64,000 nucleotides of DNA from Candidatus Uhrbacteria bacterium (GCA_016929435.1 JAFGIV010000013.1:15822-79821), one strand, 5' to 3'; shown: positions 1 through 64,000, counted from the first letter of the stretch. The notes: generated by a model not told the origin, from the sequence alone. Numbers and translations: made by a program.

Positions 1-1
1 C

Positions 2-178
2 GGTGTCCCGAACGTCACCGGGAAGATCCTGGGTTCGCCCAGCAAGCTCAACAACACGAAGGCCGCCTTTCAGGCGCTGAAGCGCCTGATGCCGCCGATC
101 GTGAGGAAGGCCGCTCCGGCAGCAGAGGGGGAGGGGGCTGCGGAAAAGTTACCGGTGAATACGGATGAAGGGAAATAA
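2..178 (+). CDS. rpsE: 30S ribosomal protein S5, C-terminal fragment (gene begins upstream of window)
   Basis: Frame-2 translation GVPNVTGKILGSPSKLNNTKAAFQALKRLMPP... matches the S5 C-terminal consensus (G..NV..K.LGS.N..N...A..AL..L..P). Lies immediately upstream of rplO. Confidence 0.6.
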   Translation, partial: GVPNVTGKILGSPSKLNNTKAAFQALKRLMPPIVRKAAPAAEGEGAAEKLPVNTDEGK

Positions 179-189
179 GACGAACGATT

Positions 190-630
190 ATGGCACTATC
201 ACTGAGTAACCTGAAACCGTCCAGGGGTTCGCGTTCGAACAGCAAGCGGGTCGGACGCGGCAACGCCTCCGGAAAGGGAACGACGGCCGGGCGGGGGACC
301 AAGGGACAGAAGGCACGGACCGGCGGCCGCGGAAGGAACAAGATCCGCGGCATGCGCCGACTGGTTTTGGCGACCCCGAAGCTACGCGGTTTCAGCCGTC
401 AGGGCACGGAGACCGTTGCCGTAAACCTTAGGGACATCCAGAATGCGTTTCGGGAAGGGGCGGTCATAAACCCCAGAAACCTGCGCACAAAGGGACTGAT
501 CGCTTCCAGCGACAGGACCGTAAAGATATTGGGGACCGGTGTCCTGAAGAAGGCCGTTCGGGTCGAGGGGTGCCTGGTTTCGGTTTCCGCCAAGGACAAG
601 ATATTGGCGTCAGGCGGCGAGGTGCGGTAG
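190..630 (+). CDS. rplO: 50S ribosomal protein L15
   Basis: 146 aa; Gly/Arg/Lys-rich N-terminus (GRGNASGKGTTAGRGTKGQK) typical of L15. Sits upstream of secY in the conserved spc-operon order. Confidence 0.9.
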   Translation: MALSLSNLKPSRGSRSNSKRVGRGNASGKGTTAGRGTKGQKARTGGRGRNKIRGMRRLVLATPKLRGFSRQGTETVAVNLRDIQNAFREGAVINPRNLRTKGLIASSDRTVKILGTGVLKKAVRVEGCLVSVSAKDKILASGGEVR

Positions 631-653
631 GATAACGGAGAACCCACTCCCGT

Positions 654-1931
654 ATGATCATCGAAAAGATCCGCCAAATCTGGAAGATCCGCGACTTGAG
701 GAACAGCATCCTTTTCCTGCTGGCCATGCTGGTGCTGTTTCGGGTGGCGTCGCACGTCCCGGTTCCGGGCGTTGATTTGGCGGCCCTCAAGGACTTCTTC
801 GATTCCAATGACGTCTTGGGCCTGATCAGCGTCTTTTCCGGCGGTTCGATGGCGACCTTTTCCATCGTTGCCCTGGGGGTCGGTCCGTACATTACCGCCT
901 CGATCATCTTCCAGCTGTTGGCAATGGTCGTCCCGCGGCTGGAGGAGATCCAGAAGGACGGACCTTCCGGACAGGCCCGGATATCCCAATGGACAAGGAT
1001 GCTGACCGTCCCCCTGGCGGCCCTCCAGGCCTACAGCATGATCCACCTGCTTCGTTCGTCCGGACGCCAGATCATCGGTGACCTGTCGGTCCTGGACTAC
1101 GTCACCACCATCATGGTGATGACCGCCGGCACCGTTTTCATCATGTGGATCGGCGAGCTCATTACCGAACGGAAAATAGGCAACGGCATCTCCATCCTGA
1201 TTTTCGCCAACATCGTCGACCGGATTCCCCAGGCTATCCAGCAGGCAATCGTCAGCTTCGAGCCGTCCCAGATAATTATTTGGGCCGCCTTTCTGGCCAT
1301 TGCCGTCATTACGGTCGCCAGCGTGGTTTTCGTGTCCGAGGGACAGAGGAACCTTCCGGTGGTCTATGCCCGGCGTTTGAGGGGAGGGCAGTCGTTTGGC
1401 GGCGTAGAGACCCACCTGCCGCTTCGCGTCAACATGGCCGGGGTCATCCCGATCATTTTCGCCATATCGATCGTCCTGTTGCCGCCCATGGTAGCCCAGT
1501 TTTTTGTGGGCGCCAAAAGCGCGTGGGTAGCCTCAACGGCCGAATGGATCATTGCCGTTTCCCAGAACCAGTGGCTTTACGGCCTGACCTATTTCGTGCT
1601 GGTTTTTGCCTTTACCTACTTCTACACGGCGGTCGTGTTTCACCCCGATCGGGTGGCGGAGAACCTCCAGAAGCAGGGGGGGTTCATTCCCGGAATCCGG
1701 CCCGGACAGCCGACAGTCGAACACATCCAGAGGACCGTCAACCGGATCATGCCCTTCGGAGCCGCCTTTTTGGCCACCGTGGCCGTCCTGCCGCTGGCCC
1801 TGCAGGGTTTCACTGACACGCAGTTCCTGGTCATCGGCGGTACCGGGCTGCTGATCGTCGTCTCGGTCGTCATTGAGATGGTCAACCAGATCAAGGCCCA
1901 GCTGGTGATGAGGGAATACGATTCGGTTTAG
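654..1931 (+). CDS. secY: Preprotein translocase subunit SecY
   Basis: 425 aa, multi-TM protein. Conserved position after rplO and before adk/map. Confidence 0.93.
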   Translation: MIIEKIRQIWKIRDLRNSILFLLAMLVLFRVASHVPVPGVDLAALKDFFDSNDVLGLISVFSGGSMATFSIVALGVGPYITASIIFQLLAMVVPRLEEIQKDGPSGQARISQWTRMLTVPLAALQAYSMIHLLRSSGRQIIGDLSVLDYVTTIMVMTAGTVFIMWIGELITERKIGNGISILIFANIVDRIPQAIQQAIVSFEPSQIIIWAAFLAIAVITVASVVFVSEGQRNLPVVYARRLRGGQSFGGVETHLPLRVNMAGVIPIIFAISIVLLPPMVAQFFVGAKSAWVASTAEWIIAVSQNQWLYGLTYFVLVFAFTYFYTAVVFHPDRVAENLQKQGGFIPGIRPGQPTVEHIQRTVNRIMPFGAAFLATVAVLPLALQGFTDTQFLVIGGTGLLIVVSVVIEMVNQIKAQLVMREYDSV

Positions 1932-2032
1932 GCGGGCAATCCCGGCATGTTGGGCAAGACCGTCCCGAGAGGGGCGGTTTTTGGTTGGCCGGCGCCTCCT
2001 TCCGGGAAGCGGGCCTGTGATATAATTACAGT

Positions 2033-2869
2033 ATGCCGAACGGGAAAAAAATTTCGGTTTTTGCGCTTTTGTTCCAGGGAACGGCCTTCGTGCTGACCGT
2101 CGGCCTGGCTTTAGCCGCAAAATTCTGGCATCCGATGTCGGCAAGCGGATACGGGAAACCCGGCCAGGTTTCCGTTTGGGGTTTCCTGGCCGCATTTACG
2201 GTCATGACCGCCTTCGTTTTGGCGATATTGCGCCACCGTTTGGGAGTAAGGGTCTTTTCCGTGATGTTCACGGCAGCCGTGTTTTTTGGGGTGGCCCTTA
2301 TCGGTTTGGCGATGGCCGGGGAGGCGGGGGCGGTGATCGGGTTTTCCGTAGCCGTTTTCCTTCACTATTCCGTCGCTCGGGTCTGGTCGTTCGACCTGGT
2401 CCTTTCGGTCGGGTTGGCCGGGGTGGCCCTTAGCCTTGGAGACTCGCTGGCTCCGACCGGGGCGGCCGTGATTCTGGCGGCCATATCCATCTATGACATA
2501 TTTGCGGTTTACGGAAGCCGCCACATGGTGGGGATGGCGGGACGTCTCCTGGACGGGGGGGCTGGTTTTGCCATGATGGTTCCGGTCAGCCCCAAAGGCC
2601 TTTTGGTCCGGACTGACCGGTCCCGTGCGGGGAACGGCTTGTTTTATTTGGGTACGGGGGATATCGTCCTGCCGGCCATGATGGCCGTTTCCGCTTCCCG
2701 AACCGGCCTGTTTTCCGGTTTGGTCGTCATGTTCGGTGCCTTGGTTGGTCAAATTTTCAATTTAGTGGTATTTTTTAGGCAGGACAGGTTACGGCCCGTT
2801 CCAGCCCTGCCACTTACGGCCACCGGATCGATTTTGGCCTATCTGGCGGTTTCCGTGTTCGTTAACTAG
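2033..2869 (+). CDS. Presenilin/signal-peptide-peptidase family (A22-like) intramembrane aspartyl protease homolog
   Basis: 278 aa polytopic membrane protein. YD motif in a TM helix (AISIYDIFAVYG), GxGD motif (LGTGDIVLPAMM) and a downstream PAL motif (RPVPALPL), in the order characteristic of presenilin/SPP/PSH. Confidence 0.55.
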   Translation: MPNGKKISVFALLFQGTAFVLTVGLALAAKFWHPMSASGYGKPGQVSVWGFLAAFTVMTAFVLAILRHRLGVRVFSVMFTAAVFFGVALIGLAMAGEAGAVIGFSVAVFLHYSVARVWSFDLVLSVGLAGVALSLGDSLAPTGAAVILAAISIYDIFAVYGSRHMVGMAGRLLDGGAGFAMMVPVSPKGLLVRTDRSRAGNGLFYLGTGDIVLPAMMAVSASRTGLFSGLVVMFGALVGQIFNLVVFFRQDRLRPVPALPLTATGSILAYLAVSVFVN

Positions 2870-2878
2870 GGAACAGAC

Positions 2879-3535
2879 ATGCTGAACGTCATCATGATCG
2901 GCCCACAGGGGTCGGGAAAGGGAACCCAGTCGGAACTGCTGTCCGAGAGGTTAGGATTGCCCATGGTTTCCGTCGGGCAGCTTTTGAGGGCCGAAACGGA
3001 CCGCCAGACCGGGCTGGGACGGGAAATAGACCGTTACCTGAAGTCCGGGGAACTGGTCCCGTCCGACATCATCCGCCATGTCATCAAGGACCGTCTCGGT
3101 GACCAGGATACGGATCAGGGGGTGGTTCTGGACGGGTATCCCCGGACCGTTGAGCAGGCCGAAACCCTGGATGAGATCATGACCGGACTGAACCGGCACG
3201 TTACGCACGCCATTTACCTGGACATTTCCGACGAGACGGCCGTGAATCGAATATCCGGGCGGAGAGTCTGCTCTAACCATCGCTGCGGACTGAACTACCA
3301 CGCCACCCTCAATCCCCCCAAGCGGGAAGGGGTATGCGATTCGTGCGGCCATGCCCTGACGGTACGGGAGGACGACAATCCGGAGGCCATCCGGCAACGC
3401 CTTTCCCTTTTCCACGAGAAGAGCCAGCCGCTGGCGGATTACTACGAGAGGCGGGGAATACTCCACCGCTTTGACGGAAATAAGGAGATTGCGGATGTCA
3501 GTCGGGATATCCTGGGGATTTTGAGGGACAGGTGA
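2879..3535 (+). CDS. adk: Adenylate kinase (long form with Cys4 zinc lid)
   Basis: P-loop GPQGSGKGTQ; lid CxxC...CxxC (CSNHRCGLNYH...CDSCGHAL). Confidence 0.93.
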   Translation: MLNVIMIGPQGSGKGTQSELLSERLGLPMVSVGQLLRAETDRQTGLGREIDRYLKSGELVPSDIIRHVIKDRLGDQDTDQGVVLDGYPRTVEQAETLDEIMTGLNRHVTHAIYLDISDETAVNRISGRRVCSNHRCGLNYHATLNPPKREGVCDSCGHALTVREDDNPEAIRQRLSLFHEKSQPLADYYERRGILHRFDGNKEIADVSRDILGILRDR

Positions 3536-3614
3536 AAACAGTGCCGGACGCAACGGCAAGACCGCCCTTAAATGGCGGTTTTTTCGTTTGTCCTGTAGAA
3601 TACGGGTTAAGCGT

Positions 3615-4400
3615 ATGTTAGAAGCCAAGACCGAAAAGGAGCTGGAAGCCATCCGTGAGGGGGGCAGGATCCTATCGCAAATAATCGGCGAATTAGCCAA
3701 AGCCGTCCGTCCTGGAATCGGGACAGGCGAGCTGGAACGGATGGCCCTGGACATGATGTCCGAGGCCGGCGGTCAGCCGTCGTTTAAGGGGTATGGGGGC
3801 AGCCGGAAGGTCAAGCCGTTCCCGACCGCCATCTGCGCTTCCCTGAACCATGAGGTGGTTCACGGGTTTTCCTTGCCGTCCAAGACGGTGCGGGACGGGG
3901 ACCTTCTGAAGATCGATGCGGGCTTGAGGTACCGCGGATGTTATACGGACATGGCCGTGACCGTCGGGGCCGGAAAGGTCGGGGCAAGGGAAATAGAGTT
4001 GGCCCGGGTAACGCGGGAGGCCCTGATATTGGGGGTCGAACAGGTCCGCCACGGGGCTTGGGTCAGCGACATCGGAAAGGCGATTGACCGGCATGTCCGG
4101 CGACACGGTTTCAGTACGGTGAAGGATCTGGTTGGACACGGGGTCGGACGGGCCGTGCACGAGGACCCGCAGATACCGAACTACCTGGACCGCCGGTCTG
4201 CCCCAATCCGCCTTTTTCGCAACTTGGTTCTGGCCATTGAGCCGATGGTGAACATGGGCGGAGAGGAGGTCAACTGCGAGAACGACGGGTGGACCGTGAC
4301 GACCGCTGACCGGTCCCTGTCCGCACATTTCGAGATGACCGTAATAGTCGGCCAGGACGGGCCGGAAATAGTGACCCCCTTACCAGATTTTTTCGCTTGA
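3615..4400 (+). CDS. map: Methionine aminopeptidase type I
   Basis: Type-I MAP family fold and metal-ligand pattern; conserved location after adk. Start chosen at the internal Met (MLEAKTEK); the six-frame ORF begins at 3588. Confidence 0.88.
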   Translation: MLEAKTEKELEAIREGGRILSQIIGELAKAVRPGIGTGELERMALDMMSEAGGQPSFKGYGGSRKVKPFPTAICASLNHEVVHGFSLPSKTVRDGDLLKIDAGLRYRGCYTDMAVTVGAGKVGAREIELARVTREALILGVEQVRHGAWVSDIGKAIDRHVRRHGFSTVKDLVGHGVGRAVHEDPQIPNYLDRRSAPIRLFRNLVLAIEPMVNMGGEEVNCENDGWTVTTADRSLSAHFEMTVIVGQDGPEIVTPLPDFFA

Positions 4401-4810
4401 ACATGCGGATCATTGGTATTGATTACGGGTTGGCAAGAATTGGGTCGGCAATTTGGGACAGTCAGGCCGACCTTGTCCTTCCCTTGGGGGTCATTGCCGA
4501 AAGGGATTTTAAACGGGCGGTTTCGGCGGTCGCCGGGCTGTGCCTGGAGGAAAGGGCGGATCTGGTGGTGGTCGGACTGCCGAAACGGCTGTCCGGCGAG
4601 GGGACCGGAGAGCAGGTCGGGCGGACCGAACGATTTGTGGCGGCCCTTCGGGATGAGACCGGTCTTCCGATAGAGATGGAGGACGAAAGGATGACGTCCG
4701 GTGTGGCCGAAAGCCAGAGGCGACATGCCAAACCCGGGCAGGTTGCGGAAAGGGATGCCTTGGCGGCCGTAGCCATCCTGGAGTCGCATGTCCGGAGGGG
4801 AATTCGGTAA
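4397..4810 (+). CDS. ruvX: Holliday junction resolvase-like protein YqgF/RuvX
   Basis: RIIGIDYGLARIGSA... RNase H-like YqgF signature. TTG start overlaps the map stop; alternative ATG at 4403. Confidence 0.8.
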   Translation: MNMRIIGIDYGLARIGSAIWDSQADLVLPLGVIAERDFKRAVSAVAGLCLEERADLVVVGLPKRLSGEGTGEQVGRTERFVAALRDETGLPIEMEDERMTSGVAESQRRHAKPGQVAERDALAAVAILESHVRRGIR

Positions 4811-4824
4811 ACCGGACCGGTTTT

Positions 4825-5574
4825 ATGTCCACGACATTTCGTGATCAGGCGATCGTTCTTAAGACCGTGCCGATGCGGGACGCTGATCGCCGCTATGTGG
4901 TTTACGGGCGGGAGCGGGGGAAGATGATCCTTCTGGCCAAGGGGGTCAGGCGGGGGAGAAGCAAGATGTCCCCGCACATGGCTTGGTTCGGGACGGTAGA
5001 CATCATGGTGGCACGGGGGAAGATCCTTGACCGTTTGGCCGGGGCCAGCCTGGCCCGACCGTTTGACGGGGTTTTGGAGTCGTTGACAAAGGCCTCCTTG
5101 GCACAGGGGTTTCTCCTGGCAGTTGATGCCCTTACCAGGCAGGAACAGCCGGACCGGCGAATTTTCGGGCTGATCGGGGATTTTCTGGAAGTTTTGGACC
5201 GTGCTGACCTGATTCGGTCCCCTGACGGCCGAGGCCCGCTGTTTGACGCCGCCGCATTGAAGCTTTTGGATGCGGTGGGGTTCGGACCGGAACTGGACCG
5301 CTGTGTCCGGTGCCGCAAACCGTCCGGCCCTTCCATGGCCATGAACTTTATGCAGGGGGGACTGGAGTGCCAGGCCTGTCGCCGTCCGGACTCCCTCCCC
5401 CTCCTTCCGGAAACGGTCGAACGGCTGCGTCGTTTCCGGAACGCCCCCCTTTCGGAGTCGGCTGCCGTGCCGCCGCCGTTCCAGGCCACGGCCAGGGTGA
5501 TCGAGACCCTTTTGGGCAACCAGGTGGATGACCGCTATCCGGCCATGAGTTTCCTGAGGCGGGTGGCTGCCTGA
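4825..5574 (+). CDS. recO: DNA repair protein RecO
   Basis: 249 aa; N-terminal OB fold followed by a C4 zinc motif (CVRC...CQAC). Confidence 0.75.
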   Translation: MSTTFRDQAIVLKTVPMRDADRRYVVYGRERGKMILLAKGVRRGRSKMSPHMAWFGTVDIMVARGKILDRLAGASLARPFDGVLESLTKASLAQGFLLAVDALTRQEQPDRRIFGLIGDFLEVLDRADLIRSPDGRGPLFDAAALKLLDAVGFGPELDRCVRCRKPSGPSMAMNFMQGGLECQACRRPDSLPLLPETVERLRRFRNAPLSESAAVPPPFQATARVIETLLGNQVDDRYPAMSFLRRVAA

Positions 5575-5578
5575 TTTC

Positions 5579-6931
5579 TTGCCAGTCTTTGAGGAAAATG
5601 GCACGATTAACCGGCTATCGAAAAACCTTATGGACAGCAACAGAATCGACATCAGGGATGCTCCGAAACACGTCGGTGAAGAGGTGGAAATCCGCGGCTG
5701 GAACTACAATAGCCGGTCTTCCGGGAAGATCGCCTTTCTGCAGCTGCGGGACGGGACAGGGCGGATTCAGGCCGTGGTGGTGTCCGGTGCGGTTTCCGGC
5801 GAATCCTGGCAGGCGGCCAAGTCGCTCAATACCGAGTCCTCGGTGATCGTTCGGGGGGTGGTGAAAGGGGAGCACCGGGCCCCGTCCGGGGTGGAGCTTC
5901 AGACGACGGCCGTGGAAGTCGTGGCTTTGGCGGAGGAATACCCCATCGGCAAAAAAGAGCACGGCGTCGATTTCCTGATGGACTACCGCCATCTCTGGAT
6001 TCGGTCCGCCCGGCAGGAGGCGATTCTCCGCATCCGGGACGAGATCAGCTTCGGCCTACGCGAGTTCATGAAGCAGCGCGGTTTTGTCCTAACCGATTCC
6101 CCGATCTTCACGCCGAGCGCATGTGAGGGCACGACCGACCTGTTTGAGGTCAAGTATTTCGACGACAAGGCCTATCTTTCCCAGTCCGGCCAGCTTTACC
6201 TGGAGGCGACTTCGGCGGCCCTCGGGAAGACCTACTGCTTCGGGCCGGCTTTCCGGTCGGAGAAGTCCAAGACCCGCCGTCACCTGACCGAATTCTGGAT
6301 GCTGGAGGCAGAGGTGGCCTTCATGGACTGGGAGGAGAACATGCAGGTGCAGGAGGACATGACCGTCCACGTGCTGAAAAGGGTCTTGGACAACTGCCAG
6401 GACGAGCTGAAGGCACTGGAACGGGACACGGCGCCCCTGAAGACGGCGGCCGAGGGCAATTTCCCCCGCATGCACCATGCCGAGGCGGTCAGGAAACTGC
6501 GGGAGTTGGGTTCTGACATCGGGGACAGGGACGATTTGGGGGCCGACGACGAAACCGTCCTGACCAGGCAGTTCGACCGGCCGGTTTTCATCCACCACTA
6601 TCCGGTGGAGGCCAAGGCCTTCTACATGAAACCGGACCCGAACGAGCCGGACCGGGCGCTGTGCGCCGACATGCTGGCCCCGGAAGGCTATGGGGAGGTG
6701 ATCGGCGGCTCCCAGCGCATCGATGACCTTAAGCTCCTGGAGGAACGGATCAGGGAAAAGGGGTTGCCGGTAGAGGCCTTCGAGTGGTTTCTGGACATCC
6801 GCCGCTACGGTTCCGTTCCCCATTCCGGGTTCGGCATCGGACTGGAGCGGACCGTGGCCTGGATCTGCGGCATTGAGCACGTCCGGGAGACCATCCCGTT
6901 CCCGCGGACCATTTACCGGATTAAGCCTTAG
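5579..6931 (+). CDS. asnS: Asparaginyl-tRNA synthetase (class IIb)
   Basis: Motif 2 region FRSEKSKTRRHLTEFWMLEAEVAF (the EFWM.E.E signature is diagnostic of AsnRS versus AspRS); C-terminal GFGIGLERTV. About 450 aa. Possible alternative start at 5630. Confidence 0.8.
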   Translation: MPVFEENGTINRLSKNLMDSNRIDIRDAPKHVGEEVEIRGWNYNSRSSGKIAFLQLRDGTGRIQAVVVSGAVSGESWQAAKSLNTESSVIVRGVVKGEHRAPSGVELQTTAVEVVALAEEYPIGKKEHGVDFLMDYRHLWIRSARQEAILRIRDEISFGLREFMKQRGFVLTDSPIFTPSACEGTTDLFEVKYFDDKAYLSQSGQLYLEATSAALGKTYCFGPAFRSEKSKTRRHLTEFWMLEAEVAFMDWEENMQVQEDMTVHVLKRVLDNCQDELKALERDTAPLKTAAEGNFPRMHHAEAVRKLRELGSDIGDRDDLGADDETVLTRQFDRPVFIHHYPVEAKAFYMKPDPNEPDRALCADMLAPEGYGEVIGGSQRIDDLKLLEERIREKGLPVEAFEWFLDIRRYGSVPHSGFGIGLERTVAWICGIEHVRETIPFPRTIYRIKP

Positions 6932-6943
6932 GCCACCAAAAAT

Positions 6944-8338
6944 ATGTCACGAACACTCGTCATAGACACCGTCGGCAAGGTCGGGCAGGAGGTCACCCTG
7001 TCCGGTTGGGTTCATGTCCGGAGGGACATGGGCAAGCTGGTCTTCATTGACCTGCGCGACCGGACCGGCACTATCCAGGCGGTTTTCCTGCCAAACCGGA
7101 AAGAGCTGCTGGAACAGGCCAATGTCCTGCGTCCGGAGTTCTGCGTCAGCCTGACCGGCACGGTCAATGCCCGCCCGGACAAGCAGGTCAATCCGGACAT
7201 GGCCACCGGAACGGTGGAGTTGGAGGTGACCGGTCTCACGATCCTGAACGAGGCCAAGACCCCGCCGTTCGAGATCGACAGGGACACCAGGGGAATAAGC
7301 GAGGAATTGCGCCTCAAATACCGCTATCTGGACCTGCGGACCGATCGGATGAGGAAAAACCTGAAGTTAAGGGCCGACGTCACCTCCTCCTTCAGGAAGT
7401 TCCTGGTCGGGGAGGGTTTCACCGAGGTCGAAACCCCCATCCTGACCAAGGGAACCCCCGAGGGTTCGCGGGAGTACCTGGTGCCGTCACGCCTGCATCC
7501 CGGAAAGTTCTATGTCCTTCCCCAGTCGCCGCAGCAGTTCAAGCAGCTCCTGATGGTCGCCGGGGCGGAAAGGTATTTCCAGGTCGCCCGGTGCTTCCGG
7601 GACGAGGATCAGCGCGGTGACCGCCAGCCGGAGTTCACCCAGCTGGACATGGAGATGTCTTTCGTCTATGGGGAGGAGGACGTGATGGGTATCGTGGAAG
7701 GGATGTTCAAGACGATGCTGAAGGAGGTCGCCCCGGAGAAGAGACTGACCTTCACCGAGTTCCCGCGGATCGGCTATGCCGAGGCGATGGAGAAGTACGG
7801 CAGCGATAAGCCAGACCTGAGAAAAGACAAGAACGATCCCAACGAATTGGCCTTCTGTTGGGTGGTGGATTTCCCGCTGTTCGAGATGTCCGAAACCGAG
7901 GGCCGCCTGGTATCCGCCCACCACCCGTTTACGGCCCCGAAGGACGAGGACCTGCCCCTGCTGGATGCCGAACCGGCCAAGGTCCGGGCCAAGGCCTATG
8001 ACATCGTCCTGAACGGGTATGAGATCGGAGGCGGCAGCATCAGGATCCACAAACGGGAACTGCAGAACCGGATATTCCAGATATTGGGCATTCCCGACGG
8101 GGACATCGCCCTGCGGTTCGGGCACATCCTGGAGGCCTTTGAATACGGTGCGCCGCCGCACGGCGGCATTGCCCCGGGGCTGGACCGGGTCGTCATGCTT
8201 TTGGCCGGGGAGCCGAACATCCGGGAGGTCATACCGTTCCCCAAGACCGGTGATGCGAGGGGCCTCATGATGGGCGATCCGTCGGAGATCCCTTCCGCCC
8301 AACTGGCCGAGGCGAACATCGAGATCGCCAAGAAATAA
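6944..8338 (+). CDS. aspS: Aspartyl-tRNA synthetase, bacterial-type motifs but short (464 aa, apparently lacking the GAD insertion domain)
   Basis: [40 protein letters not shown] (bacterial AspRS signature); C-terminal [14 protein letters not shown]. Length is about 120 aa shorter than canonical bacterial AspRS. Confidence 0.85.
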
Positions 8339-8390
8339 CCCGCCTTCGGCCCCTCTTGGGGAAAAGACCCCTACCCCCTTCGGGGGGGCT

Positions 8391-8879
8391 ATGAAAAGCG
8401 GGCACGGCGAAGATTTTGGTAAAACACGGCTTGAGAGACTGGAATGCGGCGGTCTGTCTAAGGAAGCCGTTGGCGGAATCGGGCATAAGAGGCTGTATCA
8501 CGAACTGGCATCATCGGCTCGAAAGATGAGGGAGAATCCGACCGTGGCGGAGTCGAGACTGTGGAATGAGATTCGGGAATCCCGCTTGGGCGCCAGGTTT
8601 CGCAGGCAATACGTCATCGACAGGTTTATTGTCGATTTCTGCTGCATAAAATTGAGGTTGGCGATTGAGGTGGACGGTTCGGTACATGACACCCGGAAAG
8701 AGTATGATGCAGAACGGGATCTGATATTGGAATCCTATGGCTGTAAGGTCTTGCGGTTCCCCAACGCCCAAGTCACGGGAGAGATTGAAATCGTGCTGAA
8801 TGCGATTCGTCACGCTATTGAATGTCGGATTGAGAGGACACCCCCAAACAAGTTCCCCCGAAGGGGGACAGGGGTTTAA
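8391..8879 (+). CDS. DUF559 (very-short-patch-repair-like endonuclease fold) domain protein
   Basis: Core ...PTVAESRLWNEIRESRLGARFRRQYVIDRFIVDFCCIKLRLAIEVDGSVHD...DAERDLILESYGCKVLRFPNAQV matches the DUF559 family. Start uncertain (internal Met at 8526). The 3' end runs into a REP half-site. Confidence 0.6.
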   Translation: MKSGHGEDFGKTRLERLECGGLSKEAVGGIGHKRLYHELASSARKMRENPTVAESRLWNEIRESRLGARFRRQYVIDRFIVDFCCIKLRLAIEVDGSVHDTRKEYDAERDLILESYGCKVLRFPNAQVTGEIEIVLNAIRHAIECRIERTPPNKFPRRGTGV

Positions 8880-8895
8880 AAAACCTTTCAAAAAC

Positions 8896-8925
8896 GCAAA
8901 ACCGCCCTCAAGAGGGGCGGTTTTA
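8896..8925 (+). terminator. Intrinsic terminator hairpin
   Basis: aaaccgccctcaagaggggcggtttt: GC stem plus T-tract, directly before the IS left end. Confidence 0.5.
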
Positions 8926-8929
8926 AAAA

Positions 8930-9858
8930 TGGGTAATAGGAAAATCGCCCCACCAAGTCGGGGTGATTTTTTAGACGGTTGAGCGGAAAATTGGCACGGT
9001 TTGGGGGAATAGGAAAATCATCCCGCCAAACTATGACAAACCCGGTCATCTGCCCGCACTGCGGGAGCGACGAATTCTGGGCCGTGAGGGGCCACGCGCT
9101 GAAGTGCTCAGCGTGCCGCGTCGAGCGCGTCGCGATACCCGCAAGGCCCGTCACGGGCTTCGCCCTGACGCGGCGCGGCTGGCTGTCGGCGATCGACTGC
9201 CTGCTCCGCGACGGAACCGGCACGGCAATGGCGCTGGAGCTTGGGATGGCGGAGCGGACGGCGTACAAGGTCATCGCCGCGCTCCAGCGCGCGATGTGCG
9301 GGGACGCGCCCGTGCGGCTGCGCGGCGCGCGCGAGGCGGACGCCACGTACGTCGGCGGCGATTGGGCGAACAAGCGCGTACACATTCGCGCCAAGGGCAC
9401 CAAGAGGGGCCGGGGCACAAGCAAACGGTGCGTGTTCGGGGTCGTGCAGCGACGTGGGCCGGTCATCGTCTGGGCGGTGCCGGGCGAGCGCCGCGAGGTA
9501 GTCGGGCCCCTGATTGCGGCGGCGGTCGAGCCGGGTGCGACCGTGTGCACCGACGAGTGCGGGGCGTACGGGCACCTCGCCGAGCTCGGCTTCGGGCACG
9601 AGACGGTCAACCACGGCGCGGGCGAGTACGCACGCGGCGACGTCCACACGCAGACGCTCGACGGATACTGGGGCCGGCTCAAGAATTTCCTCGCCGCAAA
9701 GGGCGGCGTCCAGCCGCAGCACCTCATGAGGTTCGTCGGCGAGCACTCGTGGCGCTACAACAACAGGGGCCTGTCCCGGAAGGAACAGGCCCTGAAGCTG
9801 TACGGGCTATTGGTGCAAAAGTGAAAAATTGGTGGGATTTGTTTCCTATTACCCAAAA
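8930..9858 (+). mobile_element. IS1595-family insertion sequence (about 0.93 kb) with about 13-bp terminal inverted repeats
   Basis: Left end GGGTAATAGGAAA (8932-8944) and right end TTTCCTATTACCC (9842-9854) are inverted repeats. A single transposase ORF lies inside. The interior is visibly much more GC-rich than the flanks. A second near-copy of the left IR (ggaataggaaaatc, about 9007-9020) makes the exact left boundary ambiguous. Confidence 0.6.
9033..9824 (+). CDS. IS1595-family (ISXO2-like DDE) transposase with N-terminal zinc ribbon
   Basis: N-terminal CPHCGS...CSAC zinc ribbon followed by a DDE region (ADATYVGGD..., VCTDECGAYGHL, HETVNHG, WRYNNR), typical of DDE_Tnp_IS1595. The six-frame ORF starts at 8979 (TTG); ATG at 9033 preferred. 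Confidence 0.75.
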   Translation: MTNPVICPHCGSDEFWAVRGHALKCSACRVERVAIPARPVTGFALTRRGWLSAIDCLLRDGTGTAMALELGMAERTAYKVIAALQRAMCGDAPVRLRGAREADATYVGGDWANKRVHIRAKGTKRGRGTSKRCVFGVVQRRGPVIVWAVPGERREVVGPLIAAAVEPGATVCTDECGAYGHLAELGFGHETVNHGAGEYARGDVHTQTLDGYWGRLKNFLAAKGGVQPQHLMRFVGEHSWRYNNRGLSRKEQALKLYGLLVQK

Positions 9859-9859
9859 T

Positions 9860-9886
9860 TTAAGCTGGGGACTGTCCCCAGCTTAA
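9860..9886. repeat. REP-like palindrome copy (ttaagctggggactgtccccagcttaa)
   Basis: Perfect 27-bp palindrome. Member of the GGGGAC-N-GTCCCC family seen at eight other sites; abuts the IS right end. Confidence 0.7.
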
Positions 9887-9902
9887 AAAATTAAAATCAG
9901 TT

Positions 9903-10232
9903 TCAGTCTTCCCACAGGTTTAATGCAATCATCACTCTCGGTTCTGCCTTGACCCCATATTTCTCCAGCCAGCGGATGAATCTGTCTCGGACGGTCGTCG
10001 CCCGTTCTCGAATTTTTTCCGGATTCAGCTCGCCGAACCACTGAATCTGGTCAAGGGCCACGCCGATCCCGGTCAGGCCGTATTCTGTCCTGGTGCCTGA
10101 CCATTGCGGGACTATTTTTAGCCCTTCAAATTCGTGGGTATTTTCGGCAATTTTTTCCAGTTCCGTGCCGGCGAATCTATCCGGGGTAATTCCCAGATAG
10201 ACGATCCCATACACCTCGCAGTTTTCTGTCAT
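9903..10232 (-). CDS. Hypothetical protein (109 aa)
   Basis: Intact ORF in lower-GC DNA adjacent to the IS; no recognisable motif. Confidence 0.35.
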   Translation of the reverse strand: MTENCEVYGIVYLGITPDRFAGTELEKIAENTHEFEGLKIVPQWSGTRTEYGLTGIGVALDQIQWFGELNPEKIRERATTVRDRFIRWLEKYGVKAEPRVMIALNLWED

Positions 10233-10349
10233 TTACCCTCCTTTTTGGGTTTTTAAGGAAGGGATGACATTAACAGGCTTTAGTCGGCCTGTCAAGGGAC
10301 GGGATTCAAAAAAAGAGGGGCAGGTTTGCCCCTCAAGAAATCAGGTTGC

Positions 10350-10640
10350 CTATTTTTTGCTTGCGGCCATGACGGCTATTTTTCGGATATCGCTGACATG
10401 TCCTTCGCACATCAGCGAAACCTTAAGTGCCTTGTCCGTTTCCCTGTCGAAAAAGGCATAGAGCCCGTCCTCATCAACGGAAAGGACCAGCACCGGTTTC
10501 GGCAATGCCCTGTCTTTCGTCCAGACATACACCGTTTGCCCGATTAGCCCATGCAGCCTCTTGGCAAAGGATCGATCTTTCGGACTCAAGTCCGGACTCG
10601 TTTCGAATTTTCGCCCCTCGTCGTTTTTTACGCTTTCCAT
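10350..10640 (-). CDS. Hypothetical protein (96 aa)
   Basis: Intact ORF co-directional with 9903-10232; no recognisable motif. Confidence 0.3.
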   Translation of the reverse strand: MESVKNDEGRKFETSPDLSPKDRSFAKRLHGLIGQTVYVWTKDRALPKPVLVLSVDEDGLYAFFDRETDKALKVSLMCEGHVSDIRKIAVMAASKK

Positions 10641-10756
10641 CCACTATCCCTTTCCTTTCCTTCAGCATACCATGGGGTGAAACAAGCGGAAATGTCCGCA
10701 AAATGATATATTAAGACAATAACCGTCAGGAATCACCCGTTAACCGCACGTAAGAT

Positions 10757-11497
10757 ATGGAAAAAACCGATAGGCGTCCGGCCGCCAAAAAGGCCGTGAC
10801 CGGGAAGCCGGTCAGGAAGTCCGCCGCCAAGAAGGCCACGGCCAAGAAGACTGCGGCCAAAAAGCCGGCTGGGAAAGAGAAGGGCGCCAGCCGGGAGATC
10901 ACCGTCCATCTCGGGAAGAAGGGCATCAAATTCGATGTCGTGGAGCACCGGAAGGTCTTCACTGCCTACGACTTGGCCCAGACCCTGGGAACCAAACTGG
11001 ACGACATCGCCAAGACCCTGTTGGTTGAGGTGGAGCTGCCTGAATTGGGGAAGAAAAAAAGGGGCCATTATGTCGTCGTCCTGTCGGCATCATACCGGCT
11101 TAACCTGGAAAAACTGAAGAAAGCCCTGAAGGCGTCCAAAATCGGCATTGCCACGGAAAAGGCGATGCTCAAGTTGGGCATGGCCCCCGGGGCGCTCACC
11201 CCGTTCGGAAGCCTGCGGAATTTCGGGGTGGTCGTGGACAGGAACCTGCTTCGGACCCAGAAGGTGCTGGTGGGTGCGGAGAGCTTCATCGAATCCTTGC
11301 GGATGCGGACGAGGGACCTGGTGAAGTCCGAAGGGGCGACCGTCGGCCTGATCGGAGACAGGGCCAAGCTGAAGCTACAGAGGAAACCGGTCAGGAAGCC
11401 GTCCAAAAGCCGTCCGAAGAAATTGGCCAAGAAGGCCGCCGGGAAAACGGTAGGGAAGGCCGTTAAGAATATCAAAAAAGCCGGTAAGAAAAAATAG
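10757..11497 (+). CDS. YbaK/ProX-like aminoacyl-tRNA trans-editing deacylase domain flanked by Lys/Ala-rich (histone-H1-like) N- and C-terminal tails
   Basis: Core KTLLVEV...YVVVLSASYRLNLEKLKKALKASKIGIATEKAMLKLGMAPGALTPFG resembles the YbaK/ProX fold. Tails: AKKAVTGKPVRKSAAKKATAKKTAAKKPAGK and KPVRKPSKSRPKKLAKKAAGKTVGKAVKNIKKAGKKK. Confidence 0.6.
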   Translation: MEKTDRRPAAKKAVTGKPVRKSAAKKATAKKTAAKKPAGKEKGASREITVHLGKKGIKFDVVEHRKVFTAYDLAQTLGTKLDDIAKTLLVEVELPELGKKKRGHYVVVLSASYRLNLEKLKKALKASKIGIATEKAMLKLGMAPGALTPFGSLRNFGVVVDRNLLRTQKVLVGAESFIESLRMRTRDLVKSEGATVGLIGDRAKLKLQRKPVRKPSKSRPKKLAKKAAGKTVGKAVKNIKKAGKKK

Positions 11498-11764
11498 CTA
11501 AATATAGCAAAAAAAATCGTTCGGGTAATGTCGGGCGATTTTTTGTTGTAAAATCGGACAGCCCGGCGGTCCGGACCGTTGGCGACCCCCATTGTCCCGC
11601 CCCCAATTATCCAAAGGATTCAGAGGCCCCCTAAAGGGGGCCGGGCCGTCCCTTCCGTTTATTCGGGGCTGCGCTATTTTATCCCCACACCGACGGTGCA
11701 TGATTACGCCTTATTTGATATGTTAATGAGGTCGTGTTTTTGGGTAGGTTTTTAACTGGAGACC

Positions 11765-12493
11765 ATGGCCTACGCCGTGAAAATAGAACAGTTTGAGGGA
11801 CCGCTGCAGCTCCTGCTCGAGATGATCGAGCAGGAGAAACTTGACATTTCCCAAGTGTCATTGGCCAAGGTGACTGACGGTTACCTTCGGTTTTTGGACG
11901 AGAATCCGGGCATTCCGGCCGAGGAACTGGCCGATTTTCTGGTCATCGCCTCCAAGCTGCTGCTGATCAAGTCCCGGTTGCTGCTGCCGTTCCTGTCCGT
12001 GGGGGAGGAGGAGCCGGAAGGCGACCTTGAATCCCAGCTGAAGATATACAGGGAGTATCTGGAGGCCTCCAAAACCATCGAGCAGATGATCGGCAGGCGA
12101 CGGTTCCTGTATGTCCACGACAGGCTGCCGAAGGTGGAGACCGGTTTTGCGCCGCCGAAGAGGCTGACCGTCGGACAGATGAGGGAACTTTTCGTGACGG
12201 TCATCCGGAGGTTGGATGAGGTTGTAAGGCTGCCCAAGGCCATCATCGAGCGGACCGTCTCCATACACGAGAAGATCGGCCATATCCGAGCCCTGATCGC
12301 CCGGGTGGAGAGGGTCAGTTTCCGGAAGCTGATCCAGTCCGCCGAATCGCGGACCGAGATCGTCGTCAGTTTTTTGGCCCTTCTGGAGCTGATCAAGCAG
12401 CGTCAGGTCACGGTCAGTCAGGACGGGGTATTCGACGACATTACCATCAACCGTCTGGAAGGCGGGGATGGGGAAAAGATCAATCAAGAATAG
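11765..12493 (+). CDS. scpA: Segregation and condensation protein A
   Basis: Kleisin ScpA-like N-terminus (FEGPLQLLLEMIEQEKLDISQVSLAKVTDGYL); followed by scpB. Confidence 0.8.
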   Translation: MAYAVKIEQFEGPLQLLLEMIEQEKLDISQVSLAKVTDGYLRFLDENPGIPAEELADFLVIASKLLLIKSRLLLPFLSVGEEEPEGDLESQLKIYREYLEASKTIEQMIGRRRFLYVHDRLPKVETGFAPPKRLTVGQMRELFVTVIRRLDEVVRLPKAIIERTVSIHEKIGHIRALIARVERVSFRKLIQSAESRTEIVVSFLALLELIKQRQVTVSQDGVFDDITINRLEGGDGEKINQE

Positions 12494-12499
12494 AGCCTT

Positions 12500-13138
12500 A
12501 TGCTGAAAGCCAAGATAGAGAGTCTCCTGTTCATCGCCAATCGGCCCATGACCGTCGCCAAGCTGGCGGAGGTATTGGGGACCAAGAGGGATCAGGTGGA
12601 GGAGGCGATTGCGGGACTGGCGGAAAAGTACGATTCCGCGGACAGCGGCATCCGTATTCTGCGCAACGCCGATTCGGTCCAGATGTCCACTGCCCCGGAG
12701 ACGGCCGCCACGATTCAGGAGTTCCTGAAGGACGAAACGACCGGGGAGATGACCCGACCGTCCCTGGAGACGCTGACGATCGTCGCCTACCGCGGGCCGA
12801 TCGCCAAGGCCGAGCTGGAGGAGATCCGCGGGGTCAACTGCAGCCTGATCCTGCGTAACCTGATGTTGCGCGGGCTGGTGGAGGCCAAGGGCGAACCGGG
12901 AAACCCGGGAACCACCTACGGCGTGACCATGGATTTTTTGAGGTTTTTGGGCGTTTCGGAGGTTACGGAGCTGCCGGATTACGGAAAGCTGAATTCGCAC
13001 GAGAACGTCATCAGGGTTCTGGAAAGGGCAACCGAGGAAAAGGCGGCGGCCGAGTCCGTCCGGGCGGACGGTGATTCCGGCATTGCGGACGGCGGACCGG
13101 AAACGGGGACGGAGGGAACCGAAACGGCTAGCGCCTGA
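12500..13138 (+). CDS. scpB: Segregation and condensation protein B
   Basis: Tandem winged-helix ScpB pattern (IESLLFIANRPMTVAKLAEVLG...IVAYRGPIAKAELEEIRGV). Confidence 0.8.
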   Translation: MLKAKIESLLFIANRPMTVAKLAEVLGTKRDQVEEAIAGLAEKYDSADSGIRILRNADSVQMSTAPETAATIQEFLKDETTGEMTRPSLETLTIVAYRGPIAKAELEEIRGVNCSLILRNLMLRGLVEAKGEPGNPGTTYGVTMDFLRFLGVSEVTELPDYGKLNSHENVIRVLERATEEKAAAESVRADGDSGIADGGPETGTEGTETASA

Positions 13139-13143
13139 TCGCC

Positions 13144-14100
13144 ATGTTCAGCCTCATTTTCGCCCTGGCCCTCTATTCCCTTACGGGTTCGGTCAACCTG
13201 ATTCCGGCCGTTTCCGGATCCGGCCCCGCCCTTCCGCAGGCCGAATCGCCCCGCCGGTACCTGGAGATAGCCTCGTCCGCCGCTCCGCTTTCCGTTACGT
13301 CCGTTAGTGGTCCTGTGAAGAGGGATGCCTCCAGGTTGGGGGTGGAGACGGATTCCAGGGCCGTAGCCGTGATGGATTGGGAAAGCGGCCGCATGCTTTT
13401 CTCCAAGAACGCCGAGGAGCCGATGCCGATCGCCTCCATCACGAAACTGATGAGCGCCCTGGTCTTTCTGGAAAACGAACCGGATTGGGGAAGGGAGATG
13501 ACCATCGTCAGGGAAGACGACCGGGTCGGAGACCTGCCGGTCATCAGGCCCGGAGACCGGGTGACCGTTGAGAACCTTTTCAACCTTAGCCTGGTCTCGT
13601 CGTCCAATGACGCCACGGTTGCCCTGGCCCGTTCCACCGGAATGTCCCAGGAGGAGTTCGCCCGGGAGATGGACCGGATGGGCAGCCGGATCGGGTTGGC
13701 CGGACACGGGTTTGTGGAACCGACCGGGTTGGATTCGGGAAACCGGGCCACGGCCGCCGATGTCGCCAGGCTGGTCAAGCGGGCCCTATCCGACGAGCGG
13801 ATCAGTAAGGCGGTGTTGAGCGGCTCGTATGAGTTCGAGACGTTGGACGGGGATCGCCGCCGGGTATGGAATACCGACCAGCTTCTCGACAGTTTCCTGA
13901 CCAGGTCGCCGTATTCCTTCCACGGCGGAAAGACCGGATACATCAGCCAGGCCGGATACTGTTTCGGGGCGGCGGCCAGCAACGGCAGCGGTAACCGGGT
14001 GATTGCCGTGGTTTTGGGGGCCAACACCAAGGAGAGCCGCTTTACGGAGGTCAAGCGGCTGTTGTGGTGGGCTTTTGATGCCTGGGACTGGGGCGTATGA
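13144..14100 (+). CDS. Serine-type D-Ala-D-Ala carboxypeptidase (PBP5/S11-like)
   Basis: Signal peptide; SxxK (SITK), SxN (SSSN) and KTG (GGKTGY) motifs in the correct order. Confidence 0.75.
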   Translation: MFSLIFALALYSLTGSVNLIPAVSGSGPALPQAESPRRYLEIASSAAPLSVTSVSGPVKRDASRLGVETDSRAVAVMDWESGRMLFSKNAEEPMPIASITKLMSALVFLENEPDWGREMTIVREDDRVGDLPVIRPGDRVTVENLFNLSLVSSSNDATVALARSTGMSQEEFAREMDRMGSRIGLAGHGFVEPTGLDSGNRATAADVARLVKRALSDERISKAVLSGSYEFETLDGDRRRVWNTDQLLDSFLTRSPYSFHGGKTGYISQAGYCFGAAASNGSGNRVIAVVLGANTKESRFTEVKRLLWWAFDAWDWGV

Positions 14101-15341
14101 GGATCGGGATAGACGGGCGGACCATGCTCAACTGGCGAGGCGGGGAGGGGGCGGGGATCGGCCACTATACCTTCCTGCTGGTCAGGAGCCTGCTGAAGGT
14201 CGACAGGGAAAACGAGTATGTCCTGTTCCTGGACCGCCACATCAGCGGCCAGATCCAGAAGGAGTGCGTCGGAGACAACCCTCGGGTTTCCATCCGGAAT
14301 TTCCCTTTCCGCAACGCCGGTAGGGCCCTGCCGTTCATTTACAGCCACATGGTGGTTTCGGCGGCCTTTGAGAAGGCCAACCTGGACATCCTGCATTCCC
14401 CGGCCAATTCCCTGCCGTTGTTTTACCGGAAGCCGTCGGTCATCACGGTCCATGATTTGGCGATATACGACCACCCGGAGTGGTTCCCGTCCCCGTTTCC
14501 CCATTCCCTTGGCTTTTCCGAGAGGATCGTCGTGCCGTATTCGGTCAGGCAGGCCAGACGGGTAATTGCCGTTTCGAAACAGACCAAATCCGACCTGATC
14601 CGCGTTTTCGGCATGCCTGAAGGGAAGATCGACGTCATTTATGAGGGGGCAGGGATGCCTAAGGGGAACGGGGGGAATGCGGTAATGGACCGTTACGGAC
14701 TGACCGCAGGGCGATACTTCCTTTTTTTGGGGACTTTGGAGCCGAGAAAGAACATACCGTCCGCCATCCAGGCCTTTTCGGATTTCGTCAGGGAGGATCC
14801 GAAGGGCCGGTTCGGGTTCGAACTCGTCATTGCCGGAAGGCGGGGATGGAAATACGAGCCGATTTTCGAGGCCATGACCAGGGCCAACCTGGAAATCAAC
14901 CGGATTTGCGGCGACCGGGAACCTGTGGAGCGGGTTCGGCATATCGGATATGTCCGGCGGGAGGACAAGGCCGGACTGATCCGGAATGCCGTCGCCTTCG
15001 TCTTCCCGTCTTTCTACGAGGGTTTCGGACTTCCGGTGATCGAGGCCATGGGCCTGGGAGTGCCGGTCATCGCCTCCAATCGGGCCTCCTTGCCGGAGAT
15101 TTGCGGACAGGCCTGCATCCTGACGGAACCGGAAGACTGTTCGGCCATGGCCGATGCGATGGGGAGGCTTGTCTCGGATGGGGGGGGTGCGGAAGATTGG
15201 GGGGAAAGGGGCAGGGTTCAGGCCCAGAAGTTCGATTGGGACCGGTCGGCCGCTGAAACCCTGTCGGTCTACAGGAAGGCCCTGGAAGAGCCGGTAACGG
15301 ATGACGGCGACATGCCCATTGACAGGGTTTTCGGAATGTAA
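14097..15341 (+). CDS. Glycosyltransferase family 4 (GT-B fold)
   Basis: C-terminal EGFGLPVIEAMGLGVPVIASNRASLPEICG (EX7E-type GT4 motif). ATGA overlap with the upstream gene. Confidence 0.8.
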   Translation: MRIGIDGRTMLNWRGGEGAGIGHYTFLLVRSLLKVDRENEYVLFLDRHISGQIQKECVGDNPRVSIRNFPFRNAGRALPFIYSHMVVSAAFEKANLDILHSPANSLPLFYRKPSVITVHDLAIYDHPEWFPSPFPHSLGFSERIVVPYSVRQARRVIAVSKQTKSDLIRVFGMPEGKIDVIYEGAGMPKGNGGNAVMDRYGLTAGRYFLFLGTLEPRKNIPSAIQAFSDFVREDPKGRFGFELVIAGRRGWKYEPIFEAMTRANLEINRICGDREPVERVRHIGYVRREDKAGLIRNAVAFVFPSFYEGFGLPVIEAMGLGVPVIASNRASLPEICGQACILTEPEDCSAMADAMGRLVSDGGGAEDWGERGRVQAQKFDWDRSAAETLSVYRKALEEPVTDDGDMPIDRVFGM

Positions 15342-15365
15342 TATTCTAATTCAGTGGAATGGTGG

Positions 15366-15440
15366 CGCGGGGTGGAGAAGTGGCATCTCGCAGGGCCCAT
15401 AACCCTGAGGTCGCAGGTTCGAATCCTGCCCCCGCAACCA
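15366..15440 (+). tRNA. Initiator tRNA-fMet (anticodon CAT)
   Basis: Cloverleaf with anticodon loop cccataa. Three consecutive G-C pairs close the anticodon stem (caGGG/CCCtg). C1-A72 mismatch at the acceptor-stem end. Ends in CCA. These are bacterial initiator hallmarks. Confidence 0.8.
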
Positions 15441-15442
15441 AA

Positions 15443-15473
15443 AATACCCGATCTGACGATCGGGTATTTTTGT
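15443..15473 (+). terminator. Intrinsic terminator after tRNA-fMet
   Basis: tacccgatc-tgac-gatcgggta followed by a T-tract. Confidence 0.5.
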
Positions 15474-15568
15474 ATGTCGAGACACGGGCGGTGCAACTTT
15501 TTGGAACATCACCTTCACCGCTTTCGACTTGCCAAAAACATCCGAATGCGCTATCTTTCTATTCGTGT

Positions 15569-15645
15569 GGCGAGGTAGCTCAGTTGGTTAGAGCGAGGGA
15601 CTCATAAGCCCTAGGTCGTCGGTTCAATTCCGACCCTCGCTACCA
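15569..15645 (+). tRNA. tRNA with CAT anticodon (elongator Met or lysidine-modified Ile2)
   Basis: Canonical D arm (tagctcagttggttagagc), anticodon loop ctcataa, T arm ggttcaattcc, CCA end. Followed by the hairpin aacccgag-ttta-tctcgggtt. Confidence 0.8.
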
Positions 15646-15704
15646 AAGGAACCCGAGTTTATCTCGGGTTTCTTTGCTGGAACGGATTATCAATAAATAA
15701 GCCT

Positions 15705-15950
15705 ATGTCGTTTGGGGAATCGCGGGCGAGATCGCTGGTCAAGGCAATCGTCTTTCGTGTTGTCGCCGTCCTGGCGGACCTGGTCTTGGCGTTCGTCTTC
15801 ACCAGGAAATGGAATCTGACCGTGGCACTTACCCTGACAGCGAACCTGGTCAGGTTTGTCCTGTATTTTGCCCACGAGAGGATATGGGATCGGGTGAACT
15901 ACGGGCGGAAAGAGGGGTTTTTTGCGGGTAGGGGTCGGAAAATCAGGTGA
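15705..15950 (+). CDS. DUF2061-like small membrane protein
   Basis: 81 aa, two TM helices; KAIVFRVVAVLADLVLAFVFT...LVRFVLYFAHERIW pattern typical of DUF2061. Confidence 0.5.
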   Translation: MSFGESRARSLVKAIVFRVVAVLADLVLAFVFTRKWNLTVALTLTANLVRFVLYFAHERIWDRVNYGRKEGFFAGRGRKIR

Positions 15951-16012
15951 CAGGGTAAAAAGAAAACCCCGCTTTTGGGCGTGGTTTGCCTTGCCTTATC
16001 TTGGTCTCGGTG

Positions 16013-16240
16013 TCAGGCGGCTGCCGTCGCCTTGACGGTTTCCACCTTAATTTCCTTGATTAGGGTGCCGATGTTCCTGTGGAAACATTCGTGGCATACG
16101 GCTAACCGAAGAGGGGCCCCGTTTTCCCATTGGACGGAAATCAGGTAGGCTGTTTCCCCACCCTTAAATTCATGTACGCACCTATGGAGCCGTGATTGAC
16201 AGAAACGTATCTCATCGGCGTTATGTTTCTTTTTCCGCAT
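16013..16240 (-). CDS. Hypothetical small Cys/His-containing protein (75 aa)
   Basis: Intact ORF; C..RLHRC...CHECFH spacing suggests possible metal binding. AT-rich promoter-like DNA upstream. Confidence 0.3.
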   Translation of the reverse strand: MRKKKHNADEIRFCQSRLHRCVHEFKGGETAYLISVQWENGAPLRLAVCHECFHRNIGTLIKEIKVETVKATAAA

Positions 16241-16345
16241 AATTCAGCTAAAAAAACTGTTTATATTTCCTAACGCAATTTTAGATTAGCACAAGACGGC
16301 AGATTAATCAAGGGTTGTCCGCCTGAGCTGAAAAAGGTTGAGGTT

Positions 16346-16879
16346 ATGGCCTTATTTTGGTATGATCCAATTACCGATATGTATATGGTCGTCCATGCCG
16401 CTGTCGGGGCGGCTGCCGGTCAGGCAGTCGAACACGTGTCAGTGGCCTTTGTTTTGGGGGTAGTTTCCCACTTTTTCCTGGACATGATTCCTCATGGGGA
16501 TGAGAACCTGTACCAGGCCTACATCGGGGGCAAGGGCCTGAAAAAGGGCCTGCTTCATGTTGGTTTTGATGTCCTGGCCACCATTGTTTTTTGTACGGCT
16601 ATTTACCTTAACCGGGAAGTTTTTGTCGCGCCGAACGTCGTTTTTTGGGGCGTTGTCGGCGGCCTGATTCCGGATTTTCTCGTGGCCCTTTCCGGCATTT
16701 TTCGGCCACGCCGGAAAAGGGGGTTGGTTTGGAGGCTGGATCGGTATAATGCCTTTCACCGATGGAACCACTCCCTGCTGATGAGGAAATGGCGCTGTTT
16801 CCGGAAGGATGTTCCCTATGTTTTTGGGGCGGCTTACCAGGCGGTCATACTGGTGATTTTGGCGAAGATGATCCTGTAA
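16346..16879 (+). CDS. Membrane protein, possibly DUF457/YdjM-like membrane-bound metal-dependent hydrolase
   Basis: Multi-TM with a conserved HFFLDMIPHGDE motif; weak family assignment. Confidence 0.35.
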   Translation: MALFWYDPITDMYMVVHAAVGAAAGQAVEHVSVAFVLGVVSHFFLDMIPHGDENLYQAYIGGKGLKKGLLHVGFDVLATIVFCTAIYLNREVFVAPNVVFWGVVGGLIPDFLVALSGIFRPRRKRGLVWRLDRYNAFHRWNHSLLMRKWRCFRKDVPYVFGAAYQAVILVILAKMIL

Positions 16880-16888
16880 TAAAAGATT

Positions 16889-18211
16889 ATGTCCGACGAA
16901 CCGGATAAAAACCTGACGACCAGCCCCCTGTCCGGGTTCATGGAACTGCTCCCGGCCGAGCAGTTGGCCTTTAACCGTATATACGATACGATCCGCCGGT
17001 CGTATGAGGCGTTCGGGTTCATTCCGATCGATACGCCGGTTTTGGAGAGGGCGGAGGTCCTGTTGGCCAAGGCCGGTGGGGAGACCGAGAAGCAGATCTA
17101 CCGATTCCGGAAAGGGGATACCGATTTGGCGATGAGGTTCGACCTGACCGTGCCCTTGGCCCGTTACGTGGCCGAACACTGCGGTCAGCTGGTCCTCCCG
17201 TTCCGCCGTTACGCCATGGGAAAGGTCTATCGGGGAGAAAGGGCCCAAGCCGGACGGTTTCGGGAATTCTACCAGTGCGACATCGATGTCATCGGCGACG
17301 GCGAACTTGACCTCCGTTTCGATGCGGAGATTCCCAGCGTCATCCACATGATATTCCGGCAGTTGGGTTTCGAGAGGTTCACGATCCGAATAAACAACCG
17401 AAAGATTTTCGGCGGGCTGTTCCGGGGGTTGGGAATCGAGCGTCAGTCGGTCGGGATCATGCAGGCCGTTGACCGGCTGGAGAAGGTCGGTCCGGAAGCG
17501 GTCCGGAAGGAACTGGCGGAAATGGGACTGCCGGAACCGGCCATCGGCCGGCTGTTCGATTTCGTCGGTTTGGGGGGAACCTGCGACGAGATCATCGCCG
17601 GGTTGAGGAAAATGGGGATTGACGACGGGGGACTGGCCGAAGGGATCAGTGAGCTGGAGACAGTGGTCGGGGCAATCAGGCAATTCGGCGTTCCGGACGC
17701 CAATTTTGCGGTTGACCTGACGATCGCCCGCGGACTGGATTACTATACCGGTACCGTCTACGAGACCCGGTTGGACGATTATCCAGAAATCGGATCGGTC
17801 TGTTCGGGGGGGCGTTATGACGACCTGGCCAGCCACTACACCGACCGGAAACTGCCGGGAGTCGGCATTTCCATCGGCCTGACACGGCTGTTCGACCAGC
17901 TTTACCGGCGGGGGGTGCTGAAGACCGGGGGGTCCACGACCACCAAGGCGCTGATCCTGCCCATGACGGAGGATATGGGACACTGTTTCCGGTTGGCGAC
18001 CAGGTTGAGGGAAGCCGGCATTGCCACCGAGGTATCGTTCGTTTCCGGAAAGATGAAGAAACGCCTGGGTTACGCCGATCGGCTCGGCATCCCGTTCGTG
18101 GTTTTCGTGGGGGACGATGAAATCAGGAAGGGAACCTATACCCTTAAGGATTTCCGGGAAGGCGACCAGGAGGAGCTGACCGAGGCGGAGCTGATACGGA
18201 AGTTGGTTTGA
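16889..18211 (+). CDS. hisS: Histidyl-tRNA synthetase (copy 1, canonical length)
   Basis: Motif 2 YRGERAQAGRFREFYQCD, HisRS-specific GGRYDDL, C-terminal anticodon-binding domain. Confidence 0.9.
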   Translation: MSDEPDKNLTTSPLSGFMELLPAEQLAFNRIYDTIRRSYEAFGFIPIDTPVLERAEVLLAKAGGETEKQIYRFRKGDTDLAMRFDLTVPLARYVAEHCGQLVLPFRRYAMGKVYRGERAQAGRFREFYQCDIDVIGDGELDLRFDAEIPSVIHMIFRQLGFERFTIRINNRKIFGGLFRGLGIERQSVGIMQAVDRLEKVGPEAVRKELAEMGLPEPAIGRLFDFVGLGGTCDEIIAGLRKMGIDDGGLAEGISELETVVGAIRQFGVPDANFAVDLTIARGLDYYTGTVYETRLDDYPEIGSVCSGGRYDDLASHYTDRKLPGVGISIGLTRLFDQLYRRGVLKTGGSTTTKALILPMTEDMGHCFRLATRLREAGIATEVSFVSGKMKKRLGYADRLGIPFVVFVGDDEIRKGTYTLKDFREGDQEELTEAELIRKLV

Positions 18212-18311
18212 CCAATTCCGCTTCGGTACCAAAAACCAGCCTCCATCTCCCCGGTGCCCGTGTGGTCCGGCCGATGGCCGCGCCAAACCGTAGCTCCGAA
18301 GGGACAAGGGC

Positions 18312-18395
18312 TGGTGCCGCGAGTGGGACTTGAACCCACATGAGTTGCCTCGAGCGATTTTGAGTCGCTTGCGTCTGCCATTCCGCCATCGCGGC
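18312..18395 (-). tRNA. tRNA-Leu (anticodon CAA), long variable arm
   Basis: Reverse complement gccgcgatggcggaatggcagacgcaagcgactcaaaatcgct...ggttcaagtcccactcgcggcacca. Anticodon loop ctcaaaa, 84 nt with extended variable arm. Confidence 0.85.
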
Positions 18396-18503
18396 CGGTT
18401 TGTCCGGCGGGACCCTTCCTACCGGGATAAAATACTACCAATTGCGACGGTTGTCAAAAGCCGTCGATGCGGGTAAAGTAAACGGGATGGCAAATGCCTT
18501 TTT

Positions 18504-19274
18504 ATGGCCTATCTCATTTCCGTGGTCAACCAGAAGGGGGGTGTGGGAAAGACGACAACGGCCGTCAATTTGGCGTCGTGCCTGGCCCTAAAGGGCCGTT
18601 TTGTCCTGCTGGTGGATCTTGATCCGCAGTCCAACGCCACCTCCGGTCTGGGGATCGGACATCGCGGGTTGGAGAGGGGTCTGTATGAGGCGATAATTGG
18701 CCAGGTTCCGGTAAGGGACATAACGGTCGGTACCGCAATCGAGGGCCTGAAGGTCGCACCGTCCACCGCCGCCTTGGCCGGGGCGGCCGTGGAGCTGGTG
18801 GACGTCGAGCGGCGCGAATACCGGCTGGCGGAGGCCCTGGCCGACGTCCGAAACAGCTATGACTACATCATCATCGACTGTCCGCCGTCGTTGGGACTCC
18901 TGACCGTCAACGGACTGGTGGCGGCCGATCGCCTGCTGATTCCCGTACAGGCCGAGTACTACGCCCTGGAGGGGCTGAGTCAGCTGCTTCGGACCATTGA
19001 CCTGGTCCGTTCCGGCCTGCGGCCGGAACTGGACGTGATGGGGGCGGTTTTGACGATGTTCGACAGCCGCAACCGACTGTCCAACGATGTCCTGAACGAG
19101 CTGAACAGGTTTTTCCCCAACCGGATATTCAAGGCGGTCATCCCCCGGAACATTCGGCTGGCGGAAGCGCCCAGTTTCGGCCAGCCGATCGTCCAGTACG
19201 ATCCCTGGTCAAAGGGGGCCAAGGCCTACGAACAGCTGACCCAAGAGATATTGGAAATGGAACAGAACATTTAG
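18504..19274 (+). CDS. parA: Chromosome partitioning ATPase ParA/Soj
   Basis: Deviant Walker A KGGVGKTT; followed by parB. Confidence 0.9.
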   Translation: MAYLISVVNQKGGVGKTTTAVNLASCLALKGRFVLLVDLDPQSNATSGLGIGHRGLERGLYEAIIGQVPVRDITVGTAIEGLKVAPSTAALAGAAVELVDVERREYRLAEALADVRNSYDYIIIDCPPSLGLLTVNGLVAADRLLIPVQAEYYALEGLSQLLRTIDLVRSGLRPELDVMGAVLTMFDSRNRLSNDVLNELNRFFPNRIFKAVIPRNIRLAEAPSFGQPIVQYDPWSKGAKAYEQLTQEILEMEQNI

Positions 19275-19277
19275 GTT

Positions 19278-20168
19278 ATGGCCAAAAGACCTTCCGGTCT
19301 CGGTCGCGGACTTGATTCGCTGATTCCGAGCCAAGACAAGACTGCCGCATCCGGCGTTGCCCTGAAGACCGTCCCTGACCGGTCCGGCGACGGATCGGTG
19401 AGGGTGCCGATCTCCGCCGTCATCGCCAATCCGGACCAGCCCCGAGTGGCCTTCAGGCACCATGAGCTGGAGGAGCTGACCGATTCGATTCGGGAACACG
19501 GGATAATCCAGCCCCTGACCGTTACCCCGAACGCTGACGGGACATACGAGCTGATTGCCGGGGAACGCCGCCTTAGGGCCGCCAAGATGGCGGGACTGGA
19601 GTCCGTACCGGTCATGGTCCGGCAGTCCGTCGGCAACCGGGAGAGGCTGATCCTGGCCTTGATCGAGAACATCCAGCGGGAAGACCTGAATCCCGTAGAG
19701 GAGGCGGCGGCATATGACCGGATGTCCAGGGAGTTCGGGATGAAGCAGGAGGATATCGCCAAGAAGGTCGGGAAGGCCCGATCCACGGTCGCCAACACTC
19801 TGCGTCTCCTGGAGCTTCCGTCCGAGATCAGGGAAGCGATTTCCGAGGGGGTGGTGGCGGCCGGGACGGCCCGGGCCATCCTTAGCCTGAAGGACGACGA
19901 AAGCCGGATGGCCTTCTTCCGGAAGATGATGGACAGGGGCGGGGTCATGACCACCCGGCAGGCCGAATCCACGGTCCGACGCTCGTCCGCCGGCAATACC
20001 CGTCGGCGAAAGGATCCGGCCGTGACCGCTGCCGAGGAGCGTATCCGCAACTGTTTGGGCACCAGGATCGACATCAAGAAGAAGGGGAGCAAGGGGTCGA
20101 TCGTCATCGGATTCTATTCGGAGGAGGAGTTCGGGAAGCTGGTGGGGAAACTGGAGGGGTGCAAATAG
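19278..20168 (+). CDS. parB: Chromosome partitioning protein ParB/Spo0J
   Basis: ParB box (GERRLRAAK), HTH region, C-terminal dimerisation region. Confidence 0.9.
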   Translation: MAKRPSGLGRGLDSLIPSQDKTAASGVALKTVPDRSGDGSVRVPISAVIANPDQPRVAFRHHELEELTDSIREHGIIQPLTVTPNADGTYELIAGERRLRAAKMAGLESVPVMVRQSVGNRERLILALIENIQREDLNPVEEAAAYDRMSREFGMKQEDIAKKVGKARSTVANTLRLLELPSEIREAISEGVVAAGTARAILSLKDDESRMAFFRKMMDRGGVMTTRQAESTVRRSSAGNTRRRKDPAVTAAEERIRNCLGTRIDIKKKGSKGSIVIGFYSEEEFGKLVGKLEGCK

Positions 20169-20234
20169 GGGGCCGTCCATTCCCGCAAATTCACGTTCAA
20201 GCAAGAAAAAGCCGGGCAAAACGTCCGGTCTTTT

Positions 20235-21824
20235 CTATCTCCTTCTCTTTCCCCTTGCCGTCGGTTTGGCCGATGGGGACCTGGCGGGGGCAGGTTTGGC
20301 GGACGGGGTGTCCGGACCGGACGGGCCGGGCGGGGCGGTTTCCTTCAGCCATTCGGACAGGCGCGACTTGTTGGCGGAGCGGATGCGGTTCTTGGCGGCG
20401 GTCGTTTTCACGAAGTCCAGCCAATCCGGGTTGGGTGACTTGCGGTTCCGGTCAGTGGTCACCTCACAGCAGTCGCCGGAGGACAGCGGCGTGTCCAGGC
20501 TGACGATCTGGTCGTTGATCCTGGCGCCCACGCATGTGTTCCCCATTTGGGTATGGATGGCATAGGCGAAATCCACCGGAGTCGCCCCTTCAGGCAGGTC
20601 GATGACGTCTCCCTTGGGGGTGAAGACGAAAATGCGACTATGGAAGATGTCGATTTTAGCCCCGATTTTCGGCCCGTCCGTCGAAATCCTCGGCCCGGAT
20701 GGGGCGGATCCGGACAGGTCCCTGACCCAGGAGAGCTGGTCGCTGATCCGGGCGGAAGCCCTCTTCCCGTCCTCGTCATACTGCCAGTGGGCGGCAATGC
20801 CCCGTTCCGCCTCCTCGTGCATTTCCTCGGTCCTGATCTGGAACTCCACCACCTCCCCGTCCTCACAGAATACGGTGGTGTGGAGGGAGCGGTAGCTGTT
20901 CGGTTTCGGGGCGGCGATATAGTCCTTGAACCGTCCCTTCATCGGTTTCCAGGCCTGGTGGATGGCGCCGAGGGCGGCGTAGCAGTCGGCTACCTGCGGG
21001 ACGATTATCCGAAGGGCAATCAGGTCATGGATCCGATCGATGTCCCGATCGTATTTCAGCAGCTTGCGGTAAAGGCTGTAGAGGTGTTTGGTCCGCCCTT
21101 GGACGGAGACAAAGGGGATGTTGGCCTCGTTCAGTCTCTTGCGGAGGAGGTGCTGGATCCGGTTAATGTAACCGGAACGGACCTTAACGGCCGCTTGGGC
21201 CAGTCGGGAGACCCACTCGTATTCCTTCGGCATGGCATGGCGGAAGGCCAGGTCCTCTATCTTGGTCTTGATGTCATACATGCCTAGGCGATTGGCAATC
21301 GGTGAGAATATTTCCAGGGACTCCAGGGCGATCCGGATCCGCTTTTCCGGGGGCAGGGAACCGAGAGTTTCCAGGTTATGCATCCGATCCGCGAACTTCA
21401 CCAGGATTACCCTGATGTCGGAGGCCATTGCCACGAACATCTTCCGGAGGTTTTCCACGTAGCGGTCTATGCCGCGATACTTGATTTTCCCCAGTTTGGT
21501 GATGCCGGCCACCATGGAGGCGATGTCCTCCCCGAAGTCTTTCCGGATGTCATCAACCGTCTTTTCGGTGTCCTCCGGGACGTCGTGGAGCAGTCCGGTC
21601 ACGATGATCGGGACCGGCAGGCGCATTTCCGCCAGGTGTTCCGCTGTCCGCAGGCAATGGGCGATATACGGCTCGCCGGAGGCCCGTTTCTGCCCGGCGT
21701 GGGCCTCCTTGGCGTAATCGAAAGCCAGCCGGATCGTGTCCAGGTCAGCCTTGGGGTTGTTGGCCTTGGCTTTGGCCAGCAGGTTTTGGCATCCCGTTTC
21801 CTCCATATGTCCCGTTATTGGCAT
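20235..21824 (-). CDS. Bifunctional (p)ppGpp synthetase/hydrolase RelA/SpoT homolog, short form
   Basis: HD hydrolase domain (HD...HDVPED), synthetase domain and TGS-like C-terminus. The six-frame ORF extends to 21965; the internal Met at 21824 or 21806 is more plausible. Confidence 0.8.
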   Translation of the reverse strand: MPITGHMEETGCQNLLAKAKANNPKADLDTIRLAFDYAKEAHAGQKRASGEPYIAHCLRTAEHLAEMRLPVPIIVTGLLHDVPEDTEKTVDDIRKDFGEDIASMVAGITKLGKIKYRGIDRYVENLRKMFVAMASDIRVILVKFADRMHNLETLGSLPPEKRIRIALESLEIFSPIANRLGMYDIKTKIEDLAFRHAMPKEYEWVSRLAQAAVKVRSGYINRIQHLLRKRLNEANIPFVSVQGRTKHLYSLYRKLLKYDRDIDRIHDLIALRIIVPQVADCYAALGAIHQAWKPMKGRFKDYIAAPKPNSYRSLHTTVFCEDGEVVEFQIRTEEMHEEAERGIAAHWQYDEDGKRASARISDQLSWVRDLSGSAPSGPRISTDGPKIGAKIDIFHSRIFVFTPKGDVIDLPEGATPVDFAYAIHTQMGNTCVGARINDQIVSLDTPLSSGDCCEVTTDRNRKSPNPDWLDFVKTTAAKNRIRSANKSRLSEWLKETAPPGPSGPDTPSAKPAPARSPSAKPTARGKRRR

Positions 21825-21876
21825 TGTAGCCGCTGTTGGCCGACATTTCAAAATCCCCCGGGGTTGGGGGGCCATC

Positions 21877-21906
21877 AAAAAGCGGGCCTTCGAGCCCGCT
21901 TTTTTC
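21877..21906 (-). terminator. Intrinsic terminator of topA (minus strand)
   Basis: agcgggc-cttcga-gcccgct flanked by A/T tracts, immediately downstream of the topA stop. Confidence 0.6.
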
Positions 21907-21910
21907 TCCC

Positions 21911-24178
21911 CTATTCCTCCCCCTTCTCGATGTCCTTCTCGAACCCGCATTCCTTGTTGGAGCATTTGGCCCTGTCTCCCTTGGCGAAGGTCAGGAGCGA
22001 TCGGCAGGATGGGCAGGTCTCACCGGTCGGGCGGTTCCAGAGGGCGAACTTGCAGGATGGGTACCGGGAACAGGCATAGAATACCCGCCCGGTCCGCGTC
22101 CGTTTCTCGGCGATGTCCCCTTCCCCGCATTCCGGACATTTTACGCCGGTCTTCTTGACCAGGGGCTTGATTGACTTGCAGTCCGGATAGGCGGAACAGC
22201 TCAGGAACTCGCCGAACCGGCCCCGACGGACCACCATGTCCGCCCCGCACTTTTCGCATTTCTCGTCTGTCCTGTTCGTGCCGTCGTTCGGCATCCCCGG
22301 TTCCGTTCCCGGCAGGGGCCGGGAGCTCTTGCATTCCGGGAAACCGGAACAGGCCAGGAATTTCCCGAACCGGCCGATCTTTATCAGCATCGGCTTTCCG
22401 CACTTTTCGCAGGTTTCCCCCTCGGCCGGTTCGGATGCCCGTTTCGGTACCGTAGCCTCCTTTTCCTTCAGGCTGGCCTCGAACGGCCGATAGAAATTCT
22501 CGATGACCGGTTCCCATTCCTTTTCCCCTTCGGCGATCTCGTCCAGACGCTCCTCCATTCCGGCGGTGAACTTGACGTCAACGATGTTCGGAAAGTGCTC
22601 GACCAGCAGGTCCGTAACGATGGAGGCCAGCTCGGTCGGCTGAAGGGCCTTCCCCTCCTTTTGGACATAGCCGCGATCGACGATCGTGCTGATGATCGGG
22701 GCGTAGGTGGACGGTCGCCCGATGGCGTTCTCCTCCAGGGCCTTGACCAGGGAGGCCTCGTTGTAGCGGGGAGGCGGTTCGGTGAAGTGCTGTTTGGGGT
22801 CGATGCCCAGGGTCTCCAGCGCCTGTCCCTCGTCCATCTCCGGCAGGATGACCATGTCCGCGTCCTTCTCGTACAGGATGCGGTACCCTTCCCTTACCAC
22901 GATCTTGCCGTTGGCCCGGAATCCGCCGGTGAAACCGTCGGCCGTAGCCCGGATTTCCGCCGAGGTGGTCAGCATCTCGGCGTCAACCATCTGGCTGGCG
23001 ACGGCCCGGCGCCAGATCAGCTCGTAGAGTTTCCTTTGGCGCTCGTTCAGGTGAGCCCTGACGTCGTTCGGGTGGCGCAGGACATCGGTCGGGCGGATGG
23101 CCTCGTGGGCCTCTTGGGCGTTTTTCGACTTGGTCTTGAAGCGGCGCGGGCTGTCGGGGACGGAATCCCCGCCGTGGCTTGATTGGAGGTAGCTGCGGCA
23201 CTCCTCGATGAACTTTTCGGCCAGGTTGACCGAATCGGTCCTCATGTAGGTGATGAGACCGACATGCTCGCCGCCGATGTCAATGCCCTCATACAGCTGT
23301 TGGGCCAGCATCATGGTCATCTTGGCCGAGAAGTTCAGCTTGTTGTTGGCGTCCTGCTGCAGCGTGGAGGTGGTGTAGGGGGGCGGCGGGGCCCGGAAGA
23401 CGGTCTTTTTCTCCGTCCGGCCGACCCTCCATTCCGCGTCCTTCAGGCCGTCAATTACGGTTTGGGAGGATTTTTCGTCCGGCAGGCCGAACTTGTCCAG
23501 CGGCCTGTCGTTCACGCTCACCAGTTTGGCCAGGAAATTCGGGCCATCGGTCTTGGACTTTCGGAGGTTGGCCTCGATGGTCCAGTATTCCTGGGGCTTG
23601 AAGGCCCCTATTTCCCGTTCCCGCTCGACGATCAGGCGGACGGCAACCGACTGTACCCGTCCGGCGGACAGTCCCCGGGCGACCTTTTTCCAGAGAAAGG
23701 GGGAGAGCCTGTAGCCGACCAGCCGATCCAGGATGCGGCGGGCCTGTTGGGCATCCACCAGGTGACGGTCGATGTTTCGGGGATTGGCCAGGGCCGCATC
23801 GATGGCGCTTTTCGTTATCTCATGGAAAGTGATGCGGTTGGATTTCCCCTCCTTGAGCCCGAGGAGTTCGGACAGGTGCCAGGCGATGGCCTCCCCCTCC
23901 CGGTCCTCATCCGATGCGAAATAGACGGCGTTTGACTTGGCCGCCTCCTTCTTCAGTTCAGAGGCGACCTTTTTTGATTTGGTGGGGATGACGTAACGGG
24001 GCCTGAACCCGTTTTCCGTGTCGATTCCCAGCTCTTTTTTGGGCAGGTCGCGGATATGCCCGAAAGAGGACATGACCTTAAAGCCACTGCCCAGAAACTT
24101 GGAGATCGTCTTGGCTTTGGTCGGGGACTCGACGATCACCAGCGATTTTTTGCTCGGCATAGTTCGTTCGGTATTCAT
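21911..24178 (-). CDS. topA: DNA topoisomerase I with C-terminal zinc-ribbon repeats
   Basis: TOPRIM N-terminus (LVIVESPTKAKTI); multiple C-terminal C4 ribbons (CEKCGKPM..., CEKCGADMV..., CPECGEG...). Confidence 0.93.
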   Translation of the reverse strand: MNTERTMPSKKSLVIVESPTKAKTISKFLGSGFKVMSSFGHIRDLPKKELGIDTENGFRPRYVIPTKSKKVASELKKEAAKSNAVYFASDEDREGEAIAWHLSELLGLKEGKSNRITFHEITKSAIDAALANPRNIDRHLVDAQQARRILDRLVGYRLSPFLWKKVARGLSAGRVQSVAVRLIVEREREIGAFKPQEYWTIEANLRKSKTDGPNFLAKLVSVNDRPLDKFGLPDEKSSQTVIDGLKDAEWRVGRTEKKTVFRAPPPPYTTSTLQQDANNKLNFSAKMTMMLAQQLYEGIDIGGEHVGLITYMRTDSVNLAEKFIEECRSYLQSSHGGDSVPDSPRRFKTKSKNAQEAHEAIRPTDVLRHPNDVRAHLNERQRKLYELIWRRAVASQMVDAEMLTTSAEIRATADGFTGGFRANGKIVVREGYRILYEKDADMVILPEMDEGQALETLGIDPKQHFTEPPPRYNEASLVKALEENAIGRPSTYAPIISTIVDRGYVQKEGKALQPTELASIVTDLLVEHFPNIVDVKFTAGMEERLDEIAEGEKEWEPVIENFYRPFEASLKEKEATVPKRASEPAEGETCEKCGKPMLIKIGRFGKFLACSGFPECKSSRPLPGTEPGMPNDGTNRTDEKCEKCGADMVVRRGRFGEFLSCSAYPDCKSIKPLVKKTGVKCPECGEGDIAEKRTRTGRVFYACSRYPSCKFALWNRPTGETCPSCRSLLTFAKGDRAKCSNKECGFEKDIEKGEE

Positions 24179-24221
24179 TATATAATCCGGAACAGGCGGA
24201 CTGACTTACATTAAATGACAG

Positions 24222-25322
24222 TCAGGCCAGACTGTCAACAACAAGGTCATAACTGTCCCCTTGGCGCCGGACATGCCCGTTCAGCTCAAGTTCGGTTAGG
24301 GCAGCCATCGTTTCGGAAGGTTGCCGCCCGGTCTTCTCTATGATCAGGTCAACGGGAAACGGCTCCTTGGCCAGGAATTCCATGATCGTTTCCGCAACGG
24401 GAGAAAGTTTTCCCGGCCGTTTCCGTCCGCATTCGGGGGTGATTCCGTAGTGTCCCACTATGGCCTGGGCGGATATGGCCGGCAGGGCCCCTTCGGCCAG
24501 CAGGCGGTTGGTTCCGGCGGACAGGCTTTGGCTGATGGGTCCGGGGACGGCCCAGACGTCGCGGTTGGATTCCAGGGCGCATTCGGCGGTGATCAGGGCC
24601 CCGGATTTTTCGGCTGCCTCCACGACCACCGTGCCGACGGTCATCCCGGCGATGATCCGGTTGCGGCGTGGGAAACGGAAGCGGTCCGGGCGGGTCAGGG
24701 GAGGGAATTCGGAAACCAGGACTCCGCCGCTTTCGGCAATACTTTCCGCTAGGGCCGCATTTTCCTTCGGACCGACGGTTTGGGCGTCAACCCCGCCGGC
24801 CAGGACAGCCACGGTTTTTCCGTTGGCCCGGAGGGTCGTGGCGTGGGCCTCGGCATCCACCCCCATCGCCAACCCGCTGACTATCGGGACGCCGGCTTGG
24901 GACAGCGGGCCGCAGAGCATGCGGACCGCCGTTTCCCCGTAGCGGGTCATGCTTCGCGTTCCGACGATCGCCAGGGCCGGGCTGTCCGACAGGATTCCCG
25001 CATTTCCCCGGACGAACAGGATGAACGGCGGGTCACTGATCTGTTTCAGGAGTTCCGGATAGCGGGGGTCGCCATGGGTAATGGTCTGCACTCCCGTTTT
25101 TTTCAGCAACTCGATCTCGTCTTTCGGGTCGGTGACCCTTCTCCGTTCGATGAATTTAGCCGTGGACTTTTCCCCGGCCCCGGCCTTGGTCAGGGCATCA
25201 GTCCCGGATTTCCAGATTCTTTCGGCACTACCCAACTTGGACAGCAGCTTTCTGACCGTGTTGGGGCCGTATGCATCGGTTCGGGCCAGGGCAATAAGGT
25301 AGGGAAGGTCTTGGTCTGTCAT
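24222..25322 (-). CDS. dprA: DNA processing protein DprA/Smf
   Basis: Rossmann-like DprA core (ALAIVGTRSMTRYGE...GVDAEAH...) plus C-terminal winged-helix region. Confidence 0.85.
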   Translation of the reverse strand: MTDQDLPYLIALARTDAYGPNTVRKLLSKLGSAERIWKSGTDALTKAGAGEKSTAKFIERRRVTDPKDEIELLKKTGVQTITHGDPRYPELLKQISDPPFILFVRGNAGILSDSPALAIVGTRSMTRYGETAVRMLCGPLSQAGVPIVSGLAMGVDAEAHATTLRANGKTVAVLAGGVDAQTVGPKENAALAESIAESGGVLVSEFPPLTRPDRFRFPRRNRIIAGMTVGTVVVEAAEKSGALITAECALESNRDVWAVPGPISQSLSAGTNRLLAEGALPAISAQAIVGHYGITPECGRKRPGKLSPVAETIMEFLAKEPFPVDLIIEKTGRQPSETMAALTELELNGHVRRQGDSYDLVVDSLA

Positions 25323-25470
25323 GTCCGTTCGGTTAATCGGCGGAGACCTTAGGTCAGATTCAGGGAGCTGTCAAATCGAGTTTTTTGCTTATTTTAAGCA
25401 ATCTGACCGGATGGGTATGTCGGCAACCGGTGTGGATTGGTTGGGGGTTGGGGATAATTTTTTAAGGCAG

Positions 25471-25499
25471 GGGACAGTCCCCAGCTTAAATTTTTAAGC
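25471..25499. repeat. REP-like palindrome copy
   Basis: ttaaggcaggggacagtccccagcttaaa. Confidence 0.65.
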
Positions 25500-25559
25500 T
25501 TCTTCCCTATTTTTGCCCTATTCCCGTTTCAACCCGGATTTCGGGCCGTAAAAAAACAA

Positions 25560-25578
25560 GCCGGGGACTGTCCCCGGC
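25560..25578. repeat. REP-like palindrome copy (short form gccggggactgtccccggc)
   Basis: Perfect 19-bp palindrome with the same GGGGACTGTCCCC core; forms a doublet with the 25471 copy. Confidence 0.55.
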
Positions 25579-25581
25579 CCG

Positions 25582-26163
25582 TCAGTTAAATTTTCCCATC
25601 GCCGATTCCGGGCCGTCGGCCAGTAGCGTCCTCACCGCTTCGGCGGCCCGTTCGGCGGCCGCCTTCAGTTCGGCCAACTCTTCGGCGGACGGCCGACCGA
25701 GGACAAAATCCGCAGCCTCGGACCGTTTGGACGTTTCCGTCCCGATCCCGATCCTCAACCGGGGGAAATCCCGGGTCCCCAGCCGTTCGATGATCGATTT
25801 CAGTCCGTTGTGCCCGCCGGCCGAACCGGACAGACGCAGCCGCAGCCGCCCCAGGGGGATATCCTTCTCGTCAGCGATCACCAGGATGCGGTCCGGATTG
25901 ATCTTGTGGAAGGAGGCGATGGCCGCCACTGCCTGCCCGGACAGGTTCATGAAAGTTTGGGGAAAGGCCAGCATGACCTTCCGTCCGGCCAGTCGGCCTT
26001 TGGCGGTCAGGGCCTTGAACTTTCGGTTCATTGCCAGGGATCCGAAACCGTCGCCGTGCCTCCTTAGGATGGCCTCAATGGCCATGGCGCCGGCGTTGTG
26101 CCGGGTCTGGGCGTATTCCGGTCCGGGATTGCCCAAACCGACGATCAGCCAATCCATGGCCGA
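25582..26163 (-). CDS. pth: Peptidyl-tRNA hydrolase
   Basis: MDWLIVGLGNPGPEY..., canonical Pth N-terminus. The six-frame ORF extends to 26220; the Met at 26163 is preferred. Confidence 0.85.
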   Translation of the reverse strand, partial: SAMDWLIVGLGNPGPEYAQTRHNAGAMAIEAILRRHGDGFGSLAMNRKFKALTAKGRLAGRKVMLAFPQTFMNLSGQAVAAIASFHKINPDRILVIADEKDIPLGRLRLRLSGSAGGHNGLKSIIERLGTRDFPRLRIGIGTETSKRSEAADFVLGRPSAEELAELKAAAERAAEAVRTLLADGPESAMGKFN

Positions 26164-26167
26164 TCCG

Positions 26168-27550
26168 CTACCGCTTGATTTCCCGGACAGCCAGCCGGAT
26201 AGGAGTGCCCTCAAAGCCATACTCGTCGCGTATCCGGTTTTCCACGAACCGGATGTAATTGGGGTGAATCGTCTCCTTTTTCTTTACGGTCATGGTGATC
26301 TCCGGCGGTTCGGTGCCGGTCTGCTTGAGGCCATAGACCTTCGGGCGGGCCATGCCTTTCTTGAATGCGGTGTGGTGGATCCGCTGCATCCTTTCGAAGA
26401 AGGCATCCAGGTCCGGCTGCCCTATCACCCGTCGGCGCTGCTCCAGGACCTTCAGGGCCATGGGGATGACCTTGTTGACCCCGCGGCCGGTCTTGGCCGA
26501 GACGAACAGGAGGGGGGACCAGGCGCAGAAGGGCATGGAAACGGCGAGGTGTTGGCGGAACTCCTCGGCATCACCGATCCTTTTTTCCTCCGCAATGTCC
26601 CACTTGTTGGCGACTACGACGATGCCGACCCGGCTGTCCTCTATCAGGCCGGTCAGCCGTTTCTCTTGGGCGCTGATCCCCTCTGCGGCATCGACCATCA
26701 GCAGGGCGACGTCGGCCTGGCGCATCTCGTTGAAGCTCATTCCGACCCCGGTATGCTCGATTCCCGGTTCCACCTTGGCCTGCTTGCGGATCCCGACCGT
26801 ATCGAATATCCGGACGTTTTTTCGCTCGCCGCTTTCCGGGTCGTCGAAGGCGATCATGGTGTCCTGCGGTTCCTTGGTGGTGTGGGCGATCTCGCTGACG
26901 ATCACCCGTTCCTCCCCGGCCAGGGCGTTCAGGAGGGAGGACTTGCCCACGTTCGGCTTCCCGATCAGGACCATCTTCAGGTCCGGTTCGGGAATCGGCA
27001 CCGAATCCAGCTTCCTTTCCCTGATTTTCTCGATCAGGACATCGAGCATGTCGCCGACTCCGGAGCCGTTGATGGCCGAGCAGGGCAATGGTTTTCCCAA
27101 CCCCAACCTCATCCAGTCCGGGGATTCCGCCCTGCGGCGGGAGTTGGGGCTGTCCGCCTTGTTGGTGACGAGCAGGATCGGTTTTTTGGACTGGAGCAGG
27201 TGCTTGGACAGGGCGCGGTCCTGGGGCATGATGCCGGCAGTGGCGTCGGTCAGCATTAGGATGATGTCGGCCTTGGCCATGGCCGATTCGGCCTGCCGCT
27301 TCAGGGCCTCTTCCGTGGCCCGGTCCGATGTCAGGTCCAGTCCGGCCGTATCGATGGTCGTGACCGTCACTCCCCGCCACTCGAAGCTGCCGTAGTTGAG
27401 GTCCCGGGTGGTCCCTTCCTTGCCGGAAGTTATCGCCTTGCGTCTTTCCAGCAGGCGGTTGAACATGGTGGATTTTCCGGTGTTCGGCCGGCCGACGATG
27501 GCGACGACCGGGGTCAGTTTCAGGCGTGTGTCCATAATGGTTTCTGTCAT
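26168..27550 (-). CDS. der: Ribosome-associated GTPase Der/EngA
   Basis: Two tandem GTPase domains (GRPNTGKST and GKPNVGKSS P-loops) plus C-terminal KH-like domain. Confidence 0.9.
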   Translation of the reverse strand: MTETIMDTRLKLTPVVAIVGRPNTGKSTMFNRLLERRKAITSGKEGTTRDLNYGSFEWRGVTVTTIDTAGLDLTSDRATEEALKRQAESAMAKADIILMLTDATAGIMPQDRALSKHLLQSKKPILLVTNKADSPNSRRRAESPDWMRLGLGKPLPCSAINGSGVGDMLDVLIEKIRERKLDSVPIPEPDLKMVLIGKPNVGKSSLLNALAGEERVIVSEIAHTTKEPQDTMIAFDDPESGERKNVRIFDTVGIRKQAKVEPGIEHTGVGMSFNEMRQADVALLMVDAAEGISAQEKRLTGLIEDSRVGIVVVANKWDIAEEKRIGDAEEFRQHLAVSMPFCAWSPLLFVSAKTGRGVNKVIPMALKVLEQRRRVIGQPDLDAFFERMQRIHHTAFKKGMARPKVYGLKQTGTEPPEITMTVKKKETIHPNYIRFVENRIRDEYGFEGTPIRLAVREIKR

Positions 27551-27710
27551 TTTCGCAAAGGCGGCAATTCCGACGGTTTCATGCCCTTGTTTCCCGTTGG
27601 GGTCCGTGCGATCTTTTTATTCGGATAGGTTCAGGCAAGATCGCATTATCGCTTATTTACAATAATAGCACAAGGGGCTGACCCCACGGGAGCCGTTCGG
27701 TCGGATTTTT

Positions 27711-27741
27711 AAAGACACCGATTTTCGATCGGTGTCTTTTT
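27711..27741. terminator. Bidirectional intrinsic terminator
   Basis: gacaccgat-tttcg-atcggtgtc, a perfect 9-bp stem flanked by A- and T-tracts; downstream of the LCP gene on the minus strand. Confidence 0.6.
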
Positions 27742-27769
27742 GCCCGACTTTCCAAATTCCTTCCCGATT

Positions 27770-29209
27770 TCAATTCGGCACGTCCCGCCCCAAAATGATC
27801 AGGATATCCGCGGACGGTTTTCCGGTTCCGGACGGGGCCGGGGAGACGGATATCTCCGGATCGGCGGTTCCCAGCCGCTTAGCCAGGTCCTCGATGTTCC
27901 CGGCCATTTTCCCGCCGGTGAGGTCCTGGATGGCCGTGCGGCTGCGGGCCTGGTTGCTGGCGTTGCCTATGTCGTGAATCCGGTAACCGAGGGTTTCCAG
28001 GGTTTTGGCGGTGTTGGCGGCCAATCCGGTTCGGGTGGTGCCGTTAAGGATCTCCAGCCTTATCTCGGACGGCTGGACGGCTTCCGGAGGATCGTCGTTC
28101 TTGGCCGTTTCCGTGGCGGTTTTCGGTGCGGCCACGATGTCGCTGGTTTCCCCGAACAGCCCTAGGGCCAACTGGCGCAGGCCGTTCCAGTCGCTGTTCC
28201 TGGGGACAAGGACATAGGCCCCGTTGACCGAGGCCGACATCAGCGGGGAATCCGGACCGTCACCGATGACCTTGTGGACGATCTGTCCGGGATCAACGGC
28301 CCGGCCGATCTTGGCCAGGCGCAGGATTTCCCCGAGCTGCAGGTTGGTCCTGAAATTGTCCCTGACGTCAGAGAGGAGGGAGGATACCGTTGCCGGATTG
28401 CGCAGGAACTTCAGGGTCAGCAGCTGGTCCTTCAGGGCCAGGAGCACCTTCTGCTGCCGTTTGGCCCGGGAAAAATCCGACCCTTCCCCATTGTTTCCGT
28501 GGCGGGATCGGGAATATTTAAGGGCCGTCTCCCCGTCCATCAGCTGCGTCCCTTTCCTGAACGACACCGCCTGGTATCCGTGGCTGTCGGTTGGGTAGGA
28601 ATAGTCCGTGAAATCCCGTTCAACATCAATTTCGACCCCTCCAAGGTCGTCGATGATTTTTCGGAATCCGCTGAAGTCGATTCGGACATGGTACGGTATC
28701 TCCATCCCCAGGAGCCCCTCGACGGTCGTTCGGGCCAGGTCTGCCCCGCTGCCCTCCTCGGCCGATTCGCCGTAGGCGTTGGCGGCGTTGATCTTCTGCC
28801 ACCCCCGTCCCTCAATTGGTGCCAGGAGATCGCGGGGGATGGAGAGCATGGCCACCCTGCTGTCCGATGGGCGGATGCTGGCGACGATGATGGTGTCGGT
28901 GAGCATCGGTCCGTCATGGCCCTTGCCGCCCATTCCCAGAAGCAGGATGTTGATCCGGTCTTCGGCTTCCCCCAGCAGGCGGCGGTCCGGACTGGCGATC
29001 AGGTGCATCTGACGGAAGATGGGGATGTCGTCCAGGCGGGTCAGGGCGGCGGCGGCCGTTTCCGTCAGGGAAAGGCGGCCCAGTCCGAAGGATACGGAGA
29101 ACATCAGGATCATGGCAAAAACCAAAAAGGCCCGGTTACCTTTCCGTCCCTTCCCCGTCGGGTTGGGGATGCGGGTGCCGTTCAGCAGGTTTATCTTGAC
29201 TGGATTCAT
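27770..29209 (-). CDS. LytR-CpsA-Psr (LCP) family cell-envelope phosphotransferase
   Basis: N-terminal TM anchor; LCP core (INILLLGMGGKGHDGPMLTDTIIVASIRP...MLSIPRDL). Confidence 0.8.
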   Translation of the reverse strand: MNPVKINLLNGTRIPNPTGKGRKGNRAFLVFAMILMFSVSFGLGRLSLTETAAAALTRLDDIPIFRQMHLIASPDRRLLGEAEDRINILLLGMGGKGHDGPMLTDTIIVASIRPSDSRVAMLSIPRDLLAPIEGRGWQKINAANAYGESAEEGSGADLARTTVEGLLGMEIPYHVRIDFSGFRKIIDDLGGVEIDVERDFTDYSYPTDSHGYQAVSFRKGTQLMDGETALKYSRSRHGNNGEGSDFSRAKRQQKVLLALKDQLLTLKFLRNPATVSSLLSDVRDNFRTNLQLGEILRLAKIGRAVDPGQIVHKVIGDGPDSPLMSASVNGAYVLVPRNSDWNGLRQLALGLFGETSDIVAAPKTATETAKNDDPPEAVQPSEIRLEILNGTTRTGLAANTAKTLETLGYRIHDIGNASNQARSRTAIQDLTGGKMAGNIEDLAKRLGTADPEISVSPAPSGTGKPSADILIILGRDVPN

Positions 29210-29340
29210 GTGAAGTTTCGCTTTCTGTATTATAATATACGAGTCAGCGCATAAATCAAGATGCGTTTCGGCCGCAGGGATGGCCGCGCGTTCTTAACTG
29301 ATGCGGTGGGGCAGGCCCCCGCCGTGTCGCCCCAAGCGTC

Positions 29341-30426
29341 ATGTCAAAGGTTTTCGTCACCGGAGTGGCCAGGGGCCAGGATCCGCAGCGGACAAAAAAG
29401 GCAATTGCCGAAGTTTTCCTGAAGGCCAGCAACGATTTGTCCTGGCTCAAGAAGGGTGATTTGGTCCTGCTGAAACCGGCCCTGAATTCGCCGGACCCGT
29501 ATCCGTCCACGACCGACCCGTTGGCGGTCGAGGCCGTGGCCGAACTGATCAAAGAGCGGGGCGGGCAGGTCGTTGTCGGCGACCAGAGCGGCATTGAGCA
29601 CGTCATTCAGACCGAAAGGGGGGTCTTTAGGGGCGATTCGGCCGATAATTTTCTGAAATCCGGAATGGGCAGGCCGGGACAGCATGAGTTTGCCGCCTTC
29701 GAGAAAGGGGACTGGAACGGCGGGTTCTATAATTTCAAACCGGAAGACGGCAGCCAGTGGCCGGACGGGTTTTGGGTTACCGAATGGATCCGCAGGGCCG
29801 ATCACATCGTCAACCTGCCGCGCCTGAGTACCCACTCCCAGGCCGGGGTCACTCTCGGTTTCAAGAATCTTGTCGGCCTGCTGCGTGAGGACAGCCGGAT
29901 GGAGTTTCACGCATCCGGCCCGATGTCGGTTTTTCCCCGCCTCTATGCGGCCGGAAGCGGCCTGAAGACGGGTTACGGGCGCCAGGGGGACTTTTGGAGA
30001 AAGGTTACGGAAATCAGCCTGGCGGTTCGGGACAGGATGAGGCTGACCTTGTTTTCCGGGACCAGGGCCCAGCTGACTTTCGGGCCGGACAGGAAGACGG
30101 TGGGGGTTTTTTCTGCCAAGGCCGTTGAGCCGGAGACCGGATTGGTTTTCGCCAGCGCCGATCCGGTGGCCGCCGAAGCGACGGCCATTGCCTTCATGTC
30201 ATTCCTTTACGGGCAATTGCCCCTGTCCGCCAGGATGCTCCAGAAATTACTGGTGGCCATGAACGGGAAGATCGGGGATTTGGGCCGCCAGCCGGTCTGG
30301 GACAACCCGTTTTTGCGCCACGCCCTGGATCTGGGGTTGGGGGAGAGGGCGGTTGACCTGGACATGACAGACGTGCCGGAAGGTTTGGTTGGGGAGATCG
30401 GGGGGAGGTTGGGACGACTGCCTTAA
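29341..30426 (+). CDS. DUF362 domain protein
   Basis: KVFVTGVARG...LKKGDLVLLKPALNSPDPYPSTTDPLAVEAVAELIKERGGQVVVGDQSG matches the conserved DUF362 N-terminal block. Confidence 0.5.
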   Translation: MSKVFVTGVARGQDPQRTKKAIAEVFLKASNDLSWLKKGDLVLLKPALNSPDPYPSTTDPLAVEAVAELIKERGGQVVVGDQSGIEHVIQTERGVFRGDSADNFLKSGMGRPGQHEFAAFEKGDWNGGFYNFKPEDGSQWPDGFWVTEWIRRADHIVNLPRLSTHSQAGVTLGFKNLVGLLREDSRMEFHASGPMSVFPRLYAAGSGLKTGYGRQGDFWRKVTEISLAVRDRMRLTLFSGTRAQLTFGPDRKTVGVFSAKAVEPETGLVFASADPVAAEATAIAFMSFLYGQLPLSARMLQKLLVAMNGKIGDLGRQPVWDNPFLRHALDLGLGERAVDLDMTDVPEGLVGEIGGRLGRLP

Positions 30427-30500
30427 TGCCGGACGGGTTGGTTTCGGTGCCATCCCAAAAACTTCCCTGTCAGACGTTGCTCCAACCGCAATACCGGGGC

Positions 30501-30529
30501 TTGACAACCGGATCCGAATAAGCTAGACT
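30501..30529 (+). promoter_or_regulatory. Sigma70-type promoter (TTGACA-17-TAGACT)
   Basis: Exact -35 hexamer, 17-bp spacer, good -10. Drives a roughly 175-nt leader ahead of the GNAT gene. Confidence 0.5.
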
Positions 30530-30705
30530 ATTTTTGCCTATGGATTGCGTCTATATAGCAACTTGCCGCCATCATGCGGGTGTCCTGCCAGGATCCCTGC
30601 CTGATTTGTGCTGAAGTCCAGTTGTCCATTAGACACAAGCGGGTAGTAGGGGTCCTGTCAGGGACCTTTTGTGGTTTTTGGCCAAATTGGCCGGAAAGGA
30701 AAGCC

Positions 30706-31239
30706 ATGTTAGTTCGAAAATTCGTTCCTTCAGACCTGGAAACCTTGGTTTCCATGTACATCGGGTCATTTTCAGAGCCTCCCTGGTATGAGGTCATTAC
30801 CCGGGAAGAGGCGGAAAAGACGTTTTCAGGGGCAATGGCCTATGAGGAGTCCGTTATCTTGACCGGAACGGACGATGACGGCAATCGGCCCATCGGTTCG
30901 GCAATCATGTTTGCGGTCAGCCGCAGGCACGACGTCGTTTCGCTGCTTTCGGGCGAGGACCGAGAGGCTGCCTACCTGGCGGAGGTTTTCGTCCATTCGG
31001 ACCATCGCCACTCTGGGGTGGCCAGCCGCCTGATCGGGGAGATGATGATCAATGCCGCCGCAATGGGGTTCCGTCGGTTCGCCGTAAGGACCTCGGTTGA
31101 CCAGCCGATCATTCGGCGCATCTTCGGCAGACTGGGCTTCTCGGAGGTTGCCGTGGATAGCGTGGAATCGATGAAGCTGGTCGGCGGAGCGATCCGTTCG
31201 GTGCCGGACCGGCGAGTCATAATGTGCGGGGACACCTGA
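30706..31239 (+). CDS. GNAT family N-acetyltransferase
   Basis: Acetyl-CoA binding motif region (VHSDHRHSGVASRLIGEM) and GNAT fold pattern. The upstream ORF extension (30574) is judged non-coding. Confidence 0.65.
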   Translation: MLVRKFVPSDLETLVSMYIGSFSEPPWYEVITREEAEKTFSGAMAYEESVILTGTDDDGNRPIGSAIMFAVSRRHDVVSLLSGEDREAAYLAEVFVHSDHRHSGVASRLIGEMMINAAAMGFRRFAVRTSVDQPIIRRIFGRLGFSEVAVDSVESMKLVGGAIRSVPDRRVIMCGDT

Positions 31240-31330
31240 TCCCGCTTTCCGTGGGGGGATGGCATCTCATCCCCCCACGCCTTCACCAATTAACGCCAGG
31301 GGCGAAACGGCAAATAACCTACAGGGCAAT

Positions 31331-32419
31331 ATGGACAAGGCAGTGGAAATCCTTCGGGAAATAGTCCGAATCCCGTCTTTTGTCGGGAACGGACAGGACG
31401 AGTCGGCCATGGCCGATGCCGTCCGGGAAATGCTTCGGGATTTGGGTGGCCGGTGGAAGGTTACCGAACAGGCGGTGGAAGGAAGGCGGCGCAACGTTTT
31501 CGTGTCCAATTCCCCTGATCCCAAGCTGCTGTTTTTGGCCCACATGGACACCGTGCCGCCGAGCGCCGCCTGGTCCAGGGACCCCTTTGCCGCCGAAATA
31601 GAGGGAGGCCGCCTCTATGGCCTGGGGGCGGTGGACATGAAGGCCGGGTTGGCCGCGATAGTCGATGCCCTGACGGAAAGGAAGGATACCGCCGTGCCGA
31701 CGGCCGCCCTGTTCTATGTGGGCGAGGAGTACGATTTTTGCGGCATGAGGAGGTTCATCGCCGAAAGTCGGCTGGCTCCGGAAACCGTCATCGTTCCCGA
31801 ACCGACTGACCTGAAGGTCTATCAGGGATGTCGGGCCGTGATCGGGGGCGTCATGACGGTAATCGGCAGGACCGGGCACTCGGCCATGAGCCGGGGGACG
31901 GTCAATGCCATTACGGCCGGGTTCCGGGCCCTGTCCGCCCTGGAACGACGCTTGGCCGAAGAGAGGGACGACCGTCTCGGGACATCCAGCCTTAACGTCG
32001 CCGGTTCCGCCGGCGGTGTCCGCCAGGACGGCCGGATCGCGATCGTGGAAAACATGGTCCCTGACTTTGCCCGGTTCAACTTTTCCGTCCGGGCCTCGAC
32101 CCCTTCGGCGGCGGATCTGTCTCTCATAACGAAGGTGGTGGGGCGGGAACTGGAGGGTTGCGGGGCAAAACTGGAGTCTTGCGATTGCCTGGGGACCGGT
32201 GTGATGAAATCCACCGGGAGGTTTGCGGGCTTTCCGGAATTCGAACGGGGGGACGAGTCGGCCTTCGGCTATACCGATTCGGAAATGCTGGTGTCGGCCT
32301 TCGGCGGCAACCCGGTCGTCTGCGGACCCGGACCGATGGGCATGGCCCACTGTCCGGACGAGTATGTTGACCTGGACGAATTCGGAAGGATGACGGATGA
32401 GCTGAGGAAAATGCTGTAA
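31331..32419 (+). CDS. M20 family metallopeptidase (ArgE/DapE-like deacylase)
   Basis: HMDTVP metal-binding motif, GAVDMKAG, and a dimerisation-domain insert. The ORF starts at 31259; MDKAVEIL (31331) is preferred. Confidence 0.7.
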   Translation: MDKAVEILREIVRIPSFVGNGQDESAMADAVREMLRDLGGRWKVTEQAVEGRRRNVFVSNSPDPKLLFLAHMDTVPPSAAWSRDPFAAEIEGGRLYGLGAVDMKAGLAAIVDALTERKDTAVPTAALFYVGEEYDFCGMRRFIAESRLAPETVIVPEPTDLKVYQGCRAVIGGVMTVIGRTGHSAMSRGTVNAITAGFRALSALERRLAEERDDRLGTSSLNVAGSAGGVRQDGRIAIVENMVPDFARFNFSVRASTPSAADLSLITKVVGRELEGCGAKLESCDCLGTGVMKSTGRFAGFPEFERGDESAFGYTDSEMLVSAFGGNPVVCGPGPMGMAHCPDEYVDLDEFGRMTDELRKML

Positions 32420-32450
32420 GGAAGGGTCCAAGACAGAGGAGGGGACTGTC

Positions 32451-32463
32451 CCCGGCAGGACCG
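32451..32463. repeat. REP-like core copy (ggggactgtcccc)
   Basis: Core palindrome only; forms a doublet with the 32512 copy. Confidence 0.45.
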
Positions 32464-32511
32464 GCTTTTTCGGACGGCACACGGGGTCCAGGACGGCGTT
32501 TTTAAGCCGGG

Positions 32512-32540
32512 GACTGTCCCTTGCCTTAAAAGTTTAAACT
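32512..32540. repeat. REP-like palindrome copy (imperfect)
   Basis: ttaagccggggactgtcccttgccttaaa; overlaps the stop region of the RAYT gene. Confidence 0.55.
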
Positions 32541-33145
32541 CCGTCGAATTTCATCAAATTTGATTCTTCGGAAAAGCTCGTCAGATGACCGATCTCCATC
32601 CTGTGCTCGGTCAATTCCCTATGGGCCCGATGCCGGCTCAACGGATCATCGCCGATTGATAGGTATTGGTCGTCGAAAGTGATGATTCTGTCGTGCGGAG
32701 AAGAGGTGTGCCCACGGTAGCTGGTCCATCGGTATTGTTCCGGCCGTTCGCACAGGCCACTCCTTACGGGATTCAACTCTATGTAAGAAGAACAGGTTGC
32801 GAAGTAGATTTCGTCAGAAATCAGCTTACTTTTGAACCTGTCCTGCCACAGGTGTCCGATCCCGCCGTACTTGTTCCTGTGCCAGATCGAGTATCCCTGT
32901 TCGATCATCTTCATGGCCAAGGAAAGACATCCGGCATTTAGAGAATCGACCAGGAGATGATAGTGATTCGGCATCCAGGCATAATAGAATATCCTGATGC
33001 CTGTTTTTCGTTTGGCCCTAAGGATCAGCTGGCGGAATTTTAGACAGTCTTCATCGTCGTGAAACACAGGTTTTTTGTTGTTGCCTCGGTTATAGACATG
33101 AAATATCCCCACATCACCGATGACACCCCTTGGTTTTCTGGGCAT
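32534..33145 (-). CDS. IS200/IS605-like HuH tyrosine transposase, REP-associated (RAYT-like)
   Basis: HuH motif MPNHYHLLV; C-terminal catalytic Tyr region QYRWTSY; about 200 aa. Flanked on both sides by REP-like palindromes. Confidence 0.7.
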   Translation of the reverse strand: MPRKPRGVIGDVGIFHVYNRGNNKKPVFHDDEDCLKFRQLILRAKRKTGIRIFYYAWMPNHYHLLVDSLNAGCLSLAMKMIEQGYSIWHRNKYGGIGHLWQDRFKSKLISDEIYFATCSSYIELNPVRSGLCERPEQYRWTSYRGHTSSPHDRIITFDDQYLSIGDDPLSRHRAHRELTEHRMEIGHLTSFSEESNLMKFDGV

Positions 33146-33276
33146 AGTGCGATGTTTTTACGCCTTGCCCAGAAATATTGCAAATTCAATTTTTTAGCTT
33201 TGGTTGGCAAAAAGGGTTATACGGTTGATGTTTTGATTGAGCATTTCTCGTATTTGATTGTTGATAACCTGAAAAG

Positions 33277-33306
33277 TTTAAGGCAAGGGACAGTCCCCAG
33301 CTTAAA
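33277..33306. repeat. REP-like palindrome copy
   Basis: tttaaggcaagggacagtccccagcttaaa. Confidence 0.6.
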
Positions 33307-33333
33307 AAATTTATAAACAGGTCGGCTTTTCGC

Positions 33334-33362
33334 TTGACACCAGAACCGATAGCTGGTATTTT
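33334..33362 (+). promoter_or_regulatory. Sigma70-type promoter (TTGACA-17-TATTTT) for the rpsL operon
   Basis: Sequence match; about 130 nt upstream of rpsL. Confidence 0.45.
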
Positions 33363-33489
33363 ACGGCTAACGCGACTGCGATTTTTTTGTTGCGGTCCGC
33401 CTGTCCGTAAATAGCTGCTGCGGCGGGTGCGATGTCGTGGCTGACATCGGGCGCAAACCGTCATTATTAAGATAACCTGAAAATCGGCT

Positions 33490-33909
33490 ATGCCGACAAT
33501 GAATCAGCTGATTCGTCGGGGGCGCAAGACGGCCAAGGTGAAATCCAAGACACCGGCCCTTCAGTTCACCCTCGATTCGCTTCACCGCCGCAAGACCGAC
33601 CTGAAGAAGGGTTCGGCCTTCAAGCGCGGGGTCTGCGTCAAGGTCACCACCACCACCCCGAAGAAGCCTAACTCGGCCCTTCGGAAGATTGCCCGTGTCC
33701 GCCTGTCGAACGGCATGGAAGTCACCGCCTACATTCCCGGCGTCGGACACAACCTGCAGGAGCACTCCATCGTCATGCTGCGGGGCGGCCGCGTCAAGGA
33801 CCTTCCGGGTGTCCGGTACCACATTGTCCGGGGCGTTTATGATACCCAGGGCGTACAGAACCGCCGTCGGAGCCGTTCCGTCTACGGCGCCAAAAGGCCC
33901 AAGGCCTAA
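33490..33909 (+). CDS. rpsL: 30S ribosomal protein S12
   Basis: [14 protein letters not shown]...[10 protein letters not shown], near-universal S12 sequence. Confidence 0.95.
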
Positions 33910-33925
33910 TTAAGGTCGAACGACT

Positions 33926-34393
33926 ATGAGAGGAAAGAAAGCGACAAGGCGCGAAATCCGTCCGGATTCCAAGTTCGGGAACCAGACCGTCGCCAAGCTC
34001 ATCAACTACATAATGCTGGACGGAAAGAAATCCGTCGCCCGGGGAATCGTCTATGAGGCCCTGGACACCGTCTCCAAGAGGACCGAGAAGGATCCCCTGG
34101 ACGTATTCGACGAGGCGATGAAAAACATCACCCCAACGGTCGAGACCAAGTCCAAGCGGGTCGGCGGCGCCAATTACCAGGTGCCAATGCCGGTTCGGGG
34201 CGAGCGTCGGATGGCGCTGGCCTTCCGTTGGCTGATCGAGGCCGCCCGCCGGAAGAAGGGGAAATCAATGGGTAGCCGCCTGGCCTCCGAGCTTATGGCC
34301 GCAGCCCAGGGGGAGGGCGACGCCGTCAAGAAGAAGATGGACGTCCATCGGATGGCCGAGGCCAACCGGGCCTTCGCCCACTTCTCCCGTTAG
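33926..34393 (+). CDS. rpsG: 30S ribosomal protein S7
   Basis: 155 aa, S7 pattern; str operon order. Confidence 0.92.
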
Positions 34394-34414
34394 CGGCGAT
34401 CCCGTCATCCTGAT

Positions 34415-36508
34415 ATGTCAAGACAATTTTCCTTGGATCGAATCCGGAACATAGGCATCATCGCCCACATCGACGCCGGGAAGACCACCTTCAGCGAACG
34501 GGTCCTGTTCTATACCGGAAAGAAGCACAAGATCGGCGAGGTGCACGATGGGGGGGCCACCATGGACTGGATGGACCAGGAACAGGAGCGGGGCATCACC
34601 ATCACCTCCGCCGCCACCACCTGCCTTTGGAAGGACCACCAGATCAACCTGATCGACACCCCCGGACACATCGACTTTACGGTCGAGGTCAAGCGGTCCC
34701 TGCGCGTCCTGGACGGTGCGGTCGTCGTCTTTGACGGCGTGGCCGGAGTGGAGCCGCAGTCCGAGACCAACTGGCGCTATGCCGACGATTTTCGCGTTCC
34801 GCGGTTCTGTTTCATCAACAAGCTGGACCGGACAGGGGCGGATTTTTACGCTGACCTGAAGTCCATCCACACCCGACTTACCCCGAACGCCTATGCCATG
34901 CAGCTGCCGATCGGGACAGAGGCCAATTTCGTCGGGATCGTGGATCTCCTGACCCGTCGGGCCGAGATATACAGGGACGACATGGGTAAGGACATAGAGG
35001 AAACCGACTGTCCGGAGGACCTTAAGCCGAAGATGGAGGAATACCGAGCCAGGCTGATTGAGGCGATCGTCGAGAACGACGAGGCCATGATGGAGAAGTA
35101 CCTGGCCGGTGAGGAGCCTTCGCTCCAGGACCTGAAGCGGGCCCTACGCAAGGCGGTCATCAACCTGAACGTCATTCCGGTGTTCTGCGGCACTGCCCTG
35201 AAGAACAAGGGCATCCAGTTCGTCCTGGATGCGGTCGTCGATTACCTGCCGTCCCCGCTGGACGTGCCGGCTGTCAAGGGAATCGACCCGCGCGACGACG
35301 AGAAGGTCCTGGAGCGCGACCCGAGCGACGACGAGCCGTTCGCTGCCCTGGCCTTCAAGATATACGCAGACCCGTTCGTGGGTAAGCTCTGCTTCTTCCG
35401 CGTCTATTCCGGTGTCCTGAAGGCCGGTTCCTACATCGTCAACACCACCACCGGAAACAAGGAGCGGATCGGCCGCATCCTGCGGATGCACGCCAACTCC
35501 CGGGAGGAGATCGAGGAGGTCAGGACCGGGGACATCGCCGCGGCCGTTGGCCTGAAGAACACCTTCACCGGCGATTCCCTCTGCGAGGAGGACCACCAGA
35601 TCACCCTGGAGAAGATGACGTTCCCCGAGCCGGTCATCCACCTGGCCGTTGAGCCGAAGACCAAGGCCGACCAGGAGAAGCTGGCCGTGGCCCTGCAGAA
35701 GCTGGCCGAGGAGGATCCGACGTTTACGGTTCGTACCGACGAGGAAACCACCCAGACGATCATCGGCGGCATGGGGGAGCTGCACCTGGACGTAATCGTC
35801 GAGCGGCTGCGGCGGGAATTCAGCGTGGAATGCAATACCGGCAGCCCGCAGGTCGCCTACAGGGAGACCATCACCAGGTCGGCCGAGGCCGAAGGCAAGT
35901 ACGTCAAGCAATCCGGCGGCCGCGGCCAATATGGCCACTGTTGGATACGGGTCGAGCGGATTCCGGAGGAAGAGCGGGCGGAAAAGGGCAATTTTGCCTT
36001 CCTTGACGAGATCAAGGGAGGCGTCATCCCGCGGGAATACATCCCGGCCATCGGTAAGGGCATCAAGGAGGCCATGGCGACCGGCGTGGTCGCCGGCTAC
36101 CCGATGATCGGCATCCAGGCTGCCGTATATGACGGCACCTACCACGACGTCGATTCCTCGGAGGTGGCCTTCAAGATCGCAGGTTCGATGGGCTTCAAGG
36201 ACGCCTGCCGGAAGGCCGGACCGGTTCTCCTGGAGCCGATCATGAAGGTGGAGGTCATCGTTCCCGAGGATTTCATGGGAGACTGCATCGGCGACCTGTC
36301 ATCGAAGCGCGGCCAGATCAAGGAGATGCGCGACCGCACCAACGGCATCAAGGCGATCGAGGCCTCCGTTCCGCTGTCCGAGATGTTCGGATACGCCACC
36401 CAGTTGCGCTCAATGACCCAAGGCCGCGGTTCCTATACCATGGAATTCAATTCCTACGAACCGGTCCCGAAGAACGTTGAGGAGGCCATCAAGGCAGGGA
36501 AGAAATAG
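34415..36508 (+). CDS. fusA: Elongation factor G
   Basis: G1-G4 motifs ([18 protein letters not shown]); 697 aa. Confidence 0.95.
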
Positions 36509-36527
36509 TCCCCATCAAAAAAATCCA

Positions 36528-36578
36528 AGCATAAGATCGGCATCCCCGTCCGTCAGGCCATGGCCTGCGTGGGGGTGC
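36528..36578 (+). terminator. Compound hairpin downstream of fusA
   Basis: atcggcatcccc...caggccatggcctg...gggggtgccgat nested inverted repeats followed by a T-tract. Confidence 0.4.
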
Positions 36579-36628
36579 CGATTTTGGATCAAAAAATCAC
36601 CCTCAGACGGTTTTTAGGAACGAATCAT

Positions 36629-36657
36629 TTTAAGGCGGGGGACAGTCCCCAGCTTAA
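36629..36657. repeat. REP-like palindrome copy
   Basis: ttaaggcgggggacagtccccagcttaaa. Confidence 0.65.
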
Positions 36658-36701
36658 ATTCCGTTGGAAATTAGAGGTGACCGCTTAAATTTGGTTAGAT
36701 A

Positions 36702-36731
36702 CTTAAGGCAGGGGACTGTCCCCTGCCTTAA
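36702..36731. repeat. REP-like palindrome copy (perfect 29-bp palindrome)
   Basis: cttaaggcaggggactgtcccctgccttaaag; forms a doublet with the 36629 copy. Confidence 0.7.
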
Positions 36732-36907
36732 AGTTTGCGGACTCCCGACACACGGCGGAGACGGGACACCGCCCCGAACATGACGGCGGTTCCGGTTATC
36801 GGCATGCGAAAAGCCACGGACGGTTCCGGGAATGAAGGAATCTTTGGTGATCCGGACGGATCAAGAAAGGGGCATGAGCAGTTATTCGAGATCTGACCTG
36901 CTACCGA

Positions 36908-36930
36908 TAAGGCGGGGGATGTCCCCGGAT
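36908..36930. repeat. Degenerate REP-like copy
   Basis: ataaggcgggggatgtccccggatttg. Confidence 0.35.
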
Positions 36931-36959
36931 TTGAGCAAAACCGTCAATTAAGCTAAAAT
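36931..36959 (+). promoter_or_regulatory. Sigma70-type promoter (TTGAGC-17-TAAAAT) for tyrS
   Basis: Sequence match 8 nt upstream of the tyrS ATG region. Confidence 0.4.
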
Positions 36960-36967
36960 CCCATCAT

Positions 36968-38179
36968 ATGAAAGTCACGACCGACCCAATAAAGACAGAG
37001 GCCCTCCTGACCCGGCGGGTGGAGGAGGTGGTGGTAAGGGAATCCCTGGCCGCCAAGCTCGCTTCCGGCAGGCAGCTGACCGTGAAGATGGGTTTTGACC
37101 CGACTGCCCCGGACATCCATTTGGGGCACAGCATCGGTTTGAGGAAACTGCAGGAGTTCATGGACCTGGGCCACAGGGCGGTGATGATCATCGGGGACTA
37201 TACCACCCTGATCGGGGATCCGTCCGGCAAGTCCAAGACCCGCCCGATGCTGACGCCGGAGGAGATCGAGGCCAACGCCAAGACCTACCTGGAACAGGCC
37301 GGAAAGGTCCTGGATGTCGAAAGGCTGGAGATTCGGCGCAACAGCGAGTGGTTTTCCAGGATGGATTTCCTGGACATCCTGAAGCTGGCCGGAAAGTTCA
37401 CCGTCGCCCGGATGATCGAACGGGAGGATTTCCGCAGTCGGATGGCGTCCGGGACGGACATCGGCCTGCACGAGCTGCTTTACCCGATGATGCAGGCCTA
37501 CGATTCCGTGATGGTCCAGGCCGACGCGGAATTGGGGGGCACGGATCAGCGCTTCAACATCCTGGTCGGCCGGGACCTTCAGAGGAAAATGGGGATGCCG
37601 CAGCAGGATGCGGTGTTCCTGGGGCCGATCCTGGCGGGTACGGACGGTGTCCAGAAGATGTCGAAGTCTCTCGGCAACTACATCGGCGTGTCCGAAGCGC
37701 CGGAGGAGATGTACGGGAAGACGATGTCGATTCCGGACAGCGTCATGTGGGACTGGTTCCTGGCGGTGACCGACGTGCCGGAACAGGAGGTCAGGGAGAT
37801 TCGGGAGGCCTGTGACCGGGGGGAAATGAACCCGCGGGAGGCCAAGGCCCGCCTGGCCCGAGAAATCGTCCTGACCTACCACGGGGAAGCGATAGCCGCC
37901 CGGGCGGAAGAGCATTTCAACCGGACTGTCCGGAATCGGGAGTTGCCGGAGGAGATCGGGGAGTTCGTTGTTCCGGCCGGTAAACACGGCCTGATCGATC
38001 TGCTGTTCGGGTCCGGTTTGGCGCCGTCCAAGACCGAGGCCCGGAGGCTGATCCAGCAGGGCGGGATCAGGATCGACGGAAAGGCCGTCGGGGACATCGA
38101 TACGGTCGTCGAGATCGGCGGTAACCCCGTCATTATCCAGAAGGGCAAGCGGGGATACCGGCGGATAACGGCCGGTTAG
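36968..38179 (+). CDS. tyrS: Tyrosyl-tRNA synthetase with C-terminal S4 domain
   Basis: HIGH-type motif (PDIHLGH), KMSKS, class I Rossmann fold, C-terminal S4-like RNA-binding domain; 403 aa. Confidence 0.85.
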   Translation: MKVTTDPIKTEALLTRRVEEVVVRESLAAKLASGRQLTVKMGFDPTAPDIHLGHSIGLRKLQEFMDLGHRAVMIIGDYTTLIGDPSGKSKTRPMLTPEEIEANAKTYLEQAGKVLDVERLEIRRNSEWFSRMDFLDILKLAGKFTVARMIEREDFRSRMASGTDIGLHELLYPMMQAYDSVMVQADAELGGTDQRFNILVGRDLQRKMGMPQQDAVFLGPILAGTDGVQKMSKSLGNYIGVSEAPEEMYGKTMSIPDSVMWDWFLAVTDVPEQEVREIREACDRGEMNPREAKARLAREIVLTYHGEAIAARAEEHFNRTVRNRELPEEIGEFVVPAGKHGLIDLLFGSGLAPSKTEARRLIQQGGIRIDGKAVGDIDTVVEIGGNPVIIQKGKRGYRRITAG

Positions 38180-38391
38180 CGGACCTGTCAGGGGGTTTTA
38201 TTGCGGATCTCACCAGATCCATGTCGGCTAAATAGCAGGCAGGCGCACGAAGACAGGGGGGAGAATCCCGGTTCACCGGAGAAGGTTGGGCGAAGTTCGC
38301 ATGACACGCAAGCCCGCAGCGCAAAAGGGGCAAATAGTTCGGATAATGACGAGTTAAGTGAAATAATTTTTGGGCTATAACCTTTAAAAAC

Positions 38392-38895
38392 ATGAGTTAC
38401 TACATAATCATTCGAGGCCCGTTAGGAAGCGGTAAATCAACGATATCCGAGAAACTCGCTCAAATTCTTGACGCAAAATACATTGGAATGGACGAGGTGC
38501 TCGAAAAGCATGGCCTTGATAAAATGCCGCCTGACGCACCTTGCATACCAGCGGAAAATTTTATAAAAGCAAATGAAATCGTACTGCCAGAAGTAAAAAA
38601 ATTACTTACAGGCGGCAAGATCGTTATTTTTGATGCCTGCTTTTATCATAAGGAAGTGATCGAGCACCTCGTCCAAAACCTTGAAATGCCGCACTACATT
38701 TTTACGCTTAAAGCACCATTGGAACTCTGCATAAAAAGAGATAGTGAACGAAGCAAAACTCTTGGTGAAGGTGCGGCAGGGGCTGTCCATTCGCTCGTTT
38801 CCCGGTTCGACTACGGCAATATTGTTGATGTTACAGGGGGCCTCGAAGACGCAATAAAAGATATTCTTTCTTTCCTACCGATGCCCAAAAATTAA
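38392..38895 (+). CDS. Chloramphenicol-phosphotransferase-like (CPT family) P-loop kinase
   Basis: Walker A GPLGSGKST at the N-terminus; VIFDACF (Walker B-like); overall block order resembles CPT/AAA_33 small kinases. Lies in a low-GC island. Confidence 0.45.
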   Translation: MSYYIIIRGPLGSGKSTISEKLAQILDAKYIGMDEVLEKHGLDKMPPDAPCIPAENFIKANEIVLPEVKKLLTGGKIVIFDACFYHKEVIEHLVQNLEMPHYIFTLKAPLELCIKRDSERSKTLGEGAAGAVHSLVSRFDYGNIVDVTGGLEDAIKDILSFLPMPKN

Positions 38896-39075
38896 ATTAC
38901 TTAACAGCGTGTATGCGGTTCCGTTCGTCGTCGCACCTTATCTTCACTGCACCCATATTTGTTGGTGATTGCGCTTCGCACTATTATTTCACCCGCAAAC
39001 ATCGCTTATATCTGGCCGTCGGGCGCAATTTCGCTCCGCCCCCCAAAACGATTATAATTTTAAGGGAATGAAATT

Positions 39076-40059
39076 TTGATTTTTATGAATCCAGAAATGT
39101 CCCACGGCATTGAACGACCCGAATCACGGCAGGAGGGTTCGGTCGTTCTTGACGCCCTGTCTTTCGAGTTTTGCGGGGATGATTTGGTGCGTGACTTTTA
39201 CGGTAAAAAATTGCGAGAGATGGAAGATTACACAAAATGGCTGGAGGACAGCAGGGAAAATTTAGAACAGAACAGGGAGAAAATAGCCAAGGCCGTGGAA
39301 GACGGCCTGCTCAATGACCCCGAACCAGAAACAATTTGGAAATTTCAGGCCGATAAGGCGAGGGAGAGTCAGGAGAAGGTGTTGGCGATAAAAAAGGAGA
39401 TAGAAAGTAGAATCAAAGAAATTAGGGACGAAACGGGGAGAAGATTGGGCAAATTTCTCCCCGATTGGTTTCCCGGTGAGGCAAGAATCACCTTCACCAT
39501 GAACGAAAAAGCCGATTTTTGCGTTGAAGGCGAAACCGTAACCGTAGATTTGGGACGACTGTCGTTTGAGCAAAACCCGGTCGAAAAAGTGAAGGAAGGT
39601 CTGGCACACGAAGTTTTTCATCTTTGGATGAAGGAGAAAAACAAGCGGCCTGACCCTGAGCGGAGCGATGAAACTGACGATGACCTAAAAAACCAAATCA
39701 TATCCCGAACCGTCGATGAGGGTCTGGCGGTTTTGGTGAGCGGACAATCCTTGGCGGAGCATCACCAAAAACAGGGACGAGACTATCAAGAGTACATTGC
39801 GGAGTCATTTGAATTCTTCAGGGAATTTTTAGCGCAGGATGACGGAGCGGAGCTGGAAAAAATCAACGAGAAGGAATTCAGGAACATGGGACATTTTTAT
39901 GTGGTCGGCAATGAAATCGCGGCGGCTGTCCTGCGGCAGGACGGCATGGAAAAATTTAGGGGACAAATCGTTGAGGCAAGAGACAACCCGCCCGTGTTTT
40001 TGGGGAGATACAGGAAGATTTGCGGAAAAAACGCAGGTTTGCATAAAATCGATCCATAA
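39076..40059 (+). CDS. Hypothetical protein with HExxH zinc-metallopeptidase-like motif
   Basis: 327 aa, Glu/Lys-rich; GLAHEVFHLWM contains HExxH. Low-GC island. Start could be the internal Met at about 39088. Confidence 0.35.
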   Translation: MIFMNPEMSHGIERPESRQEGSVVLDALSFEFCGDDLVRDFYGKKLREMEDYTKWLEDSRENLEQNREKIAKAVEDGLLNDPEPETIWKFQADKARESQEKVLAIKKEIESRIKEIRDETGRRLGKFLPDWFPGEARITFTMNEKADFCVEGETVTVDLGRLSFEQNPVEKVKEGLAHEVFHLWMKEKNKRPDPERSDETDDDLKNQIISRTVDEGLAVLVSGQSLAEHHQKQGRDYQEYIAESFEFFREFLAQDDGAELEKINEKEFRNMGHFYVVGNEIAAAVLRQDGMEKFRGQIVEARDNPPVFLGRYRKICGKNAGLHKIDP

Positions 40060-40293
40060 AAATAATTTTGCCCGAATGGTGTCCGCTATCGTTCGTTAAT
40101 CTGTCGGCGTTAGCCAATGCGGCATATCCGGTTACGGCTTTCGTCCGAAAGCCTCCATCCATATTTTATTTCGCCCCGCCCGACCGTCGCCCGCGCGGCA
40201 TGCCGGCCCGGTGGCCCCGCCGTCGCCCCGCCGCGATCGCACAAACGCCGCCCCTTATCGGAAATGATTTAGCCGCCTAATCTTACTGACAAT

Positions 40294-40905
40294 ATGGAAA
40301 AAGAAGATTTTACGTCGATTGGAATCTGCTTTTCGTGCGGGGTGCGCAAACGAAACGGTAAGGATGTTCTGGCTTGGGATACGCGAGCCAGGACCGATAG
40401 GGCATTCATCCTATACAAACTTGGATATATCAGCAAAATCCTCTGTACCGGGGGCATATTCCAAAAGGGGCAGCAGGTTCCGATCGCCGAATTAATGAAA
40501 GGTTACCTGACAGGAAAGGGCGTGCCCAAAAACGACATTCTAATCGAGACCAGATCCGTGGAAACCGTAGAGAACATAAAATTTTCCCTCTTATTACTGA
40601 AAAAAAGAAATATTCTCAAAAATCTCAAAAATGCCGAGCAGTTGCGCTTGGTTTTGATTAGCGAACCGAATCATTTGCGCCGTATAGAGATTATCGCCCG
40701 TGCTTATTTGGAAAGACACAAAATAGGCAAATTCGTGCCCTTGCTACTCGATCCGGTCCATTACCATATTTCTGAAAAAACCAGGCACGAAGAGGACGCA
40801 ATGCTGTACCATACGGCCCTTGATCCGCTTGGTGAGGGTGAGATTTTTGAAAAAATTAGACAGGAAAGACGTCAGGCCCTTGGCAAAAGACACGGTTCAC
40901 GTTAA
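40294..40905 (+). CDS. DUF218 (YdcF/SanA/ElyC-like) domain protein
   Basis: ILIETRSVETVENIKFSLLLL matches the DUF218 signature (E..S.nT.EN). Low-GC island. Confidence 0.5.
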   Translation: MEKEDFTSIGICFSCGVRKRNGKDVLAWDTRARTDRAFILYKLGYISKILCTGGIFQKGQQVPIAELMKGYLTGKGVPKNDILIETRSVETVENIKFSLLLLKKRNILKNLKNAEQLRLVLISEPNHLRRIEIIARAYLERHKIGKFVPLLLDPVHYHISEKTRHEEDAMLYHTALDPLGEGEIFEKIRQERRQALGKRHGSR

Positions 40906-40974
40906 CGTGTCGGTGTCTTTGAAAAATGACGTCCGCCGAACGGTGGCGTCCAAAATCCCCCACAGGAGGAAAAA

Positions 40975-41376
40975 ATGACGGTACAATTCAGGAAAACATT
41001 AGATACCCTGCTCTCGTTCAACGAAGGAAGGCCTATAAGGGTTGGAGTTCGGGGATCAAGAGAGTATCTAAACGCAATATTGGGCTATTTTCGAGATAGA
41101 TCATTTATCGTCTCTGAACAGGGATCGGTTCGTGATCTCGGGAATGCCTTTCCCATTCCCGAAAACATACCAGATACAGCCCCCGGATATGTAGTCGTGG
41201 TTGATTCAAGGGGTGCTTGGGACAATCACACGATGAATAAGGGAATCCTAACGGCCAATCTGGGAATCTCTGATGGTCAAAACGCCGTTTTTATCTCATG
41301 GACCTCTGATCTCAACGAAACTTCAGGAGGTGGGGCGGAATGGGACACCTCTTTTCTTGAGGGTATTAACCAGTAG
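40975..41376 (+). CDS. Hypothetical protein (133 aa)
   Basis: Intact ORF at the island edge; no motif recognised. Confidence 0.3.
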   Translation: MTVQFRKTLDTLLSFNEGRPIRVGVRGSREYLNAILGYFRDRSFIVSEQGSVRDLGNAFPIPENIPDTAPGYVVVVDSRGAWDNHTMNKGILTANLGISDGQNAVFISWTSDLNETSGGGAEWDTSFLEGINQ

Positions 41377-41512
41377 CTCCTGCCGCCATCCCCAAAAAAA
41401 TCGCCTTGACCGGGGCGATTTTCTGTTCCCCCCGCCGCCAGGTTCCGGAGGTTCGGATATCCGGCATAATCTGGTATAATACCATTGCAGGATAACTCAA
41501 ATACCATTCGGG

Positions 41513-42583
41513 ATGTCCAATTTCAGTTCAGCGGAATTGACCATAATCGGCGCTTTCGGGGCGGTCTTTCTGGCTTTCCTGACGATTCACCCCTACCGTC
41601 GCCGGCTTTTCGGTTGGCGGATCGCGGCGGTGGAGGCGTTCGCCTTCGCCCTGGTCATGATCAACTTCACGGAAATGGTGATGTCCAGGGACAGCGGGCA
41701 GTTTACGGTCCGGACGGTCCTGTTTACGGTTTCGGCCATCGCCGGAACCCTCCTGGTCCGGAGCGTGGTCGCGGAGATGGAAACCCACCGGAAAGTGAAG
41801 GCCCTGGCGGTTCGGCTGAACAGGATGAACCGCGAGCTGCGCCGGATGGACGAGATGAGGAGCGAATTCGTTTCCGTCGCCTCCCACCAGCTGCGGACCC
41901 CGGTTTCGGTCATCAGGGGATACCTTTCCCTCATCAAGGACGGGGCGTTCGGGAAGCTGGAGGGGGACCTGCAGGACAAGATGGAGCAGATATACGACAT
42001 AAACGAACGGCTGGTCCTTTTGATCAACAACCTGCTCAACGTCTCCCGGATAGAGAAGGACGCCGCCCAGTTCTGGTGTTCGGAGGTGAACCTTCCGGAG
42101 ATCATCCGCCGGACGGTGGACAGCATGGGGTTTCGGATCCGCGGAAAGGGGCTGACGCTTGATTTCGTTGATCCGGAAGCCGGAGTGCCCAATGTCTTCG
42201 CCGACCCGGAACGTCTGACCGAGGTGATCGTCAACCTGATCGATAACGCCGTAAAGTACACCTATTCCGGTTCCGTGACGGTGAGCGTTTCGGAGGGGGA
42301 GGACGGGTCGTCGGTCATCGTCCGGGTGAAGGACACCGGCATCGGCATGGACCCGCAGGACATGCACCACGTGTTCCAGAAATACTACCGTCCCCACCGC
42401 CCGACCGACGAGCACCAATCCGGACTGAATCTGGGTTTGGGGCTGTATGTCTGCGCCCGCTTCCTGGAAAGCATGGGCGGGAAGATTTGGGTGGAGTCGA
42501 CGGAACCGGGGAAGGGGACCACCGTCGCTTTTTCCCTGCCGGTCCGTCCGGGCGGGGTCTGCGTCCCCACGGAGGGAAAGTGA
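41513..42583 (+). CDS. Sensor histidine kinase (orphan, no adjacent response regulator)
   Basis: N-terminal TM segments; H-box FVSVASHQLRTPVSVIRGY; HATPase_c N/G boxes (NLIDNAVKYT, DTGIGM, GLGLYVC). Confidence 0.85.
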   Translation: MSNFSSAELTIIGAFGAVFLAFLTIHPYRRRLFGWRIAAVEAFAFALVMINFTEMVMSRDSGQFTVRTVLFTVSAIAGTLLVRSVVAEMETHRKVKALAVRLNRMNRELRRMDEMRSEFVSVASHQLRTPVSVIRGYLSLIKDGAFGKLEGDLQDKMEQIYDINERLVLLINNLLNVSRIEKDAAQFWCSEVNLPEIIRRTVDSMGFRIRGKGLTLDFVDPEAGVPNVFADPERLTEVIVNLIDNAVKYTYSGSVTVSVSEGEDGSSVIVRVKDTGIGMDPQDMHHVFQKYYRPHRPTDEHQSGLNLGLGLYVCARFLESMGGKIWVESTEPGKGTTVAFSLPVRPGGVCVPTEGK

Positions 42584-42702
42584 GGACGACAGGCCCGATT
42601 CAGCGCCTTTTCGTTTGACGGCAGCCTTGGGGGGCTGTAAAATTCCTGGGAATAACAAACAGGGGAGAAAGCCTTCCCCTGCGGATTTAATAATCCCGGT
42701 CT

Positions 42703-43209
42703 ATGTTTCAAAAGAGCAACCCTATGTCCAACAAGGAAAATTCCGGCAATGAGGCCGAAACCGTAATCGCCGCCTCCGTTAGGGTGGAGGGCGACTTCGC
42801 CAGCCAGGGCAATGTCCTGATCGAGGGAACGGTAGAGGGGAGCCTGCGGACCGAAAGGAACCTGCGGGTCGGGGAAAGGGCCAACATCAGCGCCGATGTC
42901 TTTGCCGCCAACGCCTCCGTGGCCGGGGAGATCACCGGAAACATCACCGTTTCCGAGCGCCTGGAGCTTGAGCCGACCGCCCGGATCCACGGCGACATCA
43001 GGACAAAGTCGCTTGTGGTCGCCAATGGGGCGATGGTCGAGGGGCGCATATCGATGGAACAGAAGGCCGAGGGCGGGGCTGCGGATAGGGGGAAAGCCAA
43101 GGCTTCCGTCAGGGAAACGGCGGGAATCCGGACGGAGGGTTCCGAAAAGGCTGGGGTGACGGAAGAAGAGACGAGTCGGGAGAGGGTAACGGCCGCTTTC
43201 GGGCGGTAA
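42703..43209 (+). CDS. Bactofilin family cytoskeletal protein
   Basis: Beta-helical bactofilin repeats (GNVLIEGTVEGSL.., ANISADVFAANASVAGEITGNITV, RIHGDIRTKSLVVANGAMVEGRI); acidic/Lys C-terminal tail. Alternative start at 42721. Confidence 0.75.
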   Translation: MFQKSNPMSNKENSGNEAETVIAASVRVEGDFASQGNVLIEGTVEGSLRTERNLRVGERANISADVFAANASVAGEITGNITVSERLELEPTARIHGDIRTKSLVVANGAMVEGRISMEQKAEGGAADRGKAKASVRETAGIRTEGSEKAGVTEEETSRERVTAAFGR

Positions 43210-43275
43210 CCGGCCCGAACATCCCGGATCGGCAGCGAGCCGCAGCGGCTCGCTGCCTGTGATTGAGTTTTTGAG

Positions 43276-44049
43276 ATGTATTACTTCATCTACGACAGTT
43301 ACCTGAATGACCGCAAGTACGGCCGGACAATGGCGGCCGTGGAGACGCGGCTGACCGACTTGGGCCTTTCCGGAAGAATCGGCCGCTTGGGGGCCTTCAC
43401 CAACGCCCGGGGGCTGGTCAGGGACGAGGTCAGGAAGGGCATCAATACGATTGTCGTGGTCGGGAACGACGAGACCGTCGCCAAGGTGGTTTCCGGCATC
43501 GGTGAGGCCGAGGTGACCCTTGGGATAATTCCGGTCGGGCAGCCGAACGGGATCGCCAGGGCCCTGGGCATACCGCCGGCGGAGGAGGCCTGCGACGTCC
43601 TGTCCCGTCGGGTAACGCAGAGGGTGGACCTGGGCAGTTTGAACGGCCAGCTTTTCCTGTCCGAGGTGAGGGTTCCCCCCGGCAGGCACACGGTCGAGAT
43701 CGAGGGCCGGTATCGGGTTTTCCCGGAAACCGACAACTGCGAGCTGGTGATAAGCAACATGAAGGGTTTCGGGATGCTGCCGAGCGGGTCCTCCAGGGAG
43801 TTGGGCGATCCCCAGGACGGGGTCTTGGACATGATGATCATCCCGGTCCGGTCCGGGAAATGGCTTCCCGGTTCCCGGGACGGCGGTTCCACCCTGATCC
43901 CGATCCGGCGGATGGTCATTCGGGGCGACGAGGACTTCGACGCGTCAGTCGATACCGTCAGGGTGACGGGAAAGGAGATGACGATTGAGGTGGTGCCGAA
44001 CCGCCTTAAGGTCATCGCCGGCCGGGGGCGGGTTTTCGGGGAAGTCTAG
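43276..44049 (+). CDS. Diacylglycerol-kinase catalytic-domain (YegS/BmrU-like) lipid kinase
   Basis: TIVVVGNDETVAKVVSGI...TLGIIPVGQPNGIARALGIP, the DAGK_cat signature GGDGT-equivalent block. Confidence 0.65.
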   Translation: MYYFIYDSYLNDRKYGRTMAAVETRLTDLGLSGRIGRLGAFTNARGLVRDEVRKGINTIVVVGNDETVAKVVSGIGEAEVTLGIIPVGQPNGIARALGIPPAEEACDVLSRRVTQRVDLGSLNGQLFLSEVRVPPGRHTVEIEGRYRVFPETDNCELVISNMKGFGMLPSGSSRELGDPQDGVLDMMIIPVRSGKWLPGSRDGGSTLIPIRRMVIRGDEDFDASVDTVRVTGKEMTIEVVPNRLKVIAGRGRVFGEV

Positions 44050-44103
44050 CCGTTTGCCAAAACGCCGGTCGGTTGCTATGATTCCAGCGCAATTTGCGGT
44101 TTC

Positions 44104-44180
44104 GGGCGTGTAGCTCAGCTGGTTAGAGCGCTGTCCTCACACGACAGAGGCCACTGGTTCGAACCCAGTCACGCCCACCA
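44104..44180 (+). tRNA. tRNA-Val (anticodon CAC)
   Basis: gggcgtgtagctcagctggttagagcgctgtcctcacacgacagaggccactggttcgaacccagtcacgcccacca; anticodon loop ctcacac. Confidence 0.85.
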
Positions 44181-44215
44181 TGATTTTTTTTCGTTAAACC
44201 TTAGCCAGTCGGGCC

Positions 44216-44842
44216 ATGGACACGGATCCCCAAAAATACGCCGACATTCCCGGCGGGGAAGGGGGCGGGACCGAAAGGAAAGGGACTTTCGGGGCGGTTT
44301 TGGAGTTCGTCGGCGAGTTGGTCCACGTCATACTGATATCCCTGGCCATCATCGTCCCGATCCGGTATTTCCTGATCCAGCCGTTCTACGTCAAGGGGGC
44401 ATCGATGGAGCCGAGCTTCTATGACCACGAATACCTGATCATCGACGAGATCAGCTACCGGTTCGGCGACCCGAACCGGGGCGACATCGTCGTTTTTCGG
44501 TACCCGAACGACCCCAGGCAGTTTTTCATCAAGCGGGTAATTGGCCTGCCGGGGGAACGGGTGGTGATAGGCGGCGGTCAGGTGACCATCTACGGCAACG
44601 GCGATGCGGAAGGGAAGGTGCTGGACGAAGGCGCCTATCTGGGGACCGCCATAACCGTGGGGAACAGGGACGTCACCCTGGCCGAGGACGAATTTTTCCT
44701 GATGGGGGACAACCGTTCCGCCAGCCTTGATTCCCGGGTGTTCGGGGCCGTCTCCAGGGACTTCATCGTCGGTCGGGTATGGTTCAGGGGTTGGCCGCCG
44801 GAAAAGATCCGTTTCTTCGGTTCCGAAAACGCCCTGGAATAA
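44216..44842 (+). CDS. lepB: Signal peptidase I
   Basis: Catalytic Ser region (VKGASMEPSF), Lys box (FFIKRVIGLPGERV) and GDNRSASLDSR boxes. Confidence 0.88.
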   Translation: MDTDPQKYADIPGGEGGGTERKGTFGAVLEFVGELVHVILISLAIIVPIRYFLIQPFYVKGASMEPSFYDHEYLIIDEISYRFGDPNRGDIVVFRYPNDPRQFFIKRVIGLPGERVVIGGGQVTIYGNGDAEGKVLDEGAYLGTAITVGNRDVTLAEDEFFLMGDNRSASLDSRVFGAVSRDFIVGRVWFRGWPPEKIRFFGSENALE

Positions 44843-44873
44843 TTTTTTCGTCTATTTTTTTCCGAAAAGGCAT

Positions 44874-46334
44874 ATGGCAACCAAACCCAAGAAACCGATC
44901 GCCAAAGCCAAGGCGGCGACTCGAAAGGAAAAACCCCGGAAGGAACCGGTTCAAAGGCCGGTCCAGAAAAAGAAGCCGGCCGTGAAGGATCCGCCGGCCA
45001 GGAAGGTTGCGCCCAAGGAGGAGCCGGCGGAAGAAAACGCGGCAGCGGCGACCAAGGCCGTTCGGATTCCGCAGCTGCTCCGGGGCATGCGCGACATCCT
45101 TCCGTCCGAACAGCGGTATTGGCGCCATGTCGTCCGGAAGATGGAGGAGATAGCCCTGGCCTACGGGTACGAGAGGATCGACACCCCTGTCCTGGAGGAG
45201 ACTTCCCTGTTCGTCCGTTCCGTCGGCAAGCAGAGCGATGTCGTTGAGAAGGAGCTGTTCACCTTCACGGACCGGAGCGGGGACAGCGTTTCCCTCCGTC
45301 CGGAGGGTACCGCCTCCGTGGCCCGGGCCTACATAAACCATGGCATGGTCAACCTGCCGCAGCCGGTGAAGATGTTTTACGTCGGATCGATGTTCCGTTA
45401 CGAGCGTCCCCAAGCCGGCCGTTTCCGCGAGCATCACCAGTTCGGCCTGGAGGTCTTGGGTGAGGGCAGCCCGGTAATCGATGCCGAGCTGATCATGCTG
45501 TCCCACCTGCTCTACCGCGACATAGGCATCAAGACCGTGGCGCACGTGAACAGCATCGGCTGCTCCAACTGCCGCCAGGCATACCTGGAGCGCTTGACTG
45601 ACTTCTATCGGCCGAGACGCTCCCGTCTCTGCGAGGACTGCCGGCGTAGGCTGCTGAAGAATCCCCTGCGCCTGTTGGACTGCAAGGAGCCTTCATGCGT
45701 GGCCGCCCGCGAGGAGGTGCCGCATATCGTCGACTACCTCTGTGAGGAATGCAAGAACCACCTGACCAGGGTCCTGGAATACCTGGATGAGATGGGCGTT
45801 CCGTATGTCCTCAACCCGCACCTGGTCCGCGGCCTGGACTACTATACCCGGACGGTATTCGAGCTCATGCAGTCCGACGAGCAGTCCGCCGGACAGCACT
45901 CCCTGGCCGGGGGCGGCCGTTACGACAACCTCCTGGAACAGCTCGGCGGGAGTCCGACTCCGGCCTGCGGCTTCTCCATTGGCGTGGAACGGGCCATCCT
46001 GCAGATGAAGGCCCTGGACCTGCAGCCGGTTTCCGACCTGCAGCCCGACGTCTTCCTGGCCCAGTTGGGCGATACGGCCCGCCGGAAGGCCTTGATCCTG
46101 TTCGAGAGCCTTCGGAATTCCGGGATCCGGACCTCCGCCACCTTTTCCAAGAGCGCCCTGAAGGGCCAGTTGGAGGCCGCCAACCGGTTGGGGGCCAGGT
46201 ATACGGTCATTATCGGGCAGAAGGAAGTGATCGACGGGACGGTGCTTGTCCGGGACATGGAGTCCGGAATGCAGGAAGTGGTCGATTTCACCAAGGCCGT
46301 AGCGGAGATGAGGAAGAAACTGAGCCGCATGTAG
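44874..46334 (+). CDS. Histidyl-tRNA synthetase paralog (copy 2) with Lys-rich N-terminal extension and Cys-rich insertion
   Basis: Motif 2 FRYERPQAGRFREHHQFG, HisRS GGGRYDNL, anticodon-binding C-terminus. About 60-aa KPKK/AKAK-rich leader. Insertion with 8 Cys (CSNCRQ...CEDCRRRL...CKEPSC...CEECKNHL). The six-frame ORF begins at 44727, inside lepB; ATG at 44874 preferred. Confidence 0.8.
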   Translation: MATKPKKPIAKAKAATRKEKPRKEPVQRPVQKKKPAVKDPPARKVAPKEEPAEENAAAATKAVRIPQLLRGMRDILPSEQRYWRHVVRKMEEIALAYGYERIDTPVLEETSLFVRSVGKQSDVVEKELFTFTDRSGDSVSLRPEGTASVARAYINHGMVNLPQPVKMFYVGSMFRYERPQAGRFREHHQFGLEVLGEGSPVIDAELIMLSHLLYRDIGIKTVAHVNSIGCSNCRQAYLERLTDFYRPRRSRLCEDCRRRLLKNPLRLLDCKEPSCVAAREEVPHIVDYLCEECKNHLTRVLEYLDEMGVPYVLNPHLVRGLDYYTRTVFELMQSDEQSAGQHSLAGGGRYDNLLEQLGGSPTPACGFSIGVERAILQMKALDLQPVSDLQPDVFLAQLGDTARRKALILFESLRNSGIRTSATFSKSALKGQLEAANRLGARYTVIIGQKEVIDGTVLVRDMESGMQEVVDFTKAVAEMRKKLSRM

Positions 46335-46356
46335 GCGGATTTACGGGAATGGGTAC

Positions 46357-46390
46357 GGAAAACCCGTTCGGATTGCCGGGCGGGTTTTTT
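46357..46390 (+). terminator. Intrinsic terminator after hisS copy 2
   Basis: aaaacccg...cgggtttttt. Confidence 0.45.
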
Positions 46391-46441
46391 GTTGTCCCGA
46401 AGACAGGCCGTCAATAAGCCAAAAACGAGGTCGGGAGGCTG

Positions 46442-46470
46442 TTGACTGTGTCGGATTCGGTTGCTATAGT
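46442..46470 (+). promoter_or_regulatory. Sigma70-type promoter (TTGACT-17-TATAGT) for rpsU
   Basis: Sequence match; an AGGAGG Shine-Dalgarno at 46519-46524 precedes the GTG start. Confidence 0.5.
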
Positions 46471-46533
46471 GCTGTTAGGCAAGAGTCGAGTTTAGGGGAG
46501 GCCTAATTTAAGCCTGAAAGGAGGTCGAGGAAT

Positions 46534-46782
46534 GTGTCGGAAGTGAAACGCAAGAAAGGCGAAAGCTTCGAGAGTCTGTTGCGCCGGTTCAGCCGAAAGG
46601 TTCAGGAGAGCGGGCGGGTTTTTCAGGCTAGGAAGATTCGTTTCAAGAGCGAAAACAAGAGCAAGACGGCCACCCGCGAGGCGGCCCTTCGGCGGGAATA
46701 CCTTCGGTCCAAGCGGGAATACCTGATAAAGACCGGCCAGGCCACGGAAGAGGATTTCCAGAAAAAACGGCGTCACCGTTAG
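46534..46782 (+). CDS. rpsU: 30S ribosomal protein S21
   Basis: Small basic protein (ESFESLLRRFSRKVQESGRV..RKIRF..E..S) matching the S21 pattern; GTG start with a strong SD. Confidence 0.75.
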   Translation: MSEVKRKKGESFESLLRRFSRKVQESGRVFQARKIRFKSENKSKTATREAALRREYLRSKREYLIKTGQATEEDFQKKRRHR

Positions 46783-46834
46783 GTGGATCGCCGGTTAAGA
46801 GGTCGGTCATGCCCATGCCCGACCGGTTGCCAAC

Positions 46835-47293
46835 ATGACTGTCCAAGAGAGAATCGAAAGCGATTTCATCAGGGAGATGAAGGCCGGTAACAGGCCGGTG
46901 GTATCCGCGCTTCGGATGCTGAAGGCTGCCCTGAAGAACGCCCAGATAGAGAAGATGGCGCCATTGGATGACAGCGGGGCCATTGAGACCATATCCCGCG
47001 AGGCCAAGAAGATGCGGGATGCCCTTGAGACCTACCGGTCTGCCGGCCGCCAGGACATGGTCGACCGGGCCGAAGCGGAGATATCCGTTTTTCAGGCCTA
47101 TCTTCCCCAACCCCTCGGCAGGGAGGCCCTTGAGGGGATCGTCCGCTCCAAGATATCGGAATTGGGGGCCGTTGGGCCGAAGGACATGGGCCGGGTCATG
47201 GCAGCGGTCATGAAGGAGGCCCAGGGGCAGGCCGACGGTTCGGTTGTGAGCGAAATGGTAAGGTCTGCCCTCCTGGTCGGGTCAGGTGGCTGA
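46835..47293 (+). CDS. GatB/YqeY domain protein
   Basis: 152 aa; GatB_Yqey-like helical domain (ALRMLKAALKNAQIEK...AVMKEAQGQADGSVVSEMVRSAL). Confidence 0.7.
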   Translation: MTVQERIESDFIREMKAGNRPVVSALRMLKAALKNAQIEKMAPLDDSGAIETISREAKKMRDALETYRSAGRQDMVDRAEAEISVFQAYLPQPLGREALEGIVRSKISELGAVGPKDMGRVMAAVMKEAQGQADGSVVSEMVRSALLVGSGG

Positions 47294-47335
47294 CCGGGCA
47301 GTACGGCCATCGGATCCGCTGTTAAACCTTCACCC

Positions 47336-49564
47336 ATGCTTGGAAGGAAACACCGGGAAAAAATCGCCGCCGTGACGGCCGACGGTCCGGGACACCGGAT
47401 CGGTTGGTTGTTGGCGGCGGTTTTGCTTTTGGCGTCAGCGGCGGCGTGGCCGGAAGCGGCCATGGCCCAGACGTCCGCCGCCGATCAGCTGGCGGCCGGA
47501 TTGGAGTCCACCCAGACAATCGGCCTGGGGACGGCCGATCTGGTGACCATGGTCGGGCGGATCATCAACGTTGCCCTGGGGATTTTGGGCGTCATAGTCG
47601 TTGTCCTGTTCGTGTACGCCGGTTACGTGTACATGATGGCCAAGGGCGATTCGGGGGAGGTCGACAAGGCCAAGCGGATCATGGTCAGTACGGTCATCGG
47701 GCTTGTCATTGTCCTGTCCGCCTACGCCATTACCCAGTTCATCCTTCGCACCATTTTGGGGAGCGTCGGACCGGGCGGCGGCCAGTCCGGTTCGGGGGGT
47801 TCGGTCTTGATGTCGAACTACTGCACGGACTGCGGCCCGGAACAGTTGGGCAACGGGATAATCTCCTACCACTACCCGACGGTCAACCAGACGGACGTGG
47901 AGCGGAACACCGGAATCGCCATTACCTTCAAGCTGCCGCTGTTGCCGTCGTCGGTACTGAAGAACTATTTCGATAACGGGACCTACGATACTGCGGATGA
48001 CGGCTGGTGCCCGACGGATTGCTCCGCGGAAGGGCACAACCCGATCGATCCGGCCAATCCCCCGACCTTTTACCTGAACGACGATAACGTCAAGGTCGTC
48101 CCGTTCGCTGACCTTCAGACGCCTTCCGGAAGCGCGGGTTCGGCGGAGGCCTTTGAGTCCCGGTACGACACCGATGCGGTCCTGTCCGGAGGGGAGGCAA
48201 CCGCCGTGCTGACGGCCGTTTCGCCGGTTTTTGACGTCAACGGATTGGGTCAGACCCTGGTGATCATGCCTACCGAATTTTTGGGAAGCAGCCAGGCTGA
48301 CGTGAACTACAGGGTGGCCCTGCGGGGCGGTTCGGACGAGGGGGCCATTCGGGTATTTGCCTGGGACCCGGATTCCGGCGCACCGGTATCGCGTCCGGCC
48401 TTCGACCGCCTCAATCCGGACGGGTCGTATTTCTGGAATTTCACCACCGGCACCCTCTTGGACCTGACCCCGCCGGAAATAACCGCCGTGGTACCCAAAA
48501 CCGCCAAGAACCTGCCGGTTGACGGCGACGATTCCGGACGGCTGTTCCGCAACCAGCTCCTGCAGGTCTATTTTTCCAAACCCATGAATCCGGCGACGGT
48601 TTCCGGGATCAACGGCAGCGGTTTCGGCTTCATTGAGACCTACTACAGGGACGGGGCGTCATGGAAGGTCCTGCCGGGAACGTGGGTCGTGGCGGCCGGG
48701 TATCGGGCCGTTGAGTACGTCCCTGACATGCCCTGCGACGGCATTACCGAAAACTCCTGTGGGGATAAGGTGTTTTGCCTGCCGTCGGATACCTTGATTG
48801 CCGTGGCCGTAAAGCCGGCCAGCGTCGGGGAACAGCCTCCCCGGGCCGCGGCCCTGAACGGCGTCGTTGACATGGTCGGCAACGTCCTGGACGGCAACGC
48901 CGACGGGGAGCTTTTGGGGCCGGGTCCGGTGGGAATCGGGTCATGGACCATGAACGGCTCCCTTATCCCCGGCACCTCGGTTTGGGCCAATTTTTCCAGG
49001 GATACCGTCATTTGGCTTTATGCGGTCGGAAACCGGATAGACCTTGAGCCGCCGAAGATAACGGCCGTAGACCCCACCAACCTTTCCAGCCGGCTCGGGC
49101 AGCCCTACCCGGACGGGTCGTCGCGGTTTCCGGTCGACCAGCCGATCACCTCCACCTGGACGAAGTCGATGAGCATCAAGTCCATGATCACCGGTCCTGA
49201 TTCCTACGGTCCGGCCACCATCGGCCTGCGGGCACAGGAGATAGCCAAGGACGGATCGGGGATCGGTTCGCCGGCCTTTACGGTCGAACCTGTCCTGGTT
49301 GACGGGGATACCCGCACCAGGATGGTCATGACCCACAGGATTTTCCTCACCGCCAACGATCTCGGATGGACGCCTCTCGACGCCAACCCCTCACTTCCAG
49401 TCTATATTCCGGTATTCAAGTCCCGCCTCCAGGATACCCGCCAAAACTGTTTCTACCCGAGTGAGGCGATCAACTGCTCGGGGATCGGGGAGATCAGCCC
49501 GTTTTGCTGCAGCGATTCGGTCAGCGCATCCGCCCTGCCGGCCTGTAACCCTAGCCTGCCGTAG
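47336..49564 (+). CDS. Secreted/membrane-anchored surface protein (742 aa): signal peptide, pilin-like double-TM N-terminal module, Ig-like (SbsA-type) repeats
   Basis: Signal peptide ending AMA|Q. Module ...MVGRIINVALGILGVIVVVLFVYAGYVYMMAKGDSGEVDKAKRIMVSTVIGLVIVLSAYAITQFIL is shared with the next gene. Gly-rich linker; repeated DLTPPEITAV/DLEPPKITAV Ig-like segments; C-terminal Cys cluster. Confidence 0.6.
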   Translation: MLGRKHREKIAAVTADGPGHRIGWLLAAVLLLASAAAWPEAAMAQTSAADQLAAGLESTQTIGLGTADLVTMVGRIINVALGILGVIVVVLFVYAGYVYMMAKGDSGEVDKAKRIMVSTVIGLVIVLSAYAITQFILRTILGSVGPGGGQSGSGGSVLMSNYCTDCGPEQLGNGIISYHYPTVNQTDVERNTGIAITFKLPLLPSSVLKNYFDNGTYDTADDGWCPTDCSAEGHNPIDPANPPTFYLNDDNVKVVPFADLQTPSGSAGSAEAFESRYDTDAVLSGGEATAVLTAVSPVFDVNGLGQTLVIMPTEFLGSSQADVNYRVALRGGSDEGAIRVFAWDPDSGAPVSRPAFDRLNPDGSYFWNFTTGTLLDLTPPEITAVVPKTAKNLPVDGDDSGRLFRNQLLQVYFSKPMNPATVSGINGSGFGFIETYYRDGASWKVLPGTWVVAAGYRAVEYVPDMPCDGITENSCGDKVFCLPSDTLIAVAVKPASVGEQPPRAAALNGVVDMVGNVLDGNADGELLGPGPVGIGSWTMNGSLIPGTSVWANFSRDTVIWLYAVGNRIDLEPPKITAVDPTNLSSRLGQPYPDGSSRFPVDQPITSTWTKSMSIKSMITGPDSYGPATIGLRAQEIAKDGSGIGSPAFTVEPVLVDGDTRTRMVMTHRIFLTANDLGWTPLDANPSLPVYIPVFKSRLQDTRQNCFYPSEAINCSGIGEISPFCCSDSVSASALPACNPSLP

Positions 49565-49567
49565 CGT

Positions 49568-52500
49568 ATGGTCAGACAAGCCCTTTCCGCAAGAAAAACG
49601 CTGGCCGCCATCCTGGCATTGGGTTTGGGGGCGGTTTTGGCCGTTCCCGCCCTGGCCCAAGTCGATGTCGGCCTGGAATCGGCGGCCGCCATTGGCCTTA
49701 CCACCACTGACATTCGAACGATCGTTTCCCAGGTAATCAACGTTTTCCTGGGTCTTTTGGGTATTGTGGCGGTTGCGCTGATAGTTTACGGCGGATACGT
49801 CTACATGATGGCCAAGGGGGACCAGAACGAGGTTCAGCGCGCCAAGAAGATATTGGTGAACGCCCTCATCGGGCTGATCATAATTTTGGCCTCATACGCC
49901 ATCGCCTCATTCGTGCTGCGGGCGATTTCCGGAGGCAGCGGCGGAGAGGTGGGGGAGGGGGATTGCCCTCCGGGGGCCACCTGCAGCTCCTCCTTCCCGT
50001 CCCCGGGCAACTCCCTCCTGCTGAACGGGGTCATTCCGAGCGGCAGCGGCCCGAACGGGATGGGTTGGACCAGGGATAGCCTGCCCAGGATCGTCTTTAA
50101 CCGCAAAATCGACGCAACCACCCTGGATGACAGCCGCATCAGGGTTACCCGCTGCAACAGCCGGATGGACGGGGAGACGATCGCCGATTTCAGGAACAGC
50201 GCCTGCAATACTGCGGTATCCGGGGAAGTCAGCCTGGTAAACGAGACCACTGCCGTGTTCCGACCGGTCGGACTGGAGAATGAGGGTCTTTTTGACGGTG
50301 ACTACTGGTATCGGCTGGAGCTTCGGGGGATCCCCCTGCCGATCAGGAGCCTGGACGGGAAGGACCTGGCATGCCTGACGGCCCTGCCGGGAGACGGGGA
50401 TTACGATTCCTACGTTCAGAACCTGCCGTCTAATTCCCGGGTCTGCATTAGGGCCATTGCCTACAACACCCTAATTGATACCGGACCGCCCACCGTAGCC
50501 ATCAGTTGGCCCAGGGACGGGCAGTCGATCTGTGCCGATACGACCGAGGCTTCGGCCGTGGCCAGGGACGATGTCCTGGTTTCGGGGATCCGGTTCTCTC
50601 TTTCCGATCCGGCCTCGCCGTCCGACCCGCTTTCCCTGGCCTTCCCGTCGAACCCCTTGGACATCCCCAATTCCGGGCAGGTGACCGGTCCGTTTACCGC
50701 CTCCGCCACGATTTTCGGCAGTCACCTCAACGTTGGACAGGAATACAGGTTTTCGGCCGTGGCTTCCGACCTCCGTTTCCCGAACCCCGAAGGGGAGACT
50801 GTTGGGGTTGATTTCAGCGTCAGGCCCCAGCACTGCTGCGACGGCCAGCTGAACGACGACGAGAGCGGGGTGGACTGTGGCCCTGATTCCGGCTGCGGGT
50901 CGTGCCCGGGGGACGGGTGCACGGAAAACGGCGACTGTTCGTCCGGTTTTTGCGAGGAAGGCGTCTGCGTTTCCCTGCCGCGAATAGTCTCCGTTGACCC
51001 GATTGATCCCAATACGCAAGTTTTTGGCGGCGGTCCGGGGACCCTGGTTACCCTGAACGGCGAGTACTTCGGCGGGGCGGTCGGGGTCGTGGAGTTCTAT
51101 GACGGTACGCATGCCCTGACCGCCGAACCGTGCCTTCCGGGAGCCTGGACCAACGGCCAGGTGACCGTTAGGGTTCCTGAGGGGGTGAAGGTGGGAGGGC
51201 GGTATTTCGTCCGACTGACCAGGTCCGACAGCCGACACACCAGCACGGAAGCCGGACAGGAGGATGCCTACGGCTGGCTGGGGTATTTTCAGGAGAACGG
51301 GAATAACACCCCGGGCATCTGCCTGATCAGGCCGGCCAGCGGCAGCGAGGGCGACGTTTTTGAGGTTGTCGGTGACGGTTTCGGTGACGGTTCGGTGGGT
51401 GACCTGACGGTTAGTTTCGGGATATCCAACCCTTTCACGGTGGTGCCGGATTCCCGGACAGCGTCTTCCCTGACGGCCAAGGTCCCGCGGGCCCCGGAGG
51501 GCACCTATCCGGTTCGGGTTTCCGGATCCGGATGGATGACCACAAACGACCCGAAGTTCGCCGTCCTTCTGCCCTCCGAAAGCATGCAGCCGAAGATCGA
51601 GGGGATTTCGCCGAACGCCGGCCCGGTCGGAAATTACGTTACGATCAGCGGTAAGGGGTTCGGCAGCCAGCGCGGGCGGGTGGTGTTCCTGTTCGGGGAC
51701 GGACTGAACGAGGAACGGGCCATTGGGGCGGATACGGTCTGCGAAGACAGCTGGAAGGACTCCTACGTTACGGTCAAGGTACCGAAACAGTACGAGTGCC
51801 AGGAAGGAAGCGCCTGTCCCCTGCAGTTGGGCACGCACCGGATCCGGGTGGAGACGGCCAAGGGGCTGAAGAGCAACACCGTTAACTTCACGGTCAACAC
51901 CGATCCCCTGACCCCGAACATCTGTTCCATCAAGCCGGATAACGGCCCGCCCGGCACGGTCGTGACGGTGGGCGGGGAAAACCTTGGATCCGGTCCGGCC
52001 GCCGCCGCTCCCCTGAACGCCGTCGGATACGAGTGCCAGGACCCGAACCAGACCGGATGCGACATCAACGGCGTCGCCATGTCCTCGGAGGTCTCCTCCT
52101 GGCAGGTGAAGGCCCTGAAGTCAATCGTTCCGGGCAACAGGCTTAGCGTTGCCACCTGGCCGGACAGCGGCGATGTCCATGTCTGGTCCTACAATGTCCG
52201 CAGCGGAAACGGCCTGCCGTTCCTGGTCCAGGACTGCAACGACGGCGGGGACCGGGCCTGCCCCGCGGGTTTCGTGTGCTGCCAATCCGGTATCTGCGAT
52301 GACGGTTCGTCCAGCCCGACCGGCCGTCCCTGCGACTTCAGCCGCACCAGCGAGTTCGCCTGGCGTTTGAGCACGGAGATGATGCCCGTACCCCCCCAGC
52401 TTCTGACCTGTCCGTCATGCGGGGCGGTCGCCTGTCCCCTGACCGACGGCCTGCAGAGCCCCTCCCCGTTTCCGGGGTCGCGGGATGCCTGCGTCAACGC

Positions 52501-55500
52501 CAACATTGAGGCGGTGATCAGCCAGCGGCTGGAGGTTCCGTCCGGTGTCTCCGCGGCGGTTTCCGTTCTGTCCTGCGGTTCCGGGGAATCGCCGGATTCC
52601 TGTGTCGATGTGACAGGTGAAATGTCCCTGACGGTTTCGGCGGTCGGGGCGGGAGGGGGAAGCGGCCTGGTCAGCATCCGGCCGTCCGGCGGGGATTTCC
52701 TCCTGCCGGATACCTGGTACAGGGTCACTCTCAAATCCGACGGGCTTAGGGAAAACCTGACCGGGAACCGTACGGCCTTTGACGGCGACAGGGACGGCCT
52801 GCCGGGCGGCGATTATGTTTGGGAGTTCCGGACCAAGGATTCCCCCTGTGCCCTTGCGTCGGTAAGCGTAACGCCGAGCGAATACAACATTGACCACTGG
52901 AAGGGACAGCCGTCCCCGGACGACAGCGGTTTCAGGGCCGGCCTTCAGGCCGCCAACTGCAACAGCATCACCTGTGATCCCCTGAGCTATTCCATCGGGT
53001 GGTCGGTATCCGATCCCATGACGATATCCAAGGTGACGACGGCCAAGGCCTGTCACCAGAAGGTAGAGGCCCTGAAGGAAACCCTAATCGGGGAATTGGT
53101 CGACCTTTCGGCCAATGTCCGGCCTGTAGGGGAAACCCTGAGCCGGACCGGGAAGGCGGGGATTACGGCCCGGTTCGCCGATCCGGAGGTAGCGGGATTT
53201 GAGCCTGATTGCGATGAGGCCTGCGTCAACGCCGCCATCGGCATGACGTTCAGCACGCCGATGGAACCGAATTCCGTAATCGCCGGCAATACCGTCCTTC
53301 TCAAGACCTGCCGAAACCAAAGCTGCAACGAGCCTTTCGAGACGGCCGGGGCGGTCGGTCTGGTCGGCATCGAAAGCTATGCTGGCACTGATTCCGACGG
53401 CTATGTCGGATTCAGCCTTGATACCGACTCTGACCTGGCGCCGAACACTTTCTACCTGGTGATGGTGAAGGGCGGAGGGAACGGCGTGATGAGCAAGAGC
53501 GGCAAGACCCTGGTCGGCACCAACCTTACCGATTCCTCCGGAACCCCCTGGTTTACCTGGCGTTTCCGGACCAAGGACAGCAACCTGCCCTGCCAGCCGA
53601 GTCGGGCGGAAATAGTACCAAGGAACGCCGAGTTCAGGTATGTCGGACAGAAACTGCCGCTTTTCGTCCGCACCTACGGTTCCCCCGATTCCTGCAGCGC
53701 CGAAGGGCAGGCCCTGAACGCCGGCGATTACGGCTGGAGTTGGGGAAAGACGGCCAATGGCGTAGTCAGCCGGTTCCTGACCTCTGGGTCGGCCACTGTC
53801 CTGGATACCAATCCGGCCGTCCCGATCGGGTGCTCCTCCAGTTGCCTTAAGGTCGGTTCCCAGACGGCCCGGCCCCAATGCGGCAACGGGAAGGTCGAAT
53901 TAGGGGAGGATTGTGACGGAGGCAGCGGCTGCTCCCCCACCTGCCTGAACACCGGTTCCCCGACCTGCGGCAACGGTGTCCTTGATCCTGGGGAGGATTG
54001 CGAGTCGGTCGGCGGGATATTCCCTCCCGGGTGCTCCGACTGCCTCAATGCCGGATCGGCCCAGGGGAACTCGACCTGCGGCGACGGGTACGTTGGGGAC
54101 GGCGAGGATTGCGACGGGACCAGCGGCTGTGACCCCGTGTCCTGCCTAAATTTGGGGACCTTGCCCAGGTGCGAGGCCGTTACCGCACCCAAACCGGGCG
54201 TTAACTGCATAAACTATTGCGGAAACGGGATTTTGGAATACGGGGAGGAGTGTGAGGCTGCAGGCGGCACCTTTCCCCCGGGTTGCGACAGGAAAACCTG
54301 CCTGTGGGCCGGGACACCCAAGTGTTCCGATCCTGAAGGCGCCAAATGCTGCGGCAACGGGATTACGGACAGCGGGGAGGATCCGGGTTGCGAGTTCGGG
54401 TTCGGCCAATCGGCCGAATGGTGCGACGACCGGTGCCTGAACCGCGGATCCTCATACCTTTACGATTCGCCCAGCTTCTGCGGAGACATGGTTTTGGGCA
54501 GCGGGGAGGAATTGGGGTGTGAGGTGGCCTCCACAGGCCAGCCCGGACCGGCCGATCCTTTCCAGGTGATACTCGGGGGCAAGCCCCTGGCCACGGCCAT
54601 TGACCCGGCCACCGGATCGGCGACCGACACGGTAACATCCCGGACCGGGGGGATTTCGGCATCCAACCAGGGTGAAGCCACCGTCAGCCTTACCTGCCGC
54701 TGCCGGGAGGAGGACGATCCGCACGGTTTCTGTGAGTCGGTGGGGGAAGGTTTGGGGTGCGACGACATCGGCTGCTGCTCGCCGGCTCCCGGCGTGGCCG
54801 GCTCTACGCCGGCGGACGGCTCCTCCAACATCTGCCGCAATGCCCTTGTCAGCGTTGTTTTCGATGCGGCCATCAGTCCAGACTCGGTCAACGGCAGCAG
54901 TTTCCGGGTCGTGCGGGACGCTGGTTTTGGCACGCCGGCCTGCCGGTTCTGCAGTAACGATCCGGACAGGGCCTGCCTGTCCGATGGGGATTGCGGTTCG
55001 GGCGGTACCTGCCAGGACGGGACGGTGGAGAACGGCGGGAAGATACTGGCCGCTGTCGGCACGGGGGAACCGTCCGAAGACGGCGGGTTATGGGATCGGT
55101 TCGTCCGGTTCGTCCGCCGGCTGTTTTTCCGGTCAGCGTCAGCCCAGACTGTACAGACCTTCTGTCGGGTTCCCGGCCAGGTCAGCCTGACCGGACAGGA
55201 CACCGTTACCTTTACCCCGTTCGGCGTAATGTCCGGAACGGTAGGCCACCACATCCTTTTGACCGGCGGCAGCGACGGAATTCGCTCGTCCATGGGCGTG
55301 CCCATGAAGGCGGACCGGAGGATATCGTTCGTCACCTCGGACAGCGTCTGCGAAATAGGATCGATCCGGATCGATCCGGAATCGGTCCTGATCCAGGGCA
55401 TTGAGGGGGAAAACTCCTCCTTTGTCCTGACGGCCCATGCCCAGGCGGCCGGCCAGCCGGTCGGGACGGAAATCGTTTCCACGCCGGCCTATCGGTTCGA

Positions 55501-58500
55501 CTGGAACTGGAACCTGCCGGTCGTCACCTCTCCGGTGGCGCTGACGGTATCCGACTTTTTTCCTGACGGCCAGGGCCACAGTCCGGTATCCGAAGTCAGG
55601 GCCAGGACAGGAGCGGGATTCCCGAAGGAGGGGAGGGAAACCGTAACGGTCCGGACCGACATATACGGTTCGGGGACATCGGTCACCAAAACCATGACTG
55701 CCTCTTCCGATGCGACGGTCATGCTCTGTGAGCACCCGTGGCCGGATTGGCATGTCTGCAGTTCGGCCAATGACGTCTATTATCCCTATCCGGGGCACGC
55801 CGTCGACTGTTCCAGGGCCGGCCAGCAGATGTGGTATCCGTTCATAGACGGAAGCACCCTAACCTCCTTCTATTACTGTCGTGACGGTGCCACGGCCGGC
55901 GATTCCGGACAGTTGCTGCCGGCATTGAGCGGCGTTAAGATCGGCAGTAACCGGGCCGACATCCTCCACGAATACCTGTTCACCTTTCCGGGTTCGGCGG
56001 GGGAAAACTGGGTTAGGGACGCCATCGGACTGCGGGTTTCCAAGAACATGGAGCATTTCGGCATTTCCGACTGGTATTCCCGGCAGGGTTTCGTCGGTTC
56101 CCCGCAGCCGGTAACGATGGACGGCTATGAGGGCCTGAAGGAGGGACGGAGCGTTTACGTAAATGCCGCCGCCAAGACCGCCGTTTCCCCGAACCTGTAC
56201 ACCAATGTGTATACCCTGTCCCACAGTGACGGGGCTTCCCCGGAGACGGTCGGCATTTTCAGCCAGATCCTCGGAAACATGGACATGAACTGGCGGGTCC
56301 TGACCGACAGCCGCTATTGCGTGATTGACGACAGGCAGGTCCTGGTTGACGGGCAACCGGTATATTGCGAGAAGGACCGGGACTGTCGGGTTACGGCCGG
56401 TGACGACGGCCGGGAATCGTTCCCATCCGAAAGGTCCGTTTGGACCTGTCAGGCCGACAGGAGCAAGGTCCGACGCGATGTCCTGCGCTGGTCAGACATC
56501 CATACCATCCGTCTGGCCCTGAACCGGGCCCGGTCGGTAGGCGGATACCCGTCCCTGGATTCCGGGACCTACCTGCGCGGCTGGACCACCAGTGCCTGGC
56601 CGTCCTGGAACGAGGTCTTGGCGAACCAGATCGGTTTGGGGTCGCTTCCGGCCGATCCGGCGGAGGGTTTCATGGACTGCGGAACCGGCGGTTCGGGGCA
56701 CGATTCAGTGACCTGCTGGGATCCGGCTGTCAGGACCTACCGGTGTCCGTCCGGATCGCAGACATATACGTATAGGGGTTTGGGCGGGCTGAACTATGTC
56801 CTGGAGGCGATGTTCGAGTATGCGGACGGAAACTGGGCCAGCGGCACTGCCTGTTTGGGCAAGGGCGAGCCTGCCTGCCGGGCAAACGACCGTTGCGAAT
56901 GGCTTTCCTCCGACGGCTCCCCTTCGGAATGCCAATACCGGGGCGGCGGTCGGATAAGGGTCAGGGGTATCGGTAACGTTGAAACCACGTGCTCATCCGG
57001 GGTTACCGTTGGCATCGGCTCGGTTTGCGGTGACGGCCTGGTCGGGGAAGGGGAGGAATGCGAGCCGGGAGTGTCGTCCCCGCGCCAGATTCCCTGCGCG
57101 GCGGATTCGCGGAGCGGTTTCCGCCATCAGGCCTGCAATGACCAGTGCCGGTGGCAGGACTCCAGCGGCTGCATTACCGGTTCCTGCGGCGACGGCATTG
57201 TCCAGACGGAAGCGGGCGAGGCCTGCGATGACGGGCCCCTGAACGGGCAATACGGCCGATGCGGCAATGACTGCACCTATTCTGCCTCCCGATGCGGCGA
57301 CGGCGTCCGTCAGGCCAACGAGGCCTGCGATTGTGCACCCGGCGGGTTGCCGAACGGCACCTATGCCCTGAACGGCGTCCTGGCATCGTCCGGACAGCGG
57401 TGCGGAAACTCCGGACACGCCGTTCCGGGGTGTGCCTGGGACTGTTCCGGTCCCGGACCGCGCTGCGGTGACCTGGTGGTGAACGGCAGCGAGCAGTGCG
57501 ACGGCGGGACGGAGGAATATCCCAGGCTGTGCATCGGAAAGAACAACGGCAACCCGAAACGGCCGGTCATGACCGGCAACACCTACAGTCCGGTTCCCGG
57601 AAACGCCTACACCGGGTGTCGGACAGATGCCGATTGCCCGAGTGACCAGGTTTGCGCCGCCCTATGCGATCCTGACAGGCCGGAGCGGGTCTGGCGCAGG
57701 AACTGCCAGAGCAACGACCCGTTCGATTGGTTCGATAACGATGACGGCAGGGCCTGCACCTGGACCGTTTGGCAGTGCGGCTCGGCAGGTTTCTGCGGCA
57801 ACGGGGTCTTGGAAACGGGGGAGGAATGCGATGACGGCAATGACGACAATATGGACTCCTGCATCATCGACCCGAACGGCACCGGAACCTTCGGGACGCC
57901 GGTGATGTGCCGGAAAGCCGCCTGCGGCGACGGCTACGTCAGCCCGTCCAACAACGAGGAGTGCGATGCCGGCAGCCAAAACGGCCAGTCCTGCATTGCG
58001 GAATACGGCAAGACCTGCTCGTTCTGTTCGACGGGATGCAAGTTGGCCTACGTTTCCGGCGGGTTCTGCGGGGACAGCGTCATCCAGAACCGTTCCTTTG
58101 TCCCTCCGGGGCCGGAGGAATGCGAAGGGAGCCTGGAGCTGGAGAACTGGGTCTGCGTCAGCGACCGCCCGGAACACCAGATGTTCGGAAAGATGACCGG
58201 TTTGGCCATATGTGACCACGAAAGGGGGTGTGTCCGGGGGTGTTCCGATTCCGGGTCGGTCCCGTGCCTGGAGACCGGGAACCCGCTTGCCGGATCGGAT
58301 TACGACGGGGAGGCCGGATGGGACAAGCCGAACGATGCCCTTTTGGCGGCCATCGGTTACGGTTATGACCTGGGACAGACGGTTTTGGCTGACGGGCCGT
58401 GCGATCCGGACTGGGATAACGACGGCGTGCCCAACGGTTCGGACTGCCGCCCGACGGTCAGTGAGGTGCATCCCGCATACCAGGTGGTGGCCTCGGACGG

Positions 58501-59320
58501 CAAGGTCTTGAGGGTTCCGGCTGCCTTTGACGACTGCGACGGCTGCGATAACGACTGCGACGGCGTAGTGGACAACGGCGATCCCGACATATTCAAGAAG
58601 GTGGACATCCTGTTCGTGGTGGACGGTTCCGCATCAATGGACACCAGCATTCGGGGGCTGACCATGTTCACGGCGGATTTGGCCAGGCAGATGATACCTC
58701 CGGATAGGCCGGATGGGGTTCCGGCTGAAGTGGGAACAAAAGTCAAGCTGGGCCTCATCCAGTACTCGTGGAAAAGCAAGGATGATGAGGGTTCGGGCTA
58801 CAGGCGCGAATTAGACCTCTCCACCCCCAAGGTCTATTCCGAATGGGCGGATGGTTTCGCTGACAAGTGTGAGGGGGACTGCACCACCCAAGGCGGAATA
58901 GAAGCCGGAACCGCCATGCTGTGGAAGATACTCCAGGACCGGTTCGTCGATGAAAGCACCATGCCGGACATCACTTGGGACCAAGACGCCGTCCCCTACA
59001 TCATCATCATGACCGATGACAACCCCTACCAGCTGGTGGATGTCATCGAGAAATCGGCCCCCTCGGATATACGCGACATGTTGGGTGACGATCCGAGGGC
59101 CCAGATATTCGCCCTGCAGATGAGAACGAGAAGATGTTCCCCAGGTTCCTGTTCAGAGCATTGGGATATCGTTTTCGCCAACTACCCGGAAAACGAGACT
59201 CACCTCAAGGTTGCGGATCCGGGTAAGGATTTCGAGTATTACAGGGGAGAGTTCGGCCAGTTCTTCTACGACTATATCCTGAGACACATCTGCTACGCCT
59301 ATGTCTGCAGATTCGACTGA
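49568..59320 (+). CDS. Giant cell-surface protein (3250 aa): pilin-like N-terminal anchor module, IPT/TIG repeats, numerous Cys-rich CxxCGDG...EECDDG repeats, C-terminal VWA domain
   Basis: Uninterrupted 9.75 kb ORF. N-terminus paralogous to the 47336 gene. IPT/TIG-like segments (PRIVSVDPIDP...GGGPGTLVTLNGEYFG; PKIEGISPNAGPVGNYVTISGKGFG; PNICSIKPDNGPPGTVVTVGGENLG). More than 15 repeats of the CGNG/CGDGxxxxGEECD type. VWA with MIDAS DxSxS (DILFVVDGSASMDTS). Confidence 0.7.
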   Translation: MVRQALSARKTLAAILALGLGAVLAVPALAQVDVGLESAAAIGLTTTDIRTIVSQVINVFLGLLGIVAVALIVYGGYVYMMAKGDQNEVQRAKKILVNALIGLIIILASYAIASFVLRAISGGSGGEVGEGDCPPGATCSSSFPSPGNSLLLNGVIPSGSGPNGMGWTRDSLPRIVFNRKIDATTLDDSRIRVTRCNSRMDGETIADFRNSACNTAVSGEVSLVNETTAVFRPVGLENEGLFDGDYWYRLELRGIPLPIRSLDGKDLACLTALPGDGDYDSYVQNLPSNSRVCIRAIAYNTLIDTGPPTVAISWPRDGQSICADTTEASAVARDDVLVSGIRFSLSDPASPSDPLSLAFPSNPLDIPNSGQVTGPFTASATIFGSHLNVGQEYRFSAVASDLRFPNPEGETVGVDFSVRPQHCCDGQLNDDESGVDCGPDSGCGSCPGDGCTENGDCSSGFCEEGVCVSLPRIVSVDPIDPNTQVFGGGPGTLVTLNGEYFGGAVGVVEFYDGTHALTAEPCLPGAWTNGQVTVRVPEGVKVGGRYFVRLTRSDSRHTSTEAGQEDAYGWLGYFQENGNNTPGICLIRPASGSEGDVFEVVGDGFGDGSVGDLTVSFGISNPFTVVPDSRTASSLTAKVPRAPEGTYPVRVSGSGWMTTNDPKFAVLLPSESMQPKIEGISPNAGPVGNYVTISGKGFGSQRGRVVFLFGDGLNEERAIGADTVCEDSWKDSYVTVKVPKQYECQEGSACPLQLGTHRIRVETAKGLKSNTVNFTVNTDPLTPNICSIKPDNGPPGTVVTVGGENLGSGPAAAAPLNAVGYECQDPNQTGCDINGVAMSSEVSSWQVKALKSIVPGNRLSVATWPDSGDVHVWSYNVRSGNGLPFLVQDCNDGGDRACPAGFVCCQSGICDDGSSSPTGRPCDFSRTSEFAWRLSTEMMPVPPQLLTCPSCGAVACPLTDGLQSPSPFPGSRDACVNANIEAVISQRLEVPSGVSAAVSVLSCGSGESPDSCVDVTGEMSLTVSAVGAGGGSGLVSIRPSGGDFLLPDTWYRVTLKSDGLRENLTGNRTAFDGDRDGLPGGDYVWEFRTKDSPCALASVSVTPSEYNIDHWKGQPSPDDSGFRAGLQAANCNSITCDPLSYSIGWSVSDPMTISKVTTAKACHQKVEALKETLIGELVDLSANVRPVGETLSRTGKAGITARFADPEVAGFEPDCDEACVNAAIGMTFSTPMEPNSVIAGNTVLLKTCRNQSCNEPFETAGAVGLVGIESYAGTDSDGYVGFSLDTDSDLAPNTFYLVMVKGGGNGVMSKSGKTLVGTNLTDSSGTPWFTWRFRTKDSNLPCQPSRAEIVPRNAEFRYVGQKLPLFVRTYGSPDSCSAEGQALNAGDYGWSWGKTANGVVSRFLTSGSATVLDTNPAVPIGCSSSCLKVGSQTARPQCGNGKVELGEDCDGGSGCSPTCLNTGSPTCGNGVLDPGEDCESVGGIFPPGCSDCLNAGSAQGNSTCGDGYVGDGEDCDGTSGCDPVSCLNLGTLPRCEAVTAPKPGVNCINYCGNGILEYGEECEAAGGTFPPGCDRKTCLWAGTPKCSDPEGAKCCGNGITDSGEDPGCEFGFGQSAEWCDDRCLNRGSSYLYDSPSFCGDMVLGSGEELGCEVASTGQPGPADPFQVILGGKPLATAIDPATGSATDTVTSRTGGISASNQGEATVSLTCRCREEDDPHGFCESVGEGLGCDDIGCCSPAPGVAGSTPADGSSNICRNALVSVVFDAAISPDSVNGSSFRVVRDAGFGTPACRFCSNDPDRACLSDGDCGSGGTCQDGTVENGGKILAAVGTGEPSEDGGLWDRFVRFVRRLFFRSASAQTVQTFCRVPGQVSLTGQDTVTFTPFGVMSGTVGHHILLTGGSDGIRSSMGVPMKADRRISFVTSDSVCEIGSIRIDPESVLIQGIEGENSSFVLTAHAQAAGQPVGTEIVSTPAYRFDWNWNLPVVTSPVALTVSDFFPDGQGHSPVSEVRARTGAGFPKEGRETVTVRTDIYGSGTSVTKTMTASSDATVMLCEHPWPDWHVCSSANDVYYPYPGHAVDCSRAGQQMWYPFIDGSTLTSFYYCRDGATAGDSGQLLPALSGVKIGSNRADILHEYLFTFPGSAGENWVRDAIGLRVSKNMEHFGISDWYSRQGFVGSPQPVTMDGYEGLKEGRSVYVNAAAKTAVSPNLYTNVYTLSHSDGASPETVGIFSQILGNMDMNWRVLTDSRYCVIDDRQVLVDGQPVYCEKDRDCRVTAGDDGRESFPSERSVWTCQADRSKVRRDVLRWSDIHTIRLALNRARSVGGYPSLDSGTYLRGWTTSAWPSWNEVLANQIGLGSLPADPAEGFMDCGTGGSGHDSVTCWDPAVRTYRCPSGSQTYTYRGLGGLNYVLEAMFEYADGNWASGTACLGKGEPACRANDRCEWLSSDGSPSECQYRGGGRIRVRGIGNVETTCSSGVTVGIGSVCGDGLVGEGEECEPGVSSPRQIPCAADSRSGFRHQACNDQCRWQDSSGCITGSCGDGIVQTEAGEACDDGPLNGQYGRCGNDCTYSASRCGDGVRQANEACDCAPGGLPNGTYALNGVLASSGQRCGNSGHAVPGCAWDCSGPGPRCGDLVVNGSEQCDGGTEEYPRLCIGKNNGNPKRPVMTGNTYSPVPGNAYTGCRTDADCPSDQVCAALCDPDRPERVWRRNCQSNDPFDWFDNDDGRACTWTVWQCGSAGFCGNGVLETGEECDDGNDDNMDSCIIDPNGTGTFGTPVMCRKAACGDGYVSPSNNEECDAGSQNGQSCIAEYGKTCSFCSTGCKLAYVSGGFCGDSVIQNRSFVPPGPEECEGSLELENWVCVSDRPEHQMFGKMTGLAICDHERGCVRGCSDSGSVPCLETGNPLAGSDYDGEAGWDKPNDALLAAIGYGYDLGQTVLADGPCDPDWDNDGVPNGSDCRPTVSEVHPAYQVVASDGKVLRVPAAFDDCDGCDNDCDGVVDNGDPDIFKKVDILFVVDGSASMDTSIRGLTMFTADLARQMIPPDRPDGVPAEVGTKVKLGLIQYSWKSKDDEGSGYRRELDLSTPKVYSEWADGFADKCEGDCTTQGGIEAGTAMLWKILQDRFVDESTMPDITWDQDAVPYIIIMTDDNPYQLVDVIEKSAPSDIRDMLGDDPRAQIFALQMRTRRCSPGSCSEHWDIVFANYPENETHLKVADPGKDFEYYRGEFGQFFYDYILRHICYAYVCRFD

Positions 59321-59338
59321 TAGTCACCCCCAAACGCC

Positions 59339-59842
59339 ATGAGAAAGTTCGCCATTGCCATTGTCCTGCTGTCCGTCCTGCTGACGGCCGGAATAGTGCT
59401 GGTCGTAAGGGAACGGAACAGACATTCGGTTTCCGGAGTCCCAGACGTCCCGCTGGCCGGAAACGTGGGATCCGAATCCGGCCTGACTGCGGATAATTCG
59501 GGCCCGACCCAGCCGTTCTGCGGGGACTATGTCTGCGACACCGGGGAGACGATTGCCGGCTGCCCCATTGACTGTCCGCCGACGGTCATGTCCGGGGTGG
59601 AAATACGGAACCAAACCGCCGACGTTTCGTGGAAAAGCCTGATACCGGTGACCATTTCCGTCCGGTACGGCTCCGGTACCCTGGACCGCACCGCCAACCT
59701 GGATCGGGCATCAACGGAACACGAGTTAAGGCTGGAGGGAATCGAGCCGGATACGATATACGACCTGTGCGTTGTTTCGGTTGGGGAGGACGGAACCCGG
59801 TATCCGGAATCGTGCGATGAGTTCCGGTCTCCGGCGGAATAG
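59339..59842 (+). CDS. Small membrane-anchored protein with Cys-rich motif and FN3-like domain
   Basis: N-terminal signal anchor; CGDYVCDTGETIAGCPIDC motif, the same pattern as the repeats in the 60536 gene; beta-rich C-terminal domain. Confidence 0.5.
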   Translation: MRKFAIAIVLLSVLLTAGIVLVVRERNRHSVSGVPDVPLAGNVGSESGLTADNSGPTQPFCGDYVCDTGETIAGCPIDCPPTVMSGVEIRNQTADVSWKSLIPVTISVRYGSGTLDRTANLDRASTEHELRLEGIEPDTIYDLCVVSVGEDGTRYPESCDEFRSPAE

Positions 59843-59876
59843 GGCGGCTTTTGTGGTATAGTAACGGTATAGGCTT

Positions 59877-60539
59877 ATGTTTGATTCCGTACAGGAACCG
59901 GAGGACATCTTCGCCGGGACTGATCCGGTGGCGCCGGCAGGGAACGCCGCGCCGGTGGCGACCGGGGAGACGGAGGGGTCTCCGGCCATAACGAGGAAAG
60001 GTCCGTCGCCGCTGATCCCCATTGCCGTCATTGCCCTTGTTTTTGGGGCCGTCGGCGGCGGGGGTTACTATTGGTATTCCCAGCGAACCGGCGGCCATGC
60101 CTCGGTTTTGGAGGAACAACCGGTCGAGACCGTGGAAACGGAACCCGTTCAGGAAGAGACGTTCGGGGAGGAATTGCCGGAAGGGTTTCCGGACACGGAG
60201 GGGGAGGAAACGGAAGGGATCGGAAATGGAACGGAAGGGGAGACCGAAACCGGCGGGGAGGAATCTGCGGAGGGGGAGGGCGAACCAACGGAACCGGTCA
60301 ATGCCGTTGATACCGACGGTGACGGCTTGAGCGACGACGAGGAGCTGGCGATCGGTTCCGACCCGTCGGTAACCGACACGGACGGGGACGGGCTGACCGA
60401 TTTCGACGAGGTCCGCATATACCGGTCAGACCCATTGCTGGCGGATACGGACGGCGACGGTTACCCGGACGGCCTGGAGGTTTCCGGCGGCTATAGCCCC
60501 ATCGGTCCGGGCCGCCTGTTCGAGGTTCCGGTCGAGTGA
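59877..60539 (+). CDS. Membrane protein with acidic linker and three thrombospondin-type-3-like Ca-binding repeats
   Basis: Single TM; DTDGDGLSDDEE, DTDGDGLTDFDE, DTDGDGYPDGLE repeats. Confidence 0.5.
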   Translation: MFDSVQEPEDIFAGTDPVAPAGNAAPVATGETEGSPAITRKGPSPLIPIAVIALVFGAVGGGGYYWYSQRTGGHASVLEEQPVETVETEPVQEETFGEELPEGFPDTEGEETEGIGNGTEGETETGGEESAEGEGEPTEPVNAVDTDGDGLSDDEELAIGSDPSVTDTDGDGLTDFDEVRIYRSDPLLADTDGDGYPDGLEVSGGYSPIGPGRLFEVPVE

Positions 60540-61741
60540 TTTTTACGGATATGAAGGAAGACAGCGACAAAAACACGGAAGGGATAGGGCAAGTCCCTTC
60601 AGGGAACGGGGAGGCGGCACCGAAGAATCCGGAACCGCCGGTTATCCATGTCATTCCCGATGAGTTTCACGGGGCGGCCCTGAAGCGGAAAGTCAGGCTG
60701 TCCCAGCCCGAAAAGCCAAAAAAGACCCCGCCGCCCAAGGTTTCGCCTGAAAAGGCCGGACCGCCGGCAAAGGCATCCGGACAGAAGCCCGATGGCGCCG
60801 ACAGGCGGAAAAGGGGGATACTGATGGCGATCATGGGGCTGTTCATCCTGGCAATCATCGGTCTGGCGGCCTATTATTTTCTGTACGTGAGAAAGGCCCC
60901 GCCGGCGGAGGAGGTGCCGATCACCGAGGAACCGGAGATTCGTTGCGGAGACGGCCGCTGCGATGACGGCGAGGATGCGGTGACCTGCGCTTCCGACTGT
61001 GCGGTGAAGGCCTTTTGCGGGGACGGAACCTGCCAGGAGTCGGAGGGGGAGGATTGGCGCTCCTGTCCGGGGGACTGCGAGGTTCCGGAACCGGTATGCG
61101 GGGACGGGATCTGCGAGGAGGCCATCGGGGAGGGTTACGAGACCTGTCCGGAGGACTGCGAACCGCCGGCCCCCAGCCCCTCCCCGGATACGGACAGCGA
61201 CGGCATGACCGATATCGAGGAGACCGAAATCTACGGCACCAACCCCTATATCCCGGATACGGACGGGGACAGTTTCGTTGACCTGAACGAGCTGCTCAAC
61301 CTGTTTAACCCGTCCAAGATTCAGCCGTCCGTCCTTTTGGACAATCCCGGAGTCGCCGAATTCGGGAGTCAGACGGAAGGGTATCTCCTGATCTACCCGA
61401 AGGCCTGGACCGTCAGCGAGGATGCGGACAGGAAGACCGCCGTCTTTCAGGCGGGCAGCGGAGAGTCGATATCCGTTTCCGTGGACGAGAACACGGAAGG
61501 GTTGAGCCTGATGGATTGGTACCTGTCCGGGAACCCCTCCCTCCGCAGTTCGGAGGTTCCGGTGTTCCGGACAAAATACGGCTACGACGAGATCGTCAGC
61601 CAGGACCAGATGGTTTCCCACGTGGGGATAGACGGGCGGATTTTTACCGTCAGGTACGAATTGGGCAACCAGCTGAAGATTCGCTACAAGGCGACCTTTA
61701 AGATGATGGTCAACAGCATTAAGCCGCCGTCAGGGCTATGA
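60536..61741 (+). CDS. Membrane protein with three CGDGxC...C..DC mini-repeats, TSP3-like repeats and a C-terminal globular domain
   Basis: Pro/Lys-rich N-terminus, single TM. CGDGRCDDGEDAVTCASDC / CGDGTCQESEGEDWRSCPGDC / CGDGICEEAIGEGYETCPEDC; DTDSDGMTD, DTDGDSFVD. GTGA overlap with the upstream gene and ATGA overlap with ybeY. Confidence 0.5.
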   Translation: MIFTDMKEDSDKNTEGIGQVPSGNGEAAPKNPEPPVIHVIPDEFHGAALKRKVRLSQPEKPKKTPPPKVSPEKAGPPAKASGQKPDGADRRKRGILMAIMGLFILAIIGLAAYYFLYVRKAPPAEEVPITEEPEIRCGDGRCDDGEDAVTCASDCAVKAFCGDGTCQESEGEDWRSCPGDCEVPEPVCGDGICEEAIGEGYETCPEDCEPPAPSPSPDTDSDGMTDIEETEIYGTNPYIPDTDGDSFVDLNELLNLFNPSKIQPSVLLDNPGVAEFGSQTEGYLLIYPKAWTVSEDADRKTAVFQAGSGESISVSVDENTEGLSLMDWYLSGNPSLRSSEVPVFRTKYGYDEIVSQDQMVSHVGIDGRIFTVRYELGNQLKIRYKATFKMMVNSIKPPSGL

Positions 61742-62172
61742 TTGACGTGGAATGCTCCGGCCGTTTCCCGTCCGGATTGGGCAGGGACGAGGCCGTCAGC
61801 CTGGTGCGGAGGGTGATCGGGACTTCCGGTGACTGGAAAACCGCAACGGTCAGCCTGTCCCTGGTCAATGACCGTGAAATCAGGCGGATCAACCGGAAAT
61901 GGCGGGGGGTTGACCGCCCGACCGATGTCCTTTCGTTCTCGTATCCCAGGATCGGTTCCGGCCAGGTGCCGAAATCCGGTGACGTCGTCATTTCCCTGGA
62001 AACCGTCCGGCGCCAGGCCAAGACGAACCTCCGGACGGTCCGGGAGGAGCTGGCCCTGATGATCGTTCACGGCTGCCTGCATCTCCTGGGGTTTGACCAC
62101 GATACGGCGGCCAGGGAGAACCGGATGTTCCGCATCCAACAGGACATGCTGTTGGGAACCGGATTTTTCTGA
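61738..62172 (+). CDS. ybeY: rRNA maturation endoribonuclease YbeY
   Basis: HGCLHLLGFDH zinc-binding motif. Confidence 0.88.
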   Translation: MIDVECSGRFPSGLGRDEAVSLVRRVIGTSGDWKTATVSLSLVNDREIRRINRKWRGVDRPTDVLSFSYPRIGSGQVPKSGDVVISLETVRRQAKTNLRTVREELALMIVHGCLHLLGFDHDTAARENRMFRIQQDMLLGTGFF

Positions 62173-62177
62173 AGGCC

Positions 62178-62540
62178 ATGATGATCAGCCCCAAAAAGGT
62201 AATCCGGAGTTTCCGCCACGCCCTTCGGGGGACGGTCAAGGTGTTTCGGGAAGAGCACAGCTTCAGGGTGGAGCTGGTCGCCGCCGCCGCCGTTACGGTC
62301 CTGATGTTCGCTTTTGGGCTCCGAACCTCAGAGAAGGCCATTCTCGTACTGGTCATGCTTCTGGTCCTCGTCCTGGAGCTGGTCAACAGCGTCTTCGAGC
62401 GGATCGCCGACATGCTGAAGCCGCGCTTCCATCCCTATGTGGAGGACCTGAAGGACATCATGGCGGCCACTGTCCTCGTTTCTGCGGTAGGGGCGGTTGC
62501 CATCGGGCTTTTGATTTTTTGGCCCTATATTGTAAAATAA
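62178..62540 (+). CDS. dgkA: DgkA-family membrane kinase (diacylglycerol/undecaprenol kinase)
   Basis: 120 aa, 3 TM; ELVNSVFE and DLKDIMAATVL blocks as in DgkA. Confidence 0.75.
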   Translation: MMISPKKVIRSFRHALRGTVKVFREEHSFRVELVAAAAVTVLMFAFGLRTSEKAILVLVMLLVLVLELVNSVFERIADMLKPRFHPYVEDLKDIMAATVLVSAVGAVAIGLLIFWPYIVK

Positions 62541-62573
62541 AACAGGCTTCGAGCTCTGGTTAAGGATAGGTTT

Positions 62574-63821
62574 ATGCCCAACGACGAATTGTTTGCCGGA
62601 ATAGACATAGGGACGACGGCCGTCCGGGTGGCGGTCGGCCAAAGGTTGCCGATGGGGGACAGGGAAACCGTCCACATCATCGGTGTGGCCGACCACCCGA
62701 CCGAGGGGGTGAAACGTGGGGTCATCAATTCCATTGAGGACGCCGTTTCTTCGGTTTCGGCCTGCCTGGAGAAGGCCGAGCGGGGTTTGGGCAGCCAGAT
62801 ATCCTCCGCATGGGTAGGCGTTTCCGGGAACCAGGTCAGTTCCGTCGTAAGCAAGGGGGTCACCGCGGTTTCCAGGACGGATGGGGAGATCAGGGAGGAG
62901 GATGTCGAGCGGGCCCTGCAGCAGGCCCAGACCGTGGCCTTGCCGGCTAATTTTGAGACCATCCATGTCTTGCCGCGCGCCTATTCCGTTGACGGACAGA
63001 CCGGCATAAAGGATCCGGTAGGCATGACCGGAATCCGTCTGGAGGTCGAGTCCCAGATCATCCAGGCCCCTACCCCCTACATAAAGAACCTGACCAAATG
63101 CGTCTATCGGACCGGAATCAACCTGGAGCAGACCGTTTTGGGTATCCTGGCGGCAGCGGAGGTGACGGTCAGCCAGAGACAGAAGGAGTTGGGGGTGGCG
63201 GTCGTCAATATCGGGCACTCCTCCACCTCCATGGCCGTCTTTGAGGGCGGGGACCTGCTTCACCTGGCCTCCGTTCCCATCGGGTCGGATCATGTCACGG
63301 CCGATTTGGCCATCGGGTTACGGACCACCCTGGATATCGCCGAAAGGATCAAGGTCGGACACGCTTCGGCCGTACCGGGACAATTCGACAAGAACGACCG
63401 CATTGACCTGATGGAGTTGGGGGCCGACGAGAGGGAGGATTGCTCCCTGAAATTCGTGGCACAGATCGTTCAGGCTCGCCTGGAGGAACTGCTGGAGAAG
63501 ATCGATCGGGAGATGGTGAAGGTCGGACGGAGCGGGATGCTTCCGGCCGGAGTGGTGATGACCGGCGGGGGATCAAAGACGGCGGGCCTGGTGGACTTGG
63601 CCAAGAGAAAGCTTCGGCTGCCGGTTTCCCTCGGATACCCGGTAAACATCACCAGCTACACCGATCGGGTCAACGACTTGTCCTATACGACCGCCATCGG
63701 CTTGGTCCAGTGGGGAATAAACGAATCCGGCCCGATGGGGAAAAGCGGATCCTTTGCCGGTTTTCGGATGGCGGAAAAGGCCGTCGGAAGGATCAAGGGG
63801 CTTTTTGGGGTCAGGACCTGA
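62574..63821 (+). CDS. ftsA: Cell division protein FtsA
   Basis: Actin-like ATPase; FAGIDIGTTAVRVAV phosphate-1 motif; about 415 aa. Confidence 0.88.
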   Translation: MPNDELFAGIDIGTTAVRVAVGQRLPMGDRETVHIIGVADHPTEGVKRGVINSIEDAVSSVSACLEKAERGLGSQISSAWVGVSGNQVSSVVSKGVTAVSRTDGEIREEDVERALQQAQTVALPANFETIHVLPRAYSVDGQTGIKDPVGMTGIRLEVESQIIQAPTPYIKNLTKCVYRTGINLEQTVLGILAAAEVTVSQRQKELGVAVVNIGHSSTSMAVFEGGDLLHLASVPIGSDHVTADLAIGLRTTLDIAERIKVGHASAVPGQFDKNDRIDLMELGADEREDCSLKFVAQIVQARLEELLEKIDREMVKVGRSGMLPAGVVMTGGGSKTAGLVDLAKRKLRLPVSLGYPVNITSYTDRVNDLSYTTAIGLVQWGINESGPMGKSGSFAGFRMAEKAVGRIKGLFGVRT

Positions 63822-63910
63822 ATTTACGGGAAGGGAACGGGTTACCATTCCGGCAAGGGCCGGACTTTGCCTTTCATGAGTATTTTTTCTGTTCAGTTAG
63901 CTAATAACGC

Positions 63911-63939
63911 TTGACACCCCAACCGGTAGAGTCTACAGT
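63911..63939 (+). promoter_or_regulatory. Sigma70-type promoter (TTGACA-17-TACAGT), probably for the next division gene (ftsZ expected beyond window)
   Basis: Sequence match downstream of ftsA. Confidence 0.35.
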
Positions 63940-64000
63940 TACATAAGCATTAAGAATCCCATTGGCCAGTGCCCGCCGTTTGCGTGCGGGACTGCCTAAG

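Follow-up and report, generated by a model that had tools for sequence, protein, structure and literature searches.

Myxococcus xanthus CglD, a Ca2+-dependent adhesion protein that combines COMP/TSP3-like repeats with a Cys-rich stalk and a VWA domain, is the closest characterised analogue of a gene cassette in a Candidatus Uhrbacteria genome (Patescibacteria/CPR), in which a giant surface protein is followed by three small membrane proteins, here named g1, g2 and g3. Tandem extracytoplasmic DxDxDGxxDxxE repeats like those of g2 and g3 are found in TSP3_bac proteins (CglD, MtsC/MtsD) and in the T3 'calcium wire' of eukaryotic COMP/thrombospondin, and the repeats, Cys-rich stalk and VWA domain of CglD parallel the trio and the giant combined. 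However, CglD is a single large lipoprotein in the outer membrane of a diderm, whereas here small bitopic proteins of the inner membrane share the repeats between them and a separate giant carries the VWA-like and Cys-rich parts. Matches to the NCBIfam models of CglD and MtsD are far under the equivalog cut-offs (26–31 bits vs 400–800).

Other parts of the cassette resemble further families. The PsbP/Mog1 superfamily (PsbP, PsbP_2 PF18933, the DUF1795/DcrB/Eag chaperones, Tsi3 and Apa) has the fold predicted for the C-terminal head of g3, and in PsbP and Apa this domain is situated outside the cytoplasm, as is likely for the g3 head. The named members of this superfamily are known mainly as protein-binding modules. 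Unlike PsbP, g3 has no photosystem context and carries its head on a TM anchor, a stalk and TSP3 repeats. The repeats of the giant are of the DUF4215/'Myxococcus cysteine-rich repeat' kind (PF13948, TIGR02232), which is like the disintegrin start CGNGxxExGEECDCG. A role in host attachment is the usual assignment for giant membrane proteins of CPR bacteria. VirB2-like arrays of 2–11 genes have been described in Patescibacteria, and a pilin array and the T4SS cluster are reported to have been essential for epibiotic growth in one cultured strain (PMC12102498). As in those arrays (PF18895), the giant and a 742-aa paralogue carry an N-terminal two-helix domain in tandem but, unlike them, the pilin-like domain here anchors ectodomains of 700–3,250 aa, and a conserved bitopic trio follows the array.

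The window (the whole 64 kb stretch of DNA analysed) shows the order giant VirB2-like protein, (g1), g2, g3, ybeY, dgkA, ftsA, ftsZ, and the 742-aa gene is the first of a tandem 'pilin' pair upstream of the trio (Table 1). Intergenic gaps for giant/g1, g1/g2 and g2/g3 are 18, 34 and 11 nt, the last of these with the ATG start of g3, which agrees with the protein annotated by NCBI (JW899_02905, 396 aa) and with 33 homologues at their N-termini. No terminator-like sites were found between the cassette genes, and a promoter and terminator scan gave no signal above shuffles. An earlier note on this DNA, made from the sequence, described a GTGA overlap between g2 and g3, which exists only with the doubtful GTG start at 60536, and an ATGA overlap of the g3 stop with the ybeY start, which is present at 61738–61741. 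The translational coupling to ybeY that it read from this overlap is not conserved: the g3-to-ybeY gaps in five relatives are +6, +69, +70, −4 and +60 nt, and in one rearranged locus (L080) ybeY is replaced by mreC. The gene for this rRNA-maturation endoribonuclease is a syntenic neighbour, outside the surface module.

Table 1. Features of the cassette and its neighbours (positions counted from the first letter of the window).
Feature	Position (nt)	Strand	Evidence or remarks
742-aa protein	47336..49564	+	N-terminal VirB2-like T4SS_pilin (PF18895 E = 9.9e-10, 38.8 bits), Big_5
Giant surface protein, 3250 aa	49568..59320	+	Signal peptide, T4SS_pilin, TIG, Big_5, Cys repeats
Giant, T4SS_pilin, two TM helices	49730-49918	+	PF18895 2.1e-10, 41 bits vs cut-off 26.6
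Giant, VWA-like C-terminal region, DGSAS (DxSxS) motif	58601-58642	+	
g1, 167 aa	59339..59842	+	TM anchor nt 59348-59407, disordered linker, one 4-Cys knot, predicted FN3 domain
g1, 4-Cys knot CGDYVCDTGETIAGCPIDC	59519-59575	+	
g1, predicted FN3 domain	59582-59830	+	AlphaFold and Foldseek
g2, 220 aa	59877..60539	+	No cysteine at all
g2, cytoplasmic N-terminal motif MFDSVQEPEDIFA	59877-59915	+	Orthologue alignment
g2, TM	60012-60077	+	Glu/Gly-rich acidic linker next
g2, three TSP3 repeats	60309-60344, 60375-60410, 60444-60479	+	
g2, conserved C-terminal tail GGYSPIGPGRLF	60486-60521	+	
g3, 396 aa	60551..61741	+	ATG start preferred; alternative GTG 60536, 401 aa
g3, cytoplasmic motif PPVIHVIPDEFHGAALK	60635-60685	+	Lys/Pro-rich tail next
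g3, TM	60815-60889	+	
g3, three 4-Cys knots	60944-61000, 61016-61078, 61097-61159	+	
g3, two TSP3 repeats	61187-61222, 61256-61291	+	
g3, predicted PsbP/Mog1-fold C-terminal domain	about 61349-61738	+	AlphaFold, Foldseek
4-Cys motif starts	59519 (g1); 60944, 61016, 61097 (g3)	+	Regex
D.D.D[GS]..D matches	60309, 60375, 60444 (g2); 61187, 61256 (g3)	+	Regex
ybeY, rRNA-maturation endoribonuclease	61738..62172	+	Pfam YbeY E = 2.8e-32; TIGR00043 E = 9.5e-35

The expected co-occurrence of the trio with homologues of the giant was borne out, linkage being found in about 85 loci from about 80 species of Uhrbacteria-type ultrasmall bacteria. Wherever the flank is long enough, a giant orthologue precedes g3, and homologues of the 742-aa gene precede the giant in L062, L071, L081, L085 and L086. 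Of 86 loci, 84 keep the order giant-(g1)-g2-g3-ybeY-dgkA-ftsA, as do three relatives at a greater distance. The one informative synteny breakpoint found is in L080, where yqeY-giant-g2-g3 is followed by mreC, a 166-aa ORF and PBP2; the downstream neighbours have been swapped while g2 and g3 are still beside the giant, indicating that the trio segregates with the giant. What is conserved across loci is the gene order, together with the TSP3 repeats, the cytoplasmic motifs and the PsbP-like head. The label 'accessory', given to the trio previously, is wrong: these are core, vertically inherited genes in this lineage. Together, the giant, the 742-aa paralogue and the trio make up a conserved, probably co-transcribed surface module of Uhrbacteria-type Patescibacteria. 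That the trio are bitopic, membrane-anchored partners of the giant adhesin-like protein within this module is favoured on balance, and we infer physical contact with the giant and a role in adhesion.

All of the sampled loci come from one related group of Patescibacteria, and adjacency that is conserved in a single lineage could simply have been inherited. The three could then be ordinary modular proteins, surface or Ca-binding, that function independently of the giant, an explanation that fits the generic nature of the shared motifs, present in many unrelated proteins, and the finding that g1 is dispensable or replaced in many genomes. Against this, order and tight spacing persist down to 21–30% g3 identity and across the L080 rearrangement, the genes are tightly packed without terminator-like sites, and the 4-Cys mini-module is found in up to four cassette proteins of one clade (the Cys-knot clade) but elsewhere in none of these proteins, suggesting shared constraints or exchange. 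Independence of the three from the giant, with an adjacency frozen since the common ancestor, is unlikely.

The description of all three as membrane proteins was upheld, each having a single TM segment and repeat domains predicted to be extracytoplasmic. In g2 and g3, basic residues are found ahead of the TM and extracellular-type domains after it; in g1, the TM has basic residues at either end, and only the type of its domains points to an orientation. The AlphaFold model of g1, which used database proteins as relatives, has a helix at residues 3–26 and a beta-sandwich at 82–163 (pLDDT about 90). Almost all of its top 50 Foldseek matches in the PDB are FN3 domains (E = 1.8e-5, TMt 0.6–0.69), and the C-terminal domain is modelled as a seven-strand FN3 beta-sandwich, while the Pfam fn3 match (PF00041) is below threshold (E = 0.0095; 16.6 bits vs a cut-off of 25). 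A single-sequence homology search recovered only g1 itself, and a profile of its positional orthologues gave a narrow family of 6 clusters.

The second protein, g2, matches TSP3_bac (PF18884) in 3 stretches, at 71.3 bits vs a cut-off of 25 (E = 5.7e-20). Its orthologues carry three TSP3 repeats in 49 of 72 loci, and the N-terminal motif MFD..EPEDIFA (MFD..EPxDIF) is conserved in the positional orthologues. About 66 full-length homologues of g3 were found, and in their alignment the cytoplasmic motif, PVIHVIPxxFYGAALK, is among the most conserved parts (I32, H33, V34, I35, P36, F39, G41 and A42 each ≥90% conserved). No other ORF of the window or of the 86 loci carries this motif, bar one chance match in the L017 giant. 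Residues D213, D217, G218, D221, E223 and E224 of the g3 TSP3 repeats are invariant in the family alignment; g3 alone scores 14.8 bits against TSP3_bac, under the cut-off, but matches at E ≤ 0.01 were obtained with 19 of the 34 family members. From their sequence, the DxDxDG repeats of g2 and g3 would be expected to bind Ca2+.

The AlphaFold model of the g3 ectodomain has a pLDDT of 94 and a pTM of 0.82, and Foldseek matched it to PsbP (8e-6), with PsbP, BT_1490 and Mtb Apa all within 8e-6 to 5e-4, a probability of 1.0 and target-normalised TM scores of 0.42–0.56. In the PDB, 19 matches had E ≤ 1e-3, mostly PsbP or PsbP-like, with Tsi3 and Mog1 just above. The C-terminal 130 or so residues are thus predicted to form a PsbP/Mog1 alpha-beta-alpha sandwich, with an antiparallel sheet and flanking helices. 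A PsbP_2 match was obtained with the g3 orthologue of L080 (E = 1.5e-4). Scores of g3 against PsbP proper (PF01789/NF040946) are sub-cut-off, at 14.5 vs 23.5 bits in Pfam (E = 0.037) and 13.3 vs 60 in NCBIfam, and the organism is a non-photosynthetic CPR bacterium; the likeness is at fold level only.

The near-invariant, short cytoplasmic motifs are typical of peptides that dock on cytoplasmic partners, and could instead belong to a system for envelope morphogenesis or division, in which g2 and g3, as lineage-specific components, would couple the FtsA/FtsZ or MreC/PBP2 machinery to the envelope and the giant would be an envelope or S-layer-like structural element, not a host adhesin. The genes are core rather than variable, and a neighbourhood of ybeY-dgkA-ftsA-ftsZ after the module in about 85 loci, or mreC, the 166-aa ORF and PBP2 in L080, fits this equally well. 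However, ybeY and dgkA intervene between g3 and ftsA, and small CPR genomes are dense in essential genes, making such neighbours easily coincidental. No divisome or elongasome family of Pfam or NCBIfam matched g1–g3, and ectodomains with TIG, Big_5, FN3, TSP3 and VWA-like parts are typical of adhesins. The predicted PsbP/Mog1 head also differs from an FtsQ/DivIB-type POTRA, of which there was no structure among the listed Foldseek matches and no FtsQ/POTRA match in Pfam. A role in morphogenesis or division is, on this evidence, distinctly unlikely. The identification of g3 as a divergent FtsQ/DivIB was considered and rejected, on the PsbP-like head and the two genes separating g3 from ftsA.

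A more speculative, and improbable, proposal is a lineage-defining, integrin-like transmembrane adhesion device, with g2 and g3 holding a giant VirB2-anchored fibre and their peptides docking on the actin- or tubulin-like cytoskeleton encoded alongside (FtsA/FtsZ, or MreC/PBP2 in L080). The conserved motifs, the suggestive neighbourhood in two independent arrangements and the adhesin-like ectodomains are compatible with it, and, if true, host attachment would be mechanically or spatially coupled to division or growth in these episymbionts. Integrin I-EGF/FN3 stalks provide a functional analogy only, as interchangeable rigid spacers between a TM and short tail and a binding head; unlike them, the knots described here are half the size of EGF and the orientation is N-in/C-out, and homology is not claimed.

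Both the giant and the 742-aa protein score above the PF18895 cut-off and so count as VirB2/TrbC-like T4SS pilins (PF18895, PF04956), and Pfam also identified TIG (1.4e-15) and Big_5 (1.4e-13) in the giant. Its VWA match is weak (Pfam E = 0.12, 13 bits), with a DGSAS motif present; a crude regex detected DxSxS close to the C-terminal end of no more than about a third of the visible giant orthologues. A truncated upstream protein in L089 has a VWA match, also weak. With such a VWA match, and DxSxS in about a third, the name 'adhesin' is plausible but unproven. The pilin-like domains, carried by two tandem proteins, raise the question of whether the trio are assembly or anchoring factors of a VirB2-like filament built with these domains, and thereby functional analogues of bitopic proteins in T4SS or pilus biogenesis, rather than co-adhesins. 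VirB2-like arrays are widespread in Patescibacteria (PMC12102498), and four g3 orthologues weakly match the conjugative-element family CD1107-like (E = 7e-4), but the latter matches fall below threshold and could reflect composition. None of the T4SS component families matched g1–g3. A Pfam scan of 36 of the longer ORFs of the window (outside the 24–34 kb span and several shorter ORFs) detected housekeeping genes alone; T4SS genes such as VirB4 and VirB6 were seen neither there nor in the related-locus flanks inspected, and a type IV secretion locus, with VirB4 and a VirB6/VirB3-type gene nearby, is not evident. A role in filament assembly instead of co-adhesion is very unlikely.

The earlier note had centred on a four-cysteine motif and on DxDxDG repeats. 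The positions and sequences that it gave, with one and three Cys motifs in the genes at 59339 and 60536, and DxDxDG in those at 59877 and 60536, were confirmed; its title, in which all three proteins share the motifs, is too broad, since each type is found in two of the three (g2 has no Cys motif), as its text correctly stated. A six-frame search of the whole window with CG[DN][GYLM].C.{5,14}C..DC returned exactly four matches. Shuffling (residues per protein, and 100 nucleotide shuffles of the window) gave ~0 Cys motifs and ~0.01 TSP3 motifs, placing the four Cys motifs and five TSP3 repeats far beyond chance. One further D.D.D[GS]..D match occurs in the giant, at an unrelated site.

The cysteine framework, C-x4-C-x8-11-C-x3-C in 19–21 residues, recurs across no fewer than 1,355 unrelated protein clusters, in tandem arrays with invariant Cys, Gly, Glu and Asp, including secreted proteases, lectins and similar proteins. 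It is a generic extracellular spacer repeat, not a locus signature, and each unit is presumably cross-linked by two disulfides. The concern that the motif might be ubiquitous and low-complexity was justified as to its generic nature but not as to its being a chance pattern. Despite the arrangement of its cysteines (C-x4-C...C-x3-C) and the lack of a solved structure or curated family among those searched, a chance or low-complexity pattern, or a cytoplasmic Zn knuckle, is essentially refuted by the shuffles, by the tandem arrays with invariant positions, by host proteins with signal peptides, lipoboxes and secreted-enzyme domains, and by the position of the g3 motifs after the TM and beside TSP3 repeats, at pLDDT 85–96. 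The Pfam and NCBIfam copies searched hold no model of the unit; a PDB sequence search with the Cys-repeat region gave nothing meaningful, and literature searches with the motif strings, or with Patescibacteria and thrombospondin, found nothing relevant.

The motif family had been suggested to echo the repeats of the giant and to point to co-evolved partners. In 78 g3 orthologues, the stalk is a plain linker in 43, FN3 in 29 and Cys knots in 6, so that 72 of the 78 are without the motif. The g3 orthologue has no cysteine at all in 65 of 72 loci; the others have 12–16, apart from one with 2, so that cysteines occur almost only as knots. Being interchangeable with FN3 or Pro-rich linkers, the unit should not be taken to signal that proteins work as partners. 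Nor do the repeats of the giant echo it. Regex and manual listing gave 15 CG[DN] sites in the giant, mostly DUF4215/disintegrin-like (CG[DN]G-x5-9-E-x-C[DE]); their assignment to the 4-Cys family was rejected, as none has the 4-Cys framework. Conversely, the motifs of g1 and g3 gave no PF13948 match at E ≤ 1, and their spacing differs from that of PF13948/TIGR02232. The two repeat types have a common CG[DN]G start and acidic character, and are found together in P0066 and P0068, but differ in cysteine framework. Faint DUF4215 matches were seen in the giants of L004 and L006. The visible giant orthologues have 7–12 repeats of the DUF4215 type and a Cys content of about 5%, with or without knots in the trio, and hence no co-variation was seen. 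Even within giant orthologues, the knot is an insertion/deletion polymorphism. A possible knot remnant in the window giant at CGDMVLGSGEELGCEV was rejected, since by BLAST the knots of the L001 and L003 giants are insertions opposite residues about 1996–2009, where the window giant is simply without a knot.

Returning to the trio as partners of the giant, g1–g3 would be bitopic, N-in/C-out cell-surface proteins. Both g2 and g3 follow a shared plan of a short cytoplasmic peptide, one TM helix, a variable stalk, 2–3 TSP3 repeats and a terminal element, which is the GYNPxGPGkLF tail in g2 and the putative protein-binding PsbP/Mog1-fold head in g3; g1 of the Cys-knot clade has a Cys knot and FN3 in place of the TSP3 repeats and terminal element. 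The 4-Cys unit, as a self-contained mini-domain and rigid spacer exchangeable with FN3 or Pro-rich linkers, may set the distance of the Ca-binding and PsbP-like parts from the membrane. TSP3 repeats would confer Ca2+-dependent rigidity, the g3 head would provide the surface for docking, and the assembly would be linked through the cytoplasmic motifs to a partner inside the cell. In this way the trio could hold, organise or co-present the giant adhesin-like fibre for attachment to a host or surface.

The eye-catching Cys motif is the least informative part of the locus; it is documented here as a widespread extracellular mini-domain (CGDGxC-x-C-x2-DC). The surface-protein cassette does not vary among about 80 species, takes up about 14 kb between the start of the 742-aa gene and the g3 stop, and is likely to be central to the biology of these bacteria, and the giant, the PsbP-like head and the two cytoplasmic peptides are concrete targets for cryo-ET, proteomics and antibody/FISH identification of hosts. 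The longest assembled contigs of genomes carrying the cassette are 1.0–1.5 Mb, and the module always lies beside cell-division or elongation genes (ftsA/ftsZ or mreC/PBP2).

In the window, part of a metagenome-assembled genome of a Candidatus Uhrbacteria bacterium (Patescibacteria/CPR), the three small membrane-protein genes that follow the giant surface-protein gene (g1, g2 and g3, together the trio) are closely spaced. Gaps from the giant through ftsA measure 18, 34, 11 (or −4), −4, 5 and 33 nt, and no terminator-like sites were found between the cassette genes before the end of ftsA (site counts at or below those of shuffles). The products of g1 and g3 are identical to NCBI proteins JW899_02895 and JW899_02905, respectively. 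The g3/ybeY ATGA overlap is real, while the GTGA overlap proposed between g2 and g3 exists only with a GTG start of g3; the ATG at 60551, and with it a gap of 11 nt, is the better fit to the NCBI gene model and to the N-termini of 33 homologues in alignment. Both the 742-aa protein and the 3250-aa giant begin with VirB2-like T4SS_pilin domains, in tandem. Such consecutive pilin-domain genes resemble the pilin arrays reported from Patescibacteria (PMC12102498), except that in the window the pilin domain anchors very large ectodomains. The ORFs covered by Pfam scans elsewhere in the window are of the housekeeping kind (secY, adk, map, recO, aminoacyl-tRNA synthetases, scpAB, parAB, relA, topA, dprA, fusA, etc.).

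Genes of the window from yqeY to ftsA
Gene or product	Position (nt)	Strand
yqeY	46835-47293	+
742-aa protein, N-terminal T4SS_pilin (VirB2-like) domain	47336-49564	+
giant, 3250 aa: T4SS_pilin, TIG, Big_5, Cys-rich repeats, weak C-terminal VWA match	49568-59320	+
g1	59339-59842	+
g2	59877-60539	+
g3	60551 (or 60536)-61741	+
ybeY	61738-62172	+
dgkA	62178-62540	+
ftsA	62574-63821	+

Related loci were collected by exact protein look-up (six), by pattern and tblastn searches (80, species-level) and from distant relatives (three more). The conserved order is giant, (g1-position gene), g2-like, g3-like, ybeY, dgkA and ftsA, with ftsZ, nrdR, pyk and ppdK further on; the part from the giant to ftsA is kept in 84 of 86 loci, and wherever the upstream flank is long enough it includes a giant orthologue. 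Counts of thrombospondin type-3 (TSP3) repeats are stable, with two in g3 in 59/72 loci and three in g2 in 49/72. The one clear rearrangement, in a distant Patescibacteria genome (L080, 11809-15071), reads yqeY-giant-g2-g3 followed by mreC, a 166-aa ORF without a Pfam match, a PBP2-type transpeptidase and greA, in place of ybeY-dgkA-ftsA-ftsZ. Thus, g2 and g3 travel with the giant and not with ybeY, and the coupling of the trio to ybeY suggested by the earlier note is not conserved. Nor are the genes 'accessory', as they had been called. They encode three bitopic surface proteins of known module types and belong to a core cassette that is inherited vertically. In both arrangements the neighbours of the block (ftsA/ftsZ; mreC/PBP2) are cell-shape or division genes.

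Cassette loci come from records titled Uhrbacteria, Magasanikbacteria, Parcubacteria or 'Patescibacteria group'. The same Patescibacteria-specific cassette and synteny also occur in dozens of GTDB species representatives whose records are titled 'uncultured Gammaproteobacteria bacterium' (L011, L014, L016, L018, L021 and others), and these titles appear to be bulk placeholder mislabels. At one locus (L003, 12262-13518) ftsA is called as two ORFs of 223 and 170 aa, probably through a frameshift or assembly error.

The g2 protein starts with MFDSVQEPEDIFA, which recurs in positional orthologues as MFD..EPxDIF, and continues with a TM helix, a Glu/Gly-rich linker, three TSP3 repeats (Pfam TSP3_bac, E = 5.7e-20) and a conserved C-terminal tail, GGYxPxGPGrLF. 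A GYNPxGPG(K/R)LF tail ends g2 (60486-60521) and many g1-position proteins, and is swapped in some lineages for a terminal two-Cys loop, ...G(K/R)C-x4-C-xx (noted on the window g2 and on the g2 and g1-position C-termini at L020 and L029); the tail could be a docking or sorting element.

The g3 protein opens with about 90 cytoplasmic residues, among them the motif PVIHVIPxxFYGAALK (conservation of at least 90% in the family). Next come a TM helix, three Cys knots, two TSP3 repeats whose Asp, Gly and Glu positions do not vary, and a C-terminal domain. The whole ectodomain was modelled by AlphaFold with 74 homologues at pLDDT 94 and pTM 0.82. Foldseek assigned the C-terminal domain to the PsbP/Mog1 fold (PsbP at 8e-6, then BT_1490, Apa, a mycobacterial fibronectin-binding protein, Tsi3 and Mog1), and one orthologue has a sub-threshold Pfam match to PsbP_2. 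An N-in/C-out topology is assigned to g2 and g3 because basic residues lie ahead of the TM helix and extracellular-type domains behind it; for g1 we infer the orientation from domain type only. Weak matches to the conjugative-element family PF14283 ('Mobile element protein CD1107-like') were seen in 4 of 34 aligned g3 family members (best E = 7e-4) and may be compositional.

The g1 protein has a TM helix (residues 3-26), a disordered linker, one Cys knot (residues 61-79) and a beta-sandwich (residues 82-163, model pLDDT ~90) with Foldseek matches almost exclusively to FN3 domains (E = 1.8e-5). Its family is narrow (six clusters). Most Uhrbacteria carry at this position a different TM protein of 260-300 aa (L024, 8585-9466; L033, 8593-9378), having exactly 12 cysteines in six C-x8-10-C pairs, then TSP3 repeats and a GYNPxGxG tail as in g2. 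The knot-plus-FN3 g1 of the window is a clade-specific replacement.

Each motif quoted in the earlier note was found at the place given. The strict regex for the 4-Cys unit (CGDGxC-x-C-x2-DC) had only four matches in a six-frame translation of the whole window, one in g1 (nt 59519) and three in g3 (nt 60944, 61016 and 61097), and the DxDxDG pattern matched three times in g2, which has no cysteine, and twice in g3; residue and nucleotide shuffles gave an expected motif count of essentially zero. The 4-Cys motif is not confined to this locus. When 1.84 billion representative proteins were searched exhaustively by HMMER with the three-knot segment of g3, 1,355 clusters matched at E ≤ 1e-3, of which 313 reached E ≤ 1e-10. 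The best matches were unrelated proteins, not g3 orthologues, as long as 2,957 aa and with as many as 16 matched stretches. Example proteins have signal peptides or lipoboxes, and others bear trypsin, PPC, SH3_3, RCC1, FecR, H-lectin or DUF4215 domains. In the consensus over 76 such proteins, CGDGxCxxGExxxxCPxDC, the Cys, Gly, Glu and Asp positions are invariant. No matching model was found in Pfam or NCBIfam, no relative in a PDB sequence search, and no mention in a literature search. Given this breadth, the invariant consensus and the lack of a counterpart in these sources, the unit is a genuine, widespread extracellular mini-domain, not low complexity, and apparently uncatalogued. Pfam Somatomedin_B matches occur in 4 of the 76 proteins (best E = 6e-10) and may fall either on the knots or on separate domains.

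Among 78 g3-position orthologues from species-level genomes, the stalk is a Pro-rich linker only in 43, has FN3 at the knot position in 29 and Cys knots in six. Cysteines occur almost only as knots, since 65/72 g3 orthologues are cysteine-free and the knot forms hold 12-16, as would be expected of disulfide-bonded modules. Within the Cys-knot clade, the module is also present in g1 (one copy) and sometimes in g2 (two copies), and two related giants (L001, L003) have it inserted in a loop where the window giant has a gap. In these sequences it behaves as a mobile, optional spacer, interchangeable with FN3. The motif that gave rise to the original finding is its least specific feature, and the parts worth following are the conserved cassette, the cytoplasmic motifs and the PsbP-like head.

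The giant has 15 CG[DN] sites, mostly CG[DN]G-x5-9-E-x-C[DE] of the DUF4215/'Myxococcus cysteine-rich' type, whose pattern is similar to the beginning of disintegrin domains; none of the 15 has the 4-Cys framework. Visible giant orthologues carry 7-12 DUF4215-type repeats and about 5% Cys, with or without trio knots. As the framework is missing from the giant and repeat number is the same regardless of knots, the proposed echo between trio motif and giant goes no further than the CG[DN]G start that both repeats have and the presence of the two types together in certain unrelated proteins (P0066, P0068).

In its make-up (VirB2-like anchor, Ig-like domains, Cys-rich repeats, possibly a VWA/MIDAS end), the giant resembles a fibrillar adhesin anchored in the membrane. 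TSP3/COMP-like repeats, a Cys-rich stalk and a VWA domain are joined in CglD, the Ca2+-dependent gliding adhesin of Myxococcus xanthus and the best characterised such bacterial system; NCBIfam matches of g2 to CglD and MtsD are sub-threshold. In CPR bacteria, giant membrane proteins are as a rule connected with attachment to a host. We infer that the trio works with the giant, and on these grounds favour a role, by analogy, as membrane-anchored partners that would organise the giant fibre or present it jointly; g3 would offer its PsbP-like head as a docking surface, and the TSP3 repeats would serve as Ca-stiffened connectors. A partnership is plausible from the conserved linkage, while the Cys motif, on which it was first proposed, lends it no support. 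The strongest competing explanation places the trio in envelope morphogenesis or division; the neighbouring genes (ftsA/ftsZ or mreC/PBP2) and the near-invariance of the cytoplasmic peptides point that way, although the g3 head is not FtsQ-like. Frozen synteny alone, the trio having no functional tie to the giant, is also possible. The trio could also be assembly factors of a VirB2-type filament, a reading weakened by the Pfam scans of window ORFs, which turned up no other T4SS gene (VirB4, VirB6).

Elsewhere, the window holds two histidyl-tRNA-synthetase-like genes within 64 kb (16889-18211 and 44727-46334). The second ORF, 535 aa if begun at a TTG, shares its first part with the end of a lepB-like gene (44216-44842) and therefore probably starts further downstream. 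Class II Asp/Asn/Lys-type aminoacyl-tRNA synthetase paralogues (tRNA-synt_2 plus OB anticodon domain) are adjacent at 5579-6931 and 6944-8338. G+C falls to 0.48-0.53 at 10001-12000 and 38001-42000, against about 0.60 elsewhere; the latter region, spanning a DUF5700 putative Zn-peptidase gene (39076-40059) and a DUF218 gene, may be a small foreign island. Right after secY, at 2033-2869, lies the gene of a presenilin-type signal-peptide peptidase (PF06550, E = 1e-19).
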